A DNA stretch of 64,000 nt, from contig JAVCCU010000009.1 in assembly GCA_030765335.1 (NCBI GenBank), positions 5,559 to 69,558 of the forward strand, in the 5' to 3' direction. This stretch comes from Candidatus Kaelpia aquatica (lineage in GTDB: Bacteria > Omnitrophota > Gorgyraeia > Kaelpiales > Kaelpiaceae). This document shows positions 1 through 64,000 of the stretch, piece by piece. Every line of letters starts with the position of its first letter. The first letter of the stretch is position 1. The notes beneath the pieces are model-generated. The model worked only from the letters and a program-made list of their open reading frames with translations, was not told where the DNA came from and did not search any database. The translations under genes were made by a program, and so were the position numbers.

Positions 1-486
1 CCCGCCTGATAAGACAATAGGTACTCCAAAGCTTCTTGCATCTTTGGCTATCTCCCAATTAAAACTTTCGCCTGTTCCTCCAGCAGCTTTCTCACTAAAA
101 GTGTCAAGCAGTATTGCATCTACAGCATTTTTATATTTCGGGATCTCTTTTAAAACAGCTCTGTTTTTTACTTTTAATGTCTTTATCACCCTGTATTTAT
201 CTTTAACTTGAGAACAGAAGAGGCTATCTTCTTCACCGTGCAGCTGAATGATGTCCAGCTTGCATTTAGCAGCTGTACTCTCTAACTCAGATATTTCCGG
301 ATTCATAAACACGCCTACTTTCATAATAAAAGGAGAAAGAATATTTGTAATCTCAGCCGCCTTATCAGGGCTAATATAGCGAGGGGTATCTTTTACAAAA
401 ATAAAACCTAAAGCATGTATTCCAAGCCTAGAGGCGGCCAATGCATCAGAGCCTCTTCTTATTCCGCAAAACTTAACCCTTACCAT
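1..486 (-). CDS. trpF: phosphoribosylanthranilate isomerase TrpF (3' end beyond window edge)
   Basis: Minus-strand translation from the ATG at 484-486 gives MVRVKFCGIRRGSDALAASRLGIHALGFIF...VLSGG, a typical TrpF N-terminus. It overlaps the trpC stop by 14 bp. The ORF runs off the window at coordinate 1. Confidence 0.8.
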   Translation of the reverse strand, partial: MVRVKFCGIRRGSDALAASRLGIHALGFIFVKDTPRYISPDKAAEITNILSPFIMKVGVFMNPEISELESTAAKCKLDIIQLHGEEDSLFCSQVKDKYRVIKTLKVKNRAVLKEIPKYKNAVDAILLDTFSEKAAGGTGESFNWEIAKDARSFGVPIVLSGG

Positions 487-1270
487 AACCCAGCAACTCC
501 CTAATATACTTTGCTCTGTCATCGACCTTTAAAATTGATTCTCCAATTAAAAAACCGTCTACCCCAAGACTCTTAAGATAAAGAATATCGCTATGGCTCT
601 TGATACCGCTCGCAGAGATTTTAAATACCTCTTTCGGTATCCACCCAATAAGCTCCTCTGAGCTGGCAAAACTAACTGCTAGACTCTCTAAGTCTCTGTT
701 ATTGACGCCAATAATATCCGGATTTAAACCCATAACTTTATCTAAATCTGAAACATCATGAACCTCAAAAAGCACGTCTAACCCCAAACTCTTAGCTATG
801 TCCGAGAACCTGCTTAACTCCCCAGGTTCTAAAATCCTAGCAATCAATAATATTGCATCTGCCATAAAATATTTACTCTCATAGACTTGATACTCGTCTA
901 TTATAAAATCTTTTCTCAGAACAGGAAGGTTTATACTCTCTTTAATCAGCTTTAAATCCCAGAGAGAACCCTTAAAAAACTTCTCTTCACTCAGTACCGA
1001 AATACAGCTTACCCCGTTCATGCGGTAGAGTTTAGCCAGTTCAAGTATATCGGCATCAGAGCTTAAAATATCACCCGCTGAAGGAGAAGATCTTTTAATC
1101 TCAGCGATAATTTTAATCCCTGGGTCATCATTTTTAAGAGCTTTGAGAAAACGACTGCTAGAGGTAGCTTTATTCTCCACCTCTTCTCTCAGTTCAGCCA
1201 ACGGCAGTCTTTTTTTAGATTCTCTTATCTGCTCTTTTTTAGCTAATAATATTTCATTCAGTAGAGACAT
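473..1270 (-). CDS. trpC: indole-3-glycerol phosphate synthase TrpC
   Basis: 265 aa. IGPS-like motifs (IIAEIKRSSPSAG, LRKDFIIDEYQ, GVNNRDL). Sits between trpD and trpF. Confidence 0.9.
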   Translation of the reverse strand: MSLLNEILLAKKEQIRESKKRLPLAELREEVENKATSSSRFLKALKNDDPGIKIIAEIKRSSPSAGDILSSDADILELAKLYRMNGVSCISVLSEEKFFKGSLWDLKLIKESINLPVLRKDFIIDEYQVYESKYFMADAILLIARILEPGELSRFSDIAKSLGLDVLFEVHDVSDLDKVMGLNPDIIGVNNRDLESLAVSFASSEELIGWIPKEVFKISASGIKSHSDILYLKSLGVDGFLIGESILKVDDRAKYIRELLGYGKG

Positions 1271-2282
1271 TTCTGTAATAATCCTTTAATTGGTTTAATT
1301 TTTCTAAAACTTTCTTGCCCAGAAGCAGATCTTTTGCTTTTTTAAATCCTTCAATACTATCAGCAGCCTCTTCCAGCACATAGAGGGCCCATCCGGTATT
1401 TAATGCTACTATATCTAACTCTGGAGAATCCTCTCCACTTATAACCTTCCTTGCCTTGCTCAAGGATTCCTCTAAACTACTGACCTTAAGAACTTCTAAA
1501 TCTGCCTTTTTAATCCCGTACCTTGATGGCTCAATAGATGATACCCCCTCTGAAATATCCCCCTTTTTTAATTGAGAATAATCACTATTTGCTGAAATTG
1601 ATATCTCATCCATTCCATCTTGAGCATGAAAAACAAGCGCTCCCCTTAAGCCTAAGGTCTTAAGTGCTTTAATTACAATTGAGATCAGATCCTTACTGTA
1701 TACTCCCAATATTTGATATTTTGGCTTTGCAGGGTTTGCCAGCGGGCCCAGGATATTAAATATCGTACGAATGCCAAGCTCTTTTCTAACTGGCATAGCA
1801 AATTTCATGGCAGGATGAAAGTAAGGCGCAAAAATATAGCCGAATCCTACCTCTTCTATGCCTCGCTCTATAATATTCTTATCTTTAAGGAGCGGGATAC
1901 CTAGAGCCTCTATTAAATCAGCGCTACCGCAAGAGCTGGAGACAGAACGGTTGCCATGCTTTGCAACTGCTACGCCATAAGCTGAGATCGTAAGTGAAAC
2001 CAGGGTTGAAATATTAAAAGTCTGTAAATTGTCCCCTCCTGTACCGCAAGTATCAATAAGCTTCTCTACCTTAGGGTTAAGCTGGACTGCCTTCTCTCTC
2101 ATAACAGAAGCAGCAGAGGATATCTCTAGGTCAGTTTCACCCTTCATTTTTAAGGTTGTTAAAAACGCAGCAATCTGCACAGCAGATGCCTCTCCCTCCA
2201 TAATCTCACGCAGCACAGCTTCTGTCTGCTTATCGTCCAGATTCTCTCTCTCTGATAGCAATTTTATAGCTTCTTTTATCAT
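1254..2282 (-). CDS. trpD: anthranilate phosphoribosyltransferase TrpD
   Basis: 342 aa. Contains the DTCGTGGD motif and the ...AKHGNRSVSS region typical of TrpD. Confidence 0.9.
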   Translation of the reverse strand: MIKEAIKLLSERENLDDKQTEAVLREIMEGEASAVQIAAFLTTLKMKGETDLEISSAASVMREKAVQLNPKVEKLIDTCGTGGDNLQTFNISTLVSLTISAYGVAVAKHGNRSVSSSCGSADLIEALGIPLLKDKNIIERGIEEVGFGYIFAPYFHPAMKFAMPVRKELGIRTIFNILGPLANPAKPKYQILGVYSKDLISIVIKALKTLGLRGALVFHAQDGMDEISISANSDYSQLKKGDISEGVSSIEPSRYGIKKADLEVLKVSSLEESLSKARKVISGEDSPELDIVALNTGWALYVLEEAADSIEGFKKAKDLLLGKKVLEKLNQLKDYYRNVSTE

Positions 2283-2346
2283 AGCTTCTAATTATATTAT
2301 ATATATTATTTCAATACAAGATGAATGCTAAAATCCTATGGTTAGG

Positions 2347-2667
2347 TTACTTATCAACCAAGGACCTATCTAACCAGTCAAGATAATCCTGACTTGAGGA
2401 AACAATGGCGGTAGCTATTATTTCAGGCAGTTCATAAGAATGAACCTCTTTAATAGCTTTTTCTAACTTCTTAAAGAGAGAGCTCTTTGTCTTAATGATG
2501 CAAAGATACTCTTTAGACTGTTCTATCTTGCCCTTAAAACGATAACTGCTTTTGATAGGCCCAACTATTTGAATACATCCAGCCAGTCTTTTGCTAAGCA
2601 ACATCTTGGCTATCTTCTCCGCGTTACCCTTAACAGTTGTAGTGTAAACCTGAATATAGTCTTCCAT
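2347..2667 (-). CDS. cutA: divalent-cation tolerance protein CutA
   Basis: 106 aa, the usual CutA1 size, with the characteristic N-terminal pattern (VYTTT...AEKIAK.LL.KRLAGC.Q). Confidence 0.7.
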   Translation of the reverse strand: MEDYIQVYTTTVKGNAEKIAKMLLSKRLAGCIQIVGPIKSSYRFKGKIEQSKEYLCIIKTKSSLFKKLEKAIKEVHSYELPEIIATAIVSSSQDYLDWLDRSLVDK

Positions 2668-4137
2668 TTATGCTGCCATCATTTTTAATTTATCAACTAT
2701 ATCTATCATACCTTTGGTATCTAAGCCACAGTATTCTTCTAATGCTGCATAAAGCTTGTCTCGTTCTCTAGTATCTAGGCTATCTTTTAGCGTAGCATTA
2801 AAGTACTTAATGCTTGCAACTGCACCATTGGAGATATCTAGATCCTGATAACCTTTACCGGTAATCGCAGGAAGAACGCTCTTAAGCGAGTTGCTTCCCT
2901 GCTGTGCTGGGTTGTAGTAGTGATAATTCTTAAACGGTTCATAGAGATCCAAGAAGTTCTCTTCAATACAATTAAACCAGCTTCTATATTCCGGATAAGC
3001 CTCAGTAGCTTTATTGAGCACCCTTTTCTCAAAGATTGCAAAATAAGCTACTATTGACCCTTCTGCTGTAATAATCTTACTCAAGTTTTGAAGTATCTCT
3101 TTACGGGGGTCTTTCTTAGACTTAGAGAGATAATCAAAGAGCTCAGGCTTGCTATTCTCATCTTTTAAAAGATAGAGTACATACTGAAATGGTATATCTT
3201 CATAAGACCTAGAGTTATCATAGATAGGAACCGCAGATTTTATTGTTTCAAAATCAAGAAAGTACGCAGGGTATTTCAAGCTGCCTAAAAAATCAGATAG
3301 AGCGTTCTTATCTACGTGGACACTGTTATCTATATGACTTTTAAGTTGGATTTTTTGCTTATCGTTTAATATCTCTTCATCATCTATATCTTTAAGCTCC
3401 AAAATTCCTCTTTCAAGAAGTTCAAACCCAAGAGTTCTACCTCTGTTAAAGATAAACACATTGTTTTTAGATGGGATAAACTTCCAGCAAAAACCTTTAA
3501 GGCTGCATTCATATGGCGCAAAGCACTGCGGACCTATCTTGATATCAGGCATGCTGCTCTTTGATGCCAATGCAATCATATCCTCTACCCTGCTCTTAAT
3601 ATCAGATAGAGATATCTTGTCTATCTCTTCCGTTACATCCTCAGAGAGCATGAACTTGTAAGGGTCTATCTCTCCCTGTTTTATAAAATCAGGATTGATA
3701 TGCATTATATATGCCTTTCTGATCTTAAGACCCTTCTTAATAAGGCAATATCTCTGAAAAGCAACGTCTTCATAATGTTCATCTTTGACCTTCATGGAGC
3801 TCTTAACCTCTATGATATCCCAACTATCATCTTCGACTGGATTAAGAATATCTATTCTAGAATAGATATTATCAACCATTATCCCGGCTTCAAATATAGT
3901 TTGACGCTTCTTTATTGACTGTTGAGTGCGGTTGATATTTAAACTGAAATTAGAGTCACTCAAGTCTACGCCTTCGGGATATATTCTCTTTGCTACATCG
4001 CCCACCTCTTTACCTTGGTCAAATCTGAATTGAAGCTCAAGTTCAACAGCAGGTATCTCTTTAGGCATATGCTCTTTGACCCAAAGGTATTTAGGGCATT
4101 GTAAACCTGAGATATATTTTGATTTGGTAATCAACAT
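2668..4137 (-). CDS. DUF2779-family protein (predicted RecB/Cas4-like PD-(D/E)XK nuclease with Cys cluster)
   Basis: 489 aa. N-terminus ISKSKYISGLQCPKYLWV matches the hallmark start of DUF2779 proteins. C-terminal region has a Cys cluster (GPQCFAPYECSLKGFCW) like the Cas4/AddB Fe-S nuclease module. Confidence 0.5.
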   Translation of the reverse strand: MLITKSKYISGLQCPKYLWVKEHMPKEIPAVELELQFRFDQGKEVGDVAKRIYPEGVDLSDSNFSLNINRTQQSIKKRQTIFEAGIMVDNIYSRIDILNPVEDDSWDIIEVKSSMKVKDEHYEDVAFQRYCLIKKGLKIRKAYIMHINPDFIKQGEIDPYKFMLSEDVTEEIDKISLSDIKSRVEDMIALASKSSMPDIKIGPQCFAPYECSLKGFCWKFIPSKNNVFIFNRGRTLGFELLERGILELKDIDDEEILNDKQKIQLKSHIDNSVHVDKNALSDFLGSLKYPAYFLDFETIKSAVPIYDNSRSYEDIPFQYVLYLLKDENSKPELFDYLSKSKKDPRKEILQNLSKIITAEGSIVAYFAIFEKRVLNKATEAYPEYRSWFNCIEENFLDLYEPFKNYHYYNPAQQGSNSLKSVLPAITGKGYQDLDISNGAVASIKYFNATLKDSLDTRERDKLYAALEEYCGLDTKGMIDIVDKLKMMAA

Positions 4138-4190
4138 CTTAGATGTGAAAAACTAAAAAATGTTTTAGATTTGAGTATCTCTTAACCCAA

Positions 4191-4430
4191 TTAATCCATA
4201 GACTGGAGCGCTTCCTGCATTAAGGGCAGTATGTTCTCCAGTTCCTCTTTGGTTAAACGGCCCATCTTGGCATATCTAAATTCGCCTTGACTGGACATGT
4301 TTTCACGAGCAATCTGAAGCTTCTTTACACCTTTGTTGTAAGAATAGACGCTTACTGTCAAACGCTCTAACTCAGATTCCCAAGTTTTTGAAAAAAGACG
4401 CTCATCTAAATTCGGGTCATATCCTGGCAT
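4191..4430 (-). CDS. hypothetical small protein (79 aa)
   Basis: ORF with a plausible ATG start. No recognisable motif. Confidence 0.3.
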   Translation of the reverse strand: MPGYDPNLDERLFSKTWESELERLTVSVYSYNKGVKKLQIARENMSSQGEFRYAKMGRLTKEELENILPLMQEALQSMD

Positions 4431-4496
4431 TTCATACCTCCTTTATGTTTATAATACTGATATTAATATTAATATTAATATATTCGGCTTAAGAGT

Positions 4497-5501
4497 TCAA
4501 GTTTTATTATTAGGAGGAGCCATAAACTCAGCTCCTATAGGATTAGGGATACACTCCTTAACTATTCTTTCAATGGCTAATCTTACCTCTTGATCTAATT
4601 TCCAACCCATCACTTCATTCACTATCTCAAGCTGTTCTGGCTTTCTTGCACCCCAAAGAGCTATGTCAACACCCTTATGATCAAGTACCCACTTAACAGC
4701 AATGGACAACACACCTTTGTCATATCTTTCCTGAGTTAGATCATCAAGCTCATTAACCGCCTCAAGATAATTCTCATAGTGAGGCTTCAGAAACTTAGGG
4801 TCAATCTTTCTTATATCATCTCCTTGAAACTCCGTATCTATCTTAATCTTGCCGCTCAATAACCCCCTGCAAATGGTACCATAGGTAAGAGTTGTAACAC
4901 CATGAGTATGGCAATAAGGTAAGACATCCAATGCGGCAGATTGCTCAAACAAATTAAAAGGCGGCTGAGAAGTATGCAAAGGAGCATACTCTCTAAACTT
5001 ATCCATTTGAAGAGGACTATAGTTACTCACGCCTATAGCTCTTATCTTCTTGCTGTTATAAAGCTCAAGCATTGCTTCTGCACTCTCTCCTATAGGAGTA
5101 TCTTTATCCGGCCAATGTATTTGATATATATCTATATAATCTGTATTAAGCCTCTTTAGTGAATCGTCTAATTCTTTTAATATTCTTCTCTTAGATGAGT
5201 CTCTCTTAACATTATTCTCATCCCAATCAAGCCCAGCCTTAGTCGCAATCACCACATCTTCACGCCTGCCATATATTGAAATAGCTTTCCCTATTAACTC
5301 TTCAGATTTTCCATGTCCATAGATGGGGGCGGTATCGATGAGGTTTATACCGCGCTCCAGTGCTGCTAAGATTGTATTTATTGCATCATGTTCTTCTGTG
5401 CCGCCCCAAAGCCAACCGCCTATTGCCCAACTCCCCAAACCTATTCTAGAGACAGGTTTAATATCTGTATCTTTGATTTGAATATAATCCATGTTAAGCA
5501 A
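4497..5501 (-). CDS. aldo/keto reductase family oxidoreductase
   Basis: 334 aa. AKR signatures GLGSWAIGG, IDTAPIYGHGKSEELIGKA and IGVSNYS. Confidence 0.85.
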   Translation of the reverse strand: MLNMDYIQIKDTDIKPVSRIGLGSWAIGGWLWGGTEEHDAINTILAALERGINLIDTAPIYGHGKSEELIGKAISIYGRREDVVIATKAGLDWDENNVKRDSSKRRILKELDDSLKRLNTDYIDIYQIHWPDKDTPIGESAEAMLELYNSKKIRAIGVSNYSPLQMDKFREYAPLHTSQPPFNLFEQSAALDVLPYCHTHGVTTLTYGTICRGLLSGKIKIDTEFQGDDIRKIDPKFLKPHYENYLEAVNELDDLTQERYDKGVLSIAVKWVLDHKGVDIALWGARKPEQLEIVNEVMGWKLDQEVRLAIERIVKECIPNPIGAEFMAPPNNKT

Positions 5502-5549
5502 TATTATACAAAGAAATTAAAACAAGTAAAAGACTTAAGGAGCATTGGT

Positions 5550-5570
5550 CACTTGAGCCACAGTCAAGTG
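5550..5570 (-). terminator. possible hairpin terminator downstream of the 676-aa gene
   Basis: Perfect 7-bp inverted repeat CACTTGA-gccacag-TCAAGTG sits 54 nt after the minus-strand stop at 5624. Only a weak U-tract follows on the minus strand. Confidence 0.25.
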
Positions 5571-5623
5571 CTCTAGGCTATTCTCACTGTGCCTGGAAGG
5601 CAAGTTTTTAACAGCTGCAAGCT

Positions 5624-7654
5624 TTATTCTAAAGAGCTTTCTTCTTGAGACTGTAAAGAAAATGACCTTATAACATCTTCTACCTTTCGCTCTAATCCTC
5701 TCTCGATAAAACCAGGGATGGATTCGCGAAGTCTAGCCTTGAACTCAGACTCAAGCCATTTAAAATTGACTGCATCTTTAAGTCCAGAGAGTTGAAAGTC
5801 AAACTCTAGATAATCAAGTTCATCTCCCAAGATCTTAAGAAGCGGTCTAAATTTAGCTGACTCTGCAATGACAGATTTAGAGAGCGAGAGCCTAACTTTA
5901 CTAGATAAAAGATCATCAGAATTGATCTTAAAATAACCCTTTATTCTCACGTCTTCTGAATCAAGATTCATCTCTTTAAAATCAATTGAATTTTTAGTTA
6001 TACTCATAGATGAATTAATGCTGTTAAACTCTATATCTCTTATTGAAGAGATTACAAAGAAATCTGACAACCAGATGAGGAAATCTAAATCCTCCGTTCT
6101 ACCATCTTTTATTACCATATTACCTTCTAATTGTGATTCTGGATAATTACTATAATTGAAATTTCCGCTTAGTTTTCCAAAGATATTCGGAAAAAACAGG
6201 AAATCAAACCTATTTGAATCTATATCAGTAGGATTAAAATTGATATTGAATCTTAAGGGCAACTCTTCAATAGCCATAAATCCCTCTCCGTTAATAGTAC
6301 CTCCAAAAAGATTGGATGAAAAATTGAAATGCTTCGCCTCTTTTGCATTATCTATAGCAATAATCATATCATCCAAACGGAGATTGTAATCCTGATCCGT
6401 CTTATAAGATATATCTAAATAATCGCTTTTAATTTGAGGATTTCCGTTTTGATCCGAACAACGGTTTAACCCCTTAAACTCCACCACAACACTCTCTCTT
6501 TTATCGTCTTTAGGGTCTTCTCTTATAAAATCAATACTACAATCTCCATTAATACCATTCACAGCTAAAGACGCAGTTAACTTCAAGTCTAAAGCCTTAG
6601 AATTGTTCACTCTACCAGCAGGCATCTGGTCAGGATAACTACGGAAATTAAAATCAAAAGAAGGTGGTTCTATCAACATTATATTACCATAAACAACTGA
6701 AGGAACATCGTTTAAGTTAAAAGTTGCTTTCTTAACCTGGATTAAAGGATAGGATATATCCATCAAGAGATCTATATTCTGAATATTAAGGCTAGACTTA
6801 GAAGAACCTACTATACGCATATAGGGTTTGCTTCTAAAAATAAGAGTCTTTAGCTTTATAAACAAATCTGTATAATCAGGATGGGTTTCAAGAAAATCTC
6901 CGGCAGTCATATAACCATTAAGATGGAGACTATTATCTAAAAACTCTCCCTGCAGTTTTAAGTAAAGGTTGTCTTTTTTAAGATTTAAATTCTCCACCAA
7001 AAAACCATTCTGAGTTAAAGAACCTTTTAAACCATAGCTCAATACTTCAGGATGAGATATCAGCTTACCTCCTTCATGAGAATAAACCTTTAAAAAACCA
7101 ACAGAACCATTATTAGAAAAAGACATTCCATTAAACTTTAAAGAGCTGTCCAGGATTATACGTCTTTGGATTCCATCTTTACCAGGCATAATAATTGCAG
7201 CATTCTCTATACTGCATAGTGCAGGGCTCTGACTAAAAAATAATCTTAGTAATTTTGCGATGTCATGAATCTGGTCTTCTCTTATCTTGCCTCCTCCATA
7301 ATAGTACACTTTAGACTCTTTTATTTTAATATTTTGAGGAATGATTTTATTTTTAAACAAAGCCTTCTTAATAGAGAAAGAGATTTTTAGCTGGTCTATA
7401 TACTCTAGATGTAGAGATTTAGAGAGACCTAGAAACTCAACTCTATTTAAAACCAAGCTTGCAGGAGGCAAATAATATATTGAACCCAATTTTAAGTCCT
7501 CGCCAATATAATTGGCTAGCCTTAAAGTAATATTACCCAACGAAGACTGAAAGTATATATTCAGAGAAACTACCGCAATGGCTGTTAAAAAAATTAGCAC
7601 GCCGATTAGAAGGAAGGAAGGCCTAATAATATATTTCTGAAAATAATTTTTCAT
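5624..7654 (-). CDS. AsmA-like membrane-anchored protein (hypothetical)
   Basis: 676 aa. Single N-terminal TM helix, then a long soluble region. The N-terminal segment pattern (LKLGSIYYLPPASLVLNRVEF) resembles the AsmA N-domain. Overlaps the upstream TPR gene by 32 bp. Confidence 0.45.
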   Translation of the reverse strand: MKNYFQKYIIRPSFLLIGVLIFLTAIAVVSLNIYFQSSLGNITLRLANYIGEDLKLGSIYYLPPASLVLNRVEFLGLSKSLHLEYIDQLKISFSIKKALFKNKIIPQNIKIKESKVYYYGGGKIREDQIHDIAKLLRLFFSQSPALCSIENAAIIMPGKDGIQRRIILDSSLKFNGMSFSNNGSVGFLKVYSHEGGKLISHPEVLSYGLKGSLTQNGFLVENLNLKKDNLYLKLQGEFLDNSLHLNGYMTAGDFLETHPDYTDLFIKLKTLIFRSKPYMRIVGSSKSSLNIQNIDLLMDISYPLIQVKKATFNLNDVPSVVYGNIMLIEPPSFDFNFRSYPDQMPAGRVNNSKALDLKLTASLAVNGINGDCSIDFIREDPKDDKRESVVVEFKGLNRCSDQNGNPQIKSDYLDISYKTDQDYNLRLDDMIIAIDNAKEAKHFNFSSNLFGGTINGEGFMAIEELPLRFNINFNPTDIDSNRFDFLFFPNIFGKLSGNFNYSNYPESQLEGNMVIKDGRTEDLDFLIWLSDFFVISSIRDIEFNSINSSMSITKNSIDFKEMNLDSEDVRIKGYFKINSDDLLSSKVRLSLSKSVIAESAKFRPLLKILGDELDYLEFDFQLSGLKDAVNFKWLESEFKARLRESIPGFIERGLERKVEDVIRSFSLQSQEESSLE

Positions 7655-8165
7655 CTATAAAAAATTCAATTTTATCTATGTAGTAGACTGCTTTATACTC
7701 TTTCTCTAAAACAGAGACATAGCTATACTCTTTGAAATCTCTAAATAAGAGGCTTAGCTGCTTAGAAGTAACTATCTCTTTCTTGAGTTTATTTACTTCA
7801 TCTGAATCACCCCTCTTCTTGGTTATCTCCACAAGATATGCTTTTATGAATATTTTTGCTTTTGATTCCGAATTTATCTTCAAAATTTCGTTAAAGTTTT
7901 TTAAAGCATCATGATAAGCTTCAATATTGTAATAATATTCTCCAAGAGCAAAAAGCGAAGACTCATAATGTTTAGATTCCGGATACAAGGCAACCAAAAA
8001 GTGTAAGTCTGAAAAAGCAAAGTCTAACCACCCTTTTTTTATGGACTGCTTTGCGCGCATAAACACATCGTCTGCATTATCTGCAAAAACCTGTCCTAAA
8101 AACAGGAGGAAAAATAAAGTCAATAAATATAAGAAAGTGTTTCTTTTTTTTAAGAGATTGCTCAT
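7623..8165 (-). CDS. secreted TPR-like repeat protein
   Basis: 180 aa. Signal peptide, then TPR-like helical repeats (ALGEYYYNIEAYHDALKNFNEILK). Confidence 0.5.
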   Translation of the reverse strand: MSNLLKKRNTFLYLLTLFFLLFLGQVFADNADDVFMRAKQSIKKGWLDFAFSDLHFLVALYPESKHYESSLFALGEYYYNIEAYHDALKNFNEILKINSESKAKIFIKAYLVEITKKRGDSDEVNKLKKEIVTSKQLSLLFRDFKEYSYVSVLEKEYKAVYYIDKIEFFIDEKLFSEIYY

Positions 8166-8313
8166 TTAAATATACTATCAAAATAACAACTGAAATTGCA
8201 ACAGCCTCAAAAGAGCAAGGCTTAAAATTTAATCGACTATTAAGTCAGGATTAAGAAACCTAGAGATATCATCGGAAATTGCCTCACCATATCTAATCAG
8301 ATAAAGCCTCATG

Positions 8314-9132
8314 CTACTCTCCAAGATTGAAGATACTCTTTATTGCTTGACCTGCTTTCTCTGTTATATCTTTTGCGCTACCACCCAGTGTCTCACCAAT
8401 TCCAACCCCCTGCTTTACACCGCCCTCAAGCTCTCCTATTGTCATATTGAGCGTATTAGCAGTTAAACCTTGGAGGTTCTTGATTTTAAAACTGGCGATA
8501 TTTGTATTGATAAGAGCTCTTACTAGAATTAATCTGGCTAATGCCTGCGGATCTGTTATATTATCGTAACTTTCATCAATATTAAGATTATACTCTTTAA
8601 TGGATGGCTTCGATCCAGAGAAATAATCCTTATATACCACTCGTCCAATCTTTAGCTTAAGGTGATCAATTCTAAACCTTGTCTTCTTCTTTTCTCCAGG
8701 CCCATCTTCTTTTACTACAACCTGTTCTTCTTCTGCCGATTTAACAACTTTAAGAGAATCAAAATTTAACCCGCCATCTTTTGTTTTGACAATAATCATT
8801 TCACGTAAATTTATTCTCACCTCTTTAAGATGGATATCGTTTTTCAATATCGCAGCCAGATTATAATCAACATAAATCTCAGGCATATCAACCATAATCT
8901 TATCTACATATCCTGGAGGATTATAAAGCTGCATACCCTCTATGCTTATAATGGTCTCTGGAATACCTACGTTTAAATTTGCAATATCTAACTTTAAGCC
9001 AGTTATCTTCTTTACTCCAGTTGAAACAGCAAGTTTTACTATCCGATTTCTAAATATAAACACAGCTCCAATTAAGACCACAACTAAAATACAGATAACA
9101 ACTAGTGCTTTAAATAACTTTGCCATATCCAA
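8314..9132 (-). CDS. membrane-anchored hypothetical protein (AsmA/DUF748-like N-terminus)
   Basis: 272 aa. N-terminal TM helix. The pattern LKLDIANLNVGIPETIISIEGMQLYNPPGY resembles AsmA-family N-domains. Confidence 0.4.
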   Translation of the reverse strand: MDMAKLFKALVVICILVVVLIGAVFIFRNRIVKLAVSTGVKKITGLKLDIANLNVGIPETIISIEGMQLYNPPGYVDKIMVDMPEIYVDYNLAAILKNDIHLKEVRINLREMIIVKTKDGGLNFDSLKVVKSAEEEQVVVKEDGPGEKKKTRFRIDHLKLKIGRVVYKDYFSGSKPSIKEYNLNIDESYDNITDPQALARLILVRALINTNIASFKIKNLQGLTANTLNMTIGELEGGVKQGVGIGETLGGSAKDITEKAGQAIKSIFNLGE

Positions 9133-9263
9133 CCTCCTTTTATCAATTTGTAGATTATATTGTATCTAAAGATAGTTTATCAAGCAATAGAAATGACCAA
9201 TAAAAGGTTGACTAAGTTTAACTATATAGAGTATGTTGAAACAATAACCTTAAAGGAGGAGCC

Positions 9264-9680
9264 ATGTATAGAATATCAAGCTATCTATGTATTACCTTTT
9301 TATTGTTATTAAATTTATCTTGCTCCAAAACAGAATCCGAATGGGGAAAATCTATTAAATACAAAGGGAGTGATCTTTACTACACATCGAAAGTAACTGA
9401 AAGTGAAACCAAGGAACTGGGAGACTATTTGCTTGAGGCAGGATTTTTCCAAGAAGAATCTAAAAGTAGCTCGCAGATAACAAAAGATAATGGCAAATAC
9501 CAATTCCGCATAGTTGTTAAAAAAGAGTCTCTTAACGACGAGGATTTTATTAAAAATGCTGCGATGTTTGCTGCTACTATATCAAAAGGTGTTTTTAATG
9601 ACAACCAGGTTGAAATTCACATCTGCGATAAAAGCTTTAAGACCGTTAATGTCGCTACCTATGTCTATAGCGATAATTAA
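9264..9680 (+). CDS. hypothetical lipoprotein
   Basis: 138 aa. Signal peptide with lipobox (LLLNLSC). One of only two plus-strand genes. SD AAAGGAGGAG lies 5 nt upstream of the ATG. Confidence 0.5.
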   Translation: MYRISSYLCITFLLLLNLSCSKTESEWGKSIKYKGSDLYYTSKVTESETKELGDYLLEAGFFQEESKSSSQITKDNGKYQFRIVVKKESLNDEDFIKNAAMFAATISKGVFNDNQVEIHICDKSFKTVNVATYVYSDN

Positions 9681-9754
9681 TTATTACTAACTTCTACAAT
9701 TTGCATAAGTTTTACTGTATCCCATTTTGTAGAAAATACATCAATATTGTAGCT

Positions 9755-10063
9755 CTAAATCTGAGAGAAAATAAACTTGTAATAATCAATTACCACCTTA
9801 AGCGAATGAGCAAAGGCCTTGCCTAAAAAATAACTCAACACAAGAACTATAATTGTAACAATACTTTTACTTCTCCTACTAAATCTAGGATTTAACCATA
9901 GTAGAGGTAACGCAAAAGGCCCAACACAGACAAAAGCTACTATTAAATTAGAGGTCTTAAAAAACCAACTCTCTTTAGTTTTTTTACCTAAAAACTCACC
10001 ACAAAACCGGCATTTTATAGCTTCATCCTGAATCTCTTCAAAACAATAAGGGCATCTCTTCAT
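9755..10063 (-). CDS. zinc-ribbon domain membrane protein
   Basis: 102 aa. N-terminal CPYC...CRFCG zinc ribbon followed by two predicted TM helices. 4-bp overlap with the upstream gene. Confidence 0.5.
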
Positions 10064-10515
10064 TGTTCAACCATATAAACCCTGTCATTCTCGTGCACTT
10101 TCTTTATAACTTTTATTCCAGCCTCTTCCCCTTTATTAGCCTTAGCAACGCTCTTATGGTCAATCTGCATCGATTTAACGGTCTGCTTAAAATCGTCATG
10201 AGCTCCTTTAATATGAATCTTAGCACCTACTTCAAGTGGGGTCTTAAGCTTGATAATTCCAACAGATATTTTACCAAAATAATGTGTTACCCTACCAACC
10301 TCTTTTGGTTTTACCTTTTTTACTGGTTTTACTATCTCAGATTTCTTCCTAACAGCTGCTTTTTTTGTCACCTTTTTAACATTAAGTCTAGCTTTTACTA
10401 GATCACTCTTTTGGGATACTGCTTTTTTATTGGAAACGATTTTCTTCTTCGTGGGTTTAGCCACTACCTTTTTTATTTTTTCAGATTTTGATTTAAAAAT
10501 TCCAAATAACGCCAC
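10060..10515 (-). CDS. lysine-rich (histone-H1-like) protein with C-terminal beta-barrel resembling EF-Tu domain 2
   Basis: 151 aa. The N-terminal ~75 aa are K/A/V-rich low complexity ([20 protein letters not shown]...). The C-terminal ~75 aa are clearly paralogous to ORF 54468..54734 (shared G.VT.YF.K.S...I.L, IKG...DF...V.SMQ..H, DRV). Confidence 0.5.
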
Positions 10516-10535
10516 TCAGTCCTCCTCTGCCTATT

Positions 10536-11939
10536 TTAACTCTTAAGATATACGATATCTCCTTTAGCTGGAATCTGGGGGTTTATATTGAGTTTATTTC
10601 TTATATCTGCCCTCAAGCTATCTAGCTGTTCTGCTTCACCATGAACCAGAAAAACCCCTTTAACGTTTTTACTTACCCCTTTAACATAACTCAATAATCC
10701 ATCTCTGTCTGCGTGAGAACTAAAAGCATTGACTGTTATAACTTCTGCATGAAGTTCATATATCCTGCCGAATATGCGCACTGTTTTAGCTTTTTCAACT
10801 ATCCGTTTACCCAAGGTATTATTTGCCATAAAACCGATTACTATTATAGCGTTCTTAGGGTTTTCTATATTATTCTTTAAGTGGTGTAATATTCTTCCGT
10901 TTTCACACATCCCCGATGCTGAGATTAATATTATAGGTTTTGTTATATCATGAATCTGTTTTGACTTACTAACATCCTTAACATAGGTAACATTATCATA
11001 ACCAAAAGGGTCACCGCTATTCAAAAACTCTTTAGCAGTCTTTATGTCAAAATAATCTGCGCTCTCTCTAAATACATCGGTCACATTGACAGCCAAAGGT
11101 CCATCAACATAGATAGGGATCTTTTTAATCTTCTTCTTTCTCATCAACTGACTTATAAAGAAGACTATCAGCTGAGTTCTCTCTAAAGCAAAAGATGGTA
11201 TAATAATCTTGCCGCCCCTCTTTATAGTTTTATTTATAGCATTAGCAAGTTCAATCTCTGCATCCTCTATGCTACTATGTTTTCTATTTCCATAAGTACC
11301 TTCAATCATAAGATAATCCACTTCACTAGGAACCTCAGGGTTTTTAAGTAACGGCATATCGACCCTGCCCAAATCAACTGCATAGGCTATTCTTAAAGGC
11401 CTTCTTCTTGTTTTTACCTCAATCAAAGGTACGGCTGAGCCAAGAATATGACCTGCTTCATAAAAAGTAAGGTTAACATCTTTCGTTAAAGGAAAATTCC
11501 TGTGGTAATTAATGGCTCTTAAGTGCTTTAGTGCTTTTCTTGCCTCTCTCTGGGTATACAGCGGCTCCCTAGGAGGTAATCCGCGTCTTTTGTTTATCTT
11601 ATTAACATACTTAATATCTTCTCCTTGGATATATCCAGAATCTAGGAGCATGAAATGACAGAGTTCCTTTGTAACCGGAGTACAGTAGACTGCCCCCCTA
11701 TAGCCCTGCTTTATAAGATTTGGAATATTACCGCAATGATCTATATGAGCATGAGAGAGAACGCAGGCATCAATATTATTTAGGTTGAAAGCAAACTTAG
11801 AGTTTACCTTGTAATACTCATCTCTCTTTCCATGAAAAAGACCACAGTCAAGGAGTATCTTAGACTTAGAAGTCGATATGAGGTGCATTGAGCCTGTTAC
11901 AGTCTGAGCTCCACCGCAAAACTTAATAGATACAGCCAC
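10536..11939 (-). CDS. MBL-fold metallo-hydrolase, beta-CASP RNA-metabolising family
   Basis: 467 aa. HAHIDHCG (HxHxDH) motif and the beta-CASP layout with C-terminal His motifs. 20-bp gap to the downstream Lys-rich gene. Confidence 0.8.
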   Translation of the reverse strand: MAVSIKFCGGAQTVTGSMHLISTSKSKILLDCGLFHGKRDEYYKVNSKFAFNLNNIDACVLSHAHIDHCGNIPNLIKQGYRGAVYCTPVTKELCHFMLLDSGYIQGEDIKYVNKINKRRGLPPREPLYTQREARKALKHLRAINYHRNFPLTKDVNLTFYEAGHILGSAVPLIEVKTRRRPLRIAYAVDLGRVDMPLLKNPEVPSEVDYLMIEGTYGNRKHSSIEDAEIELANAINKTIKRGGKIIIPSFALERTQLIVFFISQLMRKKKIKKIPIYVDGPLAVNVTDVFRESADYFDIKTAKEFLNSGDPFGYDNVTYVKDVSKSKQIHDITKPIILISASGMCENGRILHHLKNNIENPKNAIIVIGFMANNTLGKRIVEKAKTVRIFGRIYELHAEVITVNAFSSHADRDGLLSYVKGVSKNVKGVFLVHGEAEQLDSLRADIRNKLNINPQIPAKGDIVYLKS

Positions 11940-12041
11940 TCGCTACCTCCTAAATTTAAAGCAACAAACTCTATATTTGAAATATTATATCAAGAAAAAA
12001 TTAAATAAGGAAGCGATATGAGTAAAAAGTGGTATCAAAAA

Positions 12042-13088
12042 TCAAGGGTAATAATTTACTGTTGCCTTATACCAAACACCTATACCTGGATATTTAGAAT
12101 TGAAATTATTCTCTAGCATTACTTGAACATCTTCCATGGGAAAATTAGATGGACTATCGCCAACAGTAGTAATATTAGCATGAAATGCAATCTCGTAAGG
12201 AGTAACAACTACTCTTTGAGCCTGCAATGGATCAAAGAGGTCCATGTAATGAAAAGAAAAATCAATAACTTCTATCAATTCTGGAGCTATGCTAGCATAA
12301 TTTCCATCAATACTATTATTAACCAAATATCGACTAAGTAGATACTCTCGGTATTCAAGAACATCTGCAGTCTCAGAACCTTCTTCCCACCCTGCTATAT
12401 CTATCGGAACTTGCTCTCTGTTACCAAGAATATTCATAGCTTTTAATAGCATCCCCGAACTTATATCATATAAATCAACATTTATATCCCAGCTTTTTAT
12501 CCAACTTTGTATCTCAATATCATCGTCAGATATATTCTCACTTGCATAACTATAAAGTCTATCATATATAGCCATTGCAACAGATAGCGCTTCTAATCCC
12601 CCTGAAGAACCTACACTTTTAACAGTTATTGTTAGGTCATCATTGGCTATTTTTTGCCTAATAAGACCATCCAAATAAATACTAACTTCGCCTAATCTGA
12701 ATCTAAATAGTGCAGTTTTAGTAGACATCGTTATAATACAAAAACTAGAACTTCTTAAAACACTAAGCAAAACTCCCAACTCTTCTACGTTGTTTCTTAA
12801 CGCCTGAGCATACCCTTCAAAACCTACTCCTGCAACCTCTGCCCTCTGCTTGAAATACCCAAGCATAATAATAGCCATATTATTCTTTTCTTCATCAGAT
12901 TTAACCAACGAACCTCTGTCGTCAAAAGCAATAATTTGATCAAGGATTTGGCTAGAAAGATCCAATTCAGAATTTAAGAGTTCACCCTTTAAGCGCCTTG
13001 CAAATCCAGTGCTAGAAAAACAGACTAGTAGAGCAATAATCATACACCAATTGATCTTAAAAATTCTATATTTAAACATATCTACCAT
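12042..13088 (-). CDS. hypothetical exported protein
   Basis: 348 aa. N-terminal hydrophobic signal/anchor. No firm family; see findings for a speculative CheR-like motif. Confidence 0.4.
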   Translation of the reverse strand: MVDMFKYRIFKINWCMIIALLVCFSSTGFARRLKGELLNSELDLSSQILDQIIAFDDRGSLVKSDEEKNNMAIIMLGYFKQRAEVAGVGFEGYAQALRNNVEELGVLLSVLRSSSFCIITMSTKTALFRFRLGEVSIYLDGLIRQKIANDDLTITVKSVGSSGGLEALSVAMAIYDRLYSYASENISDDDIEIQSWIKSWDINVDLYDISSGMLLKAMNILGNREQVPIDIAGWEEGSETADVLEYREYLLSRYLVNNSIDGNYASIAPELIEVIDFSFHYMDLFDPLQAQRVVVTPYEIAFHANITTVGDSPSNFPMEDVQVMLENNFNSKYPGIGVWYKATVNYYP

Positions 13089-13247
13089 CCTTATTTTAAA
13101 TATACCGTACTTTTTGACTATTTACAAATTTTAATCAAACTTTTTTATAATTTTTAAGAAGTTTATTAACAAACACTTAGCTCTAGGTATATTTTAAGAC
13201 TTACATCAAAAATAAATTTAATATATAATAAATAAAAGGAGAAAATA

Positions 13248-14147
13248 ATGAAAGAAATGACAGATAGTTTTAATCTTCAAAAATACCAACTCTTAAAAGA
13301 TAAAAAACTTTCAAAGAGTATCTCTTTTTTACTTCTTTTCACTTTTCTAATAAGCTTTCTCTTTGCATTTAAGCTGACCTTATTTGTAAACAGAGAGCTT
13401 CCTGGGCTTGCCTACAAAGCAAAACAGGTCCTTGAGAAAGATCTAACAGGTATCCCTATAATAGAGATTAAAGACGGTGTAACAATAAAGCCGGAGCAGA
13501 GATATTATAAAAAATGGAAGGAGTTCTCGCTTGTAATCGCACCCAATGAGAACGACCCTTATAAAATACTTGAGGAATCAGAATCTCTCCTGGGGTTGAC
13601 TAGAGAAAATTTGATTATAAAATCCAAAATAGAGGAAATTAAATCAGAGATCAAGGTCTATGATTTAAAAAATATCGAAGAACTCCTTATAGCCCCAATT
13701 GAAAAAGGAATCAATATCTCTTCTGGAGAATTTAGATTGGACTTGACGCCTGATTTTATAAACCGGCTAAATAAACGCCTTGCAATATTCGCTTTTCCGA
13801 CACTATTAATACTGCTTTTAACAACTTTCTTCTTTTCTAAATTGATACATATTTTCTCTTTTAGTATCTTTAGTCTAATCTTTAACAGTAGGCTCAACGC
13901 AAATCTTAAATATAAACAATTACTAAACATAGGCATATATGCCTTAGTACCGCCTACTGTCCTAACTGTAATCTTGCAGACATTAAACTTAAGGACACCT
14001 TTAAGCTGGGCATTGCACAGCACTATTTATATCATGCTGATATATAAAGCAATTAAACTGAATGTTGGTGCTGGAGAAATGGGGTTAGAGGCTGAACCCC
14101 GCTTTAAAGAGAGCGGTGATTCTAATTCTGAAAACAGCAATCTTTAA
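13248..14147 (+). CDS. DUF1189-like membrane protein (hypothetical)
   Basis: 299 aa. Multiple TM helices. SD AAAGGAGAA upstream of the ATG. Plus strand. Confidence 0.4.
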   Translation: MKEMTDSFNLQKYQLLKDKKLSKSISFLLLFTFLISFLFAFKLTLFVNRELPGLAYKAKQVLEKDLTGIPIIEIKDGVTIKPEQRYYKKWKEFSLVIAPNENDPYKILEESESLLGLTRENLIIKSKIEEIKSEIKVYDLKNIEELLIAPIEKGINISSGEFRLDLTPDFINRLNKRLAIFAFPTLLILLLTTFFFSKLIHIFSFSIFSLIFNSRLNANLKYKQLLNIGIYALVPPTVLTVILQTLNLRTPLSWALHSTIYIMLIYKAIKLNVGAGEMGLEAEPRFKESGDSNSENSNL

Positions 14148-14257
14148 ATTAATCTATCGACAGCTATAAAGCTAGAAATTAAGCAAACAGGCTGTAATCA
14201 AACCTTACTTAAAAAGATAAACCATAATCCACTTTAACTACAGTGTCACTAATATTT

Positions 14258-14301
14258 TTGAATAACAAACAAAAAGTGCAGCACCGTTAACGATGCTGCA
14301 C
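14258..14301 (-). terminator. Rho-independent terminator of the ilv operon
   Basis: Perfect 8-bp stem GTGCAGCA / TGCTGCAC (14276-14283 and 14294-14301) with a 10-nt loop, 32 nt downstream of the ilvC stop. On the minus strand it is followed by TTTTTGTTTGTTATT. Confidence 0.6.
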
Positions 14302-14332
14302 CTAACTTTAAAGTTTAGAATTTTTAATGCTG

Positions 14333-15319
14333 TTATTTGATCCAGGGCATCATTTCACGAAGCTTAAAGCCAACCTTCTCTATCTTTTCTCCTTCAGCTT
14401 TCTTTCTAGCTGCAAGAAATTTTTTTCTGCCATCTTTATTCTCTTTAATCCACTCTTTAGCAAAAGAGCCTGACTGAATCTCTTTTAAGATTTTTTTCAT
14501 CTCAGAGCGAACTTTTGCATCTATAACACGCTTACCGCGGGTATAATCTCCATATTCAGCAGTATCTGATATAACATATCTCATCTTTTGGATACCATAC
14601 TTGTACATCAAATCTACGATGAGTTTTAATTCATGCAGACATTCAAAATATGCAATCTCAGGCTGATAACCTGCAGCAGTCAAAGTATCAAACCCTGCTT
14701 TAACTAGCTCTGTTGCTCCACCACAGAGAACAGCTTGCTCGCCAAAGAGATCTGTCTCTGTCTCTTCCTTGAATGTTGTCTCAATAACTCCTGCACGCGT
14801 ACCGCCTATAGCTTTAGAAAAAGCTAGAGCAAGATTCTTTGCTTTGCCTGTTGCATCCTGATATACCGCTATTAGGTTAGGTACACCCTTTTTCTCTAGA
14901 TACATATCACGAACAAGAGTTCCAGGGCCTTTAGGTGCAACCATAAAGACATCGACATAATCAGGCGGGACAATCTGTGAGAAATGAATATTAAAACCAT
15001 GTGAAAAGCTTAACGCATTGCCCTTCTTTAAATATGATTTAATATTATTATATACTGCAGCCTGAATATGATCTTGAGCAAGCATATGTATAATATCAGC
15101 TTCTTTCGCTGCTTCAACTGCAGTAACTGGTTTAAAACCATCTTTAACTGCAATCTTATAATTAGGGGATTTCTTTAGCTCTGCTATTATAACCTTAACC
15201 CCACTATCACGTAAGTTTAAGGCTTGAGCTCTACCTTGGGCACCATAACCTATAACAGCAACCTTCTTCCTTCTAATCAAAGCCAAGTTTGCATCTTTAT
15301 CATAATATACTTTAGCCAT
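14333..15319 (-). CDS. ilvC: ketol-acid reductoisomerase
   Basis: 328 aa. Starts [12 protein letters not shown]...[21 protein letters not shown], the canonical IlvC N-terminus. Confidence 0.95.
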
Positions 15320-15330
15320 TTTCAGCCTCC

Positions 15331-15807
15331 TTAATCTTTTCCTATAGCTACAACTCCTGTCCTCATAACCTCTTTTATACCGTAGGGCTTTAAAAGCTGC
15401 AAAGATGTTGCAACTTTCTCCTTATCTCCAACAACTTCAATGCAGATTACTTTAGTACCGACATGTAATATCTTACCTCCAAGCAACTCTATAATCTCTA
15501 TGATCTGAGAACGGTTCTGAGATGTATACCGCAGCTTTATAAGCAATAGTTCTCTGTCAAAGAAATCTTTTTTTGTAAAATCTTGCACAGACACAACATC
15601 TATTAATTTATTGAGCTGTTTTTTTACTTGCTCAAATGTCTTCTCATCAGCATGAACGACCAAAGACATACGTGATACCGACGGAGAATCTGTCTCAGCT
15701 ACTGCCAAAGAGCGAATATTAAAGCCTCTGGCACTAAAAAGACCTGCTACGCGCGCAAGAACTCCTGCCTTATTTTCAACCAAAACTGATAATACATAAT
15801 TTTTCAT
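15331..15807 (-). CDS. ilvN: acetolactate synthase small (regulatory) subunit
   Basis: 158 aa. ACT-domain N-terminus [26 protein letters not shown]. Confidence 0.9.
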
Positions 15808-15846
15808 GGTATTATCTCCTTATCCACTGCCCCGCTATTGACAGAA

Positions 15847-17520
15847 TTAAGCCATCCCGCCTATCATTCTATCTATAGCCTCACCTGCAGGAACCATAGG
15901 AAAAACGTTTTCAAACCCATCTACCTTAAAATCGATAACTACGGGTTTCTTCTTACTCTTTAAAGCCTTCTTTATCGCAGGGCCAACCTCAGATTGCTTT
16001 TTAACTCTTATACCGATTGCTCCGTAAGCCTCGGCTATCTTTACAAAATCAAGGCTATCCAGGCAGGTATAAGAGTACCTCTTTTTGTAGAACAGTTCCT
16101 GCCATTGTCTGACCATACCAAGGCAACCATTGTTCAAAATAGCAATTATAACAGGGACCTCATAACTCACAGCTGTTGCAAGCTCCTGCATATTCATCTG
16201 GATACTACCATCCCCAGCTATATCTACTACAATTTTATCGGGATTACCTATTTTAGCTCCTATCGCAGCAGGAAAACCATAGCCCATAGTACCTAAACCG
16301 CCGGATGAGATATATGTTCTAGGTTTTGTATATTGATACCAATGGGCAGCCCACATCTGATTCTGACCCACCTCTGTTGTTATTATAGCATCGCCCTTTG
16401 TCAGCTTATAAATCTGTTCTATGACATATTGAGGCTTCAAGCCAGTTGCGGTCTTTTTGTATTTTAAAGGAGACTCTTTTTTCCAACTCTTGATCTGCTT
16501 AACCCAATCAGAAGAATCTGGCTTCTTAACTATTTTATTCAGCTCAATCAATATCTTCTTCGCATCACCGACAATTGGAATATCAACATCTACATTCTTA
16601 CTTATAGCCGAAGGATCAATATCTATGTGAATAATCTTCGCTTTTGGTGCGAAGGCTTCAATTTTACCTGTGACCCTATCATCAAACCTTGATCCAACCG
16701 CAATAAGGAGATCTGAATTCTGTATTGCAAGGTTTGCATAGACAGTTCCATGCATTCCCGGCATACCTAAAGATAACTCTGTGTCTTCAGGGAAACCGCC
16801 TAACCCCATAAGTGTAGTTGTTACTGGTATCTGGCATTTATCAGCTAACTTTTTAAGCTCTCTATCTGCCCCAGATATAATAATACCACCGCCTGTATAG
16901 AGAACAGGGCGTTTCGATCCCTCTATCATCTCGGCTGCTTTTTTGATCTGCAAAGGATGACCTTTTAAAACAGGCTTATACCCTCTCATCGAAACTTTCT
17001 TCTGATACTTGTAATCATACTGCTTTAAGGTTATATCTACAGGTAAATCTATGACAACAGGCCCAGGCCGGCCGGTAGAAGCACAATGGAAAGCCTCTCT
17101 TATTATTCTACCAAGATCTTTTATATCTTTAACCAAATAATTATACTTTGTTATCGGTCGCGTTATGCCGGTTGTATCTGCTTCCTGAAAAGCATCGTTT
17201 CCTATCAAATAAGTATTAACTTGACCAGTTATGCAGACTATTGGAATAGAATCCATATAAGCAGTTGCTATTCCGGTAATCAGGTTGGTAGCTCCAGGGC
17301 CTGAGGTGGCAATGCAGACACCCACGCGGCCAGTGCTTCTTGCATACCCATCAGCAGCATGAACCGCACCCTGCTCGTGACGCGTCAAGACAAAGTTTAG
17401 GGGAGCATCATATAGAACATCAAAAAGGGGCAACACAGAACCTCCGGGATAACCAAAGATATCCTTTACACCCTCATGCTTCAAAGCCTCTATTACAATT
17501 TTTGCACCGGTCATCTTCAT
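15847..17520 (-). CDS. ilvB: acetolactate synthase large subunit (ThDP-dependent)
   Basis: 557 aa. TPP-enzyme motifs (GPGATNL, the GDGS...N Mg/TPP-binding motif). Adjacent to ilvN and ilvC. Confidence 0.9.
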
Positions 17521-17573
17521 AATCTGATTAATATATCAAAATTATCATTTTAACGCAACCCTATTTAAGCGGA

Positions 17574-18545
17574 TCAATATTCACCTATTATCTCTTCCAT
17601 TACATCTTCTAATGTTACCATACCAACAACCTCATCTAATGAATTACGTATCCCAACCATATGGATATTCCTCCTAAGCATCTGAACCAAAAGATCATCC
17701 AGATATGTGTTGTCATCAACATAGAAGATATCATGAAGAAAATTGTTTAAATCTATCTCCTTATCAATATCCTGAATTAACAGATCCATATAGTTTATGA
17801 CTCCCACGTACTCTTCTTTATCTTTATTGTAAACAGGTAAACGTGAAAATTCATATCTTTTAAACTCTTCTATGACAACACTTATATCTAAATCGCTTAA
17901 AACTGAAACAACTCTCTTCTTAGATATCATTATCTCTTTTACCTGCTTCTCTCCAAGATGAAAAACCCTGTGCAAGATTGTCTTCTCATGTTCCTGAATA
18001 ACTCCTCTCTCCTCACCCTTAATTATCGCAACTTTAATCTGCTCTTTAGAACCGAGAGAACGTACTCTAGCAGGCGCCTTGCTAAACTTATTAATCAATT
18101 TTGAAGGAAAAAAATAAAACAGGTAAGAGAACGGAAAACTAATGTAGTATAGAATTTTAAATATTTTGACTGTTCTAAAAATCAGAGAAGGCTTTGCCCT
18201 AAAAATACTTTTTGGCACTATCTCTGAAAAGACAATACTTAGTGGCACAAGCAGAGTAATTGTAATCATCTCAGCTTGCAATTCAGTAAAAAACCTCACG
18301 ATTGCAGAGAGCAGGACTATCGTGCTTGCGCTTAGAGCAAAGTTTGTCATAACAAGTGTTATAGAGACAAGTTTTTCAAGGTTCTGCATCTTATCTATTA
18401 ACCAGAGATCCGATTTTCTGCTTAAACCTCGCTTCTTCTCGACCATAGAGACTGGGATAGATATCAATCCTGTCTCATAGCCAGAAGAGAATCCGGCAAT
18501 CAACAGAAAAAAAGCAATTATTATAATCAATGTTAAAACGCTCAT
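17574..18545 (-). CDS. CNNM/DUF21-CBS membrane protein (hemolysin-family, lacks CorC_HlyC C-domain)
   Basis: 323 aa. N-terminal DUF21 TM module and a C-terminal CBS pair, ending right after the CBS domains. Its start overlaps the stop of the upstream paralog by 4 bp. Confidence 0.7.
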   Translation of the reverse strand: MSVLTLIIIIAFFLLIAGFSSGYETGLISIPVSMVEKKRGLSRKSDLWLIDKMQNLEKLVSITLVMTNFALSASTIVLLSAIVRFFTELQAEMITITLLVPLSIVFSEIVPKSIFRAKPSLIFRTVKIFKILYYISFPFSYLFYFFPSKLINKFSKAPARVRSLGSKEQIKVAIIKGEERGVIQEHEKTILHRVFHLGEKQVKEIMISKKRVVSVLSDLDISVVIEEFKRYEFSRLPVYNKDKEEYVGVINYMDLLIQDIDKEIDLNNFLHDIFYVDDNTYLDDLLVQMLRRNIHMVGIRNSLDEVVGMVTLEDVMEEIIGEY

Positions 18546-19777
18546 CTGCTTATTTTTATAGTTACCTTCTTAATTCTATTTCTACTTACCTCATCAATGA
18601 AGAACTTTAGATCCTTATATTCAATAGACTGCCCGCTGGAAGGAACTTTCTGAAAGAGATTGAGCAATAATCCTCCTAAAGAAGATATTCCAGGAGTTTT
18701 TAAATCTACATCTAATTCATCGCTAAGATCAGATAGCGATACATTTGCCATAACAGTGTAAGTGTCTAAGTCAATCTTCTTTATCTTGTTTTTATCTCTT
18801 TTATATTCATTCTCTATTTCTCCAACAAGCTCTTCTAAGATATCCTCTAAAGTAACTATTCCGGCTGTACCGCCATACTCATCAACAATTAAGGCAATCT
18901 CTTCATTCCTCTCTTTAAATTGAATTAAGAGCTCATCTATATCCATAGAGTCAGGTACAGTTAAAACGGGACGGACCAAGTCATTCCAAATACTAAATTT
19001 CGAAAAAAGAAAATCCCTGGAATATATGACACCTGCAACAGAATCCAAGCTCTCCCTGTAAATTATATACCTCGTATGTTTTGTCTCTCTTATTAATTCT
19101 TTTAATTCATCTAGTGAGCTTTTTTCTTCTAAGGCTTCCATATCAATTCTAGGTGTCATAATCTCTCTTGCCCAGCTCTTACCTAAATCAAGGACTCTTT
19201 CAGCTAGAACTCTCTCCTCTTTGTCTAGCAGCCCTCTCTCTTCTCCTGACTTTACCATCGCATATATTTCAGACAATGCAGGTTTATCTTCAAGAGCTCC
19301 AACGTTTTCTGAAAAAAATAACAGTGATACTTTTATAGCTGCTCTACTAAAAAAACTCTCTAAAGGAAATATTACCTTAGAGATTAAAGTAAGAAAATAC
19401 ACTGAGAAAAAGGAAAAGCTAGATGCAAACCTTAAAGCTAATAACTTTGGAACAACCTCGCCAAAAAAAAGTATTATCGAAGTTACGATAAAGATAGAAA
19501 GAATAACGGAGATCTGAGGAAAGAAATAATAGAGTAATACCCCCATAATACTTGTAGCTACAATATTTACTATTGTATTACCGGTTATAATCAAAGATAT
19601 AGTCTTAGTGGAATCCTTTAAAAAAGAAGATAGTCTCTGATAAGCACTAAGATGTCTAGATTTAAACTTTGACCTCTCATATTCAGTAAGAGAAAAAATA
19701 GCGCTTTCTGAAGAAGAGAATAGCGCTGATAAAATTAAGAACAGCAACAAAAAAAAGAAGTGTATAGTAAGATTCAT
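18542..19777 (-). CDS. CNNM/DUF21-CBS-CorC_HlyC family transporter
   Basis: 411 aa. DUF21 TM domain, CBS pair and a C-terminal transporter-associated domain. Confidence 0.75.
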   Translation of the reverse strand: MNLTIHFFFLLLFLILSALFSSSESAIFSLTEYERSKFKSRHLSAYQRLSSFLKDSTKTISLIITGNTIVNIVATSIMGVLLYYFFPQISVILSIFIVTSIILFFGEVVPKLLALRFASSFSFFSVYFLTLISKVIFPLESFFSRAAIKVSLLFFSENVGALEDKPALSEIYAMVKSGEERGLLDKEERVLAERVLDLGKSWAREIMTPRIDMEALEEKSSLDELKELIRETKHTRYIIYRESLDSVAGVIYSRDFLFSKFSIWNDLVRPVLTVPDSMDIDELLIQFKERNEEIALIVDEYGGTAGIVTLEDILEELVGEIENEYKRDKNKIKKIDLDTYTVMANVSLSDLSDELDVDLKTPGISSLGGLLLNLFQKVPSSGQSIEYKDLKFFIDEVSRNRIKKVTIKISR

Positions 19778-20379
19778 CTATAGAGCCTGAAGTTCACAAT
19801 ATAATCCCTAACCTTATCAGGCGTAAGATAACGTAATGAAAGACCGCTCTTTACTCTATCCCTGAGAGAAGATGAAGATATTGCTATCTGAGGAATTAGG
19901 AGCTTCTTATACTTAGCTCCTTTAATATTTTTAACTTTTGTCCCCGGTCTAACAGCTACTATAAAGCGTGCTATCCTGACTAAGCTCTTGTAATTCTTCC
20001 AGCTTTCAAGTTCAGAAAAAGCATCGGAACCTATCAAAAAATATATCTCATCTTGAGGTTCTTTCTTTTTTAAAGCTTTCAAAGTCTCATAACTAAAAGA
20101 GAGCCCTCCCCTCTTGATCTCTACGCTAGAGACAGATAGAGAAGGATTATCTATGGTTGCCAATCTAAGCATATTTAATCTATCCCGAGAAGATGCTTGA
20201 GGAGGTTCTTTAGAAGCAGATATATTATAAGGCAAGAATACCACCCTATCTAACCCAAGCTCACCTAGGGCACACTCCGCTAATAGAAGATGTCCCATAT
20301 GTATAGGATCAAAGGCTCCGCCTAAGATGCCTATTTTTTTTGATTTTTTACGATTAAACTCTGATTTGACCATTACCAA
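19774..20379 (-). CDS. nadD: nicotinate-nucleotide adenylyltransferase
   Basis: 201 aa. IGILGGAFDPIHMGHL (HxGH) motif. Conserved position after obg-proBA. Confidence 0.85.
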   Translation of the reverse strand: MVMVKSEFNRKKSKKIGILGGAFDPIHMGHLLLAECALGELGLDRVVFLPYNISASKEPPQASSRDRLNMLRLATIDNPSLSVSSVEIKRGGLSFSYETLKALKKKEPQDEIYFLIGSDAFSELESWKNYKSLVRIARFIVAVRPGTKVKNIKGAKYKKLLIPQIAISSSSLRDRVKSGLSLRYLTPDKVRDYIVNFRLYR

Positions 20380-21607
20380 AAACTATATATTTATATGTTG
20401 TTAATTCCTCAAGCGCCATAGGACCTCTAGCATGTATCTTATCTGTAGATATACCCATCTCAGCCCCCATTCCAAATTGAAAACCATCAGTAAAACGAGT
20501 AGAAGCATTAAGATAAACACATGCAGAATCAACCTCTCTCAAAAATCTATAAGCATTCTCATGGTCATCCGTTACGATTGCATCAGAGTGACTGCTGCCG
20601 TATTTATTTATATGAGAGACGGCTTCACTTAGGCTGTCAACTATTTTCAGATTAAGAATCAAATCGAGATACTCTTTATAATAATCTTTCTCTCTGACCT
20701 TCTTTACCCAAGGAAGAACAGTCTTACTCTTAGCGCAACCTCTAAGCTCAACCCCGGCATCTTTTAGTTTTTCTCCAAGAAGCGGAAGGAGCTTTTTAGC
20801 TATATCTTTATGGATTATGAGTGTCTCCATGGCATTGCATACGCCAGGTCTTTGCGCTTTGGCATTAAAGGCAATATCTATTGCCATATTTATCTTTGCA
20901 GATTTGTCAATAAATACATGGCAAACCCCTTTATAATGCTTTATTACAGGCATAGTAGCATGCTCTGTCACATACCTTATTAGCGATTCACCGCCTCTAG
21001 GTATTAGAAGGTCTATTTCATCGCTAAGTCTCAGAAGATAGTCCAATGCCTCTCTATCCTTCGTTGGAATTAGCTTTATGGTATTCTTAGGTATTATATG
21101 AGAGACTGCATCTGTTAAAACTTGATATATGGCGCGGTTAGAGTTGTAAGCCTCGCTCCCGCCTCTTAAAATCACAGAGTTGCCACTTTTAAGGCAGAGC
21201 CCTATGCAGTCACTTGTAACATTGGGACGCGATTCATATATAATCGCAATCACACCTATTGGAACACGAACCTTGCCTATTTTAAGTCCATTGGGTCTAT
21301 CCCAAAGACTGGTAATCTCGCCCAAAGGATCCTTAAGCCTTGCAATCTCTCTTAACGATATTGACATCTCTTTCATTCTCTTAGAGCTAAGATAGAGCCT
21401 GTCAATCATCGCAGAGCTAAGCTTATCTCTTTTGGCTCTCTTTAGGTCTTTCTCATTCTCAGAACTAATATAGCTTGAGCTCTTACCTATAGCAGCTGCC
21501 ATAGCTCTTAAAGCTTTGTTCTTGCTGCTGCTTGAGAGTGTTGCAAGCTTAAAAGAAGCATCTTTAGCCTCTATTGCTATTCTTTTAATTCTTTTATCTA
21601 GATTCAT
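20354..21607 (-). CDS. proA: gamma-glutamyl phosphate reductase
   Basis: Aldehyde-dehydrogenase-like ProA sequence. The likely start is the internal Met (MNLDKRIKRIA...) at 21607; the ORF-track start at 21652 overlaps proB by 59 bp. Confidence 0.9.
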   Translation of the reverse strand: MNLDKRIKRIAIEAKDASFKLATLSSSSKNKALRAMAAAIGKSSSYISSENEKDLKRAKRDKLSSAMIDRLYLSSKRMKEMSISLREIARLKDPLGEITSLWDRPNGLKIGKVRVPIGVIAIIYESRPNVTSDCIGLCLKSGNSVILRGGSEAYNSNRAIYQVLTDAVSHIIPKNTIKLIPTKDREALDYLLRLSDEIDLLIPRGGESLIRYVTEHATMPVIKHYKGVCHVFIDKSAKINMAIDIAFNAKAQRPGVCNAMETLIIHKDIAKKLLPLLGEKLKDAGVELRGCAKSKTVLPWVKKVREKDYYKEYLDLILNLKIVDSLSEAVSHINKYGSSHSDAIVTDDHENAYRFLREVDSACVYLNASTRFTDGFQFGMGAEMGISTDKIHARGPMALEELTTYKYIVFGNGQIRV

Positions 21608-22688
21608 TTTTAACCTCAAAGAGCACCAGATTATCTCTATGCACAGCCTCATCTTGCCTCTTAAGCCCTAGGACCGCTGCTATCTCTTTACTCTTATGTC
21701 CTTTTATCTTTTCTATCTCTAGAGAAGAGTACCCGGAGATACCCTTTGCAATCTCTATTCCAATTTTATTTTTTACAGTGATCAAATCTCCGACACCAAA
21801 GTGACCATTTACGCTTAGGATACCCATAGGCAAAATACTCTTACCTTTCTCAACAACTGCCTTCTCTGCGCCAGCATCAACTGTAATCGCACCTTTAGAC
21901 TTTGAAAGATAAGCAATCCAATGTTTTTTAGCAGAGAGCTTCTTCTCTGCCTCAATAAAAGTACCGCTCTCTAACGCGATACCCTTTTTAATCCCGTCCT
22001 TATCTTTACCGTTAGTTATAACAGAAGGTATGCCTAAAGATGCTGCAACTTCAACAGCCTCAAGCTTGGTAATCATACCGCCTACACAATGAGCTTTATC
22101 AGTATCAAAGCAGTATTTTTTTACATCTTTAACATTAGTTACTCTCTTTATAATTCTGCCTTCTCCATCATATATCCCATCTATATCTGAAAGAATTAAC
22201 AGGAGGTCTGCAGATATAAGAGAGGCGACCATAGCTGAAAGCTTATCATTATCCCCAAATTTTATCTCTTCAACTGCTAAAGCATCGTTCTCATTTATTA
22301 CAGGAACAATTTTTAGTTTAATCAGCTGTTCTATTGTATCTTTTGCGTTTAAATACCTCTTTCTATCTGAAAAATCATCCCAGCTAAGAAGAACCTGACC
22401 TATCTCTATTTTATGCTTAGAGAAAGAGTTTTGATAAGTCTTCATGAGTTCTATTTGACCTAAAGAAGCCAGAGCCTGGAGATATGATATCGCTTGAGGC
22501 CGAGACTTAAGGCCCAGCTTACCCATGCCGGATGCAATAGCACCTGATGAAACAAGAACAATATTCCTGTTTTTATCCATAAGAGAGGATACTTCTTTTG
22601 CAATATTTTTAAACTTGACTAGATCAAGAGAACCGTCGTTTTTACGTAGAATACTGGAACCAATTTTAATGACTATCTTCTTATACAT
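21594..22688 (-). CDS. proB: glutamate 5-kinase (with PUA domain)
   Basis: 364 aa. MYKKIVIKIGSSIL... amino-acid kinase fold with a C-terminal PUA-like region. Confidence 0.9.
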   Translation of the reverse strand: MYKKIVIKIGSSILRKNDGSLDLVKFKNIAKEVSSLMDKNRNIVLVSSGAIASGMGKLGLKSRPQAISYLQALASLGQIELMKTYQNSFSKHKIEIGQVLLSWDDFSDRKRYLNAKDTIEQLIKLKIVPVINENDALAVEEIKFGDNDKLSAMVASLISADLLLILSDIDGIYDGEGRIIKRVTNVKDVKKYCFDTDKAHCVGGMITKLEAVEVAASLGIPSVITNGKDKDGIKKGIALESGTFIEAEKKLSAKKHWIAYLSKSKGAITVDAGAEKAVVEKGKSILPMGILSVNGHFGVGDLITVKNKIGIEIAKGISGYSSLEIEKIKGHKSKEIAAVLGLKRQDEAVHRDNLVLFEVKNESR

Positions 22689-22724
22689 TATTTATTATTG
22701 TAATATATTTTTTCTATTCTGCAA

Positions 22725-23687
22725 TCAGTTAAAGTAGCTGCCTATCTTGGTTTCTACTTTATCGAGCCCTGCTTTATCTAAAAGCGAGATAGACAATATA
22801 TCTTCGGTCTTTAGGCTTTTCTTTAAGTCTTTTAACTTAGAAGCTGCTTCAGGCAAATCCATCTTATTTGCAATTAAAATATACTCTCTTTCTAAGAGAG
22901 TAGGGTCAAACTCTCTTAGTTCAGTTCTTAGCTTCTCAAGAGCTTCTTTAGGGTTTATATCGGTGTCGGATAATCCTAGAATAAATATTAATACCTGTGT
23001 CCTCTGAATATGCTTTAAAAACAAATCTCCAAGGCCTCTGCCTTTATGTGCATCCTCTATCAAGCCTGGTATATCTGCTATCTTTATCGGTTTATCCTGA
23101 TGCCAGATCACACCAAGATGAGGCTCTAAGGTTGTAAAAGGATACGGTGCAATCTTACCTCTTGTTTTACAGAGCGTATTGATAAAAGTAGTCTTACCTG
23201 CATTGGGAAAACCAACCAGACCAATATTAGCAAGCAACTTTAGCTCTAAGAGTAATGTCTTCTCTTCGCCTTCTTTATGTAGGATAAGTTCGGACTTAGT
23301 AAATGCATTACCTCGCCCTCCATCTCCACCGTTTGCAGCAATTACAGACTCATCCTTAGCTGTCATATCACGAATCAAAAACCCGCTCTCTAAGTCCCTA
23401 ACAACTGTCCCTAGCGGAACAGATATCACTCTATCCTTACCTCTGCCGCCCTTTTTATTATTACTGCTGGCATGCTTCCCCTTGTCAGCTTTGTGGTGTT
23501 TTTGAAACTTAAGATGGGTCAGATCCCAGAGATTAGTATCTGTCTTTATAACAATATCTCCACCTCTACCGCCATCTCCACCATTAGGGATTCTTCTTGA
23601 ACTGAGCTTGTGAAAATAGAAGCTGAGACAACCTTGGCCGCCGTCTCCTGCTTTAACGTAAATTTTAACTTTATCTACAAAACTCAA
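22725..23687 (-). CDS. obg: GTPase Obg/CgtA (short form, no C-terminal OCT/TGS extension)
   Basis: 320 aa. Gly-rich N-domain (GDGGQGC, GGDGGRGGD) and a G-domain (GFPNAGKTT, DIPGLIE, NKMD). Confidence 0.9.
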   Translation of the reverse strand: MSFVDKVKIYVKAGDGGQGCLSFYFHKLSSRRIPNGGDGGRGGDIVIKTDTNLWDLTHLKFQKHHKADKGKHASSNNKKGGRGKDRVISVPLGTVVRDLESGFLIRDMTAKDESVIAANGGDGGRGNAFTKSELILHKEGEEKTLLLELKLLANIGLVGFPNAGKTTFINTLCKTRGKIAPYPFTTLEPHLGVIWHQDKPIKIADIPGLIEDAHKGRGLGDLFLKHIQRTQVLIFILGLSDTDINPKEALEKLRTELREFDPTLLEREYILIANKMDLPEAASKLKDLKKSLKTEDILSISLLDKAGLDKVETKIGSYFN

Positions 23688-23702
23688 CTTAAGGAAGGAT
23701 TG

Positions 23703-23951
23703 TTAGGATTGTTCAGAAATAACATCAACCATTCTTTGAGAACGGAACTTTACAACGCCATCCTTCAAAGCAAAGAGCGTATCGTCTCTGCCTTTGCCTA
23801 CGTTCCAGCCGGGCTTAAACTTAGTACCACGCTGCCTTATAATTATAGATCCAGCAGATACGCGTTCTCCGCCAAAATTCTTAATACCGAGGCGCTGAGA
23901 ATTGGAATCACGACCATTTCTAGTACTTCCGCCACCTTTTTTATGTGCCAT
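23703..23951 (-). CDS. rpmA: 50S ribosomal protein L27
   Basis: 82 aa. [24 protein letters not shown]. Confidence 0.95.
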
Positions 23952-23952
23952 A

Positions 23953-24267
23953 TTAAGCCTCCGGAATAGACCCTATCTTAACTTTAGATAAAATCTGTCT
24001 ATGCCCTCTTTTAGATTGTGAACTCTTACGCCTTCTGTACTTCAAGATTGTAATCTTATCAGCCTTTTTATTCTCTATTAACTCTGCAGCAACTTTAGCA
24101 TTTTCTACATAAGGCCTACCTACAGTTAATTTAGAACCGTCAGATAAAGCTAATACTTTATCAAATTCGACCTTATTATCCGTAGCTTCAACAAGCTCCA
24201 CCTTAATGGTGTCGCCCTCTTTGACTTTATACTGTTTTCCGCCTGTCTCTATTATTGCGTATTTCAT
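23953..24267 (-). CDS. rplU: 50S ribosomal protein L21
   Basis: L21 sequence begins at the internal Met ([15 protein letters not shown]...). The ORF-track N-terminal extension to 24414 runs through the upstream terminator and is taken as spurious. Confidence 0.9.
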
Positions 24268-24387
24268 AGTCTTAAGAATATGCCATAAATGGATTAATTT
24301 GTCAAGGGGTATAGAAGAAAGTGTCTGGTTTAAAAACGGAGCGTGATAATATGTTTCAGTTATATGAGGTATAGAGCGAAGTGTAGA

Positions 24388-24425
24388 ATAAAAAATATAT
24401 AAAAAGCCCGCCAAATTTGGCGAGC
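24388..24425 (-). terminator. Rho-independent terminator downstream of gene 24470..25048
   Basis: GC-rich hairpin GCCCGCCAAATTTGGCGAGC (24406-24425) followed on the minus strand by CTTTTTATATATTTTTTAT. Confidence 0.5.
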
Positions 24426-24469
24426 TAAATATACTTACTTAACTTGTATTACTCGTCTAAATTCTAATT

Positions 24470-25048
24470 TTATATAGCTTCCGGAGGAACACTGGAGCTT
24501 AAGACAAAATCCAATGTTTGCAAACCAGTTACACTACTAATAAGCGAAGCAAGAGAAACTTCGACTTGAACAAAACGCCCAAAAGATCCTTGGACCTTAT
24601 AACCATTACCTGCTAGAGCAGACAGATTCTCCTCGGTAACCAAATCTCTTGTAGTAAGGAGAAGCCTTACCATAGGTATTTCGTCACAAAGTAAAATATC
24701 TTTTGCTGTTGTAATGACTGCAGTTGGTACCTTGAAATAGGCAGCTACACCACCATCTAATACCTGAGGCAATACTTCTATGCCTTGCTCTAAATATCCT
24801 TCTCTAACAACCTCAGCGGCTGCGTCTAGTGCTCCTACAATACCCAACTTTTGAAAAGTTTCCATATGTTTGGATACTATCTCACCTGAAATTTTGATCA
24901 TAATAGTCTCTGAGCCTGTTTGAACATTCGGGAGCATCGGAAGTAAGCTATCTGTGAATATAAGGTCTTTTGATTGGGCTACCGCCGTCAAGCTAGTCAT
25001 TCCAATAACTACACATACTGCTACTACAAGCAATGCTAACTTCTTCAT
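24470..25048 (-). CDS. hypothetical exported protein
   Basis: 192 aa with an N-terminal signal peptide (MKKLALLVVAVCVVIGMTSLTAVAQS). No family assigned. Confidence 0.4.
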   Translation of the reverse strand: MKKLALLVVAVCVVIGMTSLTAVAQSKDLIFTDSLLPMLPNVQTGSETIMIKISGEIVSKHMETFQKLGIVGALDAAAEVVREGYLEQGIEVLPQVLDGGVAAYFKVPTAVITTAKDILLCDEIPMVRLLLTTRDLVTEENLSALAGNGYKVQGSFGRFVQVEVSLASLISSVTGLQTLDFVLSSSVPPEAI

Positions 25049-25120
25049 CTTGCTACCTCCTGCTTATTGTTACTGTTTCTATCTTCATCTATCTTAAGCT
25101 CCCCTTGGAGCTATATAATA

Positions 25121-25148
25121 TTTATAACACGTATCTTGCATTTGTCAA
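25121..25148 (-). promoter_or_regulatory. sigma70-like promoter for gene 24470..25048
   Basis: Minus strand reads TTGACA-16/17 nt-TATAAA(T), about 75 nt upstream of the start codon. Confidence 0.35.
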
Positions 25149-25195
25149 ATCTTATTAAAAGTTTTTATTATATAGTATAAAAAGTTATTTTTCTC

Positions 25196-25672
25196 TCATT
25201 CACTTATAACATATTGCATAATTACAACTCCTAAATCCATGCAACTTATACACCCATTAGACGAGTTTGAACTAATAAGCATAGTAAGCTTATTAGAGTC
25301 TGACTCTCTTTTCTGATACATTAATTTATCTTCTAACTTCATGAGGGCAAATCCTATATAGGCAACGCCTTTCTCATCTAATATCTCTATCTCTGTTATT
25401 TCGGCATCATAGAGAGCCTCACTAAAGAAAACCTCGGCTCCAGGATAATTAGCAACAATATCGTTAAAACTATCATAATCATCCTTAGAAGCGTCATCGA
25501 GAAAGTTGCGCATAATTTTAAAATCTCTGCTTTTTTCTACATCCTCTCTGCTAACCTTTTCGCTTATTACAGAATCTATATTAAAATCGCCACGGTAGAC
25601 ATAGTCAGCAGCATAAGAGTAGAGAGTTATTGATAAGTTGGATATCAGAAGCAGCCAAACAAATCTTCTCAT
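25196..25672 (-). CDS. hypothetical exported protein
   Basis: 158 aa with a signal peptide. Confidence 0.35.
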   Translation of the reverse strand: MRRFVWLLLISNLSITLYSYAADYVYRGDFNIDSVISEKVSREDVEKSRDFKIMRNFLDDASKDDYDSFNDIVANYPGAEVFFSEALYDAEITEIEILDEKGVAYIGFALMKLEDKLMYQKRESDSNKLTMLISSNSSNGCISCMDLGVVIMQYVISE

Positions 25673-25676
25673 AACA

Positions 25677-27056
25677 TTATCTCCTTACAAGATAAGTAAA
25701 GTAAGCCGGAAACGTTTTAAGTAAAGCAAATTGAATATTACGGCTTTGCATAAAGTTCTCCCAGATAAACTCAGAGAAATAATTCTCAACCATCAGGGCT
25801 GGAAAGATCACATCCATTCCGACTATCCAGTTAGAGCTTACTTCCGGTACACCATTATGATCCAAGGAACCTGCATCCATTGATTCAACCAAAAGGCCCG
25901 ACTTATCAAAGGCTTTATCGCGTATCTCGTAGAACATCAAGAATGCGGGGTTATCCAGAATAGCGTATTCCTGAAAAAATGGTATCGAACCTATCGCTGC
26001 ATAAGGAGCAACCGGTTTAATTCCATTCTTTGAGTTATAGAATCTTTCAGCCTCCCCAGCTCCTGAGAGCGCTCCACCAACCCTATCTCTATATTCCATA
26101 GCACTTGAACCTTTAGAGACCTTAGACCAGCATGCACTTATGCCAAAGATATTTTCTGGATAGTTGTTGTCGGAACACCATCTAAGGTCAGCTAACACAG
26201 CATTTTTTGTATTTTTCCACCAGTCAACATTATGCAGAAGATCGTTATCTAGTCTTCTAAAATCAATAAAAGTATGGGCAAAGAGATAAGTAAAGAGCGA
26301 GCCGTACCAGGAATAGACATACTTGTAATCTTCATAGGCACCCTCTTTCACTGCAATATTTCCAAAAGAGTCCCTAATGTCTACCCTGTTATCTACAACA
26401 GGTGAACCCTGAGCGAGAATTAATATCAAAAGTATCTCATCGGTATAAAAATCCCAAAAACCAAAGAACCCGTTGTTCCAGCCCATATGAAACTGCTTCC
26501 TGCCGCCATTAAAAAACTCTCTCCATTCTATGTTAGAATAGAATTCATTCGCTTTGTCTCTGCACTCAGAATAACCCTGGGATGCTAAGTATTCAGATGC
26601 TGTTATCATACCTGCTAAAAGGATTGCTGTATCTATTATCGAAACCTCAACTCCAGACTTATGCACTAAGCTCTTTCCTGATACATCAGGAACATAAAAA
26701 TGATAGAGAAAACCGGAAAAATTCTGGCCTTGATTATTCTGAAGATTTAAACAGCTTTCAACGGTCTCTAAAAACATCTCTCTTGCTCCTTCCTTAGAGA
26801 TTAAACCTTTCTGAGCAGATAGAGCTAAGCCTGCAAGAGCAAAGCCTGAAGCAGCTATATCAACTTCTTTGACGTGGGGTGAGCTTTTATAAAGCCCGTT
26901 TATTCTAAAAAACTTTTGATAACAGTAGTTTAGCTGCTGAGCCTGGAAATCCTTTAACATATCTACTGCCTGATAAACCTCTAGATCTAAAGCTGAAACA
27001 ACCTTAACCTGAACTGCTAACACTAGAACAACTGCTATCTTTTTCAATATCTTCAT
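25677..27056 (-). CDS. hypothetical secreted protein, possibly a six-hairpin glycoside-hydrolase-like (DUF3131/glucoamylase-like) enzyme
   Basis: 459 aa with a signal peptide, rich in aromatic residues (WNNGFFGFWDFYTDE). The family assignment is only an impression and needs an HMM search. Confidence 0.3.
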   Translation of the reverse strand: MKILKKIAVVLVLAVQVKVVSALDLEVYQAVDMLKDFQAQQLNYCYQKFFRINGLYKSSPHVKEVDIAASGFALAGLALSAQKGLISKEGAREMFLETVESCLNLQNNQGQNFSGFLYHFYVPDVSGKSLVHKSGVEVSIIDTAILLAGMITASEYLASQGYSECRDKANEFYSNIEWREFFNGGRKQFHMGWNNGFFGFWDFYTDEILLILILAQGSPVVDNRVDIRDSFGNIAVKEGAYEDYKYVYSWYGSLFTYLFAHTFIDFRRLDNDLLHNVDWWKNTKNAVLADLRWCSDNNYPENIFGISACWSKVSKGSSAMEYRDRVGGALSGAGEAERFYNSKNGIKPVAPYAAIGSIPFFQEYAILDNPAFLMFYEIRDKAFDKSGLLVESMDAGSLDHNGVPEVSSNWIVGMDVIFPALMVENYFSEFIWENFMQSRNIQFALLKTFPAYFTYLVRR

Positions 27057-27300
27057 CTTAACCCATAGATAGCAATATACATGCCAAAAGATTAATAATA
27101 GAGATTGTTACCGCAAGTAGCTGCAAATAAAGGTTTTAAATAAAAAACAAGCTTAATACCACAAAAGATTTATCGCGTAATAATGTAATATTTTTTTACC
27201 TAACTTAATAAATATTTAATAAATGTACTTAAGACTAAATTCTTTAAAGCTTTAAAAACAAAAGAGTTAAGAGTAGCTTTTGTTGCAGATAATGAATAGA

Positions 27301-27597
27301 GGCAGGCCCGTAAGCCGAATTCTGTTTTAGACAGCCATTTGTCTACTATCTGAATTGCTTCAGATATTTAGCGGTTAACCCACCCGCTTAGCCGGGCCAG
27401 CTTTAAGCGCGGGCTATTTAACCTTAACTCGTGTAGAGATTGCCTCGTTTCACCTCTCCCAAATGGGAGAACTCGTCTCTGTGGCTCTTATCCTAACAGG
27501 TCTAAGAAACCTGCGTTCCGACGTTATCGGAATACACTCACCCTCTGAGTTCGGACTTTCCTCTCCTTCAAAAGAAAGAGCGGCTATCCAGCCTGCC
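27301..27597 (-). ncRNA. rnpB: RNase P RNA (bacterial type A-like, compact)
   Basis: Minus strand carries the two universally conserved P4 strands GAGGAAAGUCCGAAC and ACAGAAUUCGGCUUA, plus an internal GGAUAAGAGCC motif. P1 pairing GGCAGGC/GCCUGCC defines the ends. No ORF is expected here. Confidence 0.8.
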
Positions 27598-27600
27598 TCT

Positions 27601-28014
27601 TTAAAATAAAACATCCTTGGATTCTGTGGCAGAATAAGCAAGCTTATCCGCCTCTTTATTCTTTTCCCGTAGAATATGATTAAACTCTATACTTTTAAAA
27701 TTATTCAGTAAATACTTTATATTTACAAGAAGAGGCTTTAAGTGCTCTTTCTTTGTCTTGTACTCTCCCTTAACCTGTTTAACTAGTAATTCGCTATCTA
27801 AAAATACTTTTAAATCATCTATTCCTAGAAGCAATGCCTCGGTAAGACCGACGACAAGAGCCAAATATTCAGCAACATTATTAGTGCTGGGACCAATAGC
27901 CAGAGAGACTTCTTTTAAAATAACTCCATGAGGATCCTTGATAACAACACCAACCCCGGCTGGACCAGGATTACCTCTAGAAGAACCGTCTGAATAAAGC
28001 TTGAAGCTACTCAT
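27601..28014 (-). CDS. RNase H-like protein (RNase HI / RVT_3 family)
   Basis: 137 aa. YSDGSSRGNPGPAGVGVV...NNVAEYLAL... signature of type-1 RNase H fold proteins. Overlaps the upstream gene by 8 bp. Confidence 0.7.
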   Translation of the reverse strand: MSSFKLYSDGSSRGNPGPAGVGVVIKDPHGVILKEVSLAIGPSTNNVAEYLALVVGLTEALLLGIDDLKVFLDSELLVKQVKGEYKTKKEHLKPLLVNIKYLLNNFKSIEFNHILREKNKEADKLAYSATESKDVLF

Positions 28015-28726
28015 CTAGATAGAATATTCTAGAGCAACGCTCACAAGTAATAATGCCGTCTGCTCTCTTTATCTCATTGATAGTTTGAGGGCGAAGGCTT
28101 AAATGACAACCACCGCAGGCACCATCAATGACTGGAACAATAGCCAAACCATCCTTGCTTTCAATTAGTCTTTCATAGATAGAGAGAGTCTCGGGGTCTA
28201 CTTTTTGAGCAATCTTACCTCTCTCTGTTTTTTGAGATTTAATCTCCTGTTCAACTACAGCCATATCCTGCTTGACTTTATCTTCTTCCTGCTGAAACTC
28301 TCCCTCAAGCTTCTTAAGCTCGTCTTTCTCTTTGTTAAGACTTAAGCCTATCTCATCCATGCTGTCCATTAGCTTCAATATCTCATCTTCAATACATGAA
28401 TTATCAGCCTTCTTGCCTTCTATCTCGCTTAAAAGAGCCTTATATTCCTTATTTGTCTTTATCTGAAGAAGCTGTTGTTGAAACTTTTGAATTCCCCCTT
28501 CAGCAGTCTGGAGCTCTAACTCTTTATCTTTTATCTTAATCTGCAGATCTTTGACTTCCTCTTCAACTCTATCAATATCTTCTTTTTTTTGATCCAACCC
28601 AAACCTAAAATCCTGAAGTTTTTTAGGCATATCCTCTTTGCGAAAATTCAAATCACGGAGCTCCAAATCATACCCCTGGAGCTCTTTTAAAAGTTCTATC
28701 TGTTTTTTAAAATCTTCTACTTTCAT
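28007..28726 (-). CDS. coiled-coil protein with C-terminal C4 zinc ribbon (COG1579-like)
   Basis: 239 aa. Long coiled coil, then CGGCHLSLRPQ...ITCERCSRIFY. Confidence 0.65.
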   Translation of the reverse strand: MKVEDFKKQIELLKELQGYDLELRDLNFRKEDMPKKLQDFRFGLDQKKEDIDRVEEEVKDLQIKIKDKELELQTAEGGIQKFQQQLLQIKTNKEYKALLSEIEGKKADNSCIEDEILKLMDSMDEIGLSLNKEKDELKKLEGEFQQEEDKVKQDMAVVEQEIKSQKTERGKIAQKVDPETLSIYERLIESKDGLAIVPVIDGACGGCHLSLRPQTINEIKRADGIITCERCSRIFYLDE

Positions 28727-28740
28727 ATAAACTTATTAAA

Positions 28741-28814
28741 TGGGCGATAGAGGACTTGAACCTCCGACATCCACGATGTGAACGTGGCGCTCTAGCCAAC
28801 TGAGCTAACCGCCC
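28741..28814 (-). tRNA. tRNA-Val (anticodon CAC), CCA not encoded
   Basis: Minus-strand sequence GGGCGGTTAGCTCAGTTGGCTAGAGCGCCACGTTCACATCGTGGATGTCGGAGGTTCAAGTCCTCTATCGCCCA folds with a 7-bp acceptor stem, anticodon loop TTCACAT and a GGTTCAAGTCC T-loop. Confidence 0.9.
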
Positions 28815-28843
28815 GCTCAACTCTTTTTGACTATACTACTAAA

Positions 28844-28916
28844 TGGTCCCGCCAGGACTTGAACCTGGAACCAACTGATTATGAGTCAGCTGCTCTGCCA
28901 ATTGAGCTACGGGACC
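28844..28916 (-). tRNA. tRNA-Met (anticodon CAT; elongator or Ile2-type), CCA not encoded
   Basis: Minus-strand sequence GGTCCCGTAGCTCAATTGGCAGAGCAGCTGACTCATAATCAGTTGGTTCCAGGTTCAAGTCCTGGCGGGACCA. Position 1:72 is paired and the anticodon stem lacks the three GC pairs of initiator tRNA. Confidence 0.85.
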
Positions 28917-29019
28917 AATCAATCGGCGAATATCAATTTTAACATATCAAGTTAAAAAAGCAATACAACTTTATCAAGCTGTCAAGACTTCTCCTGCTTA
29001 AGAACAAAACCGCTTAAGT

Positions 29020-29814
29020 TTAACCCTTAACAAGCTTGTCTTTTAAAGATATTATTCTTAACATCTCTTGGTGCAACAATCCGTTAGAAGAGACTATGTT
29101 TGGATAGAAAGGACTGAAAACTTCTCCATCCATTTGCGTAACCTTACCTCCAGCTTCTTCAATAAGGAGAATGCCGGCTGCAGTATCCCAGGGGTTTAAA
29201 CCCAGCTCCCAGAAGCCGTCTAATCTACCAGATGCAACATAAGCAAGGTCTAGAGCTGCAGCGCCGCAGCGCCGCACCCCTTGAGTGTGGTATATAAAAT
29301 TAGAGCAGTGTTCTATGTTGGTATCTGCCTGATCTTTAAACTCATAATGGAATCCCGTTGCAACTAAGCTGCGGCTTATCTGGTCTATTTTTGAGACCGA
29401 AATTCTCTTACCATTTAGATAAGCACCGTCTTTTGATATCGCCGAAAAGACCTCTTTCCGCGTTGGGTCATAGATAACTCCAAGAACAGGTTTTTTGTCT
29501 TTTAATAATGCTATTGAAACACAAAAAACTGGAAAAGTATGAGAAAAATTGTTGGTACCATCTATGGGGTCAACCAGCCAGCAGTACTCACTATCAGCAT
29601 CTCCTCCGGACTCTTCACCTACAAAATTAAAATCAGGATACTTCTTTAAGAGATAGCTCTTTATTATCTCCTCAGACTTCCTATCTACTTCGGTGACCAG
29701 GTTTCGCTCGCCTTTAAACTCAATATTTTTTACTCTGCCAAGATTAGATAGAACATAATCTCCTGCATTTAGAGCAACGCGCTGAGAAGACTTGAGTATC
29801 TTCTTTAGATTCAA
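29020..29814 (-). CDS. suhB: inositol monophosphatase family protein (SuhB/IMPase-like)
   Basis: 264 aa. WLVDPIDGTNNF and related IMPase motifs. Confidence 0.85.
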   Translation of the reverse strand: MNLKKILKSSQRVALNAGDYVLSNLGRVKNIEFKGERNLVTEVDRKSEEIIKSYLLKKYPDFNFVGEESGGDADSEYCWLVDPIDGTNNFSHTFPVFCVSIALLKDKKPVLGVIYDPTRKEVFSAISKDGAYLNGKRISVSKIDQISRSLVATGFHYEFKDQADTNIEHCSNFIYHTQGVRRCGAAALDLAYVASGRLDGFWELGLNPWDTAAGILLIEEAGGKVTQMDGEVFSPFYPNIVSSNGLLHQEMLRIISLKDKLVKG

Positions 29815-29816
29815 AC

Positions 29817-29906
29817 CTATTTTTCCTTCTTAACTTTATTGGGCTTGCCAGACATCCTCTTTCTTCTGCGTCTACCCTTAAGCCCTCTTGTCAGTTTCTT
29901 ACTCAT
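29817..29906 (-). CDS. possible 29-aa highly basic peptide (MSKKLTRGLKGRRRRKRMSGKPNKVKKEK)
   Basis: Below the 60-aa cut-off of the ORF track. Strong SD GAAAAGGAGGCAGTG-ATG. Its stop abuts the suhB start (translational coupling). Confidence 0.3.
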   Translation of the reverse strand: MSKKLTRGLKGRRRRKRMSGKPNKVKKEK

Positions 29907-30004
29907 CACTGCCTCCTTTTCTTAAAAACATAGAACAATCTAACAACTAAAGGTTAAAAAATCAACAAGAGTTTTAAAAAAGACTACTATTAATCAATTG
30001 AAAT

Positions 30005-33000
30005 CTAACTTAAGGGGCTCTTGCTTATATCCCTGGAAACCCTCTCTATCTTTAGTTCGCCTCTAGGCTTATTTATGTCATTTGGAATTACAATCTTATT
30101 ATTTACAAGAGATGCTCCTATAACACTCTCCATCGATTGATGGAACAACCAGCCAGCAGCACCAGTATATCCATTCCAGATCATACGTCCAACTTCGAAA
30201 TTAGTAAGAATATCGGCTGGCTGCTTATTAGGCTGACCACCATAGATCTCTATCTTCTCCCCTACAACATGACTAATAGGTGTTATCTTACGCCAGAGCC
30301 TATAGCTAATAGCTCTATACTTATCGGCTTTCTTGTGGTCACCCAATTTATCAAAACGCTCTACAAGAACTCTGGAAGCTCTTATAAGCCACTGCACACC
30401 ATGACAATACATTCCATTTTCACGTACCCCTTCAGGATACCTAGAACTCCTCCCAAGGTAAGGCTTGGTATCCTCATGCAATGCCGGCCAACCAAGCAAA
30501 ACAACATCTTCTTTCTCAAGCACTTCTAATGCAGTATGGAACACTATTAACGACCTTTCTAAATTTACGCCCGACTTAACAGCCCAGGCAGCCGTTAGAG
30601 CATCTATCTCCCATACACCGCTATCTTTTATTCCAATCTCTGTACCGTCATCATGAATAGCACGTAAATATCTATCCTCTCTCCAGGTACCTTCAAGAGC
30701 GTCCTCAAGTTTCTGCATTTTTTTAAGATAGTGTTCTTTGCGATCATGACCCTCTATTTTTTTAATTATAGGAAGCATGTGTCTTAGGATATAGTAGAGG
30801 AAAAACCCAAGCCATACACTCTCGCCCCGTCCTTCGCTTCCTATTTCATCCAGACCGTCATTCCAATCTCCAGTTCTTATTAACGGTATTCCATGTTCTC
30901 CCAATCGTTTTTCTAAAATAAGATCTATAGATCTTAAAGCATGCTTATAAACAGATTCTGCTTTTGTTGAACGATGATAGATGTGGCCCCAACCTGTTTT
31001 ATTGTGCGGCAAATCGGCAAACGGAAACTCTGACCATACATATGATGCCGTCTCATCTAATAACGAGTAATCACCGGTAGTCCTAACATACTCCACGATA
31101 GCCCAAGAGAGCCAGAGCGGGTTGTCTGAAGCATGGGAACGACAAGCAAAAGCAGTCCTACCATCAAGCTGAGTAAAGAACCAGTGGTATACATCTCCTT
31201 CAAAGAATTGATGAGAAGCATGGATAATAATCTGCTTTCTAGCTAACGCAGGGTCTACCCAGATAAGATTCACAGAGTCTTGAAGCTGATCCCTAAAACC
31301 AAAGGCTCCGCTTGTCTGATAAAAACCTCTCCGAGCCCAGATTCTCTCTGCTAAGGCCTGATATTTAAGCCAGTTTTGGTAGTGATCAAACTCGGTTTGA
31401 TTTGTCTTAACTTCTACCGTTCCTACAAAATTCAACCACCAGTTACGTGTATTATCAAGGCTCTTATTAACATAATCCAAGCTTTTGTATTTTTTGGCTA
31501 ACCTAAGCGCCTCCTCTCTCTCATCTGTCTGACCAAGGACAAATGCAATCGTACAATCTCCGCCTGCAGGAATATCCAAGGTACTTAAAAAAGCGGCTAT
31601 CTGCCTATCGTCGCAAAGCTGAGTATTATCAGCTGTACCCTTCTCTACCATAAATGGACGGGTTACACCTCTACCCGAACCAAAAAACCTTCCTCTCTTT
31701 GTCTCCACACTCTCAGAAGAGATTGAACTTGAAACAAAAGCCCAGCCTTTACGGAACATATTACGCGGGTTATGGAATAGGAGAACATTATTATCTTTAT
31801 CATGATTTACCAATAACTCACCTGAGCGTTCAGGCATAAATTCAAGCACCATCTGGAAATAAGGAGCAATACGAAATCTCTTTCTACGGCCACTGTTGTT
31901 TTTTATTTTTAAAAGATATACACCTAGAGGGTCATCTGGCGGCACAAATACAGTAAGCTCGGTTGAAATATTCTTTCCTTTCATATGAAACACCGCGCTA
32001 CCGTCAACGCTGAACTCAGATGTGTTCTTAACACTATTATCGTTAAGCGGAAAATAGGTTGGAGAGTACCAGCTGTCTTCATCTATATCATACAGGTATA
32101 TTGCCTCTCCAGGAATCTCTCTTGTAACCGTATCAGGCCAGTCTGGAGTCAGGCGGTTCTGTTGAGAGTTGCCGTTACACGATGTATGAAGACCGCGATT
32201 TGTGACCATTACAGAATGCCCCACAGAGTTAGACATAGCATGATCATAAGGCCTGGGAGTATAAGGAGTGCGGACTAAAATTTTGTTTCCATTATCCACA
32301 TATTCAGAATAAGGCTGTGGTGTTCCGGGAAGAATCTCGCCGTGACCGATAAGCAGCTTCTTCTCTCTCTTGGGTTCATAATTTACAGCAGTCTGCTTAG
32401 GTTTCAACAATCTCTTCACTAGATCAAGAGCGCCACTGCGGCTCTCCTCATATCCAATCATAAGATGTATAGTTTTAGAAGAGTTGGGATCAAGTTCCAC
32501 ATTAAGCATAAGGCTCCCAATTGGATCAAATGTCGGATAGCAGTCAGTATTCTCGGCTTTCATAAAATCTAAAGTCTCAAGCACTCTTGGATGCCAGATG
32601 CTCTGAGCACGACCGATAAAATCCATTCTGGAAAATAGAATACCTTCAGGAGAAACATCTGTTGCTAAAATACCCATAGAGTTAGTACATTTTTGCCAGG
32701 ATAAAAGCGTGTTAAATCCGCTAATATACTCCATCTGAGGAAATAACCGCGCATACTGAGTATGAAACCTATCATGCAATCCTCCGTTAAGAACCCACTC
32801 TAAGTAGGGAACAACTTTCAAACTGCGCTTACTATCTTTAAGATTTTTAATATTTATCTTCCAGATTTCTGCCCTGCTCTCCTGATCAGGTAAAGTTATA
32901 TCAACAGTTGTTTCAATACCATTTGAAGAATTGACAACTTTAAGAGAATCTAGGTTAGTTTTAATCTTAGAAGGCTTAAACTTATCTTCTGGGAAATTAC

Positions 33001-36000
33001 CTACTACAGGCCAATAGCGCTGTGTGGCATCAGTAGAGTCATCAACTAAATACAGGATCCTACCGCAGGGATCTATGAGATCATAGGACCGCCTGGTAAT
33101 ATCATATTCCGGAGGATAGACGCTGCTCTTTTTGTGGTCAACCTGACTATATATCTCCCCATTCTCCTTAAGAAATGTCCTATATCCAATCTTATTAGCC
33201 AGATGATAAGTTTTTACAAATTTCTTTCTTGAACGCCGCCTGAAAGAACGAATTAAAAACGATATTCCGCTAAAAATAAAAATGGCAATAAAGAACATCA
33301 GCAGTACTTGAAACAAAGCAATATTTTCTAAGAAAGCAAAGAAATTACCTCCAGCAGAATCACGCATAGCTATTGATTTACTCCAAGCATAATTCCACTC
33401 CTGGCCTCTTGGAATATAAAACGGAATTAAAAGAGGCCCCCAAGTACAAAACCTTTTGACCGCTTCTGGGATATAGCGCTGAGCTGTATCCATTTTAATA
33501 AACCGCGCAACTTTATCATCGAGCTTATCTAACCCTATAAAACTTAAGTTGACCAACGTTGCAACACGCAGCCCCATATGATCCATCCAGATAAGAACTC
33601 GAAAGAAATCAAAAGCAAGTACATATACAAAAAGATTGAGACTCCACTGCCTAAACGCCTGATCTGACATCGTTAAATTGTGGTATATAGCAGAGAGTGT
33701 GCGTATAGCTCCATCTTGGTTATACCATGTTGGGTCCGGCATCATCCGCAAGAAGGTAAATATAATTGGCGACATCCATAAACCCCAACGCAGAACATAT
33801 ATCATATGCTCTACAAGCTGAGAGAGACCTTCTCTTGAGAAGAAAAACTTAATCGGCGCTTTATGTTTTTCAAAAAAAGCAAGGAGGAAGACCTTATTGA
33901 TCGCAAACAACCAAGCGGCTACAGCCCAGTTTATAACTCCGGCAAGCGATTCATCAAACAGCAGCCTAACTCCGCCGCTATAGCTTCCCAAATCTATCCG
34001 CCCCCACTTATTGACTAAAGGATATGTAATATATTCAGCGGCTTTAAACCCTGAGCTTGTATATAACTTAAACTTCTCTATAACAACAGGGACCTGTAAA
34101 GCATCGAGATAAAAAGCTAACGCACTACCGATAAAAGCACCTAGGATAGCATCGACAAAATACCGTCTCCAGGATTGAATTCGCCCCTGAGATTTAAACT
34201 TATAGGAAACATCCCTTAAAATGCTTATCCCTGCAGAGCAGAAAACACCGAGAACTGCACCGAATAGAACCCTATTTGACATATCCCAGTCAATGAAATC
34301 ATTGCTTAAAGCATAGGCAACTCCTGCTCCTAGAATAACTCCTCTGGCATAAAGCACATGGTCACGATAGTTATAGCGTGCTCTCTGGAAAAAAGGCAGG
34401 CTACCATCAAAGGTCTCTATAATGGTTTTAAATAGCGGTAGAGTCAGAGCCCCGATAAAAATCCCTAAAAGAAGAGGGATCTTTTCTGCCGCTAGTTGTA
34501 ATAAATTAAAATCCAGGAGCAGATAAACTGAATATATAAACCCCATTAGAAGAGCGCTGTAAGCCATGCCCTTTTTTACGCCTGTCTTTACATGTTCAGT
34601 CACGCTTTCCCATGAAGGAGCTATCCTGCGTCCATAATCAAGAGCCATTCCCGTTAAGAAATAGATTACTCCCCAGAGTCCTGCAAAAGAAAACATACTA
34701 GTCAATATAATCACAGGGATCTTAACCGCTTCAGGTAGAGACCCGACTTTAGCAGTAGAGCCTAAGTTCGCAATTATAGGTGCAATAACAACGCCGATAG
34801 AGATAAACAAAATGAAAATATGGAGCTTACGTTTTTTAAGCAGCTCTCTCTTTATAACCAGACTAAAACCATTGGCAGCAGCCTCATTAAATCCAAACAC
34901 AATAACGACCCTGCCTAAGTATTCTAAAAACACTTCAAATGAAGACAAAATACCCAAGGTGAAAATATCACCTAACTGCCTAAGAAGTATTGGTGTCTGC
35001 AAAACCATTAACCAGTTAAGAAGATAGGGCGTTAAGATGATAGAGAATCCTGTAAGAGCCCTGACATGCTTGCCATTAATCGTTAAAGAACGCGCATTGG
35101 ATACCTGATAAATCAAAAAGATAATAACTGCAATATATTTATTCAGCATCAAAATCTGACCAAAATTAGAAGGGGCAAATAAAATACCGAGCCTGCTCGA
35201 AGAAGCAGCCAAAAGCCCAACAATTAAAACATTCTTAAATGCCTGGAGAGGAGTAAGATGCCTGCCTGTAATTGTAAATTTAAGTAGCCCTGCAATAACT
35301 GCACCCGCTAAACCCAGACAGAGAAACTCCCAGCTAAAACCCTTGTTCAATGGGCATATTGTACCAAGGTAACATATCCCAAAAGCAACAGCAGTTATTA
35401 ATGTAAATGTTAATCCATAAAGCAAATCTCTTTTTAACCTAGTAAGAATAGAGACGCTTAAAAGATCGGCCTTAATCTTAGACCCTGCATGCTTCTCTTT
35501 AGACCTCCTCCTCAAAAGCTTAATTGCTAAATTAGTAAAAAAACCTATAAAGATACTTAGTAGGAGAACTAAAGCTAACCTAAAGAAAATATAATTTTTA
35601 TGCAAAAAGCTCTGCTTATAAAACTCAACATCGAAGTATAAAAACCCTTCTAAGGCTTTATCCTCTGAAGCACCTTCGGAGAGAACAGCTTCTTCTGAAC
35701 TAGAGATAGTGGTTATAACAAAACATACTTCCTTAAGATCGCCTATTGTATTCCAAGCAACCTCCGCCCGAAAACAGTTCCAATCATTCTCAAGATCAAG
35801 AGGTATCGACTGCATAGCCCTAGAGCCCTTAATCTCCATCTTTACAGAGACCTCTTCCAGCTGTTTTTTATTAGGCGCCTTAAGGGAGACTCTAACGGCA
35901 TCTACACTATTCTTGTTTAAGCTGACAGGGTAATCTTTTGTCCATAATCCTACGATAGACCCTTGAGGTAGCCAGTATTTAAACCTTAAGATGTCTTTGC

Positions 36001-36199
36001 CTAAGGCTTCGTCAAATACTCTATCTGTTGAACCCAGAGCAATGCCGATATTGAACGTTCCTTTTTGATTCGAATCTAGAATACTAAAAGAGTTGTCAAC
36101 GCTGGAAAATGCTGGCAGAGAGAAGAAGAGTGTTGTTAAAAAAACTGCGATTATTTTTGGACAATAATTACGTTTTCTAAAAATCATCTTTTTTACCAT
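30005..36199 (-). CDS. giant (about 2065-2072 aa) polytopic membrane protein with C-terminal GH94-like module (tandem GH94 N-domains plus (alpha/alpha)6 catalytic domain), cyclic-beta-1,2-glucan-synthase-C-terminal-like
   Basis: N-terminal signal/anchor, then more than 15 predicted TM helices (aa ~200-1000), then two beta-sandwich repeats and a catalytic region containing the GH94 signature GAFGFRDQLQD. The ORF-track start is a TTG at 36223; the first ATG (MVKKMIFRK...) is at 36199. Confidence 0.7.
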   Translation of the reverse strand: MVKKMIFRKRNYCPKIIAVFLTTLFFSLPAFSSVDNSFSILDSNQKGTFNIGIALGSTDRVFDEALGKDILRFKYWLPQGSIVGLWTKDYPVSLNKNSVDAVRVSLKAPNKKQLEEVSVKMEIKGSRAMQSIPLDLENDWNCFRAEVAWNTIGDLKEVCFVITTISSSEEAVLSEGASEDKALEGFLYFDVEFYKQSFLHKNYIFFRLALVLLLSIFIGFFTNLAIKLLRRRSKEKHAGSKIKADLLSVSILTRLKRDLLYGLTFTLITAVAFGICYLGTICPLNKGFSWEFLCLGLAGAVIAGLLKFTITGRHLTPLQAFKNVLIVGLLAASSSRLGILFAPSNFGQILMLNKYIAVIIFLIYQVSNARSLTINGKHVRALTGFSIILTPYLLNWLMVLQTPILLRQLGDIFTLGILSSFEVFLEYLGRVVIVFGFNEAAANGFSLVIKRELLKKRKLHIFILFISIGVVIAPIIANLGSTAKVGSLPEAVKIPVIILTSMFSFAGLWGVIYFLTGMALDYGRRIAPSWESVTEHVKTGVKKGMAYSALLMGFIYSVYLLLDFNLLQLAAEKIPLLLGIFIGALTLPLFKTIIETFDGSLPFFQRARYNYRDHVLYARGVILGAGVAYALSNDFIDWDMSNRVLFGAVLGVFCSAGISILRDVSYKFKSQGRIQSWRRYFVDAILGAFIGSALAFYLDALQVPVVIEKFKLYTSSGFKAAEYITYPLVNKWGRIDLGSYSGGVRLLFDESLAGVINWAVAAWLFAINKVFLLAFFEKHKAPIKFFFSREGLSQLVEHMIYVLRWGLWMSPIIFTFLRMMPDPTWYNQDGAIRTLSAIYHNLTMSDQAFRQWSLNLFVYVLAFDFFRVLIWMDHMGLRVATLVNLSFIGLDKLDDKVARFIKMDTAQRYIPEAVKRFCTWGPLLIPFYIPRGQEWNYAWSKSIAMRDSAGGNFFAFLENIALFQVLLMFFIAIFIFSGISFLIRSFRRRSRKKFVKTYHLANKIGYRTFLKENGEIYSQVDHKKSSVYPPEYDITRRSYDLIDPCGRILYLVDDSTDATQRYWPVVGNFPEDKFKPSKIKTNLDSLKVVNSSNGIETTVDITLPDQESRAEIWKINIKNLKDSKRSLKVVPYLEWVLNGGLHDRFHTQYARLFPQMEYISGFNTLLSWQKCTNSMGILATDVSPEGILFSRMDFIGRAQSIWHPRVLETLDFMKAENTDCYPTFDPIGSLMLNVELDPNSSKTIHLMIGYEESRSGALDLVKRLLKPKQTAVNYEPKREKKLLIGHGEILPGTPQPYSEYVDNGNKILVRTPYTPRPYDHAMSNSVGHSVMVTNRGLHTSCNGNSQQNRLTPDWPDTVTREIPGEAIYLYDIDEDSWYSPTYFPLNDNSVKNTSEFSVDGSAVFHMKGKNISTELTVFVPPDDPLGVYLLKIKNNSGRRKRFRIAPYFQMVLEFMPERSGELLVNHDKDNNVLLFHNPRNMFRKGWAFVSSSISSESVETKRGRFFGSGRGVTRPFMVEKGTADNTQLCDDRQIAAFLSTLDIPAGGDCTIAFVLGQTDEREEALRLAKKYKSLDYVNKSLDNTRNWWLNFVGTVEVKTNQTEFDHYQNWLKYQALAERIWARRGFYQTSGAFGFRDQLQDSVNLIWVDPALARKQIIIHASHQFFEGDVYHWFFTQLDGRTAFACRSHASDNPLWLSWAIVEYVRTTGDYSLLDETASYVWSEFPFADLPHNKTGWGHIYHRSTKAESVYKHALRSIDLILEKRLGEHGIPLIRTGDWNDGLDEIGSEGRGESVWLGFFLYYILRHMLPIIKKIEGHDRKEHYLKKMQKLEDALEGTWREDRYLRAIHDDGTEIGIKDSGVWEIDALTAAWAVKSGVNLERSLIVFHTALEVLEKEDVVLLGWPALHEDTKPYLGRSSRYPEGVRENGMYCHGVQWLIRASRVLVERFDKLGDHKKADKYRAISYRLWRKITPISHVVGEKIEIYGGQPNKQPADILTNFEVGRMIWNGYTGAAGWLFHQSMESVIGASLVNNKIVIPNDINKPRGELKIERVSRDISKSPLS

Positions 36200-36289
36200 T
36201 ATAACCCTAAATATCTCAAACAATTAAAACAATCGGATTCCCGGCAACCCTACGCCCCTATTTTAATCAAAGTTTTATGTAGAGTGCAA

Positions 36290-36318
36290 ATTATATAATA
36301 TGCTTTTAAAAAATGCAA
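36290..36318 (-). promoter_or_regulatory. sigma70-like promoter upstream of the giant gene
   Basis: Minus strand reads TTGCAT-17 nt-TATAAT, about 90 nt upstream of the start. Confidence 0.35.
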
Positions 36319-36441
36319 CTATAAATACCTGCTTGTCAAGCCAAAGTTAAAATATCCCTTTCTTAGGAAAATCGATTATATCTTTAAGAAGCAAAGGGTG
36401 GGAGAAAGTCTGACATTAACATCTGCTGTTTTAATTAAAGA

Positions 36442-36517
36442 CGGGGACGACGGGAATCGAACCCGCGATCACCAGATCGACAGTCTGGGGTCTTAGGCCA
36501 GGCTAGACGACGTCCCC
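36442..36517 (-). tRNA. tRNA-Asp (anticodon GTC), CCA not encoded
   Basis: Minus-strand sequence GGGGACGTCGTCTAGCCTGGCCTAAGACCCCAGACTGTCGATCTGGTGATCGCGGGTTCGATTCCCGTCGTCCCCG. Anticodon loop CTGTCGA, T-loop GGTTCGATTCC. Confidence 0.9.
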
Positions 36518-36574
36518 GTAAATGAGGTACGAATGCAAATAATAATAGATTTTTTTATATCTGTCAACATCTAA

Positions 36575-38266
36575 CTATTTCAGATTATCCAATATCTGAT
36601 CTAAGTTTTCAAGTTCCAGCGAAACTTCCTGACCTCTTTTTCTAAGCTCGAACTTGCCTTCTTTTATATAATTAGAACCTACTACTATTTGATATGGAAT
36701 GCCTATTAAATCTGCATCATTAAATTTATTTCCTGCTCGAATGGTTCTATCATCAAAGATAACCTCTAAGCCAGATTCCTTGAGAAACTTATATATCTCT
36801 TTAGATTTCCGAAATATCTCCTCATCATCTATATTTGTAGCTATAATAATCACCTTATAAGGAGCTAGAGCAGAATTCCATATAATGCCTTTAGCATCAT
36901 TGTTTTGCTCAATAAAAGAAGCTGCTATTCTGTTGATTCCTATCCCATAGCAACCCATGATAATTTCACTGCTCTTCCCTTTACCATCGACAAAGAGAGC
37001 CTCAAGAGGTTTACTATAACGATTCCCGAGTTTAAATATATGTCCTATCTCAATCGCGCTCTGAATCTTTAAGGCCTTACCGCATTCAGGACATAAGTCA
37101 GACTCTTTAACATTTCTGATATCACAAAATTCATCTATTTTAAAATCCTTACCTTCCGATAAGTTTATTAGATGATAATCTTTTTTGTTTGCTCCTGCAG
37201 CAGCACCCGAGATACCTCTAACATCAAAATCAGCAATAATTCTTAACTTTAAGCCTAAAGGACCTGAAAACCCCATATCTGCTCCGGTCTCACTCTTTAT
37301 CTCAGAAGCTGTTGCCATTCTAAGCTCACTAGATTTAAGTTTTTTACGCAGTTTAGCCTCATTAACATCACTCTCACCTCTCACAACAACAGCAATGAAA
37401 CCAGTGTCATATCTATATATTATGGTTTTTAACAGCTTTCCAATAGAAACTCCTAGAGCCCTAGAGACATCAGCAATAGAACTAATGCCCGGAGTATAGA
37501 CCTCTTTAATGGAATCTTCTCGGATCTCTTCTTTTCTAACTACACCCTCTTTTCTCCTTGCAACATCCAGGCTTGCTGCATAATTACAGCCAGAGCACAG
37601 CACAACCCTATCCTCTCCGTATTCAGAAGGAGCCATAAATTCATGAGAGACATCTCCCCCCATTATGCCAGGGTCCGCTTCAACGCTAAGATAATTAAGG
37701 CCGCATCTTTCAAATATATTACAGTAGGCCTGATAGATCTTTTTATAACTATCATCTAAAGACTCCCAGCTAGCATTAAAACTGTAAGCATCTTTCATAA
37801 TAAACTCACAAGTTCTTATTACACCGAATCTAGGCCTAGGTTCATCTCTGAATTTAGTTTGGATCTGGTAAAGTATTAAGGGCAGCTGTCTATAAGACTC
37901 AACCTCTCCTGAGACCAGCCAGGTTATAACCTCTTCATGAGTAGGACCCAGTATCATATTCTTTCCAGCCCTGTTTTTAAACTGAATCATATCTTCACCT
38001 AACGTAGAGAGTCTACCGGTTTTCTGCCAAAGTTCCTCAGGATGTATAGCCGGAAGCAGCAGCTCCTGAGCTCCGGATTTGTCCATCTCCTCTCTCACTA
38101 TAGCTATAACCTTAAGTAAAGTTTTAAAACCTAAAGGAAGGTAAGAGTAGAGCCCTGAAGCTAAGCGTCTTATCATGCCTGACTTAAGCATCAGCTGATG
38201 CGATATAGCCTCCGCATCCTTAGGCACCTCTCTAATTGTCGGCAAAAAACATTCTGAAAATTTCAT
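36575..38266 (-). CDS. proS: proline--tRNA ligase (bacterial-type with editing domain)
   Basis: 563 aa. Class II aaRS motifs and a ProRS N-terminus (MKFSECFLPTIREVPKDAE). Confidence 0.95.
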   Translation of the reverse strand: MKFSECFLPTIREVPKDAEAISHQLMLKSGMIRRLASGLYSYLPLGFKTLLKVIAIVREEMDKSGAQELLLPAIHPEELWQKTGRLSTLGEDMIQFKNRAGKNMILGPTHEEVITWLVSGEVESYRQLPLILYQIQTKFRDEPRPRFGVIRTCEFIMKDAYSFNASWESLDDSYKKIYQAYCNIFERCGLNYLSVEADPGIMGGDVSHEFMAPSEYGEDRVVLCSGCNYAASLDVARRKEGVVRKEEIREDSIKEVYTPGISSIADVSRALGVSIGKLLKTIIYRYDTGFIAVVVRGESDVNEAKLRKKLKSSELRMATASEIKSETGADMGFSGPLGLKLRIIADFDVRGISGAAAGANKKDYHLINLSEGKDFKIDEFCDIRNVKESDLCPECGKALKIQSAIEIGHIFKLGNRYSKPLEALFVDGKGKSSEIIMGCYGIGINRIAASFIEQNNDAKGIIWNSALAPYKVIIIATNIDDEEIFRKSKEIYKFLKESGLEVIFDDRTIRAGNKFNDADLIGIPYQIVVGSNYIKEGKFELRKRGQEVSLELENLDQILDNLK

Positions 38267-39306
38267 ATCATTTCCCTTACTTCCTGAACCAGAACAGTTA
38301 TCAAATCAGCTTTATCCAATCTTTTGATCTGCTTCCCTTTTTTAAATAGAATAGCACAGTTTACTCCTCCTGCAATACCTATATCAGCACCCTTAGCTTC
38401 GCCTGGGCCATTGACTTCACAGCCCATAACAGCAACTTTTAGCCCCTTCTCTGTCTTTATCTTGATCAGCTCTTCTTTTGCCTTATTAGCCAAATCCAAT
38501 ATATCAATTTGAGCCCTTCCGCACCCAGGACAAGATATAACTTCAATCCCAAACTTACGAAGCCCTAAAGCAGAGAGTATCTCTTTTGCGATTTCAACTT
38601 CACGAAAAGTTGAATCAGTAAGAGAGACCCTAATGGTGTCGCCTACTCCTTGCATAAGAAGAGCCCCGATGCCAATACTAGATTTAACAATCGCAGATAC
38701 TCCCGCCCCTGTTGCAGTAACACCAATATGCAGCGGGTAATCAAACAGAGAGGCCGTCTTCAAATTAGCCAGGTAAGTCTCCATGGCAGTATCAGCTTTA
38801 AGGGATAGAAAGATGTCTTTAAAATTTAAACCTTCCATATATTCTAAATACTCCTTAAGCAGCTCTAGCATTGAGTCAACAGAATTATATTTTTTTCTAT
38901 AAGCTTCTGGGACTGAACCGATATTAATTCCCACTCGAATTGGAATATTATTCCTTTTAGCCGACAATACAACTTCTTCTAAGCCCTCTTTTGAGATATT
39001 ACCTGGATTAATCCTCACTGCATCTGCTCCCAGCTCTATAGCTGAAAGAGCAAGCTTAAAATCAAAATGGATATCCATCTCAACAGGAAGAAGGCTCCCC
39101 TTGATAATCTTCTCTATGAACCCAGCCTCGCCTTCTTCTCTGTATGCAACCCTTATAATCTCAGAGCCCGCTTCTTTTAATTGGGCTATCTCATCTATTA
39201 TCTGAGAATACTTATCAGGACTCTTTTTGATCATGGTCTGTATAGAGACTGGATTATCTCCTCCAATCTCAATATTGCCAACCCTGACCACCCTTCTTTT
39301 TCTCAT
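38263..39306 (-). CDS. ispG: 4-hydroxy-3-methylbut-2-en-1-yl diphosphate synthase
   Basis: 347 aa. GcpE N-terminus (RVGNIEIGGDNPVSIQTM) and C-terminal CPGCGR Fe-S motif. Confidence 0.9.
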   Translation of the reverse strand: MRKRRVVRVGNIEIGGDNPVSIQTMIKKSPDKYSQIIDEIAQLKEAGSEIIRVAYREEGEAGFIEKIIKGSLLPVEMDIHFDFKLALSAIELGADAVRINPGNISKEGLEEVVLSAKRNNIPIRVGINIGSVPEAYRKKYNSVDSMLELLKEYLEYMEGLNFKDIFLSLKADTAMETYLANLKTASLFDYPLHIGVTATGAGVSAIVKSSIGIGALLMQGVGDTIRVSLTDSTFREVEIAKEILSALGLRKFGIEVISCPGCGRAQIDILDLANKAKEELIKIKTEKGLKVAVMGCEVNGPGEAKGADIGIAGGVNCAILFKKGKQIKRLDKADLITVLVQEVREMI

Positions 39307-40355
39307 TTAAAAAATACTCGCATTAAATCAAAATAAGTAAGGTATAAAAAGAGAGAAAGCAATAAACCCATTCCTATCTGAGTAAACCTCTCTTGGACAA
39401 TAATGGAGACCGGCTTACGGCGAATCTTCTCCATCAGGATAAAGAGAAGATGACCTCCATCTAAGACTGGGATGGGCAACAGGTTAAATATTGCAAGACT
39501 AACATTTATTAATGCCATCAGGGAAAGTAAGTAACTGATGCCCATATCGGCCATCTTAGAAGATATATGAACGATACCCACTGGACCTGTGACTGAATCT
39601 TTAAGAGATAGCCTGCCAATAACAATATTCAAAATAGCTCTTAGAGTATTAGCAGAGACATTAAAAACAGTTACCGCTGACTCTCTAAGTGACTCATAAG
39701 GCCCGTATTTCTTTATAAATACATCTCTATCGTCTGGTAATATACCTAATAATCCTATTACTTTTTTCTGACCGTTTAAATCTAATATCTCATTATCTTT
39801 AGTTTTAACTGTATAGCTAAATTCATACTGATCACGCTTTACAGTTATCTTTAGGTCCTGATTCGGCCTTGGATGCACTTCTGCTATTAAATCCTCCCAA
39901 TTTTTAACCTCCTCACTATCAACAGATATTATCTTATCACCAATCTTTAAACCCGAACTTTGAGCAGGATAACCCTCTTTAAAATCACCTATAGTAGTGC
40001 CTGCTGTAGGAAGACCGCTGCTATAAAGTATGAAGAAGAGTATAAAGGCTAGAATATAATTACCGAGAGGTCCGCCTAATACGATCAAGCTTCTCCTGCC
40101 AGGAGGTTGAGAAAGAAATTCATTCTTCTCGCCTTTTAGATCCTCTCTAGGGTTTTCACCGGCCATCTTCACATAGCCTCCAAGAGGAATAAGTGAAATC
40201 TTATACTCTGTTCCAGATCTTTTAAAAGAGAAAATCTTAGGCCCAAACCCGATCGAAAAAACCTCAACAGTAACGCCCATTCTCTTAGCAACAATAAAAT
40301 GTGATGCCTCATGCACAAATACAAGAAAACCAAAAGCAATAATAACTAGAATCAT
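39303..40355 (-). CDS. rseP: RIP (site-2) zinc metalloprotease RseP
   Basis: 350 aa. HEASHF (HExxH) in TM1, a PDZ domain, and the LDGG motif. Confidence 0.85.
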   Translation of the reverse strand: MILVIIAFGFLVFVHEASHFIVAKRMGVTVEVFSIGFGPKIFSFKRSGTEYKISLIPLGGYVKMAGENPREDLKGEKNEFLSQPPGRRSLIVLGGPLGNYILAFILFFILYSSGLPTAGTTIGDFKEGYPAQSSGLKIGDKIISVDSEEVKNWEDLIAEVHPRPNQDLKITVKRDQYEFSYTVKTKDNEILDLNGQKKVIGLLGILPDDRDVFIKKYGPYESLRESAVTVFNVSANTLRAILNIVIGRLSLKDSVTGPVGIVHISSKMADMGISYLLSLMALINVSLAIFNLLPIPVLDGGHLLFILMEKIRRKPVSIIVQERFTQIGMGLLLSLFLYLTYFDLMRVFFK

Positions 40356-41491
40356 ATCTTACCAACCTCCTTTATAATATTAGCGGATATCTCTTCTGCA
40401 TCCCTAAAAACCTCTTCGATATCCCCAAGTGAGCCTAGGTCAAAAACATTATGCCTCTTTACAGCCTCTTCAATAGAAGGAATTATATCCTTGAAGGCTA
40501 TCTTGGAGCTCAAAAACTCATTGACTATGATCTCATCGACCTTAACAATAAAAGCGGGCAAGCTTCCGCCTTGCTTTAACGCATCATAAGCTATTCTTAA
40601 GGCTGGATAACTATCTCTAGCTACCGCTTTAAAGCTCATCTTCTCTAAGCTTCCCCAATCAATTCTCAAGCCTGAATCAAGCCTGTTAGGATGACCCAAA
40701 GCATGCGCTATAGGGATTCTCATATCAGGTACAGCCATCTCAGCAAACGTTGTTCCGTCTTTTAGCTCTACCATGGCATGGATAATTGCTTCTGGATGAA
40801 TTATCACATCTATAACGTCTAAGGAGAGACCGAAGAGATAGCAAGCCTCTATTATCTCAAAGCCTTTATTCATTAAGGTAGCTGAATCTATTGTAATCTT
40901 ATTCCCCATCTCCCAGCGGGGATGTGAGAGAGCCATATCCAAAGATACGTTCTCTAGCTCTTTATCTGAAAAATCCAAAAACGGCCCCCCAGAACAAGTT
41001 AAAAAAACCTTAGATATTTCGCTTTTATCAACCCCCTTAAGAAGCTGATATATCGCATTATGCTCACTATCTAAAGGAATGATTTTAGAGCTGCTCTTTG
41101 CTCTTATACTGCTAATAACAGATCCTGCAGCTATTATCGCTTCTTTATTTGCAATGGCCAAATTAATATCGTTCTCCAGAGCGAACATTAACGGCCTTAT
41201 TGCATCTGTACCGGAAAGAGCCAAAACTAAAAGATCTACCTTTTGATCTGCTGCAAAATTTAAAAAATCATTCTGAGATTTAAAAAACTTAAGAGGAGAT
41301 CTGCCGATATTTTCAGCTCTGTTTAAAAAAACATTATCTACCTGGAACTCTCGTGCCTGCTGAGTAAGAAGCTCTATATTGCTGTCAGCGCCCAAAGCAA
41401 CCACATTAAAAAACCCGCCGCTTTTAGCAACTATACTAAGAGTCTGCTTACCAACACTGCCTGTTGATCCTAAAATAGCAATCTTCTTCAT
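40352..41491 (-). CDS. dxr: 1-deoxy-D-xylulose 5-phosphate reductoisomerase
   Basis: 379 aa. MKKIAILGSTGSVGKQTL N-terminus. Sits in the conserved uppS-cdsA-dxr-rseP cluster. Confidence 0.9.
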   Translation of the reverse strand: MKKIAILGSTGSVGKQTLSIVAKSGGFFNVVALGADSNIELLTQQAREFQVDNVFLNRAENIGRSPLKFFKSQNDFLNFAADQKVDLLVLALSGTDAIRPLMFALENDINLAIANKEAIIAAGSVISSIRAKSSSKIIPLDSEHNAIYQLLKGVDKSEISKVFLTCSGGPFLDFSDKELENVSLDMALSHPRWEMGNKITIDSATLMNKGFEIIEACYLFGLSLDVIDVIIHPEAIIHAMVELKDGTTFAEMAVPDMRIPIAHALGHPNRLDSGLRIDWGSLEKMSFKAVARDSYPALRIAYDALKQGGSLPAFIVKVDEIIVNEFLSSKIAFKDIIPSIEEAVKRHNVFDLGSLGDIEEVFRDAEEISANIIKEVGKI

Positions 41492-42309
41492 TTAATTATA
41501 AAATTATGCATATAAATATAATAAAACGGTAGAGCTATCAGGATGCTATCTGCTAAATCCAGCACACCGCCTAGGCCTGGAATAGTCTTACCAGAGTCTT
41601 TAACTCCGGCATCGCGCTTAAGAACAGATTCTGATAGGTCACCAAATTGAGCGCATACACCTAGAATAAAACCTATGGCGAGAGCATGATAAAAAGACAT
41701 TATCCCTAAATAAATAGAGGCTCCATAGGAAACCATCATTGCAAAAACAATGCCGCCAATAAAACCCTCTACAGATTTTTTAGGGCTTACCTTGGGAATT
41801 AAAGGATGTCTTCCAAACTTTACGCCAATCAGATAAGCACCTACATCCGTTGCTTTGATTACACAGATATAATATATCACCAGAGCAGTCCCGCTTTGGA
41901 GCATTCTAATCTTTATTAAAAATATTGCTGGTATCGTTATATATATTAACCCCAGCATAGTAAGCCCCAAACATAAAGCCGCATCTTTATTGGTCTTTCT
42001 TATCATCTGATAAAGGAAGAGCAGTATTAATGCAAAGGAAAGCGGATATATAAGATATTCAAGACCTAGGTTCTCTTTTAAGGATATCGCAAAGAGCAAA
42101 TATGAGACTATAAAGCCAATGCCGGGATATATGCTGCCGTATTTCTTTGCAACAATTCTATAAAACTCCCAAAGTGCAACCGTAGCCAGCACTATAATTA
42201 AGGAGGCAAATATGAAAAATTTGGCAAACATTATAACCCAGAATATAAACAGGAGTATTACTATGCTGCTGATAATTCTTTTCACTAAATTACTATCAAA
42301 GAGATCCAT
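41488..42309 (-). CDS. cdsA: phosphatidate cytidylyltransferase
   Basis: 273 aa, polytopic, with a C-terminal CTP-transferase signature (SxxKRxxGxKDxGxxxPGHGGxxDR-like: KRDAGVKDSGKTIPGLGGVLD). Confidence 0.85.
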   Translation of the reverse strand: MDLFDSNLVKRIISSIVILLFIFWVIMFAKFFIFASLIIVLATVALWEFYRIVAKKYGSIYPGIGFIVSYLLFAISLKENLGLEYLIYPLSFALILLFLYQMIRKTNKDAALCLGLTMLGLIYITIPAIFLIKIRMLQSGTALVIYYICVIKATDVGAYLIGVKFGRHPLIPKVSPKKSVEGFIGGIVFAMMVSYGASIYLGIMSFYHALAIGFILGVCAQFGDLSESVLKRDAGVKDSGKTIPGLGGVLDLADSILIALPFYYIYMHNFIIK

Positions 42310-43009
42310 ATTTTCTCCTACGTTTGTTATAACTTTTTATAGCTCTTATTAAATCTGACTTTCTAAAATCAGGCCATAATCTTGTTGTGGTATAGAGCTC
42401 TGCATAGGCTATCTGCCAAAGCAAATAATTGCTAACACGATACTCTCCTGCAGTACGAATCAAGAAATCAGGATCGGGCAAATCAAAAGTATAAAGATAG
42501 CTGCTTAGTAAAGATTCGTTAAGCGCTGCAAGTTTAATCTTGTCAGATTTAAAATCACTGGCAACCCTGATTACTGCACTGACAATCTCTTCTCGAGCAC
42601 CATAGTTGATAGCTAAAGTCAGATTGAGCCTGTTGAAACCCTCTGTATTGTGCATAATCTTCTCTATCTTATGAGGAAGCTCGCCAGGTAGAGCCTTCCA
42701 ATTTCCGATAACACGCATTCTTATATTCTTCTCCTCTGTAAGTCTAGTTAAATCATTGTCTATTTTTTCCTCCAATAGCTTCATTAGCGCATCAACCTCT
42801 TTTTTAGGTCTCTTCCAATTTTCTGTTGAAAAAGTATAGAGAGTCAAATATTCTACCCCTAATTCCAGGCAGTAATCAATTGTTCTTCGAACAGACTTTA
42901 CCCCCCTACTATGTCCATATCTGCGAGGAAGACCCTTCTTAACAGCCCAGCGACCATTTCCATCCATTATAATCGCTATATGTTTTGGAACATCAGTAAT
43001 AGAAGTCAT
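42296..43009 (-). CDS. uppS: isoprenyl transferase (undecaprenyl diphosphate synthase)
   Basis: 237 aa. HIAIIMDGNGRWA motif. Confidence 0.9.
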   Translation of the reverse strand: MTSITDVPKHIAIIMDGNGRWAVKKGLPRRYGHSRGVKSVRRTIDYCLELGVEYLTLYTFSTENWKRPKKEVDALMKLLEEKIDNDLTRLTEEKNIRMRVIGNWKALPGELPHKIEKIMHNTEGFNRLNLTLAINYGAREEIVSAVIRVASDFKSDKIKLAALNESLLSSYLYTFDLPDPDFLIRTAGEYRVSNYLLWQIAYAELYTTTRLWPDFRKSDLIRAIKSYNKRRRKYGSL

Positions 43010-43028
43010 GAACGGTTATTAAAAAATC

Positions 43029-43400
43029 TTATCGCTGAACATCTGACACAGTTGGACCCTGAATACCAGCTAGCAACTCTTCTAGTTTGCCCAATTTGCC
43101 TCTAAGCTTATTTATGCTCTCTATGGCTTTATTAAGTTTTATTTCAAGTGAATCTATGTACTCTTCTTTTGATTTGTTAACCTCAAACAATTCATCTTTT
43201 CTGATAACAACGTTATCAAGTTTTTCCTGAAAACTCTGGATCTTATCCTCCAGATAAGTACTATTTGTAACAACTGCATGATAGCTTGATTCTAATTTAT
43301 GGAACTGCCTTGCAATCTCAACCCTCTCTTTCCTCTCCAACAGAGCCCAAGCAAGAACAAGCACTAAAACAAGGATAAGACCGGTATAAACCTTTCTCAT
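43029..43400 (-). CDS. membrane-anchored coiled-coil protein (hypothetical)
   Basis: 123 aa. N-terminal TM then coiled coil. 17 bp downstream of the OmpA-family gene. Confidence 0.4.
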   Translation of the reverse strand: MRKVYTGLILVLVLVLAWALLERKERVEIARQFHKLESSYHAVVTNSTYLEDKIQSFQEKLDNVVIRKDELFEVNKSKEEYIDSLEIKLNKAIESINKLRGKLGKLEELLAGIQGPTVSDVQR

Positions 43401-43416
43401 TTAAGACCCTCCTGTA

Positions 43417-44136
43417 TTATTTTGCATACTCTTTAATTCTTCTCTGGCGATCCTCTAACGCTTTACCAAGTTCCTCTAAAAATTCGGCCCGAACCTTGGT
43501 AAGCTTTTTGGGGAGCACAACTATCTCAACACGTCTGTTCTTCTGTCGACCCTCTTTGGTTTCACTTGAATCAATAGATTGATACTCACCATAACCAGTA
43601 GCCTGCACGCGATCGGAGTCTAAACCTTTTTTATCAGTAAAGTAATGCAGCACACTCAACGCTCTGGCTGCGGATAACTCCCAGTTGGATTTCCAAGGTG
43701 AATATTTTATAGGAACATTGTCGGTATGACCTTCTATTGAAATCCTTCTATCGGGTACATCTTTTTCAAGGAATACCGCAACCTTATCAAGCATCGCATC
43801 TGCCTCAGGCCGCAATTCAGCCTTACCGGAATCAAAGAATACCTCAGCAACAAACCTTAAGACCAAACCTTTCTCTTCTAAAGACAGTTTTACGTCTCTA
43901 TTGTCTATCTCTTCCCTAAACCTGCTCTCTAAGCTCTCTTTTGCCAACTCTAATTCTCTTATCTCTTGATTTTTTTCAGATTTTAACCTTTCAATCTCAA
44001 TCCTCAGACGCTGTAGCTCTTTTCTCATAACCTGAACCTTTTCAATCTCACCTGGCGGTGTTTTCTTAAAGGTAAGAGCGCACCCTGAAATTAAAAAACT
44101 AACGGCCAATAAAACAACCCAACTCTTTTTAAACAT
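43417..44136 (-). CDS. OmpA-family lipoprotein (coiled coil + OmpA_C peptidoglycan-binding domain)
   Basis: 239 aa. Lipobox LISGC. C-terminal OmpA-like motifs (IEGHTDNVPI, LSAARA, NRRVEIV). Confidence 0.75.
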   Translation of the reverse strand: MFKKSWVVLLAVSFLISGCALTFKKTPPGEIEKVQVMRKELQRLRIEIERLKSEKNQEIRELELAKESLESRFREEIDNRDVKLSLEEKGLVLRFVAEVFFDSGKAELRPEADAMLDKVAVFLEKDVPDRRISIEGHTDNVPIKYSPWKSNWELSAARALSVLHYFTDKKGLDSDRVQATGYGEYQSIDSSETKEGRQKNRRVEIVVLPKKLTKVRAEFLEELGKALEDRQRRIKEYAK

Positions 44137-44201
44137 ATGACACCTCCTAAGGTTATCTTAAAATTATTACTTTTAAATATTAACACTACTGTTTTTGGTC
44201 G

Positions 44202-46301
44202 TCAAGGAAGTAAGGTTTTATTAAGAATAAGCGCAGCAAATACAATAGACGCCATAGACATTATTTTAATAAGAATATTTATAGACGGGCCGGCGGTATC
44301 CTTACAAGGGTCACCCACTGTATCGCCAGCTACAACTGCCTTATGGGCGTCAGAACCCTTGCCTCCAAGGTTGCCCTCTTCAATATATTTCTTTGCATTG
44401 TCCCAGCTAGCTCCAGAATTAGACAGCATAATAGCAAGAACAAAGCCGGATACAAGCGACGCGATAAGCAGCCCTATGTTGGCCTCGACTCCAAATAGTA
44501 TTCCTACCAAAACAGGAGAGAGCAATGCTATGGCAGCTGGCAAGATCATCTGCTTCTGTGACGCTAGAGTCACAATCTCAACGCAACGCGCATAATCAGG
44601 CTTGGCTTCACCTTCCATCAAACCTTTTATCTCCCTAAACTGCCTTCTAACTTCAATAACTACTTTTGAAGCAGCACTGCCAACAGCCCTCATCATCAAA
44701 GACGAGAACAGAAAAGGAAGCATGCCTCCTATAAATAGGCCTACTATAATTTTGGGGTTTAGCAGTGAAAGATTTAGCTCTGCACCCAAAAACTCAAGTT
44801 TATCCTTATAAGTCACAATAAGAGCCAGTGCGGTTAAGGCAGCGGATCCTATCGCAAAACCCTTACCTGTTGCAGCAGTAGTATTACCTAAAGAGTCTAA
44901 CACATCTGTTCTCTCTCTAACTTCCGGAGGAAGTCCAGCCATCTGAGCATTACCGCCAGCATTATCAGCAACAGGCCCATAAGCATCTGTTGCTAGAGTA
45001 ATCCCCAGAGTGCTCAACATACCTACTGCAGATATTCCTATACCATATAGTCCAAGATTGAAGTTAGAAAAACCACCTGAAAAATAAAAACTCAAAAGTA
45101 TAGCTACGGCAACAGTAATTATCGGAATAAGAGTGGAGACCATTCCAACAGAGAGTCCCGAAATTATAACAGTTGCTGGCCCAGTCAAAGCTGATTTAGC
45201 TACTGAACGTGTTGGAGAATACCTATGTGAGGTATAAAATTCGGTCGAAAGCCCTATCAAAATACCAGCCAAAAGCCCTGTGATCACCGAATAATAGATA
45301 CCTAAATACTCAAGCCCTAAAACTCGGGTAATTAAAAAATACCCCATAATTGCAATTAAAATGGCTGAAAGAAAAGTGCTTTTTCTTAAAGCCCAAAGCA
45401 ATGCAGACTGAGTAGAATTCTCCTTGCTTCTTACGGTGACTATTCCTACTATTGAGGCAATAACGCCCAAAGCAGCTATAGTCATCGGTATTGTAACCCC
45501 AGCTACACCCAGTCCAGCTGTAACAGCAAGAGCCATCGTAGCTACAATTGATCCCACATAAGACTCATATAGATCTGCCCCCATACCAGCAACGTCACCA
45601 ACATTGTCACCTACATTATCTGCTATAACCGCTGGATTTCTAGGGTCATCCTCCGGAATCCCTACTTCTACCTTACCTACTAAATCCGCGCCCACATCTG
45701 CTGCCTTAGTATATATCCCCCCGCCAACTCTTGCAAATAACGCATAACAAGATGCACCCATTGCAGAACATAAGAGAGTAGAAGTAATTATCGAAAGCCT
45801 CTGTGCAGAATCTATAATAGCTGAAGAAGAAGAATAGAACCAGCTGAGTATAGAATACCAGGCAACCAAATAAAACAACCCTAAACCAACAACTGTAAGC
45901 CCCATTACAGAGCCCGATAAAAATGCTACTTTTAGTGCCGAATTTAAACTAGAGCGAGCTGCATTTGCCGTGCGAGCGCTAGAGTTTGTCGCTACTTTCA
46001 TACCTATAAAGCCGGCCAAACCTGAAAAGAAACCTCCGCTTACAAATGCATAAGGCACAAAAATTCCTATATAACCTTGCTTGACCATCAGCATTAAAAA
46101 AGCAAAGGCCAAGAGAAAAAATATTGCTACCGTAGTATATTGCCTCTTTAAATAGGCTCTGGCTCCCTCTCGAACCGCACTAGCAATTTCAATCATCTTT
46201 TCGGTTCCTTCATCTTTTCTTAAAATCCAGATTACAATAGCTCCAGAGAAGAGAAGCGCTAAAATAGAACCGAGCGGAGCTAGCCAAAACAACTCTTTCA
46301 T
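44202..46301 (-). CDS. hppA: membrane-bound K+-dependent-type translocating pyrophosphatase
   Basis: 699 aa. H+/Na+-PPase motifs (GDNVGDVAGMGADL, DNAGGNAQMAG). The GNTTAA (Ala) signature marks the K+-dependent subfamily. Confidence 0.95.
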   Translation of the reverse strand: MKELFWLAPLGSILALLFSGAIVIWILRKDEGTEKMIEIASAVREGARAYLKRQYTTVAIFFLLAFAFLMLMVKQGYIGIFVPYAFVSGGFFSGLAGFIGMKVATNSSARTANAARSSLNSALKVAFLSGSVMGLTVVGLGLFYLVAWYSILSWFYSSSSAIIDSAQRLSIITSTLLCSAMGASCYALFARVGGGIYTKAADVGADLVGKVEVGIPEDDPRNPAVIADNVGDNVGDVAGMGADLYESYVGSIVATMALAVTAGLGVAGVTIPMTIAALGVIASIVGIVTVRSKENSTQSALLWALRKSTFLSAILIAIMGYFLITRVLGLEYLGIYYSVITGLLAGILIGLSTEFYTSHRYSPTRSVAKSALTGPATVIISGLSVGMVSTLIPIITVAVAILLSFYFSGGFSNFNLGLYGIGISAVGMLSTLGITLATDAYGPVADNAGGNAQMAGLPPEVRERTDVLDSLGNTTAATGKGFAIGSAALTALALIVTYKDKLEFLGAELNLSLLNPKIIVGLFIGGMLPFLFSSLMMRAVGSAASKVVIEVRRQFREIKGLMEGEAKPDYARCVEIVTLASQKQMILPAAIALLSPVLVGILFGVEANIGLLIASLVSGFVLAIMLSNSGASWDNAKKYIEEGNLGGKGSDAHKAVVAGDTVGDPCKDTAGPSINILIKIMSMASIVFAALILNKTLLP

Positions 46302-46340
46302 AATTCCCCCTTAATATTTGAAATAATAATAATTTTACCC

Positions 46341-47645
<1,305 letters not shown>

Positions 47646-47666
47646 TTAAAGCTGGTAAAATAGGAC

Positions 47667-49259
47667 CTAGAGTTTAATCCCTTTTACGGCACGTATATAT
47701 TTAAAATCGAGCAGCTCTTTTACAACAGCAGCATCAACAGCTATATCAAGATTCAAAACCATTAAAGCATTACCGCCAAGCTCCTCTCTACCAAACGTCA
47801 TTCCGGATATATTAACATTATTATTACCAAAGATATTACCTATATGACCTATGACACCAGGCTTATCTTCGTTATATATAACAAGTATATTTCCTACTGG
47901 AGGCGCCTCAAGGTAATAACCATCAATATTAACTATTTTGGGATTATTATCACTAAACAGCGTCCCGGCAACCTCTTTTATCTCTTTATTGGTCTGGACA
48001 ATAACCTGAATTAAATTACTGAAATTATGAACTTTTGAAGATTTAACCTCTTCAATGCTGATCTGCCTCTCTTTTGCAATTATAAGAGCATTCACATAAT
48101 TTACGGATTCAGCAAGCATTGGAGAAAAGAAACCTTTAAGTATTGCCGAAGAAAGAGAAGTAATATCATATTCCAAAATATCTCCGCTATATTTTATCTC
48201 AATCTTCTTAACGTTACCCTCTATGAGCTGACCAAGCAATGAGCCTAATTTTTCAGAAAGATTAAAATAAGGCTTTAAAATCTCAGCCGTCTCAGGCTCA
48301 ATAAAAGGCATGTTTACAGCATTTCTGACAACATTGTTTATCAATACATCCCGAACCTGCTCTGCAACCTCAACAGCCACATTGAGCTGCGCCTCTTCAG
48401 TAGATGCCCCTAAATGAGGAGTGAGAACGACGTTGTCTAACTCAAAAAGCGGACTGCTTTCGGGAGGTTCATTCTCGTAAACATCCAAAGCAGCACCTGC
48501 AATATTTTTCTCTGAAAGAGCTTTACATAGAGCCTCTTCATCCACGATACCGCCGCGAGAACAGTTGATAATATATGCTGTATTTTTTACCATCTTCAGC
48601 TCTTTATCAGAAAGCATATGATAAGTATTATCAGATAAAGGAATATGAAACGTAATATAGTCCGATCTTTTCAGAAGCTCATCGTACTTAACTAACTCAA
48701 CCTCAATCTTAGAGGCTATATCTTCAGAGATATAAGGATCAAATGTAAGAACTTTCATTCCAAACCCAATAGCTCGTTTGGCCACCTCTCTCCCTATTCT
48801 CCCTAAACCCACAACACCTATAATCTTACCGTGCAGCTCTTTACCCATAAACTTTTTACGTTCCCATTTATTCTCTCTCATCGATAAGCTGGCTTGAGAA
48901 ATATTTCGAGCCAAAGCTAAGATAAGAGCCATGGTATGCTCTGCAGTCGATATGGTATTACCTAAAGGGGTATTCATCACAATGATTCCCTTTTTAGTCG
49001 CAGCATCAACGTCTACATTATCCAATCCAACTCCAGCGCGACCTATAACTTTAAGACTGTCTGCAGCCTCTATAATAGAAGATTTAATCTTTGTTCCGCT
49101 GCGGATTACAATACCATCATAACCTTTAATCTCTCTTATAAGTTCATCTTCGCTTAAACCTGTTTTCTTTATAACTTCAATACCTGATTCAGTTAAAATA
49201 TCAATACCATCCTGAGCTATATTATCACTAACTAAAACCTTAACCACCTTAGGCCTCAT
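47667..49259 (-). CDS. serA: D-3-phosphoglycerate dehydrogenase (with ACT domain)
   Basis: 530 aa. 2-hydroxyacid dehydrogenase NAD motif [13 protein letters not shown] and a C-terminal ACT domain. Confidence 0.9.
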
Positions 49260-50409
49260 CCTTGCAGCTTTTAAGAAACTCTTCTTCTAGTTTTAAAATT
49301 CCTGCACCAAGCTTAAACTTGTATCCAAAATGATGCAGCCCAAATTCAATAGCTGCAATACCTGATAGAACATCAAAAAGATTTATATAACCCAGGTGTG
49401 CAACCCTGATTATCTTACCCTTTAACTCTGCCTGACCGCCGGCTATACTTATGCCGAACTCTGCACGGATAAACTTGACCATCTCCTCAGAGTCTAAGCT
49501 CTCTGGAATTAAAACACTAGTGAGAGTACTGGAGGGACGCTGAGCAAAGACTTTAAGCCCTAAAGACGCAACTGCCTCACGTGTCATAGCAGCAAGATTA
49601 GCATGCCTCTTCCAGACATTCTCAATACCCTCATCAAGTATCATCTTAAGGGCTGTCCGTAAAGCTACGATCATATTCACAGCAGGAGTCCAAGGAGTAT
49701 CAAACTTAGATGCTGACTTACCAGCTTTGATTAAGTCAAAATAATATTTAGGAGAGCTGGAACTCTCTATTAAAGATTGTGCGTCTTTAGATAAACTTAT
49801 AAAGGCAAGTCCAGGAGGAAGCATCAGACCTTTCTGGGATCCACTAACCACAATATCTAAACCCCAATCATCCATTCTCAGCTCATCAGCCCCTAAACCA
49901 CTTATAGCATCAACTACAATTAAAGCATTGAACTCTTTGGCTAAGCTAGCCATGCTCCTAATATCATAGTTTACACCTGTAGAGGTTTCACATAGTGTAG
50001 TCAAAATAACTTTACGGCTATCGCCTACTTTTAATTTCTCTCTTAGATCATCTAGGTTTAAGGTAACTCCCCATTCTAAATCTAAAACATCATACTCTGC
50101 GCCATAGGCCTTAGTTATCTCGGCCCATCTTTCACCAAACTTTCCTCCTACAACAGGTATAAACCTAACGCCGTCCTGCATTAGATTGGCTACTGCAGCC
50201 TCCATAACGCCGGTGCCCGAAGAAGAGACAATTAAAACCTGATTTTTGGTTTGAAATATAGTCTTTAAGTCCTCCGAAACCTCTTTAAGTATGGAACGAA
50301 ATTCATCTGTTCTATGATGAATCGTAGACTCCGCCTGCGAAAGCAAAACTTCCTCGGGAACAGGAGTTGGTCCTGGAGTTAGAAGACTTTTTTTGTAAGG
50401 CCTAATCAT
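49249..50409 (-). CDS. class-V aminotransferase (AGXT/serine-pyruvate type; likely phosphoserine aminotransferase given serA linkage)
   Basis: 386 aa. PLP-lysine region VSGSQKGLMLPPG. 11-bp overlap with serA. Confidence 0.75.
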   Translation of the reverse strand: MIRPYKKSLLTPGPTPVPEEVLLSQAESTIHHRTDEFRSILKEVSEDLKTIFQTKNQVLIVSSSGTGVMEAAVANLMQDGVRFIPVVGGKFGERWAEITKAYGAEYDVLDLEWGVTLNLDDLREKLKVGDSRKVILTTLCETSTGVNYDIRSMASLAKEFNALIVVDAISGLGADELRMDDWGLDIVVSGSQKGLMLPPGLAFISLSKDAQSLIESSSSPKYYFDLIKAGKSASKFDTPWTPAVNMIVALRTALKMILDEGIENVWKRHANLAAMTREAVASLGLKVFAQRPSSTLTSVLIPESLDSEEMVKFIRAEFGISIAGGQAELKGKIIRVAHLGYINLFDVLSGIAAIEFGLHHFGYKFKLGAGILKLEEEFLKSCKDEA

Positions 50410-50423
50410 CTCAAGACCTCTTC

Positions 50424-51032
50424 TTAGGATTTCTTCTTTTTAGTATAGATAACATTATCTATTATGCCGTAATCCTTTGCTTCTTCTGCGCTCATAAAAT
50501 AATCTCTATCAGTATCTTTCTTAACTTTATCTATTGATTGAGAAGTATGGAGCGAAATTAACTTATTTATCTCATCTCTTAAGCGAAGTATCTCTTGAGC
50601 CTGAATATGAATATCTTCCGCAGCTCCCTGGACACCGCCCCAAGGCTGATGAATCATTATCCTGGAATGCGGCAAAGAGAACCTCTTTCCCTTAGCACCT
50701 GCCATAAGCAATAATGCCCCCATGCTGGCCGCCTGCCCTACGCAGTAAGTAGAGATATCGGGCTTTACAAATTGCATTGTATCATAGATTGCCAGTCCGC
50801 TCGTAACAGAGCCTCCAGGCGAGTTAATATAAACACTTATATCTTTATCTGCATCCTCAGACTGTAAAAAAAGAACCTGAGCAATGATAAGATTAGCTAC
50901 ATTATCATCGATAGGAGTACCTATAAAAATTATCCTATCTTTTAACAGTCGAGAGTAAATGTCAAATGCACGCTCACCTCTTCCAGTCTTCTCAACTACC
51001 ATGGGAACAAGGGTCTGAAACTTAGCAGGCAT
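50424..51032 (-). CDS. clpP: ATP-dependent Clp protease proteolytic subunit
   Basis: 202 aa. [11 protein letters not shown] (active Ser) and RIMIHQP motifs. Confidence 0.95.
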
Positions 51033-52318
51033 TATTCACCTCCATTTTTAATATTAACTATCTCAGCATGCTGCTTTAAGAATTCTATAACTTTTTTCCT
51101 TAATAAGCTAGCTTTTATATTCTCCAACCCATCGTCTTTTTTAAGATTGGATTCCAATTCCTCCAGAGTACTATTTTGACGCTTAGCTAGGGCCTCTAAA
51201 TGCTCCCTTAACTCTTGATCTGAGATCACTATGCCTTCTTTCTGAGCAATCTCCTTTAAAATAAAATAGACCTTCAGCTCTCTCTGAGCCTCCCTCTGAG
51301 CTTCTTTCAATATCATCTCTTTCTGGGTCTCTATATCTTTCTTAGGAAACCCTCTATAGAGCAATCTCATTGCTATATCTTCAGCCGAAACATCCACCTG
51401 ACGGCTTAGAAGCTGAGGCGGCAACTCCATTTTGGAATTTTCGATAAGCTCAGATATAAGATTTTCCTCTAAGTCGACTTCAGCCTCTCTAGTGCGATGG
51501 TTTTGCAGCTCCTCTCTTATAACCTTCTTTAAATCATCGATATTACTATGATTACCGAACTCTTTTGCAAAATCATCATTAAGCTCTGGTTCTTTTTTCT
51601 CCTTAACCCCTTTTACATTGATCTTAAAATCGCACTCCTTTCCAGCAATCTTTTTATCTCTATAATCATCAGGCACATTGAGCTTAAACTCTTTGATCTC
51701 GCCAGAACTTAACCCTTTAAGATTATCCAGAAGCTCAGGAAAGAGATTCTCTTCATTAAGGTATAACGAAAGGGCCTCTTTTTTATCTAAATCACTATCT
51801 TTTGGCTTCATCTCTACGTCTGCTACGACAACATCTTCGAGAGCAGACGGCCTTTGAACATCCAGCCACTGAGTCTTCTCTCTCTTAATATCATCTAAAA
51901 CCTTATTAATATCTTTGTCCTCTACGCTTGTATCTTTTTTATTCAATTTTATATTCTTATATTTCGACAACTTAACTTTTGGAGCCTCTTCTATCTTCAG
52001 CGTAAACTTATACTCACCCTTCTTTCCCTGTTCAACGCTAAGCAATGCTGGGGCCGATATTGGATTCACCCCTGAAGCCTCCATAGCCTTTCTATAAAAA
52101 AGAGAGACTACGCTCTCTTCGATATCTTTTTCAATCTCAACGCTATGCTTGGCCAGCACCATCTCTAGCGGAGCCTTACCTTTTCTATAACCAGGAATTG
52201 CAACTTTATTTTGCCAGTCAGATTCTACTCTCTTTCTTAAAGCCCCAACTTCTTTAGGATCCAAGTAGACCTCTAAATCGCTCTCAACCGTAGTAATTCT
52301 TTTAATCTTTATCTTCAT
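51032..52318 (-). CDS. tig: trigger factor
   Basis: 428 aa. Immediately precedes clpP. Internal PPIase-like domain. Confidence 0.9.
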
Positions 52319-52628
52319 TTTTAAAATCCTTATCCTTATGCCTATGCATTTTTATTCTATCTTCATACCTTAAGACCTGCTGTTTTAAAACATCAAACGA
52401 TTCATCAACAGCTAAATACATGTCTTCATTTTTTTCCTTAACCTTAAAGTGGGCCTTCTTGAGATCCATATTGACCTCGACAGCAGAGAGATGCTTTTCA
52501 ATCTCTAATACCACGTGGACATTTATTATATCATCAACATATTTATCTAAATAGTCGATCTTGCCCTCAATGTAAGACCTTAAAGCATCAGTTATATCAA
52601 AATGTCTACCTGTTATTGTTGTTTTCAA
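52302..52628 (-). CDS. hpf: ribosome hibernation promoting factor / RaiA (short form)
   Basis: 108 aa. ITGRHFDITDALRSYIEGKI and LEIEKHLSAVEVN... typical of HPF/YfiA. Confidence 0.8.
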   Translation of the reverse strand: MKTTITGRHFDITDALRSYIEGKIDYLDKYVDDIINVHVVLEIEKHLSAVEVNMDLKKAHFKVKEKNEDMYLAVDESFDVLKQQVLRYEDRIKMHRHKDKDFKNEDKD

Positions 52629-52648
52629 ACTATACCCCCTTTAATTTT

Positions 52649-53365
52649 TTACATCTTAAACCTTTCTCCAAGGTAGACTTTTTTTGCTTTATCATCGTTA
52701 ATCAAATGATCTGCATCACCTGAAAGGAGAACACTGCCTTCAGAGACTATGTAAGCCCTGTCCGTTATCGCTAAAGTCTCTCTTACATTGTGGTCGGTCA
52801 GTAATATTCCAATACCTTTACTCTTAAGATCTAAAATTATATCCTGACATTCAGCAACAGCTATAGGATCTATTCCGCTAAAAGGTTCGTCTAAGAGCAA
52901 GAACAATGGATTTATAGCCAAGGCTCTTGTAATCTCTAGCCGCCTCCTTTCACCGCCAGATAAAGTATAGGCCTTGCTCTTAGCTAAATATGATATCCTT
53001 AACTCTTCTAACAACATCTCAAGTCTCAGCTTTCTCTCCTGCGGATGGATGCTTAAAGTCTCCAGCACCGCCATTATATTATCCTTAACACTTAAGTTTC
53101 CAAATATAGCCGGCTCCTGTGAAAGATAACCTATCCCTAAGCTTGCTCTTTTATGCATAGGCAGCTTTGTTATATCAACATCTTTAAAGTATACGCTCCC
53201 CTTATTAGGAGCAATTAAACCTACGATCATATAAAAAGTTGTGGTCTTACCAGCTCCGTTAGGACCTAGCAGCCCGACTATCTCAGAGCCGGCTACATCA
53301 AGTGAGATACCATTTACCACTCTTCTGTTCTTGTACTCTTTTATTAAACCTTTGACCTTTAGCAT
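52649..53365 (-). CDS. lptB: LPS export ABC transporter ATP-binding protein
   Basis: 238 aa. Walker A GPNGAGKTT, signature LSGGERRRLEI, Walker B LLLDEP. Confidence 0.9.
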   Translation of the reverse strand: MLKVKGLIKEYKNRRVVNGISLDVAGSEIVGLLGPNGAGKTTTFYMIVGLIAPNKGSVYFKDVDITKLPMHKRASLGIGYLSQEPAIFGNLSVKDNIMAVLETLSIHPQERKLRLEMLLEELRISYLAKSKAYTLSGGERRRLEITRALAINPLFLLLDEPFSGIDPIAVAECQDIILDLKSKGIGILLTDHNVRETLAITDRAYIVSEGSVLLSGDADHLINDDKAKKVYLGERFKM

Positions 53366-53368
53366 GTT

Positions 53369-54169
53369 TTACTCAGGATATATCTCAAGCTTAGGGCGCC
53401 CAAGAAGATTAACCTTTCCCTCTTTTAAGTCATATATCGCCTCAGAAGAATAGGTTAGTGAATTGCCGCGTCTAAGTTTAACATTGCCTTTGGCATGAGC
53501 CCTGCTAATACCCTTCTCGTCTTTATTGAAATAGATGATCAGCTTATCGCAGAATAGCTCTCCTCTCCTATCTAAAACGTGAACGTTATCGCTGAAAACA
53601 GCTATATTTTCGGTGTAATCTATATCTAAAGGACCGTCAGATTTAATTATAATCTGAGGCACAGTTTTAAATTTAACATCTTTTTTAATAACCGCTTTAG
53701 TTAATTTTGTATCAACCTCACCGCCTTCACCTGATATCTCGCTATCGTTTTTCACTATTCTCAACCTATCTTCTGTCCAGATAACATCTCTATCCTGATC
53801 CCATCGTAATATATCTGTAAAAAGTGTATCTCCTTCTAAGTTTTTTACAACAACACTGCCTGTCAATACTACCTGCCTATTCACTTTATTCAAAAAACCT
53901 TTGTCTGCCCGCATATCTACGGGGCCGTTATCGCTATAAAGCCTTGCCTTAATCGACTCCAGAGCTACATCATCCTTGCTTAACTGTGCACTCTCTCCTT
54001 CCACTTCCCATTTTTTGTTATTCTGCTTGTCATAGCCTGCTAGAGTAAAATCATTTAAGCTCTCCTCTAACGCATAGGAGCTCCTAGTAAAAAATACCAA
54101 CAATAAGACTGCAGTTTTTATTAACATTTTAAACCCGCCTATCCTAGCATGGCAACAGGGCCAAGTCAA
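53369..54169 (-). CDS. lptA: LptA/OstA-family periplasmic protein (true start probably at the internal Met, 54127)
   Basis: Signal peptide beginning MLIKTAVLLLVFF. Beta-jellyroll-like repeats. Immediately upstream of lptB. Confidence 0.55.
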   Translation of the reverse strand: MTWPCCHARIGGFKMLIKTAVLLLVFFTRSSYALEESLNDFTLAGYDKQNNKKWEVEGESAQLSKDDVALESIKARLYSDNGPVDMRADKGFLNKVNRQVVLTGSVVVKNLEGDTLFTDILRWDQDRDVIWTEDRLRIVKNDSEISGEGGEVDTKLTKAVIKKDVKFKTVPQIIIKSDGPLDIDYTENIAVFSDNVHVLDRRGELFCDKLIIYFNKDEKGISRAHAKGNVKLRRGNSLTYSSEAIYDLKEGKVNLLGRPKLEIYPE

Positions 54170-54212
54170 GCTGGAGATAGATATCCAACATTAAACAATA
54201 CAATAGAACCAA

Positions 54213-54443
54213 CTAATCCAATATCAGATTGGTAATTGTCTTAGTAATACCATTTATTGCACGCAGCTCTGTTACAACGAACCTCATCAGCTCTTCGTAA
54301 TTAGAAGCTTTGATCTGGGCTATAACATCCTGCTCGCCAGAGGTTAGGTCTACATCGACTACGTTTTCAAAAGACTTCATTTTTTGGATAACTTCTTTTT
54401 CTTCACCCGGCTCTACGTTAATTTTCAAATAAGCTCTGGCCAT
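54213..54443 (-). CDS. stand-alone AsnC/Lrp C-terminal (RAM) domain protein
   Basis: 76 aa. Matches the AsnC_trans_reg ligand-binding domain pattern (AYLKINVEPG...VVDVDLTSGEQDVIAQIKASNYEEL.RFV...LRAINGI..T.T.LIL). No HTH domain present. Confidence 0.6.
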   Translation of the reverse strand: MARAYLKINVEPGEEKEVIQKMKSFENVVDVDLTSGEQDVIAQIKASNYEELMRFVVTELRAINGITKTITNLILD

Positions 54444-54467
54444 CTCTCTCTCCTTTTTTAGTTCAAG

Positions 54468-54734
54468 CTAATCTCTTCTCAATTTAAAGACCCTGTCATG
54501 CAAACGAACCCGCTCTTTAACTCCTAGGCCTACAATCTGCCCCGGCAAGATCTCACTGACAATCTGATGTTCAACCTGCATAGAGTTCACATCCATCTCA
54601 AAATCGGTTGTATGACCTTTTATTTTAATCCTATCACCAGACTTCAAGCTTTTAGCTGTAATCTCTATAATAGCAGCAGAAGGTTTTGCATAAAAATTTG
54701 TAATGATACCTATCTCGATCCATTCTTCAGGCAT
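54468..54734 (-). CDS. small beta-barrel protein resembling EF-Tu domain 2 (paralog of the C-terminus of ORF 10060..10515)
   Basis: 88 aa. Aligns along its length with residues ~75-151 of the lysine-rich protein. Confidence 0.45.
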   Translation of the reverse strand: MPEEWIEIGIITNFYAKPSAAIIEITAKSLKSGDRIKIKGHTTDFEMDVNSMQVEHQIVSEILPGQIVGLGVKERVRLHDRVFKLRRD

Positions 54735-54761
54735 AAGCTCACCTCCTTAAAAGATACTTTT

Positions 54762-55859
54762 TCAAAGATAGCTAAGACCTTCACTAAGAGCAGAGGTTAT
54801 TAAAGCTTTATCTACTAGAGAAGATACTGCCACCAAACCTATGGAACTTGGCAATACAAATCTTAAGGTTCCAAATTTAGCTTTTTTATCATAAAGAATG
54901 CTACTCAAAATTTTTTCCTGCTCCATCTTTCTGTTCATCTTGGGCAAAGTCTTAAACTTCAAGATTAAATTTATTATTCTCTTTAAATCATTTTCTTTCA
55001 AAACCCCAAGCTTATTAGCAATCAAACTCTCAACAACGAGACCAAAAGATACCGCCTCCCCATGAGATACTCTCTTATACTCAGAGACTGTCTCTATAGC
55101 ATGGGCTATTGTATGGCCTAAGTTTAAGGCTATCCTTATATCCTCACTGTCATACTCGTCTCTTTCGACAAACGACGTCTTTATTCTGCTGCATCTTAAA
55201 ACTATCTCACCCCATAAGCCCAGCGAGAAAGAAGATGGGTCTTCATTGCTAGACTCTAATAATTCAAAGAGCTCTACATCTCCCAAGATTCCATATTTTA
55301 TAATCTCGGATAACCCATTGGAGAATTCTTTAAGAGGCAGGCTCTTTAAGAAATTCAAATCGGATACAACCAGTTTAGGCTGGTAGAAAGCTCCCAGCAG
55401 ATTCTTACCCCATTTTAAATCTATCGCAACTTTCCCGCCAATACTCGAATCGACTTGAGCAAGAAGAGTAGTCGGGATCTGGATGAAAGGCACGCCTCTC
55501 TTGTAAATAGCCGCTAAAAATCCTACCAGGTCACCAACAACTCCTCCTCCAAAAGCTATAAAGAGTACGCTCTCAGCCTTAGAAAACTCAACCGTTGATC
55601 TTAGAAGGTCAAAAAGAACCTGCCAAGACTTACTCTTCTCAGAGTCCGCAACTTCCAAGAAAAGGCTCTCTTTGAATACCTCTAAATAAGGCTCTAAGTA
55701 ACCCTTATAAAGAGAGTATATATTTCTATTGGATACCACAACTGCTAAGTGCTTCTCTAGGTTTAACCTTACAATTTCATCTTTCAGAGATGAGAGCGCT
55801 CCCTCTGAAATCAGAATATCATAAGACCTACCCTGTAAATCTAGGTTTATTCTCTCCAT
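54762..55859 (-). CDS. aroB: 3-dehydroquinate synthase
   Basis: 365 aa. Gly-rich NAD motif (FGGGVVGDLVGF) and His metal-binding motifs (HTIAHAIE). Confidence 0.9.
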   Translation of the reverse strand: MERINLDLQGRSYDILISEGALSSLKDEIVRLNLEKHLAVVVSNRNIYSLYKGYLEPYLEVFKESLFLEVADSEKSKSWQVLFDLLRSTVEFSKAESVLFIAFGGGVVGDLVGFLAAIYKRGVPFIQIPTTLLAQVDSSIGGKVAIDLKWGKNLLGAFYQPKLVVSDLNFLKSLPLKEFSNGLSEIIKYGILGDVELFELLESSNEDPSSFSLGLWGEIVLRCSRIKTSFVERDEYDSEDIRIALNLGHTIAHAIETVSEYKRVSHGEAVSFGLVVESLIANKLGVLKENDLKRIINLILKFKTLPKMNRKMEQEKILSSILYDKKAKFGTLRFVLPSSIGLVAVSSLVDKALITSALSEGLSYL

Positions 55860-55876
55860 TAAAAATATAGACCCGT

Positions 55877-56137
55877 TTAAGACTTTTCTTTAACAGAACC
55901 ATCTGCAGGATTATCAGTCTTGCCTTCTGCTGCCTGACCTGCACCCTCAAGTTCTTCTTTCTTAGGCTCTTTCTTAAGAGCCTTCAACCTCGTTCTTTTG
56001 TACTTAGGCAGCTTAAATACTTCTAACCCTTCTTCTCCGGACTTCTTTAAAAACATAGCTATCCTCTCAAACCTTTTGAGTACATTTCTATGCTGTAAAT
56101 CCGAATCTTTAATCTTTAAGCTTGGATGTCTTGACAT
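55877..56137 (-). CDS. hypothetical small charged protein
   Basis: 86 aa, Lys/Glu-rich. Its stop abuts the aroB region. No motif recognised. Confidence 0.3.
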   Translation of the reverse strand: MSRHPSLKIKDSDLQHRNVLKRFERIAMFLKKSGEEGLEVFKLPKYKRTRLKALKKEPKKEELEGAGQAAEGKTDNPADGSVKEKS

Positions 56138-56709
56138 TACCTACCTCCTTTTAATCCTTTCATAAAAGCATCTTTATATGTTTTCCTTAATTCTACCAAC
56201 ACATTCTGAGCTTTACCCTGCTCGCTGTAATCCCCAACAAAGACAATCTTATACTTACCCTGTTCACGAATGTAAGAAGGAAAGCCCATCTTCTTAAGCT
56301 TATCTCTCTCAGCCTCAGCATAGGACATATTTTTGTATGTTACAACCTGTAAAGCAAATATCAGACCCGACAACTCTCTCTTCTTGTCCAACCCATTATC
56401 TCTAGGCTCGAAAACAACAGGGCTGGAGTCAGTAGAATCATTTTCGACTGCCTCCTCTTTATCTTCCACCGTTATACTGGAAAGAAGAACATCGGCTTCT
56501 TCCTTTGCGCTACTAACTGTTATACCTTTTTTATAACCACCGACATAACTGCCGACCATCAAAAAAAGAAAAACTATAACAGCTGCGCATATCTTCTCTT
56601 CGTTTATTCGAATATGCCTCTCCGTTATCAGCTTTAACCTTTTTCTTTTTTTCCGCCTGACAACATTCTTATCAATATCGGAAAATAGATTCTCTTTATA
56701 ATTTTCCAT
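56137..56709 (-). CDS. SPOR-domain membrane protein
   Basis: 190 aa. N-terminal TM and a C-terminal SPOR-like fold pattern (FALQVVTYKNMSYAEAERDKLKKMGFPSYIREQGKYKIVFVGDYSEQGKAQNVLVEL). Confidence 0.55.
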   Translation of the reverse strand: MENYKENLFSDIDKNVVRRKKRKRLKLITERHIRINEEKICAAVIVFLFLMVGSYVGGYKKGITVSSAKEEADVLLSSITVEDKEEAVENDSTDSSPVVFEPRDNGLDKKRELSGLIFALQVVTYKNMSYAEAERDKLKKMGFPSYIREQGKYKIVFVGDYSEQGKAQNVLVELRKTYKDAFMKGLKGGR

Positions 56710-56717
56710 AGACTAAA

Positions 56718-57476
56718 CTATTCGTGCTTAAAATCGAATTTAAAATCGACCCTTCCTAAGGCCTCATCATTTACATCAAAAGAAGTCTTTATATTAGACA
56801 TGATCAACTTTACATCTTCGGCTTTTGAGTTGGGCTTAAGAAAACAGAGGTAGCCATCATAGGTAACACCAGGATAGACATAGCCGCCGCTTAGCTCTAT
56901 AGATTTAAGCAGGGCAAATCTTTTCTTCAAACCCCTGCCGGCCAAACTCTTAGCCATATCCAAAGGGGCTCCATATACCCCAGAAGCTAAAGATGATGTC
57001 GATTTCGTAAAATTATACACTGAGCTCTTAGCTTCATAGACCTCTCTGATTCTCTCTGGGCTTATATAGAGATACTGAGTGCCAAGCTCATCCAGCAATA
57101 CAAAGTCATCGGGATTTATAAATATCCTGGATTCGGATTTATTTTCAATTCTTACTCTCACAACTATCATACCGTCCGGATATGGATTCTTTCCCGCGTA
57201 GGATCCATATATTTTTTTATCAAGAAATATATTTTTCAAGTTCTCCTCAGGCAGATACTCTACTGATATCCGTATACCATCCTCTTCCTGCTGCTGCTGA
57301 ACAGGAGTGAGACCATAAGCCGCCTTCTCAATCTCTTCTACAGGCTCAAGCCTACCTTTAGTCTTCTTCCCGTAGACATAGCCGCCGGCACAGCCTGATA
57401 TGGCTAAACATAAAAAAATAAGAATAAATCTTTTAATCACGCCCCTCTCCCTCCATAAACTCTTTAACTGCTGCAA
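56718..57476 (-). CDS. hypothetical lipoprotein
   Basis: 252 aa. Lipobox LAISGC. Confidence 0.45.
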   Translation of the reverse strand: MQQLKSLWRERGVIKRFILIFLCLAISGCAGGYVYGKKTKGRLEPVEEIEKAAYGLTPVQQQQEEDGIRISVEYLPEENLKNIFLDKKIYGSYAGKNPYPDGMIVVRVRIENKSESRIFINPDDFVLLDELGTQYLYISPERIREVYEAKSSVYNFTKSTSSLASGVYGAPLDMAKSLAGRGLKKRFALLKSIELSGGYVYPGVTYDGYLCFLKPNSKAEDVKLIMSNIKTSFDVNDEALGRVDFKFDFKHE

Positions 57477-57708
57477 TAATATGCTTATCTTGCGTATAAG
57501 AGTAGACTACCATAGCATAGCTCTTATCTTTGTTTAAAATATTCTTTTCCATAAGATATTCCAGCTGCTTAGCAATGAGGCTCTCTTCCTCGCCTATCCA
57601 TTTAGCAATACTCTCAGCTGTATCAATAGAGCCGGGGTTGTTGTAATAAAATTTTAGTACTTTTTTCAAGACTGAATCTCTATTGATTGTTTTAAAAAAT
57701 TTCTTCAT
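57433..57708 (-). CDS. hypothetical protein (91 aa)
   Basis: ORF translationally overlapping the HD-GYP gene upstream and the lipoprotein gene downstream. Confidence 0.3.
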   Translation of the reverse strand: MKKFFKTINRDSVLKKVLKFYYNNPGSIDTAESIAKWIGEEESLIAKQLEYLMEKNILNKDKSYAMVVYSYTQDKHIIAAVKEFMEGEGRD

Positions 57709-59222
57709 CTCTTTTTCTTGACCTCTTCCATCATACGCTGAGATATTCTTTTAATCTTTCCTTTATTAGCGCAAGCGATAAAAGCATCTACAACACCAGG
57801 GTCAAACTGCTTGCCTCTCTGTTTCAATATCTCATCCATAGCGGAGCTATAATTCTTAATCTTCTTATAAGGCCTGTGGCAGATCATTGCTTCAAAAGAA
57901 TCAGCAACAGCTAATATCCTTGCCCCAAGTGGAATCTTATTACCCTTTAGACCTTTGGGGTAGCCCTTTCCATCAAACCTTTCATGGTGATGCAGTATTA
58001 TAGGCACAGCAGGCTTCAAAGCCTTAACCTTCTTGATTATCTCAGCACCTTTAATTGGATGCTCCTGAACGGAACTATACTCTCTCTCCGTTAAAAGATC
58101 AGCCTTCTTAAGTATGTTCTCTGGAACAGCAATCTTTCCGGCATCCAAAAGCAAGGTTGCATATTTTATATACTCCCTCTCTTCTTGGGAAACTCCATAT
58201 TCATCAGCAATAGCAAGCACTAAATCAATGAAACTCTTTGGGTGAGTGTGGATCTCAGGCGACTTTGCCTCCAAAACATTTGATAGAGACTGTAAACTCT
58301 CTATTAAAATCTTATTTTGAGTCTCATATAGTCTAGCATTTTTAATAGCAACAACAGCCTGCTCTGATAAAACAGATAGAATCTCTTTATCATTTAAGTC
58401 AAACGGCCTTCCGTTCTGCTTCGACTTTAATCCAATTGCTCCGATAAGATCTTCTTCAATAAGAGGCACCCAGAGCGCATTCTTGCTAAGAACAATGGTT
58501 CCAGCCTCTAAAGCTTTACCAATCTTAGAATTAAAAAGATCTATCTTATGAGGTTTCTCTGAAGAATCAACGGAAGCAGCAGTCTTAGGCTTCAAATAGT
58601 TTCCGAATCTCAAATATATAGCACAGCTTTTAGCCCGTGTTACCTGAAGACACAACCTTGCAAGACGAGGTAAAAGTTCATCCATATTAAGAGTTGAAGA
58701 TATTAAGCGATGAACAGTGTGGACCGAAGAGAGAGCAATAGCACGAGGCCGCAGAGTACCATGAACCTTGATCAGCTCCAGCTCTTTTAAGGCTTTCTCT
58801 AGAGAGATGGCCAAATAATCCTCAATAAAATCAAGCACTTTCTTGGATAGCTTCCCATTCTCTATAATAAGACAAATATAACCATAATTAGCTCCCCCAT
58901 GAACAAGGGGGTAGACCCAGATACTCTCCTTAAACTTAGATTTCACCTCTTCAAAACAGCCGCTTCTAGATGCCTGCTGCATCTTGTCTTTTATTCTCTC
59001 TACGACTATTTTTTCAATCTTAGTTTTTAGACCATATCCTTTTACTATCTTTTTAAGCTTCTTTAGCAGCTCCTGAATCGGACTCTTCGACTCCGATCTG
59101 GAAAAAAGGATCAATGCTGCATTAGAATCTGAAAACTTATCCAGATGGAATTTAAGTCTTTCCAGGTCCCCTCCCTTATCTAGGGCCTCAATAACATTTT
59201 TCTCTAAAACTATCTCGCTCAT
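57705..59222 (-). CDS. HD-GYP domain protein (c-di-GMP phosphodiesterase family; HD dyad degenerate)
   Basis: 505 aa. C-terminal HHHERFDGKGYPKGL (HD-GYP) motif, but the canonical LHDIGK reads LLDAGK. N-terminal region is GAF-like or uncharacterised. Confidence 0.7.
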   Translation of the reverse strand: MSEIVLEKNVIEALDKGGDLERLKFHLDKFSDSNAALILFSRSESKSPIQELLKKLKKIVKGYGLKTKIEKIVVERIKDKMQQASRSGCFEEVKSKFKESIWVYPLVHGGANYGYICLIIENGKLSKKVLDFIEDYLAISLEKALKELELIKVHGTLRPRAIALSSVHTVHRLISSTLNMDELLPRLARLCLQVTRAKSCAIYLRFGNYLKPKTAASVDSSEKPHKIDLFNSKIGKALEAGTIVLSKNALWVPLIEEDLIGAIGLKSKQNGRPFDLNDKEILSVLSEQAVVAIKNARLYETQNKILIESLQSLSNVLEAKSPEIHTHPKSFIDLVLAIADEYGVSQEEREYIKYATLLLDAGKIAVPENILKKADLLTEREYSSVQEHPIKGAEIIKKVKALKPAVPIILHHHERFDGKGYPKGLKGNKIPLGARILAVADSFEAMICHRPYKKIKNYSSAMDEILKQRGKQFDPGVVDAFIACANKGKIKRISQRMMEEVKKKR

Positions 59223-59325
59223 ATGCAGTTATTCTACAACAAGAAGCGATCTTTTTCAACAATGGATAAAGCATTTAGAGCACTAAAGAATGGGATATAT
59301 TTATTTAATAGCTGTATAGATTAAA

Positions 59326-60513
59326 TCAAACCATTTCCAGAGGATCAAACAGCTTGCGATATTCATCTGCAGCAAAACTATCGGTCATAGAGGCTATATA
59401 GTCGGATATGGTGCGCTTAAGCCCTTCTTTTTTTATCCTACGCTGAATATCGTCGGGCAACTGAGCAGGTTTTTTATAATAAACATTGAATAACTCTGTT
59501 AGAATCCTCCTGGCTTTATCAGACATCCTAACAACCCGATAATGGTGATATAGGTTCTGATAGAGGAAATCTCTTAATGGTTTTCTTCTCTTCTGCATAG
59601 TAATGCTAAAAGCTATAAGTCTTTTAGCTGCCCCTCTCACATCTTCTACAGAACGGATTGATTCTAGATTCCTAAATGAATTTTTAATTAAATCCTTAAC
59701 ATCCATATCTATCAGGGACCTGATCACCTGATGCTTTTTAAATCTTGTAGATATATTTGAGTAACGCTTCTTAACTCTCTTCTCCGCCTCTCTCCATAAC
59801 TCCAGCTTTTTCAAATCCGAAATAGCAATTAAACCTGAAGTTATCCCATCGTCTAAATCGTGACTATCATATGCAATTTCATCCGCAATATTTACAACTT
59901 GAGCTTCAAGTGTAGGCTGCTCCTGATTGCAAAACTCGCTTAGGTTTAACTTGTCATATTTTTTAAAGCTCTGAGGGTTTAAATTCTTATACCCGTTATC
60001 ATAGCGCGTGCTATGTTTTAGAAACCCCTCTCTGACCTCCCAAGTAAGATTTAACCCGTTAAAATCCGGATACCTTAACTCCAAATAATCCACTATCCTC
60101 AACCCCTGAAGATTATGATCAAAGCCCCCGACGTCAGCAACTAAGCAATTCAAAGTCTCTTCTCCTGAATGTCCAAAAGGAGTATGGCCAATATCGTGAC
60201 CTAAGGCGATCGCTTCGACAAGATCTGTATTTAATGATAGAACCCGGGCAACAGAACGTGCAATCTGAGCAACCTCAAGACTATGAGTCAGGCGAGTTCT
60301 ATAGTAATCGCCTTCATGTATCAAGAAAACCTGAGTTTTATACTCTAAACGCCTAAAAGCAGTAGAATGTATAACCCTATCTCTATCCCTCTGAAAACAA
60401 GTTCTATAATCATCTTCGGCTTCGCTATGTTTTCTACCCCTACTAAGCGAGCTTTTAAAAGCATAGGATGCTAATATTTTATTCTCTAAGTTTTGGTACT
60501 CTTTTCTATTCAT
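59326..60513 (-). CDS. dgt: dGTP triphosphohydrolase-like HD phosphohydrolase
   Basis: 395 aa. RLTHSLEVAQIARSVA and ALGHDIGHTPFGHSGE motifs of the Dgt family. Confidence 0.85.
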   Translation of the reverse strand: MNRKEYQNLENKILASYAFKSSLSRGRKHSEAEDDYRTCFQRDRDRVIHSTAFRRLEYKTQVFLIHEGDYYRTRLTHSLEVAQIARSVARVLSLNTDLVEAIALGHDIGHTPFGHSGEETLNCLVADVGGFDHNLQGLRIVDYLELRYPDFNGLNLTWEVREGFLKHSTRYDNGYKNLNPQSFKKYDKLNLSEFCNQEQPTLEAQVVNIADEIAYDSHDLDDGITSGLIAISDLKKLELWREAEKRVKKRYSNISTRFKKHQVIRSLIDMDVKDLIKNSFRNLESIRSVEDVRGAAKRLIAFSITMQKRRKPLRDFLYQNLYHHYRVVRMSDKARRILTELFNVYYKKPAQLPDDIQRRIKKEGLKRTISDYIASMTDSFAADEYRKLFDPLEMV

Positions 60514-60514
60514 C

Positions 60515-60982
60515 TCATTTTAGCAGCTGGTATAAATCGTTTAAAGATTGAGATAAAACGTTGGTATCGGATAGAATTGACATAAAGCTTGTATCTCCAA
60601 CCCAGCGAGGCACAATATGAAAATGGATATGATTTTTTATTCCAGCTCCTGCTGCTGCACCGATATTCAACCCGATATTAAAACCTTCAGGATTTAATCT
60701 TTCTTGCAGCCTCTCCTTAAAATCCTTGATCAACTTAAAAATCTCACTCAATTCAGAATCATCCAAATCGCTAAGATCTGAAACATGCCTACGAGGAGCA
60801 ATCATCAGATGGCCGTTGTTGTAGGGATATATATTAAGCAAGACAAAGGAGTGCTTACCTCTTGATAAAACATAATTAACTTCATCGTCCCTGCTCTTTA
60901 ATTTTTTGCAAAATATACAATCTTTATCCTTATCAGGATTTAAAATATATTCCATCCTCCATGGAGCCCAAATATTCTTCAT
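60515..60982 (-). CDS. HIT-family hydrolase
   Basis: 155 aa. Histidine-triad motif HIHFHIVPR. Preceded by GHLMIAPRRH. Confidence 0.8.
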   Translation of the reverse strand: MKNIWAPWRMEYILNPDKDKDCIFCKKLKSRDDEVNYVLSRGKHSFVLLNIYPYNNGHLMIAPRRHVSDLSDLDDSELSEIFKLIKDFKERLQERLNPEGFNIGLNIGAAAGAGIKNHIHFHIVPRWVGDTSFMSILSDTNVLSQSLNDLYQLLK

Positions 60983-60984
60983 AG

Positions 60985-61941
60985 TTAGAATATTATTATT
61001 AACGGAACTACCAATAAAAGCAACAGCATTAACTCGTAAGCTCTGTTCAGCTTTCTGAACCTAAGCAGGACAAATAGCACCACTGTTACTATCTCTACAG
61101 CTACAAGTGTATAGAGATGGGAGGATGACATCTTTGAAAAAATAGGTACCTTGAAAGAGACTATCTCCAAGATAGGTATGATGGCTATATCTAAAGCATT
61201 GCTTCCTATTATATTTCCTATAGCCATAGCATGAGACCTGTTCATGAGAGCTGAAACTGTTACAACAAGCTCTGGTAAAGATGTAATGACACCTAAAAAA
61301 AGTGTTCCAAAAAAAACATAGTTCAACATAGACCTCTCAACAATAATCTTAGATTGAATAACTGTAAGCTGAGCAAAAAACGCCATTGCAATCAAAGCAA
61401 TTATAAATACAGCCCATTCTTTCAAACAACCTTTGTCATTACTGGGCTTAGAAGAAACAATATCAGCCTGGCCGTCTCTAATCTCACCTTTAAGAAAAAT
61501 TAAGTATAGAATTACTATAAAAATATTTTCTAATCCAAAGCTGAAAATATCCAGATCAAAGCCTGCAAAACTCCTTAGGATGATCGAAACCGCAATCAAA
61601 GCCTGCAATATTAAGATTATAAATATTCCCTTAAAATTTTTACTTTTCCTTAAAAACCCGCCCTTAGACACGCAAAGATCCAGCAGTATTAAAATAAAAA
61701 GATTGCTCAGAAGAGACCCAAATATATTTCCTAAAGCTAAATCAAAAATCTTACTTTTAACAGCAATTACAGAAGTAAGCAGCTCTGGAGCAGATGTGGC
61801 CAAAGCAAGAAAGAAGACACCCATAAAACCTTCGGATATTCGACTCTTCTTTGCTATTAGAGACCCATACTTACAAGATATATAGCCAGACAGAAAGATG
61901 GCGATAGAGTATAGCGCGAACTTAAGCCAGGCTATCAACAT
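60985..61941 (-). CDS. Ca2+/Na+ (CaCA family, YrbG-like) antiporter
   Basis: 318 aa. Two alpha-repeat motifs (GNIFGSLLSNLFIL and GNIIGSNALDIAI). About 10 TM helices. Confidence 0.75.
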   Translation of the reverse strand: MLIAWLKFALYSIAIFLSGYISCKYGSLIAKKSRISEGFMGVFFLALATSAPELLTSVIAVKSKIFDLALGNIFGSLLSNLFILILLDLCVSKGGFLRKSKNFKGIFIILILQALIAVSIILRSFAGFDLDIFSFGLENIFIVILYLIFLKGEIRDGQADIVSSKPSNDKGCLKEWAVFIIALIAMAFFAQLTVIQSKIIVERSMLNYVFFGTLFLGVITSLPELVVTVSALMNRSHAMAIGNIIGSNALDIAIIPILEIVSFKVPIFSKMSSSHLYTLVAVEIVTVVLFVLLRFRKLNRAYELMLLLLLVVPLIIIF

Positions 61942-63556
61942 TATTCTTCCCGGTTACAGAATAGAACTCACAGAGCTTAGTTAGAAATTCCATATCCCAA
62001 ATCCAAAACCCCTTGGTCTTTAGTATCAAATTTACATTATTATCCTCTAGCTGATTAGGAACAATTGCTATCTTCTGATTAAATCTTACCTGACTATCTT
62101 TAAGTCTCTCTATAATGGCATAGCTATCCTGCTCCTTAAATCCTGGGGAAACTACAAGGAAGAGCCAGTGTCCAGCACCCTCCCTCTTTGCGCAAAAGAG
62201 AACATAGTTTTGACCTTGAGACTCTTTTTCAAGAGATAAGATTTTAGGCAACTGTTTCCTTTTCCCGGATAAGTCTATAAACTCATTGTCAAATTTCAAG
62301 ATAAGCTCTTTTACGACAGCCTCTATCTCTAGCATCGGTTTATCGCTATGAAAGAGATTGGAGCCAAAGTTAACGCAGTCCAGTTCTTTCTCCAGCATCT
62401 CCATGCGAGCCTTAAAACCTATTCCCAGCCCCATGAGATCTGCACTATAAGCATAGAGAAGCCATATTCTAAAAAGCGGATCCTTTATCCGGAAAAAACT
62501 ACCATTCTTCTCTAGGAAACCGTTCATAGAATAACCGGAATCTGCATAAGAGAGGTCCAGCTTCTTAAGGCTCTTTTTCTTTGTATTACCTCTTGCAATC
62601 TCAATAATAAAAGGCAAAAATTCCTGAAACTTCTCAACCCCGGGATAATTTTTCAATTTTTCACCAAAGAACCTATAAAGAAAACCTTTGTTATTGATCA
62701 GATTTTCTCTGATTACCAGAATGAGACTTTCAGAGTCAAATCTATCTACATTCTCTTGAACCCAAGATGTTAATATATCAAGATAGAGAGGTACGCCCGC
62801 GGTTAAAGTTATTAGTCTATCTATAGCAACATCATTCATCTCTCTTATTTTTCCCATTCTGGACTCTATAAACCCTCTAGACTCCTGATATGAGAATTTA
62901 TCTAACTCCATAATCTCAAAATTGCCAAACAACAGAGAGAGCTCTGAATTTAAAACAGATTTAGACCTATCCTGATCTGAACTCATTAATATAAATAAAG
63001 CATGTTCATCCAGCATGATATGCTCTCTCAATATCTGCATCCAATAATTCAGCTTAAGCTTACTCAAGCCAAAAAATTCATCTATAACGAAGAGGGAGTT
63101 CTTCTTGAACTCTTTCTTGATCAGGAGCGGAAGGCGCAATATCGAGCTCATTAAAAGCTCATAATTGTTATTCTTAAGACCTAACTCTATGTTTCTTACA
63201 ATAGAACTAAAAGCTGGATAATCCCTATCGATAACCCTCCCGCTCTCAGCTGCACTATCTATAAAAAAATTACTATCTACTAAGGAGAACCTACGCAGAG
63301 AATGGAGTAAAAACCCTAAAAAACTCTCTTTCAAAAACCCTTCTTCAAGATTGAGGTAGATAGGAAAAAGGTCTTCTCCTAAATCATCGTGTATAAATTT
63401 AAGAATGAGTGATGTCTTACCGATACTCCAAGGACCCAGAATAGCAAGATTTCTCCTATAGCCATCAAGATAATCATTCTTTATCTTCTTTAATCTTTCT
63501 ACCTCTTTCTCTCTTGAGGAAAACTCTTCTTTTGCTACAGGGCCTATTTTTATCAT
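61922..63556 (-). CDS. P-loop ATPase of the Arch_ATPase type with C-terminal uncharacterised (DUF234/nuclease-like) region
   Basis: 544 aa. Walker A ILGPWSIGKTSL preceded by SSREKEVERL (the FxxRExEL lead-in typical of Arch_ATPase). Walker B LFVIDEF. Confidence 0.6.
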   Translation of the reverse strand: MIKIGPVAKEEFSSREKEVERLKKIKNDYLDGYRRNLAILGPWSIGKTSLILKFIHDDLGEDLFPIYLNLEEGFLKESFLGFLLHSLRRFSLVDSNFFIDSAAESGRVIDRDYPAFSSIVRNIELGLKNNNYELLMSSILRLPLLIKKEFKKNSLFVIDEFFGLSKLKLNYWMQILREHIMLDEHALFILMSSDQDRSKSVLNSELSLLFGNFEIMELDKFSYQESRGFIESRMGKIREMNDVAIDRLITLTAGVPLYLDILTSWVQENVDRFDSESLILVIRENLINNKGFLYRFFGEKLKNYPGVEKFQEFLPFIIEIARGNTKKKSLKKLDLSYADSGYSMNGFLEKNGSFFRIKDPLFRIWLLYAYSADLMGLGIGFKARMEMLEKELDCVNFGSNLFHSDKPMLEIEAVVKELILKFDNEFIDLSGKRKQLPKILSLEKESQGQNYVLFCAKREGAGHWLFLVVSPGFKEQDSYAIIERLKDSQVRFNQKIAIVPNQLEDNNVNLILKTKGFWIWDMEFLTKLCEFYSVTGKNNVDSLA

Positions 63557-63566
63557 TGAATAAAAA

Positions 63567-64000
63567 TTATTTTAAAAATTTTAATGGATCTAAAGGATTG
63601 TTCTCTCTCCTTACCTCAAAGTGCAATACCCCGTTCTCTTTATCAACGCGGGATATGGAATCACCCTGCTTAACATAATCACCTTTTTTAACTAAAAGAA
63701 CATCGTTGTAAGCATAGAGCGAATAGAGCCCTCCCCCGTGATCAATCATTACAACCTTATCATAGCCTTTTATATCTTCACCAGAATAGCAGACCTCACC
63801 CGAAGCCGCAGCAATTACTCTCTGAGATGAAGATAGTTTTATATCTATACCCTTATTAATCCCACTGGAAGTTGAATCTTTAAAGTAGGATATAACCTTG
63901 CCTTTAACAGGCCAAATAAAATCAGAGCTGGACAGACTCTGTTTTACAGCTCTACTTGGAATATACAATAATTGACCCTCCTTTATCCTGGAAGGGTCGT
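63567..64000 (-). CDS. M23-family peptidase (LytM domain); N-terminus probably beyond window edge
   Basis: Catalytic-domain motifs (GIDI, IDHGGGLYSLYAY). The reading frame stays open upstream of the first Met (63968) to the window end, so the gene is likely partial. Confidence 0.7.
   Translation of the reverse strand, partial: DPSRIKEGQLLYIPSRAVKQSLSSSDFIWPVKGKVISYFKDSTSSGINKGIDIKLSSSQRVIAAASGEVCYSGEDIKGYDKVVMIDHGGGLYSLYAYNDVLLVKKGDYVKQGDSISRVDKENGVLHFEVRRENNPLDPLKFLK

Follow-up and report, generated by a model that had tools for sequence, protein, structure and literature searches.

Three adjacent genes on the minus strand

Within the window, that is the whole 64,000-nt stretch of Candidatus Kaelpia aquatica DNA analysed here, three genes follow one another on the minus strand. 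Gene 1 (10536..11939), given in the ORF list as 467 aa with a GTG start, codes for a β-CASP ribonuclease; gene 2 (10060..10515), likewise listed with a GTG start and 151 aa long, codes for a barrel protein with a lysine-rich tail; and gene 3 (9755..10063), 102 aa with an ATG start, codes for a zinc-ribbon protein with two hydrophobic segments. A previous sequence-only reading of this DNA had assigned the trio to positions 10060-11939, a span that holds genes 1 and 2 but leaves the zinc-ribbon gene just outside. The spacing it gave is confirmed from the ORF list: genes 1 and 2 are separated by 20 nt, and genes 2 and 3 have 4 nt (ATGA) in common. Deposits for Ca. Kaelpia aquatica include identical proteins, and each of the three genes has hundreds to thousands of homologues.

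The same reading had proposed co-transcription, which is plausible given the tight spacing, the ribosome-binding sites (GGAGG at 11950-11946 for gene 1 and GAGGAGG at 10527-10521 for gene 2, each 6-7 nt 5' of the start codon), the lack of a predicted minus-strand terminator inside the trio, and the convergent orientation of the gene downstream. In Kaelpia the trio genes are thus probably transcribed together. A possible extended -10 promoter element, TGATATAAT (11984..11992, minus strand), was read from the sequence some 45 nt ahead of the point where the RNase begins, inside the 102-nt intergenic region; it is absent from the list of the promoter scan because it has no -35 match. Downstream, Kaelpia has a membrane protein and an AsmA/DUF748 gene.

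Judged by its sequence, gene 1 is a TTHA0252/CPSF73-type β-CASP RNase with apparently intact catalytic motifs. Three Pfam domains score above their cut-offs, Beta-Casp (118 bits, cut-off 27.7, E 4e-34), RMMBL (49.9 bits, cut-off 21.6, E 3e-13) and Lactamase_B (34.2 bits, cut-off 22.7), and the top solved structure is the Thermus RNase TTHA0252 (5.8e-77). The HxHxDH, GH, D, EGTYG, SxHA and VHGE motifs all align between the two proteins, with 'shahidhcg' of one facing 'thahldhvg' of the other, and with 'agHilGS', 'vDlG', EGTYG, SsHAd and lvHGE among the further aligned segments. Orthologues with 60-90% identity occur throughout Omnitrophota.

Two other assignments of gene 1 were rejected. The top NCBIfam match is the Type VII CRISPR Cas14 model (NF045584), with 394 bits against a cut-off of 800, and it spans only profile positions 2-434 of 612; moreover, the 64-kb window holds no CRISPR-like repeat array, the gene has no Cas neighbours, and PADLOC found no match. 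The archaeal aCPSF1/FttA model (TIGR03675) reaches 332 bits against 580, and its match sets in at position 175 of the profile, which means that gene 1 lacks the KH region.

Gene 3 appears to encode a small zinc-ribbon membrane protein that is common in Omnitrophota. It contains CPYC and CRFC knuckles in addition to its two hydrophobic segments, and matches Zn_ribbon_3 (PF13248) with 20.2 bits (E 4e-4; cut-off 27), a match which is precomputed in most of its homologues. These number 924, are about 100 aa long and share 55-76% identity; among the matches listed, the named sources are mainly Omnitrophota.

The barrel protein and its family

The folded part of gene 2 is a U32_C/EF-Tu-domain-2-like barrel covering residues 71-151 (10063..10305, minus strand, with the stop codon at 10060-10062). 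In the AlphaFold model, residues 71-148 form an all-β barrel of seven strands with pLDDT values of 93-97, and the predicted fold is that of translation-factor domain II. Foldseek retrieved as best match the C-terminal domain of a U32 protein (4he5, TM 0.90, rmsd 0.9 Å over 80 residues), followed by EF-Tu domain 2, IF2 and Pbp11; for EF-Tu, EF1A and IF2 the E-values range from 1e-4 to 1e-3 with a Foldseek probability of 1.00. The likeness to EF-Tu domain 2 put forward from the sequence therefore holds at the level of the fold, though the closest solved structure is the U32 C-terminal domain. Profile searches gave fainter signals on the translation-factor side: gene 2 matches EF-Tu domain 2 (PF03144) with 15 bits (E 0.035), below the cut-off of 30.3, a precomputed PF03144 match exists in a few homologues, and weak profile matches to eIF5B, SelB and EF1A (E 0.02-0.1) cover the segment 'S-x-Q-x-x-H-x-x-V-x-x-A-x-x-G-x-x-V-G-I-K-V'.

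As a family, the free-standing barrels appear homologous to the domain found at the C-terminus of U32 enzymes. The family profile matches the C-terminus of a 407-aa U32 enzyme (7e-12), and some family members, such as P0202, pass the PF16325 cut-off (31.3 bits vs 28.2 for P0202); for the window's gene 2 itself, no PF16325 match appeared at E <= 0.1. The idea that the free-standing barrel was split from a truncated U32 enzyme was rejected, as the examined Omnitrophota U32 enzyme (n=1) retains its own C-terminal barrel. Barrel identity is 60-75% across the phylum, with H78, K103, G104, F109, Q111, S115, Q117, H141 and D144 invariant.

The family comprises more than 3000 clusters at 50% identity, and the source names in its matches are mostly Omnitrophota, with a few Elusimicrobia, Auribacterota, WOR-3 and Hydrogenedentota. 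Nothing relevant to it ('translation elongation factor-like protein', U32 C-terminal domain structure) was found in the searchable literature. Two forms can be distinguished, a short barrel of 84 aa and a long one with a polybasic tail, which occur together in at least six genomes; the long forms make up one clade of a neighbour-joining tree. Three features set the long paralogue apart: a hydrophobic motif at the N-terminus, a variable linker that is polybasic and disordered, and a barrel turned basic. The mean net charge of the barrel is +5.1 in long forms and -2.4 in short forms, a difference which, together with the composition and charge of the tail, was counted for polyanion binding; short-form barrels being acidic on average, RNA binding is not a general property of the barrel. 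Across the family, the barrel occurs free-standing, with a polybasic tail at either end, in lipid A operons, or fused to TIR or REC-GAF.

In gene 2 the hydrophobic motif is MALFGIFK (residues 1-8, 10492..10515, minus strand), the form that the family motif M-x-[LIF]-[FL]-x-[FL]-[FWL]-K-x-[LI]-F takes in Kaelpia. This family motif is conserved in about 30 species, right at the start of the long-form homologues. When the motif was searched as a regular expression in all ORFs of 93 sequences, 18 out of 18 matches were long-form barrel proteins, and a general signal carried by many proteins was accordingly dismissed. The motif and the basic residues also resemble a membrane-binding element, an observation that counts against an adaptor held on polyanions.

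The motif is followed by the linker (residues 9-70, 10306..10491, minus strand; pLDDT 50-69), and AlphaFold gives no secondary structure over residues 1-70, whose pLDDT is likewise 50-69. The earlier description of a lysine-rich tail is upheld: the region is disordered, about 60 aa long, and residues 1-70 carry a net charge of +22, with 21 lysines and 2 arginines among the 57 residues from 13 to 69. Of the 64 window ORFs, none but gene 2 reaches 40% K+R over 40 aa. The KKxxAKK pattern does not amount to a real periodic repeat: only a weak tandem signal of 9 nt in three copies was detected. In long forms overall, the tail consists of 40% K, 9% R, 8% P, 7% S and 7% A, and its length varies among homologues from about 10 to 130 aa. 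Two other family members, P0163 and P0183, bear their polybasic tails at the C-terminus, which argues for an electrostatic role that does not depend on position.

Could the lysine-rich region be an annotation artefact, the true product being an 84-aa barrel preceded by A-rich sequence left open by chance? A window GC content of 36%, that of an AT-rich genome, does allow AAA/AAG-rich open frames, and many family members are indeed 84 aa long. We nevertheless find this hardly credible. The GTG at 10515 is preceded by GAGGAGG, near residue 68 there is no ATG, GTG or TTG in frame, and the start position is kept as GTG, ATG and ATG in three genomes. Indels in the tail are in frame, among them one of 28 codons that is tolerated (151 vs 123 aa), while the barrels of these three genomes differ mainly at third codon positions. 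Moreover, the N-terminal motif is conserved, and the long forms are a clade of their own which coexists with short forms.

The tail had also earned the protein the label of histone-H1-like, of which the lysine-rich, low-complexity character stands and the rest does not, for the only folded part is a β-barrel and there is no winged helix. The C-terminal domains of H1 and bacterial H1-like tails have a comparable composition rich in K, P, S, A and T, so that a nucleoid-associated DNA binder may be envisaged. This is improbable: neither a winged helix nor another DNA-binding globular domain is present, no linker-histone Pfam model matches, the structural relatives of the barrel bind tRNA or belong to RNA-modifying enzymes, and three GIY-YIG neighbours are the sole sign of a recurring DNA-metabolism context.

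A further alternative arises from the neighbourhoods of the family, which were surveyed in the best 80 of 337 genome matches. In 15 of the 41 short-form loci, the barrel gene follows lpxC/fabZ-lpxA-lpxI and precedes SpoIID-TPR, and the gaps are often tiny (-4 to 42 nt inside lipid A operons); in about ten short-form loci it heads a V-type ATPase cluster, and the divergent barrel paralogue of the window itself adjoins lptC/lptA. The one genomic setting that is strongly conserved within the family is thus related to the envelope. The long form could accordingly be a peripheral membrane protein, in which an amphipathic N-terminal helix and the polybasic stretch would bind anionic phospholipids while the barrel would serve envelope biogenesis. 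The lipid A, V-ATPase and lptC/lptA settings agree with this, as do the membrane protein and AsmA/DUF748 gene downstream in Kaelpia and a hydrophobic moment of 0.43-0.68 over the first 12 residues in most long forms, and we take the motif to resemble N-terminal membrane-targeting helices such as those of MinE and Vipp1/PspA. We nonetheless hold a membrane role to be unlikely, if worth keeping in mind. Linkers of 40-130 aa with charges of +20 to +50 far exceed the polybasic patches typical of lipid binding and have the look of tails that bind nucleic acid. In Kaelpia itself, the motif is only weakly amphipathic (moment 0.20), AlphaFold gives no helix there, and other members have a C-terminal basic tail without the motif. 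Finally, every short-form context goes with a single clade of the barrel tree and may thus reflect inherited synteny.

Conservation of the trio and its interpretation

The sequence-only reading had seen in the three genes an RNA-processing or RNA-chaperone system tethered to the membrane, and conservation of the trio in relatives had been set beforehand as the check on which this proposal would stand or fall. The order is not kept beyond the genus. The trio was seen only in the window, in Ca. K. imicola (L001) and in a single close relative from metagenomic data (L086); the RNases of these two share 80-90% identity with that of the window, and L086 keeps the 4-bp ATGA overlap. In the sister genus, Ca. 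Saelkia tenebricola has an RNase 74% identical and the same flanks, with YjbQ in the slot. Searching 84 barrel-gene loci by tblastn with the RNase and zinc-ribbon proteins matched L001 only. Among 29 long-form loci, 25 with at least 1.8 kb of upstream sequence, none of the 24 informative ones besides L001 has the RNase upstream, and L001 is the only other long-form locus with the zinc-ribbon/TM gene downstream. Conversely, the RNase in Susulua and in one other Omnitrophota genome, and the zinc-ribbon gene at four further loci, each in a different genome, have unrelated neighbours. The proposed system is thus not borne out, the order being confined to Kaelpia-level relatives when each gene is widespread in Omnitrophota.

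Nor does the long form have another constant companion: a conserved partner gene was sought in Pfam counts on the 103 neighbours of the 29 loci and rejected, as no family occurs more than five times (Radical_SAM 5, GIY-YIG 3, others at most 2). RNA-related neighbours (a DEAD/DbpA helicase, tRNA_bind, a cold-shock domain) are sporadic, and too few to amount to an enrichment.

It may still be asked whether the trio works as a unit within Kaelpia, where the RNase would cut RNA, the lysine-rich barrel would recruit or chaperone it and the zinc-ribbon protein would tether both, making a minimal membrane-bound RNA-decay module. The 20-nt gap and 4-nt overlap, the ribosome-binding sites, the lack of an internal terminator, a tail suited to RNA binding and an arrangement shared by three genomes, with RNases 80-90% identical and the ATGA overlap in L086, are compatible with it, and RNase E and RNase Y are tethered to the membrane in other bacteria. 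However, three genomes so closely related can hardly count as independent evidence that gene order is under selection, the arrangement is absent elsewhere despite three widespread genes, Saelkia retains the RNase and the flanks with YjbQ replacing the pair, and no PADLOC or NCBIfam system model matches. We consider such a unit quite doubtful, and a Kaelpia-specific functional link has no support beyond adjacency. Conservation at the Kaelpia level, including the 4-bp overlap of L086, leaves room for a link of this kind.

Two bolder ideas can be given, to which we attach jointly a very slim chance. In the first, Kaelpia would have recruited the long-form barrel as the RNA-binding cofactor of the RNase, with the co-translated zinc-ribbon protein anchoring the pair; if true, Kaelpia would have a minimal membrane-associated module for RNA decay, made of three parts that are unlike those of RNase E or RNase Y degradosomes. 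In the second, the U32_C-like barrel, with its invariant His/Asp-rich surface and its TIR and REC-GAF fusions, could be an unrecognised module for sensing a ligand or a partner.

We favour, with moderate confidence, the reading that three Omnitrophota genes, each conserved independently, lie together at the level of the genus without forming a dedicated system, and that the long form is an adaptor bound to polyanions. Indeed, confinement of the trio to Kaelpia when each gene is conserved alone points to a chance neighbourhood rather than to a new molecular system. Our best guess for the long form is a polyanion binder, with RNA as the probable target. The tail (+22) would hold the protein on RNA, most likely on ribosomes or tRNA, and the highly conserved barrel would recognise a specific conserved ligand or partner, by a possible parallel with archaeal Pbp11, whose barrel depends on its disordered N-terminal tail for tRNA binding. 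In Kaelpia, co-transcription with the RNase may merely co-express two RNA-related housekeeping genes.

As a genus-specific gene neighbourhood and not a new system, the trio itself would carry little weight. The remaining value lies in the middle gene, whose family, unstudied so far, numbers more than 3000 sequence clusters. The ligand of its barrel, once found, would inform on the C-terminal domain of U32 RNA hydroxylases and would give a bacterial counterpart to the archaeal tRNA-binding Pbp11.

Relation to known proteins

Gene 1 aligns over its full length with Thermus thermophilus TTHA0252 (PDB 2dkf/3iek) and consists, like it, of MBL, β-CASP and RMMBL regions with nothing extra; it differs in being about 36 aa longer, mostly through an insertion of about 20 aa near residues 104-125.

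By structure, the barrel of gene 2 comes closest to Peptidase_U32_C (PF16325; 4he5/4he6; TM 0.90 to the window protein), a domain that belongs to the tRNA hydroxylase TrhP (PMC6599085). In contrast to that domain, the barrel of gene 2 is free-standing, in a 151-aa protein without the U32 catalytic domain (PF01136), and has its own conserved His/Asp-rich signature (a 14-letter stretch and VHxND). The same fold is found in domain II of EF-Tu, EF1A and SelB and in the C-terminal barrels of IF2/eIF5B (PF03144); unlike EF-Tu and IF2, gene 2 has no GTPase domain, and its product is not a translation factor. With H1-like tails, such as those of chlamydial Hc1, Pseudomonas AlgP and PhaF, it has in common a K/A/P/S-rich composition and disorder, not homology, and its globular partner is a barrel of the translation-factor type instead of a DNA-binding domain.

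[quoted passage not shown] Described in Thermococcales, it also binds PAN, the ATPase of the proteasome (PMC9540759). Between gene 2 and Pbp11, the Foldseek E-value is 9e-4, with 23-25% identity in the structural alignment and a TM of 0.63-0.67, and the family profile matches 7anu marginally (E 0.053). To our knowledge, PAN is absent from bacteria. Where the tail of Pbp11 is short, that of the long forms extends over 60-130 aa, is strongly polybasic and starts with a conserved N-terminal motif. Like Pbp11, gene 2 is a free-standing barrel placed after a disordered N-terminal tail, which makes the archaeal protein its nearest functional analogy.

Gene layout and members of the trio

The three genes lie on the minus strand and encode a beta-CASP RNase (gene 1, 10536..11939, 467 aa), a lysine-rich barrel protein (gene 2, 10060..10515, 151 aa) and a zinc-ribbon membrane protein (gene 3, 9755..10063, 102 aa), the last of which fell outside the coordinates of the sequence-only reading. 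The tight spacing described there is confirmed, with a gap of 20 nt between genes 1 and 2 and a 4-nt ATGA overlap between genes 2 and 3. Strong Shine-Dalgarno sites precede genes 1 and 2 (GGAGG and GAGGAGG, respectively), no internal terminator is predicted on the minus strand of the trio, and the gene downstream is convergent. Co-transcription of the three ORFs, for which these sequence features argue, is thus plausible. Moreover, a possible extended -10 promoter element (TGATATAAT, 11984..11992, minus strand, recognised by eye) is found about 45 nt upstream of the gene 1 start.

Between DUF1189 and gene 1 lies a 348-aa ORF (12042-13088, minus strand) with a hydrophobic N-terminus, whose sole match is a weak one to CheR-like SAM-methyltransferases (E 0.05). 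It is missing from the same position in Candidatus K. imicola (L001) and in a metagenomic relative (L086), so the neighbourhood of gene 1 is in flux. The window is assigned to Candidatus Kaelpia aquatica (phylum Omnitrophota), for which proteins with 100% identity are deposited. The minus strand encodes 61 of the 64 ORFs selected across the window, and every 2-kb bin has a negative GC skew (-0.10 to -0.29), a pattern compatible with one replichore whose genes are extremely strand-biased. The window also contains a very large ORF (2072 aa, 30005-36223, minus strand) and, at 28734-28866, a pair of 30-nt direct repeats, 103 nt apart and each with GGACTTGAACCT at its end, which resemble the 3' portions of two neighbouring putative tRNA genes on the opposite strand.

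Judged by sequence, gene 1 is a typical representative of an established RNase family. Its Beta-Casp, RMMBL and Lactamase_B domains each score above the Pfam cut-off, it aligns end to end with the Thermus RNase TTHA0252 (5.8e-77) with all catalytic motifs kept, and orthologues of about 467 aa with 60-90% identity are common in Omnitrophota. Relative to TTHA0252 it carries a basic insertion of roughly 20 residues (YIQGEDIKYVNKINKRRGLPPR) at residues ~104-125. Cas14 and aCPSF1 were rejected as identities, their scores being well below curated cut-offs; no CRISPR array was found within the 64-kb window, and a PADLOC search returned no defence-system match. Gene 3 has CPYC...CRFC knuckles and a pair of hydrophobic segments, and is unremarkable as a small membrane protein of the zinc-ribbon type; its family comprises ~100-aa proteins (924 matches, 55-76% identity).

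Conservation of the gene order

The sequence-only reading had suggested a functional system in the trio and had named a gene order not kept in relatives as refuting it. The order was seen only in Kaelpia-level relatives, and the system is unsupported. All three genes are present in Candidatus K. imicola, where the zinc-ribbon ORF is uncalled (5372-5680 of L001), and in L086, which has an RNase 80% identical and the same 4-bp overlap. In Candidatus Saelkia tenebricola (L085) the RNase is 74% identical and the flanks are the same (ilvB/H/C upstream, AF_1994_N and DUF748 downstream); a YjbQ-family gene at 5415-5834 replaces genes 2 and 3 in the exact slot. In Susulua, MTHFR comes after the RNase, and in another genome unrelated genes do.

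For the neighbourhood test, 80 species-representative loci with a barrel gene were fetched, the best 80 of 337 genome matches. By tblastn, the RNase and the zinc-ribbon protein were absent within ~4 kb of the barrel gene from all 80 loci. L001 alone has the RNase upstream of the long form (motif, polybasic tail and barrel, as in gene 2) among the 25 of 29 long-form loci with enough upstream sequence, and no other locus examined has a zinc-ribbon/TM ORF downstream of the barrel; zinc-ribbon loci from four other genomes have four distinct neighbourhoods. Pfam counts over 103 neighbours of long-form genes revealed no recurrent partner, and the long form has no conserved partner among these loci. 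A complex of the three proteins, as first proposed, is very doubtful. One long-form gene (189 aa), typical of Omnitrophota, sits on a contig labelled 'Methanosarcinales archaeon' (L017, JAIWAR010000004.1), which is probably mis-binned.

The barrel fold and its family

The N-terminal 70 residues of gene 2 are modelled as disordered (pLDDT 50-69), in agreement with the lysine-rich tail noted at first, which carries a charge of +22. The C-terminal part is modelled as a seven-stranded barrel (pLDDT 93-97). The proposed resemblance to translation-factor domain 2 holds for the fold, yet the structure closest to it comes from a Geobacillus U32 peptidase (C-terminal domain; 4he5, TM 0.90, rmsd 0.9 A). 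EF-Tu/EF1A domain 2, IF2 and archaeal Pbp11 rank next, and the Pfam EF-Tu-D2 score is below the cut-off (15 bits vs 30.3). Furthermore, the family profile matches the barrel at the C-terminus of a U32 enzyme of 407 aa (7e-12), and the PF16325 cut-off is exceeded by some members. The family is homologous to U32_C; gene 2 itself gives no PF16325 match at E <= 0.1. The anatomy and fold of gene 2 are likewise established.

A word-index search with gene 2 gave 198 matches, and the full profile search 3069 clusters (50% identity), of which 2040 lie below 1e-10. We found no literature on this family, whose members are named 'translation elongation factor-like protein' or 'putative protease' in databases. 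Two main forms exist, which are paralogues: both occur together in at least 6 genomes, and a neighbour-joining tree without support values groups all long forms as one clade. The short form is a free-standing 84-aa barrel. The long form begins with M-x-[LIF]-[FL]-x-[FL]-[FWL]-K-x-[LI]-F, a motif found on no other protein within the sampled DNA, and continues with a linker of roughly 10-130 aa containing 40-50% K+R. Barrels of long forms are basic (mean net charge +5.1), whereas those of short forms are acidic (mean -2.4). Barrel identity across the phylum is 60-75%, with conserved polar residues H78, H101, K103, D107, D108, Q111, S115, Q117, H120, H141, N143 and D144. With its motif, polybasic linker and basic barrel, gene 2 represents a new architectural variation on a known fold, in an uncharacterised family.

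Further architectures comprise C-terminal polybasic tails (P0163, P0183), tandem barrels, TIR plus two barrels (P0122, P0123, P0126, P0132, P0202) and REC-GAF-barrel (P0212, P0247). The TIR parts match PADLOC TIR models, and the near-identical barrels of the TIR and response-regulator/GAF fusions (100-146 bits against the family profile) suggest a sensor or output module. P0147 bears an N-terminal CxxC...CxxC zinc-ribbon-like extension and P0203 an acidic one. The window itself encodes a second, divergent paralogue of 88 aa (54468-54734, minus strand), which shares 36% identity with the barrel of gene 2 and in which most conserved histidines are missing (TNFY, GHTTDF, VRLHD). Its neighbours are aroB (54762-55859) on one side and, on the other, an AsnC-type ligand-binding protein of 76 aa (54213-54443); lptC/lptA-like sequence (53369-54169) and a likely lptB, the latter recognised by eye, follow closely downstream.

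Genomic context and proposed role

The sole strong conserved context in the family is a lipid A cluster. The order lpxC/fabZ (a fusion)-lpxA-lpxI-barrel-SpoIID/TPR is found at 15 of 41 short-form loci (L016, L031, L035, L039, L043, L050, L054-L056, L067, L070, L072, L076, L077 and L079), with the barrel mostly near position 4000 and gaps that often run from -4 or -8 to 42 nt. In another short-form clade, about 10 loci (L012, L020, L034, L037, L040, L041, L044, L048, L060, L062, L064) have the barrel ahead of V-type ATPase genes (subunits G, I, c), at a distance of 180-360 nt.

We propose that the long form could be a polyanion-bound adaptor, whose tail (+22, to about +50 in relatives), attached to a basic barrel, would engage RNA, DNA or acidic lipid. 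The main rival, to which the envelope contexts of the short paralogues lend support, has the long form associate with the membrane via its N-terminal motif; we consider this rather unlikely, and DNA as the target improbable. RNA is tentatively favoured, at somewhat under even chances, because such tails, by their length and make-up, are typical of proteins that bind nucleic acids, because the tail occurs at either terminus within the family, and because the structural kin of the barrel deal with tRNA ends (EF-Tu D2, IF2/eIF5B) or sit in the tRNA hydroxylase TrhP, of which a U32-type barrel is part (PMC6599085). What interest the locus has, low to moderate, comes from the family of the barrel and not from the three genes as a unit. 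A further reason to favour RNA is Pbp11, a free-standing barrel that requires its disordered N-tail to shift tRNA (PMC9540759). Pbp11 has the same fold, and gene 2 is at best a candidate member of its family; by analogy, Pbp11 is the protein that gene 2 would most resemble in its way of working.

Follow-up and report, generated by a model that had tools for sequence, protein, structure and literature searches.

The window analysed here, a 64,000-nucleotide stretch of Candidatus Kaelpia aquatica DNA, carries on its minus strand the gene order aroB, an 88-amino-acid barrel ORF, a 76-amino-acid RAM ORF, a fused lptC/A gene, lptB, hpf and tig. The first of these, aroB (54762..55859, minus strand), encodes 3-dehydroquinate synthase (PF01761, 2e-40; PF24621, 1e-36). 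It is followed by a stand-alone barrel of the translation-factor domain II or U32_C-like kind (54468..54734, minus strand), which bears the motif IKIKGHTTDFxxxVxSMQVEH, and then by a stand-alone RAM domain, the ligand-binding part of Lrp/AsnC regulators, without an HTH (54213..54443, minus strand; PF01037, PDB 2zbc). The three ORFs on which the original prediction was built, 54468..54734, 54213..54443 and 10060..10515, were each recovered at exactly these coordinates, all on the minus strand, and Pfam matches agreed with its placement of the locus between aroB, which lies upstream, and an lptA-like gene, the downstream neighbour being LptC plus LptA/OstA-like. Across the whole window there are exactly two barrel genes and one RAM gene.

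The gap between the aroB stop codon and the barrel gene is 27 nt, and that between the barrel stop codon and the RAM gene is 24 nt. Each of the two small genes has its own strong Shine-Dalgarno sequence, read directly from the DNA: AAGGAGG (54742..54748, minus strand) lies 7 nt upstream of the barrel ATG, and AAGGAGAG (54448..54455, minus strand) lies 4 nt upstream of the RAM ATG. When terminator-like sites were sought from aroB to the lptC/A gene, across the barrel and RAM genes, none was found. The aroB, barrel and RAM genes are probably co-transcribed, and the barrel and RAM ORFs are two real, separately translated small genes. The order aroB-(yjbQ)-barrel is retained among relatives.

The downstream gene of 266 amino acids (53369..54169, minus strand) joins LptC (residues 38–166) to an LptA/LptD_N OstA-like region (residues 181–261) within one ORF, and the same fusion is present in relatives. 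The TTG given as its start probably lies upstream of the true one; an internal ATG near 54127 opens the signal-anchor-like MLIKTAVLLLVFF. Further along (51032..53365, minus strand), hpf (Ribosomal_S30AE) directly follows lptB with no rpoN in between, the hpf and trigger-factor genes overlap by 17 nt (52302..52318), and the order lptB-hpf-tig-clpP is kept across the clade. On the other side of aroB, a Lys/Glu-rich ORF of 86 amino acids (55877..56137, minus strand) has no Pfam match and is found at 50–86% identity in relatives, at the same place after a SPOR-domain gene. When 54734..56137 was compared with loci L001, L006, L011–L014 and L093, the window and its closest relative (locus L009) proved to lack yjbQ (UPF0047) and an SH3_3-domain gene; in other clade members the former lies between aroB and the barrel gene, and the latter between the small conserved ORF and aroB. 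In several relatives an endonuclease V gene on the opposite strand is inserted after the RAM gene.

The 88-amino-acid barrel aligned with residues 72–147 of the 151-amino-acid product of ORF 10060..10515 at 36% identity over 77 residues (BLASTP E = 4e-15, well under the limit of 0.01 that the original prediction had set), so the two barrels are paralogs, as proposed. Among the motifs quoted in support of that proposal, IKGxxxDFxxxVxSMQxxH is present exactly in both copies, whereas the other two hold only approximately: the first reads GIITNFYAKPS in one copy, an approximate match to the other, and the spacing of the C-terminal motif differs. A protein identical to the 88-amino-acid product is recorded at NCBI for Candidatus Kaelpia aquatica (Omnitrophota), where it bears the name 'translation elongation factor-like protein'; the paralog and the RAM protein derive from one and the same contig of 84 kb. 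Against PF03144 (GTP_EFTU_D2) the 88-amino-acid product scored 17.4 bits and the paralog 15.0 bits, both below the Pfam gathering threshold of 30.3. In an alignment of 27 barrel homologs (A1), all 27 members matched PF03144 at E <= 1 (best E 2.6e-11), 21 matched EF-G_D2, and two weakly matched Peptidase_U32_C. The motif IKIKGHTTDFxQxVxSMQVEH was strongly conserved in A1, in which residues G9, K17, G33, I36, G40, D44, F45, S51, Q53, G65 and D80 were invariant.

When the profile of the barrel family was compared with PDB sequences, matches were obtained to EF-1alpha (8e-4), to EF-Tu (0.004–0.01) and, at a borderline level, to Pbp11 (7anu sequence; E = 0.03, 17.6 bits). An AlphaFold2 model computed on A1 was all-beta with a mean pLDDT of 92; the predicted barrel is closed, has domain II topology, and in its modelled form matches the solved U32 C-terminal domain (PF16325; PDB 4HE6). 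At the sequence level PF16325 gave no match to the window barrel proteins at E <= 10, no U32 catalytic domain is attached to them, and no G domain was found in frame with or adjacent to either barrel (the 88-amino-acid protein or the 151-amino-acid tail-plus-barrel protein). Taken together, the PF03144 matches of the family, the PDB profile matches and the predicted structure show that the earlier label of 'EF-Tu-D2-like barrel' was right for fold and superfamily: the barrel is a translation-factor domain-II-like fold and a relative of the U32 C-terminal domain. It lies outside every curated family, having an automatic NCBI name, sub-threshold Pfam scores and no matching NCBIfam model.

In the paralog, the barrel domain (residues about 71–151; 10060..10305, minus strand) is defined by the same BLASTP match, by a family HMM score of 111 bits and by an AlphaFold2 pLDDT of 93–96 over residues 70–150. 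It is preceded by a disordered N-terminal tail (residues 1–70; 10306..10515, minus strand) with 36% K+R and a pI of 11, which starts with the conserved segment M-x-L-F-x-x-F-K and for which AlphaFold2 gave no secondary structure over residues 1–60 (pLDDT about 50). The paralog has 198 homologs at E <= 1e-5, and all those with a source name come from Omnitrophota. Within this tailed subfamily (26 homologs, alignment A4) the N-terminal motif is kept and linker length varies. The longer form of the segment, M-x-L-F-x-x-F-K-x-L-F (10470..10515, minus strand), is hydrophobic or amphipathic and stands ahead of a polybasic linker of about 30 to 110 amino acids; together with the polybasic patch it resembles a membrane-targeting helix, and AlphaFold2 predicts no helix there (pLDDT about 54).

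Upstream of the paralog, at a distance of 20 nt, is an RNase-like gene of the beta-CASP/RMMBL metallo-beta-lactamase type (10536..11939), and the stop codon of the paralog overlaps, as ATGA, the start of a 102-amino-acid zinc-ribbon protein that is apparently membrane-spanning (9755..10063), the three genes occupying 9755..11939 on the minus strand. A conserved context for the Lys-rich paralog was considered and rejected, the beta-CASP RNase neighbour not being kept: in three relatives the beta-CASP and zinc-ribbon neighbours are absent, their place being taken by thyX, DbpA-type DEAD helicase, radical-SAM or PLD neighbours, with thyX upstream and the DbpA-type DEAD-box helicase downstream in two of the three.

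When 1.84 billion cluster representatives were searched exhaustively with the profile, 3,536 proteins of the barrel family were found at E <= 1e-3, of which 2,248 also passed E <= 1e-10. A scan of one genome per species confirmed 546 loci with the IKGHTTDF motif, which were distributed over bacteria (Omnitrophota, Thermodesulfobacteriota, Zixibacteria, Ignavibacteria, Aminicenantes, Planctomycetota and Nitrospinae) and archaea (Woesearchaeota, Nanoarchaeota and Methanosarcinales). Among the best 150 family representatives, 49 are stand-alone barrels, 56 have a basic N-terminal tail (median 63 amino acids, median 41% K+R), 27 have another N-terminal extension, 12 contain two or three barrels and six have a C-terminal extension; several of the multi-barrel proteins consist of a TIR_2 domain and two barrels. 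The Lys-rich tail is therefore a recurrent feature of the family and not special to this genome, and the window paralog has a standard family architecture. The description of an 'uncharacterised small-protein family' stands as regards 'uncharacterised'; a literature search on 'translation elongation factor-like protein' in prokaryotes and on U32_C function returned nothing relevant. The family itself is neither small nor unnoticed: it comprises thousands of clusters in many bacterial and archaeal phyla and already has an NCBI name. A phage or defence origin was also considered and rejected, as tblastn against 50,697 phage records gave no match and PADLOC gave no match for the window proteins.

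The second small gene encodes a RAM domain, as had been proposed: its 76-amino-acid product matched PF01037 over residues 7–75 at E = 5.3e-13, with 49.1 bits against a cut-off of 25. It aligned over its full length with the solved 83-amino-acid stand-alone RAM protein 2zbc (E = 1.4e-8) and, again over the full length, with 2e1a and 2cvi (E about 1e-4). The proposed absence of a DNA-binding HTH was likewise upheld, there being no match to an HTH family and only eight in-frame codons ahead of the ATG, so that no HTH can be encoded there. NCBIfam Lrp models matched the protein by their C-terminal halves only, with scores far below the equivalog cut-offs. Its orthologs form 22 clusters, all of 76 amino acids and at 64–100% identity, to which two clusters at 46–47% can be added; the predicted pI of the window protein is 4.8.

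Stand-alone RAM proteins of archaea (DM1-3, STS042 and TvDM) have Ile, Val, Leu, Met, Phe or Gln as ligands, interconvert between dimeric and octameric states and can form hetero-octamers with full-length Lrp proteins, and their physiological role has been described as unclear (PMC2995911). The window protein resembles the P. horikoshii DM1–DM3 and S. tokodaii STS042 proteins (PDB 2ZBC, 2E1A, 2CVI) in consisting of PF01037 only, in its size and in its full-length matches (E 1.4e-8 to 1e-4). It differs from them in being bacterial (Omnitrophota), in its restriction to a small clade, and in adjoining a barrel gene, which is not reported for the archaeal examples; from full-length Lrp/AsnC regulators it differs in lacking the N-terminal winged-helix HTH. 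The G-x-x-D segments align as SGEQD in the window protein and YGVYD in 2zbc, a correspondence of residues that is consistent with ligand binding. By analogy with the archaeal proteins, the probable function of the RAM protein is that of an amino-acid sensor working as an oligomer: like DM1 and STS042, it would form dimers or higher oligomers whose subunit interfaces bind an amino acid or related metabolite, and would then act via protein-protein contacts. It is a typical representative of a known type of protein, and all that is uncommon about it is its occurrence in bacteria and only within a small clade.

The original prediction had paired a RAM sensor with the barrel and proposed a check of their co-occurrence across genomes. 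In a survey of the 80 best species-level barrel loci, a RAM ORF followed the barrel at seven (L009–L015), those of the closest relatives, all of them 70–89% identical to the window barrel, and neither phmmer nor, at E <= 10, a clade-RAM HMM detected RAM at the remaining 73. Such co-occurrence is therefore not seen beyond barrels at least 70% identical to that of the window. The seven RAM loci share a common syntenic block, orf252-SPOR-orf86-(SH3)-aroB-(yjbQ)-barrel-RAM-(endonuclease V)-lptC/A-lptB-hpf-tig, and because this long SPOR-to-tig synteny is common to all of them, the adjacency may be inherited gene order. Relatives at 58–60% identity have the order aroB-...-barrel-GNAT, with GNAT in the RAM position, and those at about 50% identity have unrelated barrel neighbours. 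A conserved operon partner for the barrel across phyla was rejected, as the same-strand neighbours of the 80 loci, classified by Pfam, were heterogeneous (PorV/UPF0164, YjbQ, CutA1, NUDIX, DUF763, ABC ATPases and, twice, MnmA). The RAM neighbour is thus restricted to one narrow syntenic clade, so the two genes probably do not form a general two-part system, and the specific pairing of a RAM sensor with a barrel has weak support. On present evidence we regard their adjacency as an operon arrangement particular to this lineage and not as a dedicated two-component device.

An alternative is that the two proteins form a dedicated complex, in which binding of an amino acid to the RAM oligomer would control the barrel, for example its access to tRNA or the ribosome, and would so link the supply of amino acids with translation, or with the shikimate pathway to which the neighbouring aroB belongs. 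The two genes lie close together on the same strand, each with a Shine-Dalgarno sequence, and the pair is kept in every clade member examined, whether yjbQ is present or absent and whether or not endonuclease V is inserted, and likewise in L093, which has other genes in place of the downstream block; this persistence through changes in the flanks makes real coupling possible. The RAM orthologs are moreover as restricted in distribution as the barrels of this subclade, and an acidic RAM protein stands beside a near-neutral barrel. Set against this, 73 of the 80 best species-level loci lack the pairing, as does every relative at 60% identity or less, and co-inheritance accounts for the adjacency in a RAM-bearing clade that shares about 10 genes of synteny. 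In addition, the best 150 family representatives include no barrel-RAM fusion, and a RAM homolog at 46% identity has no adjacent barrel. We therefore consider such a complex unlikely, and put the chance that the two proteins are genuinely coupled, whether physically or functionally, equally low.

As to function, the likeliest role of the barrel, we infer, is to bind RNA or the translation machinery; as a binding module, it might have the tRNA 3' end or the ribosome as its target. A marginal alignment of the family profile with EF-Tu (E about 0.008) places the most strongly conserved strand of the family, S51-M52-Q53-V54-E55-H56, on G269-V270-E271-M272-H273-R274 of the T. aquaticus protein and G40-HTTDF45 on its G257-LAPET262. 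In EF-Tu, H273 and R274 line the aminoacyl pocket. The strand G269–R274 reportedly (Nissen et al.) binds the aminoacyl-A76 end. By this alignment, conservation in the barrel family is concentrated where EF-Tu holds the aminoacyl-A76 end. The position of EF-Tu Glu271, which we take to be E259 of the E. coli protein, is occupied by an invariant Gln in the barrel family. The Pbp11 paper, citing Nissen et al., describes E. coli EF-Tu E259 as contacting the tRNA end (PMC9540759).

The stand-alone barrels are not basic (pI 6.8 for that of the window, median 6.2 for the 49 stand-alone representatives), so it is not evident that a barrel by itself would bind RNA generically. Disordered polybasic tails typically serve proteins in binding nucleic acids, and in the tailed paralogs such a tail would add non-specific affinity, as does the flexible N-terminal tail in archaeal Pbp11. 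RNA-related genes are scattered among the barrel neighbours across phyla (MnmA twice; RtcB, RNase III and deoxyhypusine synthase once each), and given the heterogeneity of these neighbourhoods, genomic context does not confirm a translation role.

In the Omnitrophota tailed subfamily the hydrophobic N-terminus could instead target the membrane, and this leads to a second alternative, in which the barrel is a protein-protein adaptor or small-ligand module and not an RNA binder, the tailed N-terminus (MxLFxxFKxLF plus polybasic linker) serving as a tether to anionic membrane. Several observations fit such a role: the stand-alone barrels are mildly acidic; the Omnitrophota tailed subfamily conserves an amphipathic-looking N-terminus before its polybasic region; the window paralog is translationally coupled, through the ATGA overlap, to a zinc-ribbon protein that is membrane-spanning by the look of its sequence; Pbp11 also binds a protein partner, PAN; and the existence of TIR-barrel-barrel fusions suggests that barrels can act in sensing or recognition. 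However, AlphaFold2 builds no helix from the N-terminal segment, tailed members of other phyla mostly begin with MAKKK-type tails that have no hydrophobic segment, and the nearest characterised domains, EF-Tu/IF2 domain II and the putatively homologous Pbp11, contact RNA. The adaptor role accordingly seems rather improbable to us.

With both alternatives weighed, we lean towards a joint reading in which the two small genes are real, the barrel binds RNA or the translation apparatus, the RAM protein works as an oligomeric sensor, and their adjacency is lineage-specific and not a dedicated device. A more ambitious proposal, which we regard as a long shot, is that the barrels are widespread and hitherto unrecognised free 'domain II' factors of bacteria and archaea that dock on tRNA 3' ends or the GTPase site of the ribosome, with polybasic tails or TIR domains as add-ons, and that in the Kaelpia/Saelkia clade of Omnitrophota a RAM oligomer gates this docking by amino acid; if true, it would provide a direct small-protein link from amino-acid supply to translation. 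The shortness of the two small ORFs, and the score of the 88-amino-acid product below the PF03144 cut-off, might suggest that either or both are artefacts, or the leftovers of a larger gene that has decayed, for instance a broken translation factor or truncated Lrp regulator. This is effectively refuted by their full-length conservation in many genomes, with invariant motifs and constant lengths (84–93 and 76 amino acids), by a strong Shine-Dalgarno sequence for each, by the high AlphaFold2 confidence for the barrel and by the absence of any in-frame G-domain or HTH remnant flanking them.

To our knowledge, the PAN-proteasome is missing from bacteria. In archaea it is bound by Pbp11 of Pyrococcus abyssi (Q9UZY3, PDB 7ANU), which binds tRNA via a flexible N-terminal tail and was described as specific to Thermococcales, and whose authors asked if such proteins are more widespread (PMC9540759). 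Like Pbp11, which is the only characterised analogue of the barrel family, the 88-amino-acid window protein is a stand-alone domain-II-like barrel of about 90 amino acids. It differs in having no tail, with about six residues before the barrel, whereas its paralog has a disordered basic tail of 70 amino acids; the GHTTDF...SMQxEH motif, defined here from A1, is likewise not described in the Pbp11 paper. With domain II of EF-Tu, EF-1alpha, IF2/eIF5B and SelB (PF03144) the window barrels share a homologous fold and detectable sequence similarity, and in EF-Tu the conserved barrel hairpin aligns, albeit marginally, with the strand of Glu271, His273 and Arg274 (T. aquaticus numbering), Glu271 giving way to the invariant Gln. 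Unlike the translational GTPases, the window barrels have neither a G domain nor a domain III, do not stand behind a GTPase domain and score under the Pfam cut-off; unlike the U32 proteins, whose C-terminal domain (PF16325; PDB 4HE6) the modelled barrel matches, they have no U32 domain. Compared with Pbp11, EF-Tu domain II and U32_C, the barrel is new in its invariant hairpin motif, its free-standing state and its recurrent polybasic tails and TIR fusions.

The barrel-RAM pair alone is a lineage-specific detail, and the barrel family is of more interest: with thousands of clusters in many bacterial and archaeal phyla, it is one of the larger families that have no Pfam model of their own and are experimentally uncharacterised. 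If its members bind tRNA or ribosomes, they would represent a common and overlooked type of small translation-associated factor, and the TIR fusions would in addition hint at a sensing function that deserves a test in the context of defence.

Outside the window, five proteins (P0038, P0040, P0041, P0042 and P0123) combine TIR_2 with two tandem barrels. The second barrel of P0123 scores above the Peptidase_U32_C gathering score, and PADLOC matches the TIR-barrel proteins via their TIR domain only. These proteins may represent an undescribed TIR effector or sensor architecture. Among the stand-alone barrels, the most recurrent neighbour other than RAM is DUF763, which lies downstream of the barrel in five scanned loci and upstream in one (L063, L064, L080, L084 and others, from Thermodesulfobacteriota or 'delta proteobacterium' MAGs); this may be a lineage-specific association.

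Follow-up and report, generated by a model that had tools for sequence, protein, structure and literature searches.

The closest solved relatives of the protein described here are the archaeal Walker-type ATPases of the ATPase_2 family (PF01637), PABY2304 of Pyrococcus abyssi (2qen) and SSO1545 of Sulfolobus solfataricus (2fna), proteins of about 350 aa that end after a winged helix. A second described arrangement joins ATPase_2 to DUF234 (PF03008), a combination classified as PD-(D/E)XK family 76, 'DEXX-box ATPase' (Steczkiewicz et al. 2012, PMC3424549). Related folds are found in Mrr-type catalytic domains (PF04471), including AF1548 (1y88) and the nuclease domain of LlaBIII, which carry a strand-2 D and a strand-3 (Q/E)xK, and in the non-catalytic iREase domains borne by AAA+/STAND NTPases (NA-iREase3, PF22739; Orc/CDC6-iREase-wHTH). 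In the Orc/CDC6 modules, the iREase is inserted after the AAA+ core and ahead of the winged helix, and the encoding genes are found in mobile surroundings together with HerA/FtsK and active nucleases (PMC10853773).

Candidatus Kaelpia aquatica, a member of the Omnitrophota, encodes what appears, from its sequence and predicted structure, to be a variant of the known ATPase_2-wHTH-nuclease-fold architecture, and we infer its biochemical role from domain content and gene context. The gene singled out by the initial annotation is a complete open reading frame (Table 1), and the motifs quoted for it, F12-SSREKEVERL-22, Walker A G41-PWSIGKTS-49 and Walker B L155-FVIDEF-161, are all present. The best identity match of the 544-aa product is a Ca. 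Kaelpia aquatica protein (100%), full-length homologues reach down to 21-25% identity, and no second copy of the gene was found within the 64-kb window, the whole stretch of DNA analysed. The AF2 model of the protein (pLDDT 86.2, pTM 0.83) displays an ATPase_2 module followed by a winged helix, a helical linker and a degenerate Mrr-type nuclease-fold domain. Compared to 2qen and 2fna, the Omnitrophota family has in addition the linker helix and a nuclease-fold domain of about 125 aa, and is a core gene confined to one bacterial phylum whereas the solved proteins are archaeal. The reading favoured here, to which we give an even chance of being correct, is that of a phylum-specific core protein of three modules, functioning as an ATP/ADP switch with a housekeeping role in DNA or nucleotide transactions, not in defence.

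Table 1. Coordinates within the window of the ATPase gene, its encoded domains and motifs, and the neighbouring genes.
Feature	Position	Strand	Remarks
ATPase CDS, complete, 544 aa	61922..63556	minus	ORF listing
ATPase_2 (PF01637) nucleotide-binding domain and lid, residues 12-259	62780..63523	minus	
Walker A / P-loop, G41-PWSIGKT-48	63413..63436	minus	G41 and G46 invariant, K47 at least 90% conserved (71 sequences)
Walker B, L155-FVIDEF-161	63074..63094	minus	D159 and E160 at least 90% conserved, F161 invariant (71 sequences)
Family signature, L206-SLLFGNFE-214	62915..62941	minus	Loop joining helix 195-204 to strand 214-217
Winged helix-turn-helix and next conserved helix (D359, W365), residues about 307-375	62432..62638	minus	HTH_5, 2fna alignment, AF2
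Long linker helix, residues 381-399	62360..62416	minus	AF2 models
Restriction-endonuclease-like (Mrr-type) domain lacking canonical catalytic residues, residues about 408-535 (~125 aa)	61952..62335	minus	
Upstream neighbour: LysM and M23 (LytM) amidase-activator-like gene	63567..64000	minus	Cut by window end
Downstream neighbour: Ca/Na antiporter gene	60985..61941	minus	Start overlaps ATPase 3' end by 20 nt
HIT-family gene	60515-60982	minus	Conserved-block member
dGTP triphosphohydrolase gene	59326-60513	minus	Conserved-block member; NCBIfam NF002326, 509 bits against a cutoff of 390

Residues 1-300 form an ATPase_2-type AAA+/STAND-like nucleotide-binding domain plus helical lid, in which the Walker A, Walker B and GxP motifs are intact. 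In the residues expected of a P-loop NTPase, G41-x4-G46-K47-T48 and hhhh-D159-E160, conservation is complete or at least 90%, and S192/S193 and the lid motif G254-x-P256 are also conserved in the family alignment. Assignment to PF01637, proposed at the outset from the motifs, is probable from profile searches, in which the query itself stays just short of the threshold: the query covers positions 1-222 of the 225-position profile (E 6e-8) with 33.1 bits, 0.1 below the gathering score of 33.2, 63 of the 71 homologues match (E<=0.01), the family consensus exceeds the threshold with 44.7 bits, and the precomputed Pfam annotation of an identical protein includes the family. A profile search against the PDB recovered 2fna over positions 31-372 (E 5e-8), and the fold common to solved PF01637 members, a nucleotide-binding domain with lid and winged helix, is present. 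The same succession, with GxP in the helical lid, is the layout of STAND and ORC/Cdc6-type proteins. In comparisons of fold, matches to ORC/Cdc6 initiators and to STAND NTPases (NLRs, Avs) are far weaker than those to 2qen and 2fna; unlike them, the Omnitrophota protein has no repeat sensor domains or known origin association. RecA concatemer profile matches were set aside, their scores arising only from the addition of repeated P-loop matches.

The family is further marked by a signature motif in which L209, F210, G211 and F213 are invariant and S207, L208, N212 and E214 are at least 90% conserved. This motif aligns with 'SPLFGRaFstvEL' of 2fna, where the Arg of 'LFGR' stands in place of the Asn found in the Omnitrophota family. 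The change from 'LFGR' to 'LFGN' was considered as the loss of an arginine finger and was dropped as a diagnostic because the Arg is likewise missing from two further distant ATPase_2 relatives, P0080 and P0081.

The winged helix, the second module (residues about 305-375), is recognised by HTH_5 in the family consensus (24.9 bits, above the 22-bit threshold) and in 10 of the 71 members, and the 2fna alignment extends across this region. In the Kaelpia clade it is partly degenerate, with a 5-residue deletion and lower pLDDT, and the case for DNA binding is therefore weaker for the window's own protein than for the family.

The C-terminal part, about 200 aa, had been tentatively assigned in the initial annotation to DUF234, with a predicted restriction-endonuclease-like fold; the nuclease fold stands, however the region comprises the winged helix, the linker helix and the nuclease-like domain, and the DUF234 identity was rejected. 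PF03008 gave no match in the query or the family consensus (both E<=10), and it does not figure in the family lists of the 71 full-length homologues or of the 38 C-terminal segments. The protein resembles the ATPase_2-DUF234 combination in placing a domain of the PD-(D/E)xK superfamily C-terminal to an ATPase_2 module, and departs from it in that PF03008 is unmatched, the nearest Pfam family is Mrr_cat, and the canonical catalytic residues are missing. Evidence for Mrr_cat (PF04471) comes from six of the 38 C-terminal segments (best E 2e-4) and from the consensus, which scores 20.8 bits against a gathering threshold of 21 and covers positions 48-115 of the 115-position profile; the query on its own gave no match. 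NA-iREase3 (PF22739) is weakly matched by two members (E 0.06-0.16), and the C-terminal module was seen in no family other than the Omnitrophota ATPase family.

Structure prediction recovered the core alpha-beta-beta-beta-alpha-beta fold of the PD-(D/E)xK superfamily, as the initial annotation had anticipated, but not its catalytic residues. Alignment by hhalign of the C-terminal profile to the single E. coli Mrr sequence was too weak (E 0.048, probability 1%) for mapping of the catalytic columns, and column statistics on predicted strands were used instead. In the 71 sequences, no conserved D on strand 2 or (D/E/Q)xK on strand 3 was found in the three core strands: with the columns placed by AF2-predicted secondary-structure strands as opposed to residue-level superposition, position 453 is acidic in only 25/71, V, A or I predominates at position 467, and K occupies position 469 in 30/71. 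The window's own protein has L453, L467 and V469 at these positions, all hydrophobic. The family thus differs from Mrr-type domains in the residues that define their active site, and also in an extra beta-hairpin (425-436) placed between helix 1 and the core sheet and in a context that is not one of restriction-modification. The absence of a conserved D...(D/E/Q)xK from the core strands suggests that the domain is most likely a restriction-endonuclease fold without catalysis, and its conserved basic positions are many (409, 414, 432, 433, 486, 487, 494, 495, 509 and 516).

Conserved acidic residues do occur outside the canonical sites, namely E/D425 (71/71), E475 (69/71), D/E504 (66/71) and D/E521 (49/71), and these could build a non-canonical active site that binds metal and, controlled by ATP, cuts DNA or RNA, as might be needed in repair. 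The PD-(D/E)xK superfamily includes migrated and variant active sites (PMC3424549), and the fold of this domain is clearly restriction-endonuclease-like, however the core strands lack a conserved lysine, the RPB5 N-domain, which is non-catalytic, is among the best structural matches, and the Mrr_cat match is limited to the profile positions given above. In addition, D504-x-x-N507-A-R509 corresponds by sequence to the Mrr segment 'T-S-Q-A-R', which lies outside the catalytic strands. An active nuclease of this kind is considered unlikely. Under the favoured reading of a switch, the domain would instead resemble the iREases, in whose proteins an ORC/Cdc6- or STAND-like ATPase and a winged helix are likewise combined with a non-catalytic restriction-endonuclease fold. 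The Orc/CDC6-iREase-wHTH defence modules (PMC10853773) share this combination, but the Omnitrophota protein differs from them in carrying the nuclease-fold domain after the winged helix. Its gene is also a core gene and not a mobile one, and it is surrounded by housekeeping genes (those for M23, the Ca/Na antiporter, HIT and dGTPase, with YfcE in other lineages).

The immediate neighbours are those initially named, an M23 peptidase upstream, the stop of which lies 10 nt from the ATPase start, and a Ca/Na antiporter downstream. Across the phylum, ThiC, M23, ATPase, YfcE and dGTPase genes form a co-directional arrangement, and this housekeeping synteny is kept across 82 loci, with the dGTPase gene no more than 4 kb downstream of the ATPase in 69 of 72. 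A gene for a YfcE phosphodiesterase (122 bits to TIGR00040, above the cutoff of 56) adjoins the ATPase in 66/77 loci, and in 44 of these 66 the two genes share 4 nt at the ATPase stop codon. In the Kaelpia clade, the adjacent YfcE gene has been lost. Synteny with functionally unrelated genes may also reflect slow genome rearrangement as opposed to a functional link.

The M23 gene, whose best NCBIfam matches are ActS, NlpD and DipM, adjoins the ATPase upstream in 40 of the 72 assessable loci. This position, and the short gap in the window, could suggest a non-enzymatic scaffold tied to the cell envelope or division by way of the LysM-M23 amidase activator. The association is not universal, as a PfkB-like kinase gene takes the M23 position in a large subclade, and for this reason the peptidase was rejected as an obligate partner. 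M23 activators work in the periplasm, whereas no signal peptide or membrane segment is evident in the ATPase model, and every domain of the ATPase suggests nucleic acid, making an envelope scaffold highly improbable.

The fixed neighbourhood is also compatible with a STAND-type ATP-dependent transcription regulator, like MalT, AfsR or IniR, that would control the M23, YfcE, HIT and dGTPase genes by means of its winged helix. The nucleotide-binding domain, GxP lid and winged helix follow the layout common to STAND regulators, several members have ArsR/MarR-type HTH matches, and SSO1545 (2fna) has been cited as structurally related to IniR, a signal-transduction ATPase of mycobacteria (PMC5760070). 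Such a regulator is nevertheless improbable: the gene lies within a co-directional block with overlapping or near-abutting junctions, more like a member of an operon, the Kaelpia clade keeps the protein despite its eroded winged helix, and the strongly conserved nuclease-fold domain would be left without a role.

Distribution and evolution point to a housekeeping gene. Searches with the pattern [LF]SLLFGNFE identified 540 confirmed loci in species-representative genomes. For comparison, GTDB R232 has about 700 species representatives of the Omnitrophota (bioRxiv 10.64898/2026.06.07.730766); setting one number against the other assumes one match per genome and takes the species count from a preprint. 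The best 80 of the 540 loci each come from a different assembly. Pairwise identities of the ATPase correlate with those of its neighbours (Pearson 0.80-0.89), and the family looks like a vertically inherited, apparently single-copy core gene in most Omnitrophota, which suggests an uncharacterised housekeeping factor as opposed to an anti-phage defence gene.

With a median identity of 33%, compared to 55% for its neighbours, the ATPase evolves about twice as fast as they do. Such a rate would not be usual in a core factor of DNA transactions, and it is seen in conflict-related genes too.

A suggestion made at the outset was that this kind of protein acts in nucleic-acid surveillance or defence, which in its full form would be an anti-phage or anti-plasmid NTPase with an ATPase_2 sensor coupled to a nuclease effector for the destruction of incoming nucleic acid. 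A patchy distribution and a location in islands are typical of defence genes. The ATPase gene instead has 540 loci in species-representative genomes and a conserved housekeeping synteny across 82 loci, it is near-universal in the phylum and apparently single-copy, its distances follow those of its neighbours, and neither a mobile context nor a patchy distribution was found. The stated lack of a methyltransferase or other defence genes nearby holds, PADLOC returned no family for the ATPase (E<=10), and among the NCBIfam antiphage models the only match was DS8_antiphage, with 13 bits against a cutoff of 790, which is noise. No relatives were found in IMG/VR (viral), PLSDB (plasmid) or INPHARED (phage), and the canonical catalytic residues of the nuclease fold are missing. 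The context does not fit the suggestion, and a defence function is very unlikely.

The ATPase-wHTH-nuclease-fold protein is probably an ATP-binding, DNA-binding switch. In the housekeeping role favoured here, it would act as an ATP/ADP-driven switch of the ORC/Cdc6-STAND kind and not as a motor or a nuclease. Nucleic acid, probably DNA, would be bound by the winged helix together with the nuclease-fold domain, which is basic and non-catalytic, and the nucleotide state would gate this binding or self-assembly. In most Omnitrophota, the ATPase would be made together with the YfcE-family metallophosphoesterase, the start codon of which overlaps the ATPase stop codon, and the metallophosphoesterase may supply catalytic activity in trans; in the Kaelpia lineage of the window, this adjacent partner gene has been lost. 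A bolder and doubtful version of the proposal is that of an essential, Omnitrophota-specific chromosome-transaction factor, in which an ORC/Cdc6-like ATP switch would bind DNA with its winged helix and its catalytically dead Mrr-type domain, the latter perhaps reading the structure or modification of DNA, and would recruit the translationally coupled YfcE as catalyst in most lineages. The pair would then be a new two-component machine for processing DNA or nucleotides, whose origin may lie in the ancient domestication of a defence-type ATPase-nuclease.

The Omnitrophota are widespread, mostly ultra-small bacteria that may depend on hosts or be predators, and only one representative has been cultured (PMC10066038; bioRxiv 10.64898/2026.06.07.730766), so that core genes specific to the lineage offer some of the few clues to how these cells work. 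The annotation 'ATP-binding protein' can be replaced by 'ATPase_2-wHTH protein with a degenerate Mrr-like domain', which is neither DUF234 nor defence. The natural substrates of the YfcE family are poorly known, and its translational coupling to the ATPase in most lineages suggests a two-protein system. An ATPase-nuclease architecture that is usually tied to defence is found here as a fixed core gene with a degenerated nuclease site, kept in most Omnitrophota species at a fixed place in a housekeeping block.

The ATPase encoded in the window belongs to the ATPase_2-wHTH proteins, is lineage-specific and carries a degenerate Mrr-like domain private to its family; its gene is now a core gene. 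The protein is 100% identical to the database entry 'ATP-binding protein [Candidatus Kaelpia aquatica]', from a member of the phylum Omnitrophota whose genus is mentioned in a paper about Antarctic-lake Omnitrophota (PMC8542988). All of the motifs quoted in the initial annotation are present, namely F12-SSREKEVERL-22, the Walker A motif G41-PWSIGKTS-49 and the Walker B motif L155-FVIDEF-161. The PF01637 (ATPase_2) profile matches residues 12-259 over profile positions 1-222 of 225 (E 6e-8) with 33.1 bits, a score 0.1 bit below the gathering threshold; the consensus of the family reaches 44.7 bits, 63 of 71 homologues match, and a family profile search retrieves PDB 2fna (SSO1545; E 5e-8), with a match that begins at the P-loop and runs through the whole winged helix. 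On these sequence comparisons, the ATPase_2 assignment appears secure at the family level. The Walker A and B motifs, the S192-S193 pair that follows strand 4 and the G254-x-P256 lid motif are at least 90% conserved, so that the module looks competent for nucleotide binding. The family hallmark is the nearly invariant motif L206-SLLFGNFE-214, which aligns with 'SPLFGR-F---EL' in 2fna. Loss of an arginine finger through this Arg-to-Asn change was considered and dropped, and no conclusion is drawn from it, because two unrelated ATPase_2 proteins also lack the Arg.

The winged helix is recognized in the consensus by HTH_5 (24.9 bits, threshold 22), and individual members also match HTH models. 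Compared with other family members, Kaelpia-clade proteins have a 5-residue deletion in the winged helix and lower model confidence there; in this clade, degeneration of the DNA-binding helix may be under way. The deletion lies in the recognition-helix region (residues ~333-342, window ~62530-62560). That the protein is a STAND-type transcription regulator is a less likely alternative.

The C-terminal domain has a restriction-endonuclease fold. Residues 378-544 modelled alone (pLDDT 86.7) form, in order, a helix, a hairpin, three antiparallel strands, a helix, a strand, a helix, a strand and a helix, and the structure matches of this model are restriction-endonuclease-fold proteins, including, lower in the list, N.BspD6I, Can2, AspBHI, FokI, MspJI, Card1, NucS and Avs4. 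Foldseek matches were weaker, with nothing at E ≤ 1e-3 and three top matches, at a probability of at least 0.99, to RPB5, a non-catalytic example of the fold, EndoMS/NucS and EcoT38I. The nearest Pfam family by sequence is Mrr_cat, matched by 6/38 isolated C-terminal segments (best E 2e-4) and by the family consensus at 20.8 bits (threshold 21; profile positions 48-115); the family sequence S-G-(I/L)-D-E-N-A-R is similar to S-G-F-T-S-Q-A-R of E. coli Mrr. Another of the restriction-endonuclease-fold structures, 1y88, is placed in the Mrr_cat group by Steczkiewicz et al. 2012 (PMC3424549). The C-terminus had initially been expected to be DUF234; however, PF03008 is absent for both the query and the family consensus (E ≤ 10), and the listings of families matched by the 71 homologues and by the 38 isolated segments do not include it either. 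A HMMER search of 1.84 billion representative proteins with a profile of the domain found only 364 at E ≤ 1e-3, and in the best 150 of these it is always C-terminal, within proteins of ~520-600 aa (most 530-570) or fragments of such. Judged from these 150, the domain is private to the ATPase family, whereas DUF234 is widely distributed.

The broader expectation of a nuclease-like fold holds. Catalytic-site columns were counted over 71 sequences, with strands placed by predicted structure, not superposition. All three core strands (439-447, 451-458 and 463-469) are hydrophobic; an acidic residue occupies position 453 in just 25/71 sequences, position 467 is mainly V, A or I, and position 469 is Lys in 30/71, the window's protein having L453, L467 and V469. 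With no conserved acid or Lys in these columns, the canonical D...(D/E/Q)xK residues are, as judged from the alignment, absent. Conservation is found at aromatic or hydrophobic core positions (F422, F439, W464, W518 and W520), at basic positions (409, 414, 432, 433, 486, 487, 494, 495, 509 and 516) and, outside the canonical site, at acidic or amide positions (E/D425 in 71/71, E475, D/E504, N507, D/E521 and N526). A nuclease with a non-canonical active site is a doubtful rival, kept because the strand assignment derives from predicted structure; the modelled domain is probably non-catalytic and nucleic-acid-binding.

The distribution of the ATPase is phylum-wide, vertical and non-mobile. A signature motif search of one-genome-per-species assemblies gave 540 confirmed relatives; the best 80 come from 80 different assemblies, all labelled Omnitrophota or generically PVC or 'uncultured'. 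Given ~700 Omnitrophota species representatives in GTDB R232 (2026 preprint, bioRxiv 10.64898/2026.06.07.730766), the exact 9-residue motif finds the gene in about three-quarters, a lower bound. Pairwise identities of the ATPase track those of ThiC, dGTPase, M23, YfcE and HIT (Pearson 0.80-0.89). Its rate of evolution is about double that of its neighbours (median identity ~33% versus 55%). No relatives were found among IMG/VR viral contigs, PLSDB plasmids or INPHARED phages, and no paralogue within the window. One homologue (P0040) is labelled 'Elusimicrobiota bacterium' at NCBI, yet groups in the family alignment with two others, P0043 and P0046, the latter in typical Omnitrophota synteny; an error in binning or naming probably explains the label, which is then not evidence for the family beyond Omnitrophota.

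Gene order around the ATPase is conserved and co-directional across 82 non-redundant loci, with denominators varying by neighbour (Table).

Table. Genes in and around the ATPase locus, with window coordinates and frequency in the synteny survey.
Feature	Window coordinates	Strand	Position	Loci	Remark
ThiC			≤3 kb upstream of ATPase gene	41/57	
LysM + M23	63567-64000	-	adjoins ATPase gene upstream	40/72	runs past window end
ATPase ORF, 544 aa	61922-63556	-			ORF listing
YfcE-family phosphodiesterase			adjoins ATPase gene downstream	66/77	
dGTP triphosphohydrolase			≤4 kb downstream of ATPase gene	69/72	
Ca/Na antiporter			≤4 kb downstream of ATPase gene	31/72	
ORF, 150 aa	61433-61885	+	antisense to Ca/Na antiporter gene		TTG start
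HIT-family protein	60515-60982	-	≤4 kb downstream of ATPase gene	38/72	
GAF + HD-GYP protein, 505 aa	57705-59222	-	immediately downstream of conserved block		putative c-di-GMP phosphodiesterase

In the window, 10 nt separate the LysM-M23 stop from the ATPase start, and the final 20 nt of the ATPase gene overlap the start of the Ca/Na antiporter gene. The LysM-M23 gene (ActS/NlpD/DipM-like amidase activator) is complete on the source contig (218 aa; L085:6576-7232), and the TTG-start ORF is almost certainly spurious. A large subclade (L013, L015, L023, L031-L034, L045-L047 and other loci) has a ~305-aa PfkB-like sugar kinase gene, not M23, in the position between ThiC and the ATPase gene, and 300-400 bp of non-coding sequence then separate the kinase gene from the ATPase gene. 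Of the 66 YfcE junctions, 44 show a 4-nt overlap of the YfcE start with the ATPase stop, suggesting translational coupling; the YfcE gene at L003:7620-8102 matches TIGR00040 with 122 bits. The Kaelpia clade, including the window, has no YfcE gene adjoining the ATPase, and no YfcE homologue occurs anywhere in the window; this clade has lost the neighbour. The conserved block holds several nucleotide-hydrolase genes, HIT-family and dGTPase, with YfcE in other lineages. The HIT-family protein has 'ATP adenylyltransferase', rather than a plain Hint protein, as top NCBIfam match (148 bits, under the 290 cutoff), and the GAF + HD-GYP protein best matches a NosR-family response regulator, below cutoff. 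The minus strand holds 50 of the 55 window ORFs of at least 150 aa, and plus-strand GC skew is negative throughout the profiled 55000-64000 region, consistent with a long leading-strand array of co-directional genes.

We infer that the ATPase would serve as a nucleic-acid-binding switch gated by ATP/ADP, of the ORC/Cdc6-STAND kind, in a housekeeping role; YfcE, where present, possibly serves as its catalytic partner. The defence role first proposed is unlikely; PADLOC gave no match for the ATPase, and the neighbouring dGTPase passes the housekeeping equivalog model (509 bits, cutoff 390) but fails the anti-phage model (256 bits, cutoff 400). Orc/CDC6-iREase-wHTH modules, described from mobile defence neighbourhoods (PMC10853773), have the same ingredients but another domain order and context. 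The closest characterised relatives, archaeal ATPase_2 proteins 2qen and 2fna, share the first 375 residues without the C-terminal domain, the ATPase_2-DUF234 family follows the same logic with a different C-terminal family, and Mrr-type nuclease domains have the fold in common but keep the active site. The ATPase does not constitute a categorically new entity; as a core gene of a poorly understood phylum, with an apparently dead nuclease domain and a conserved coupling with YfcE, it is a reasonable biochemical target.
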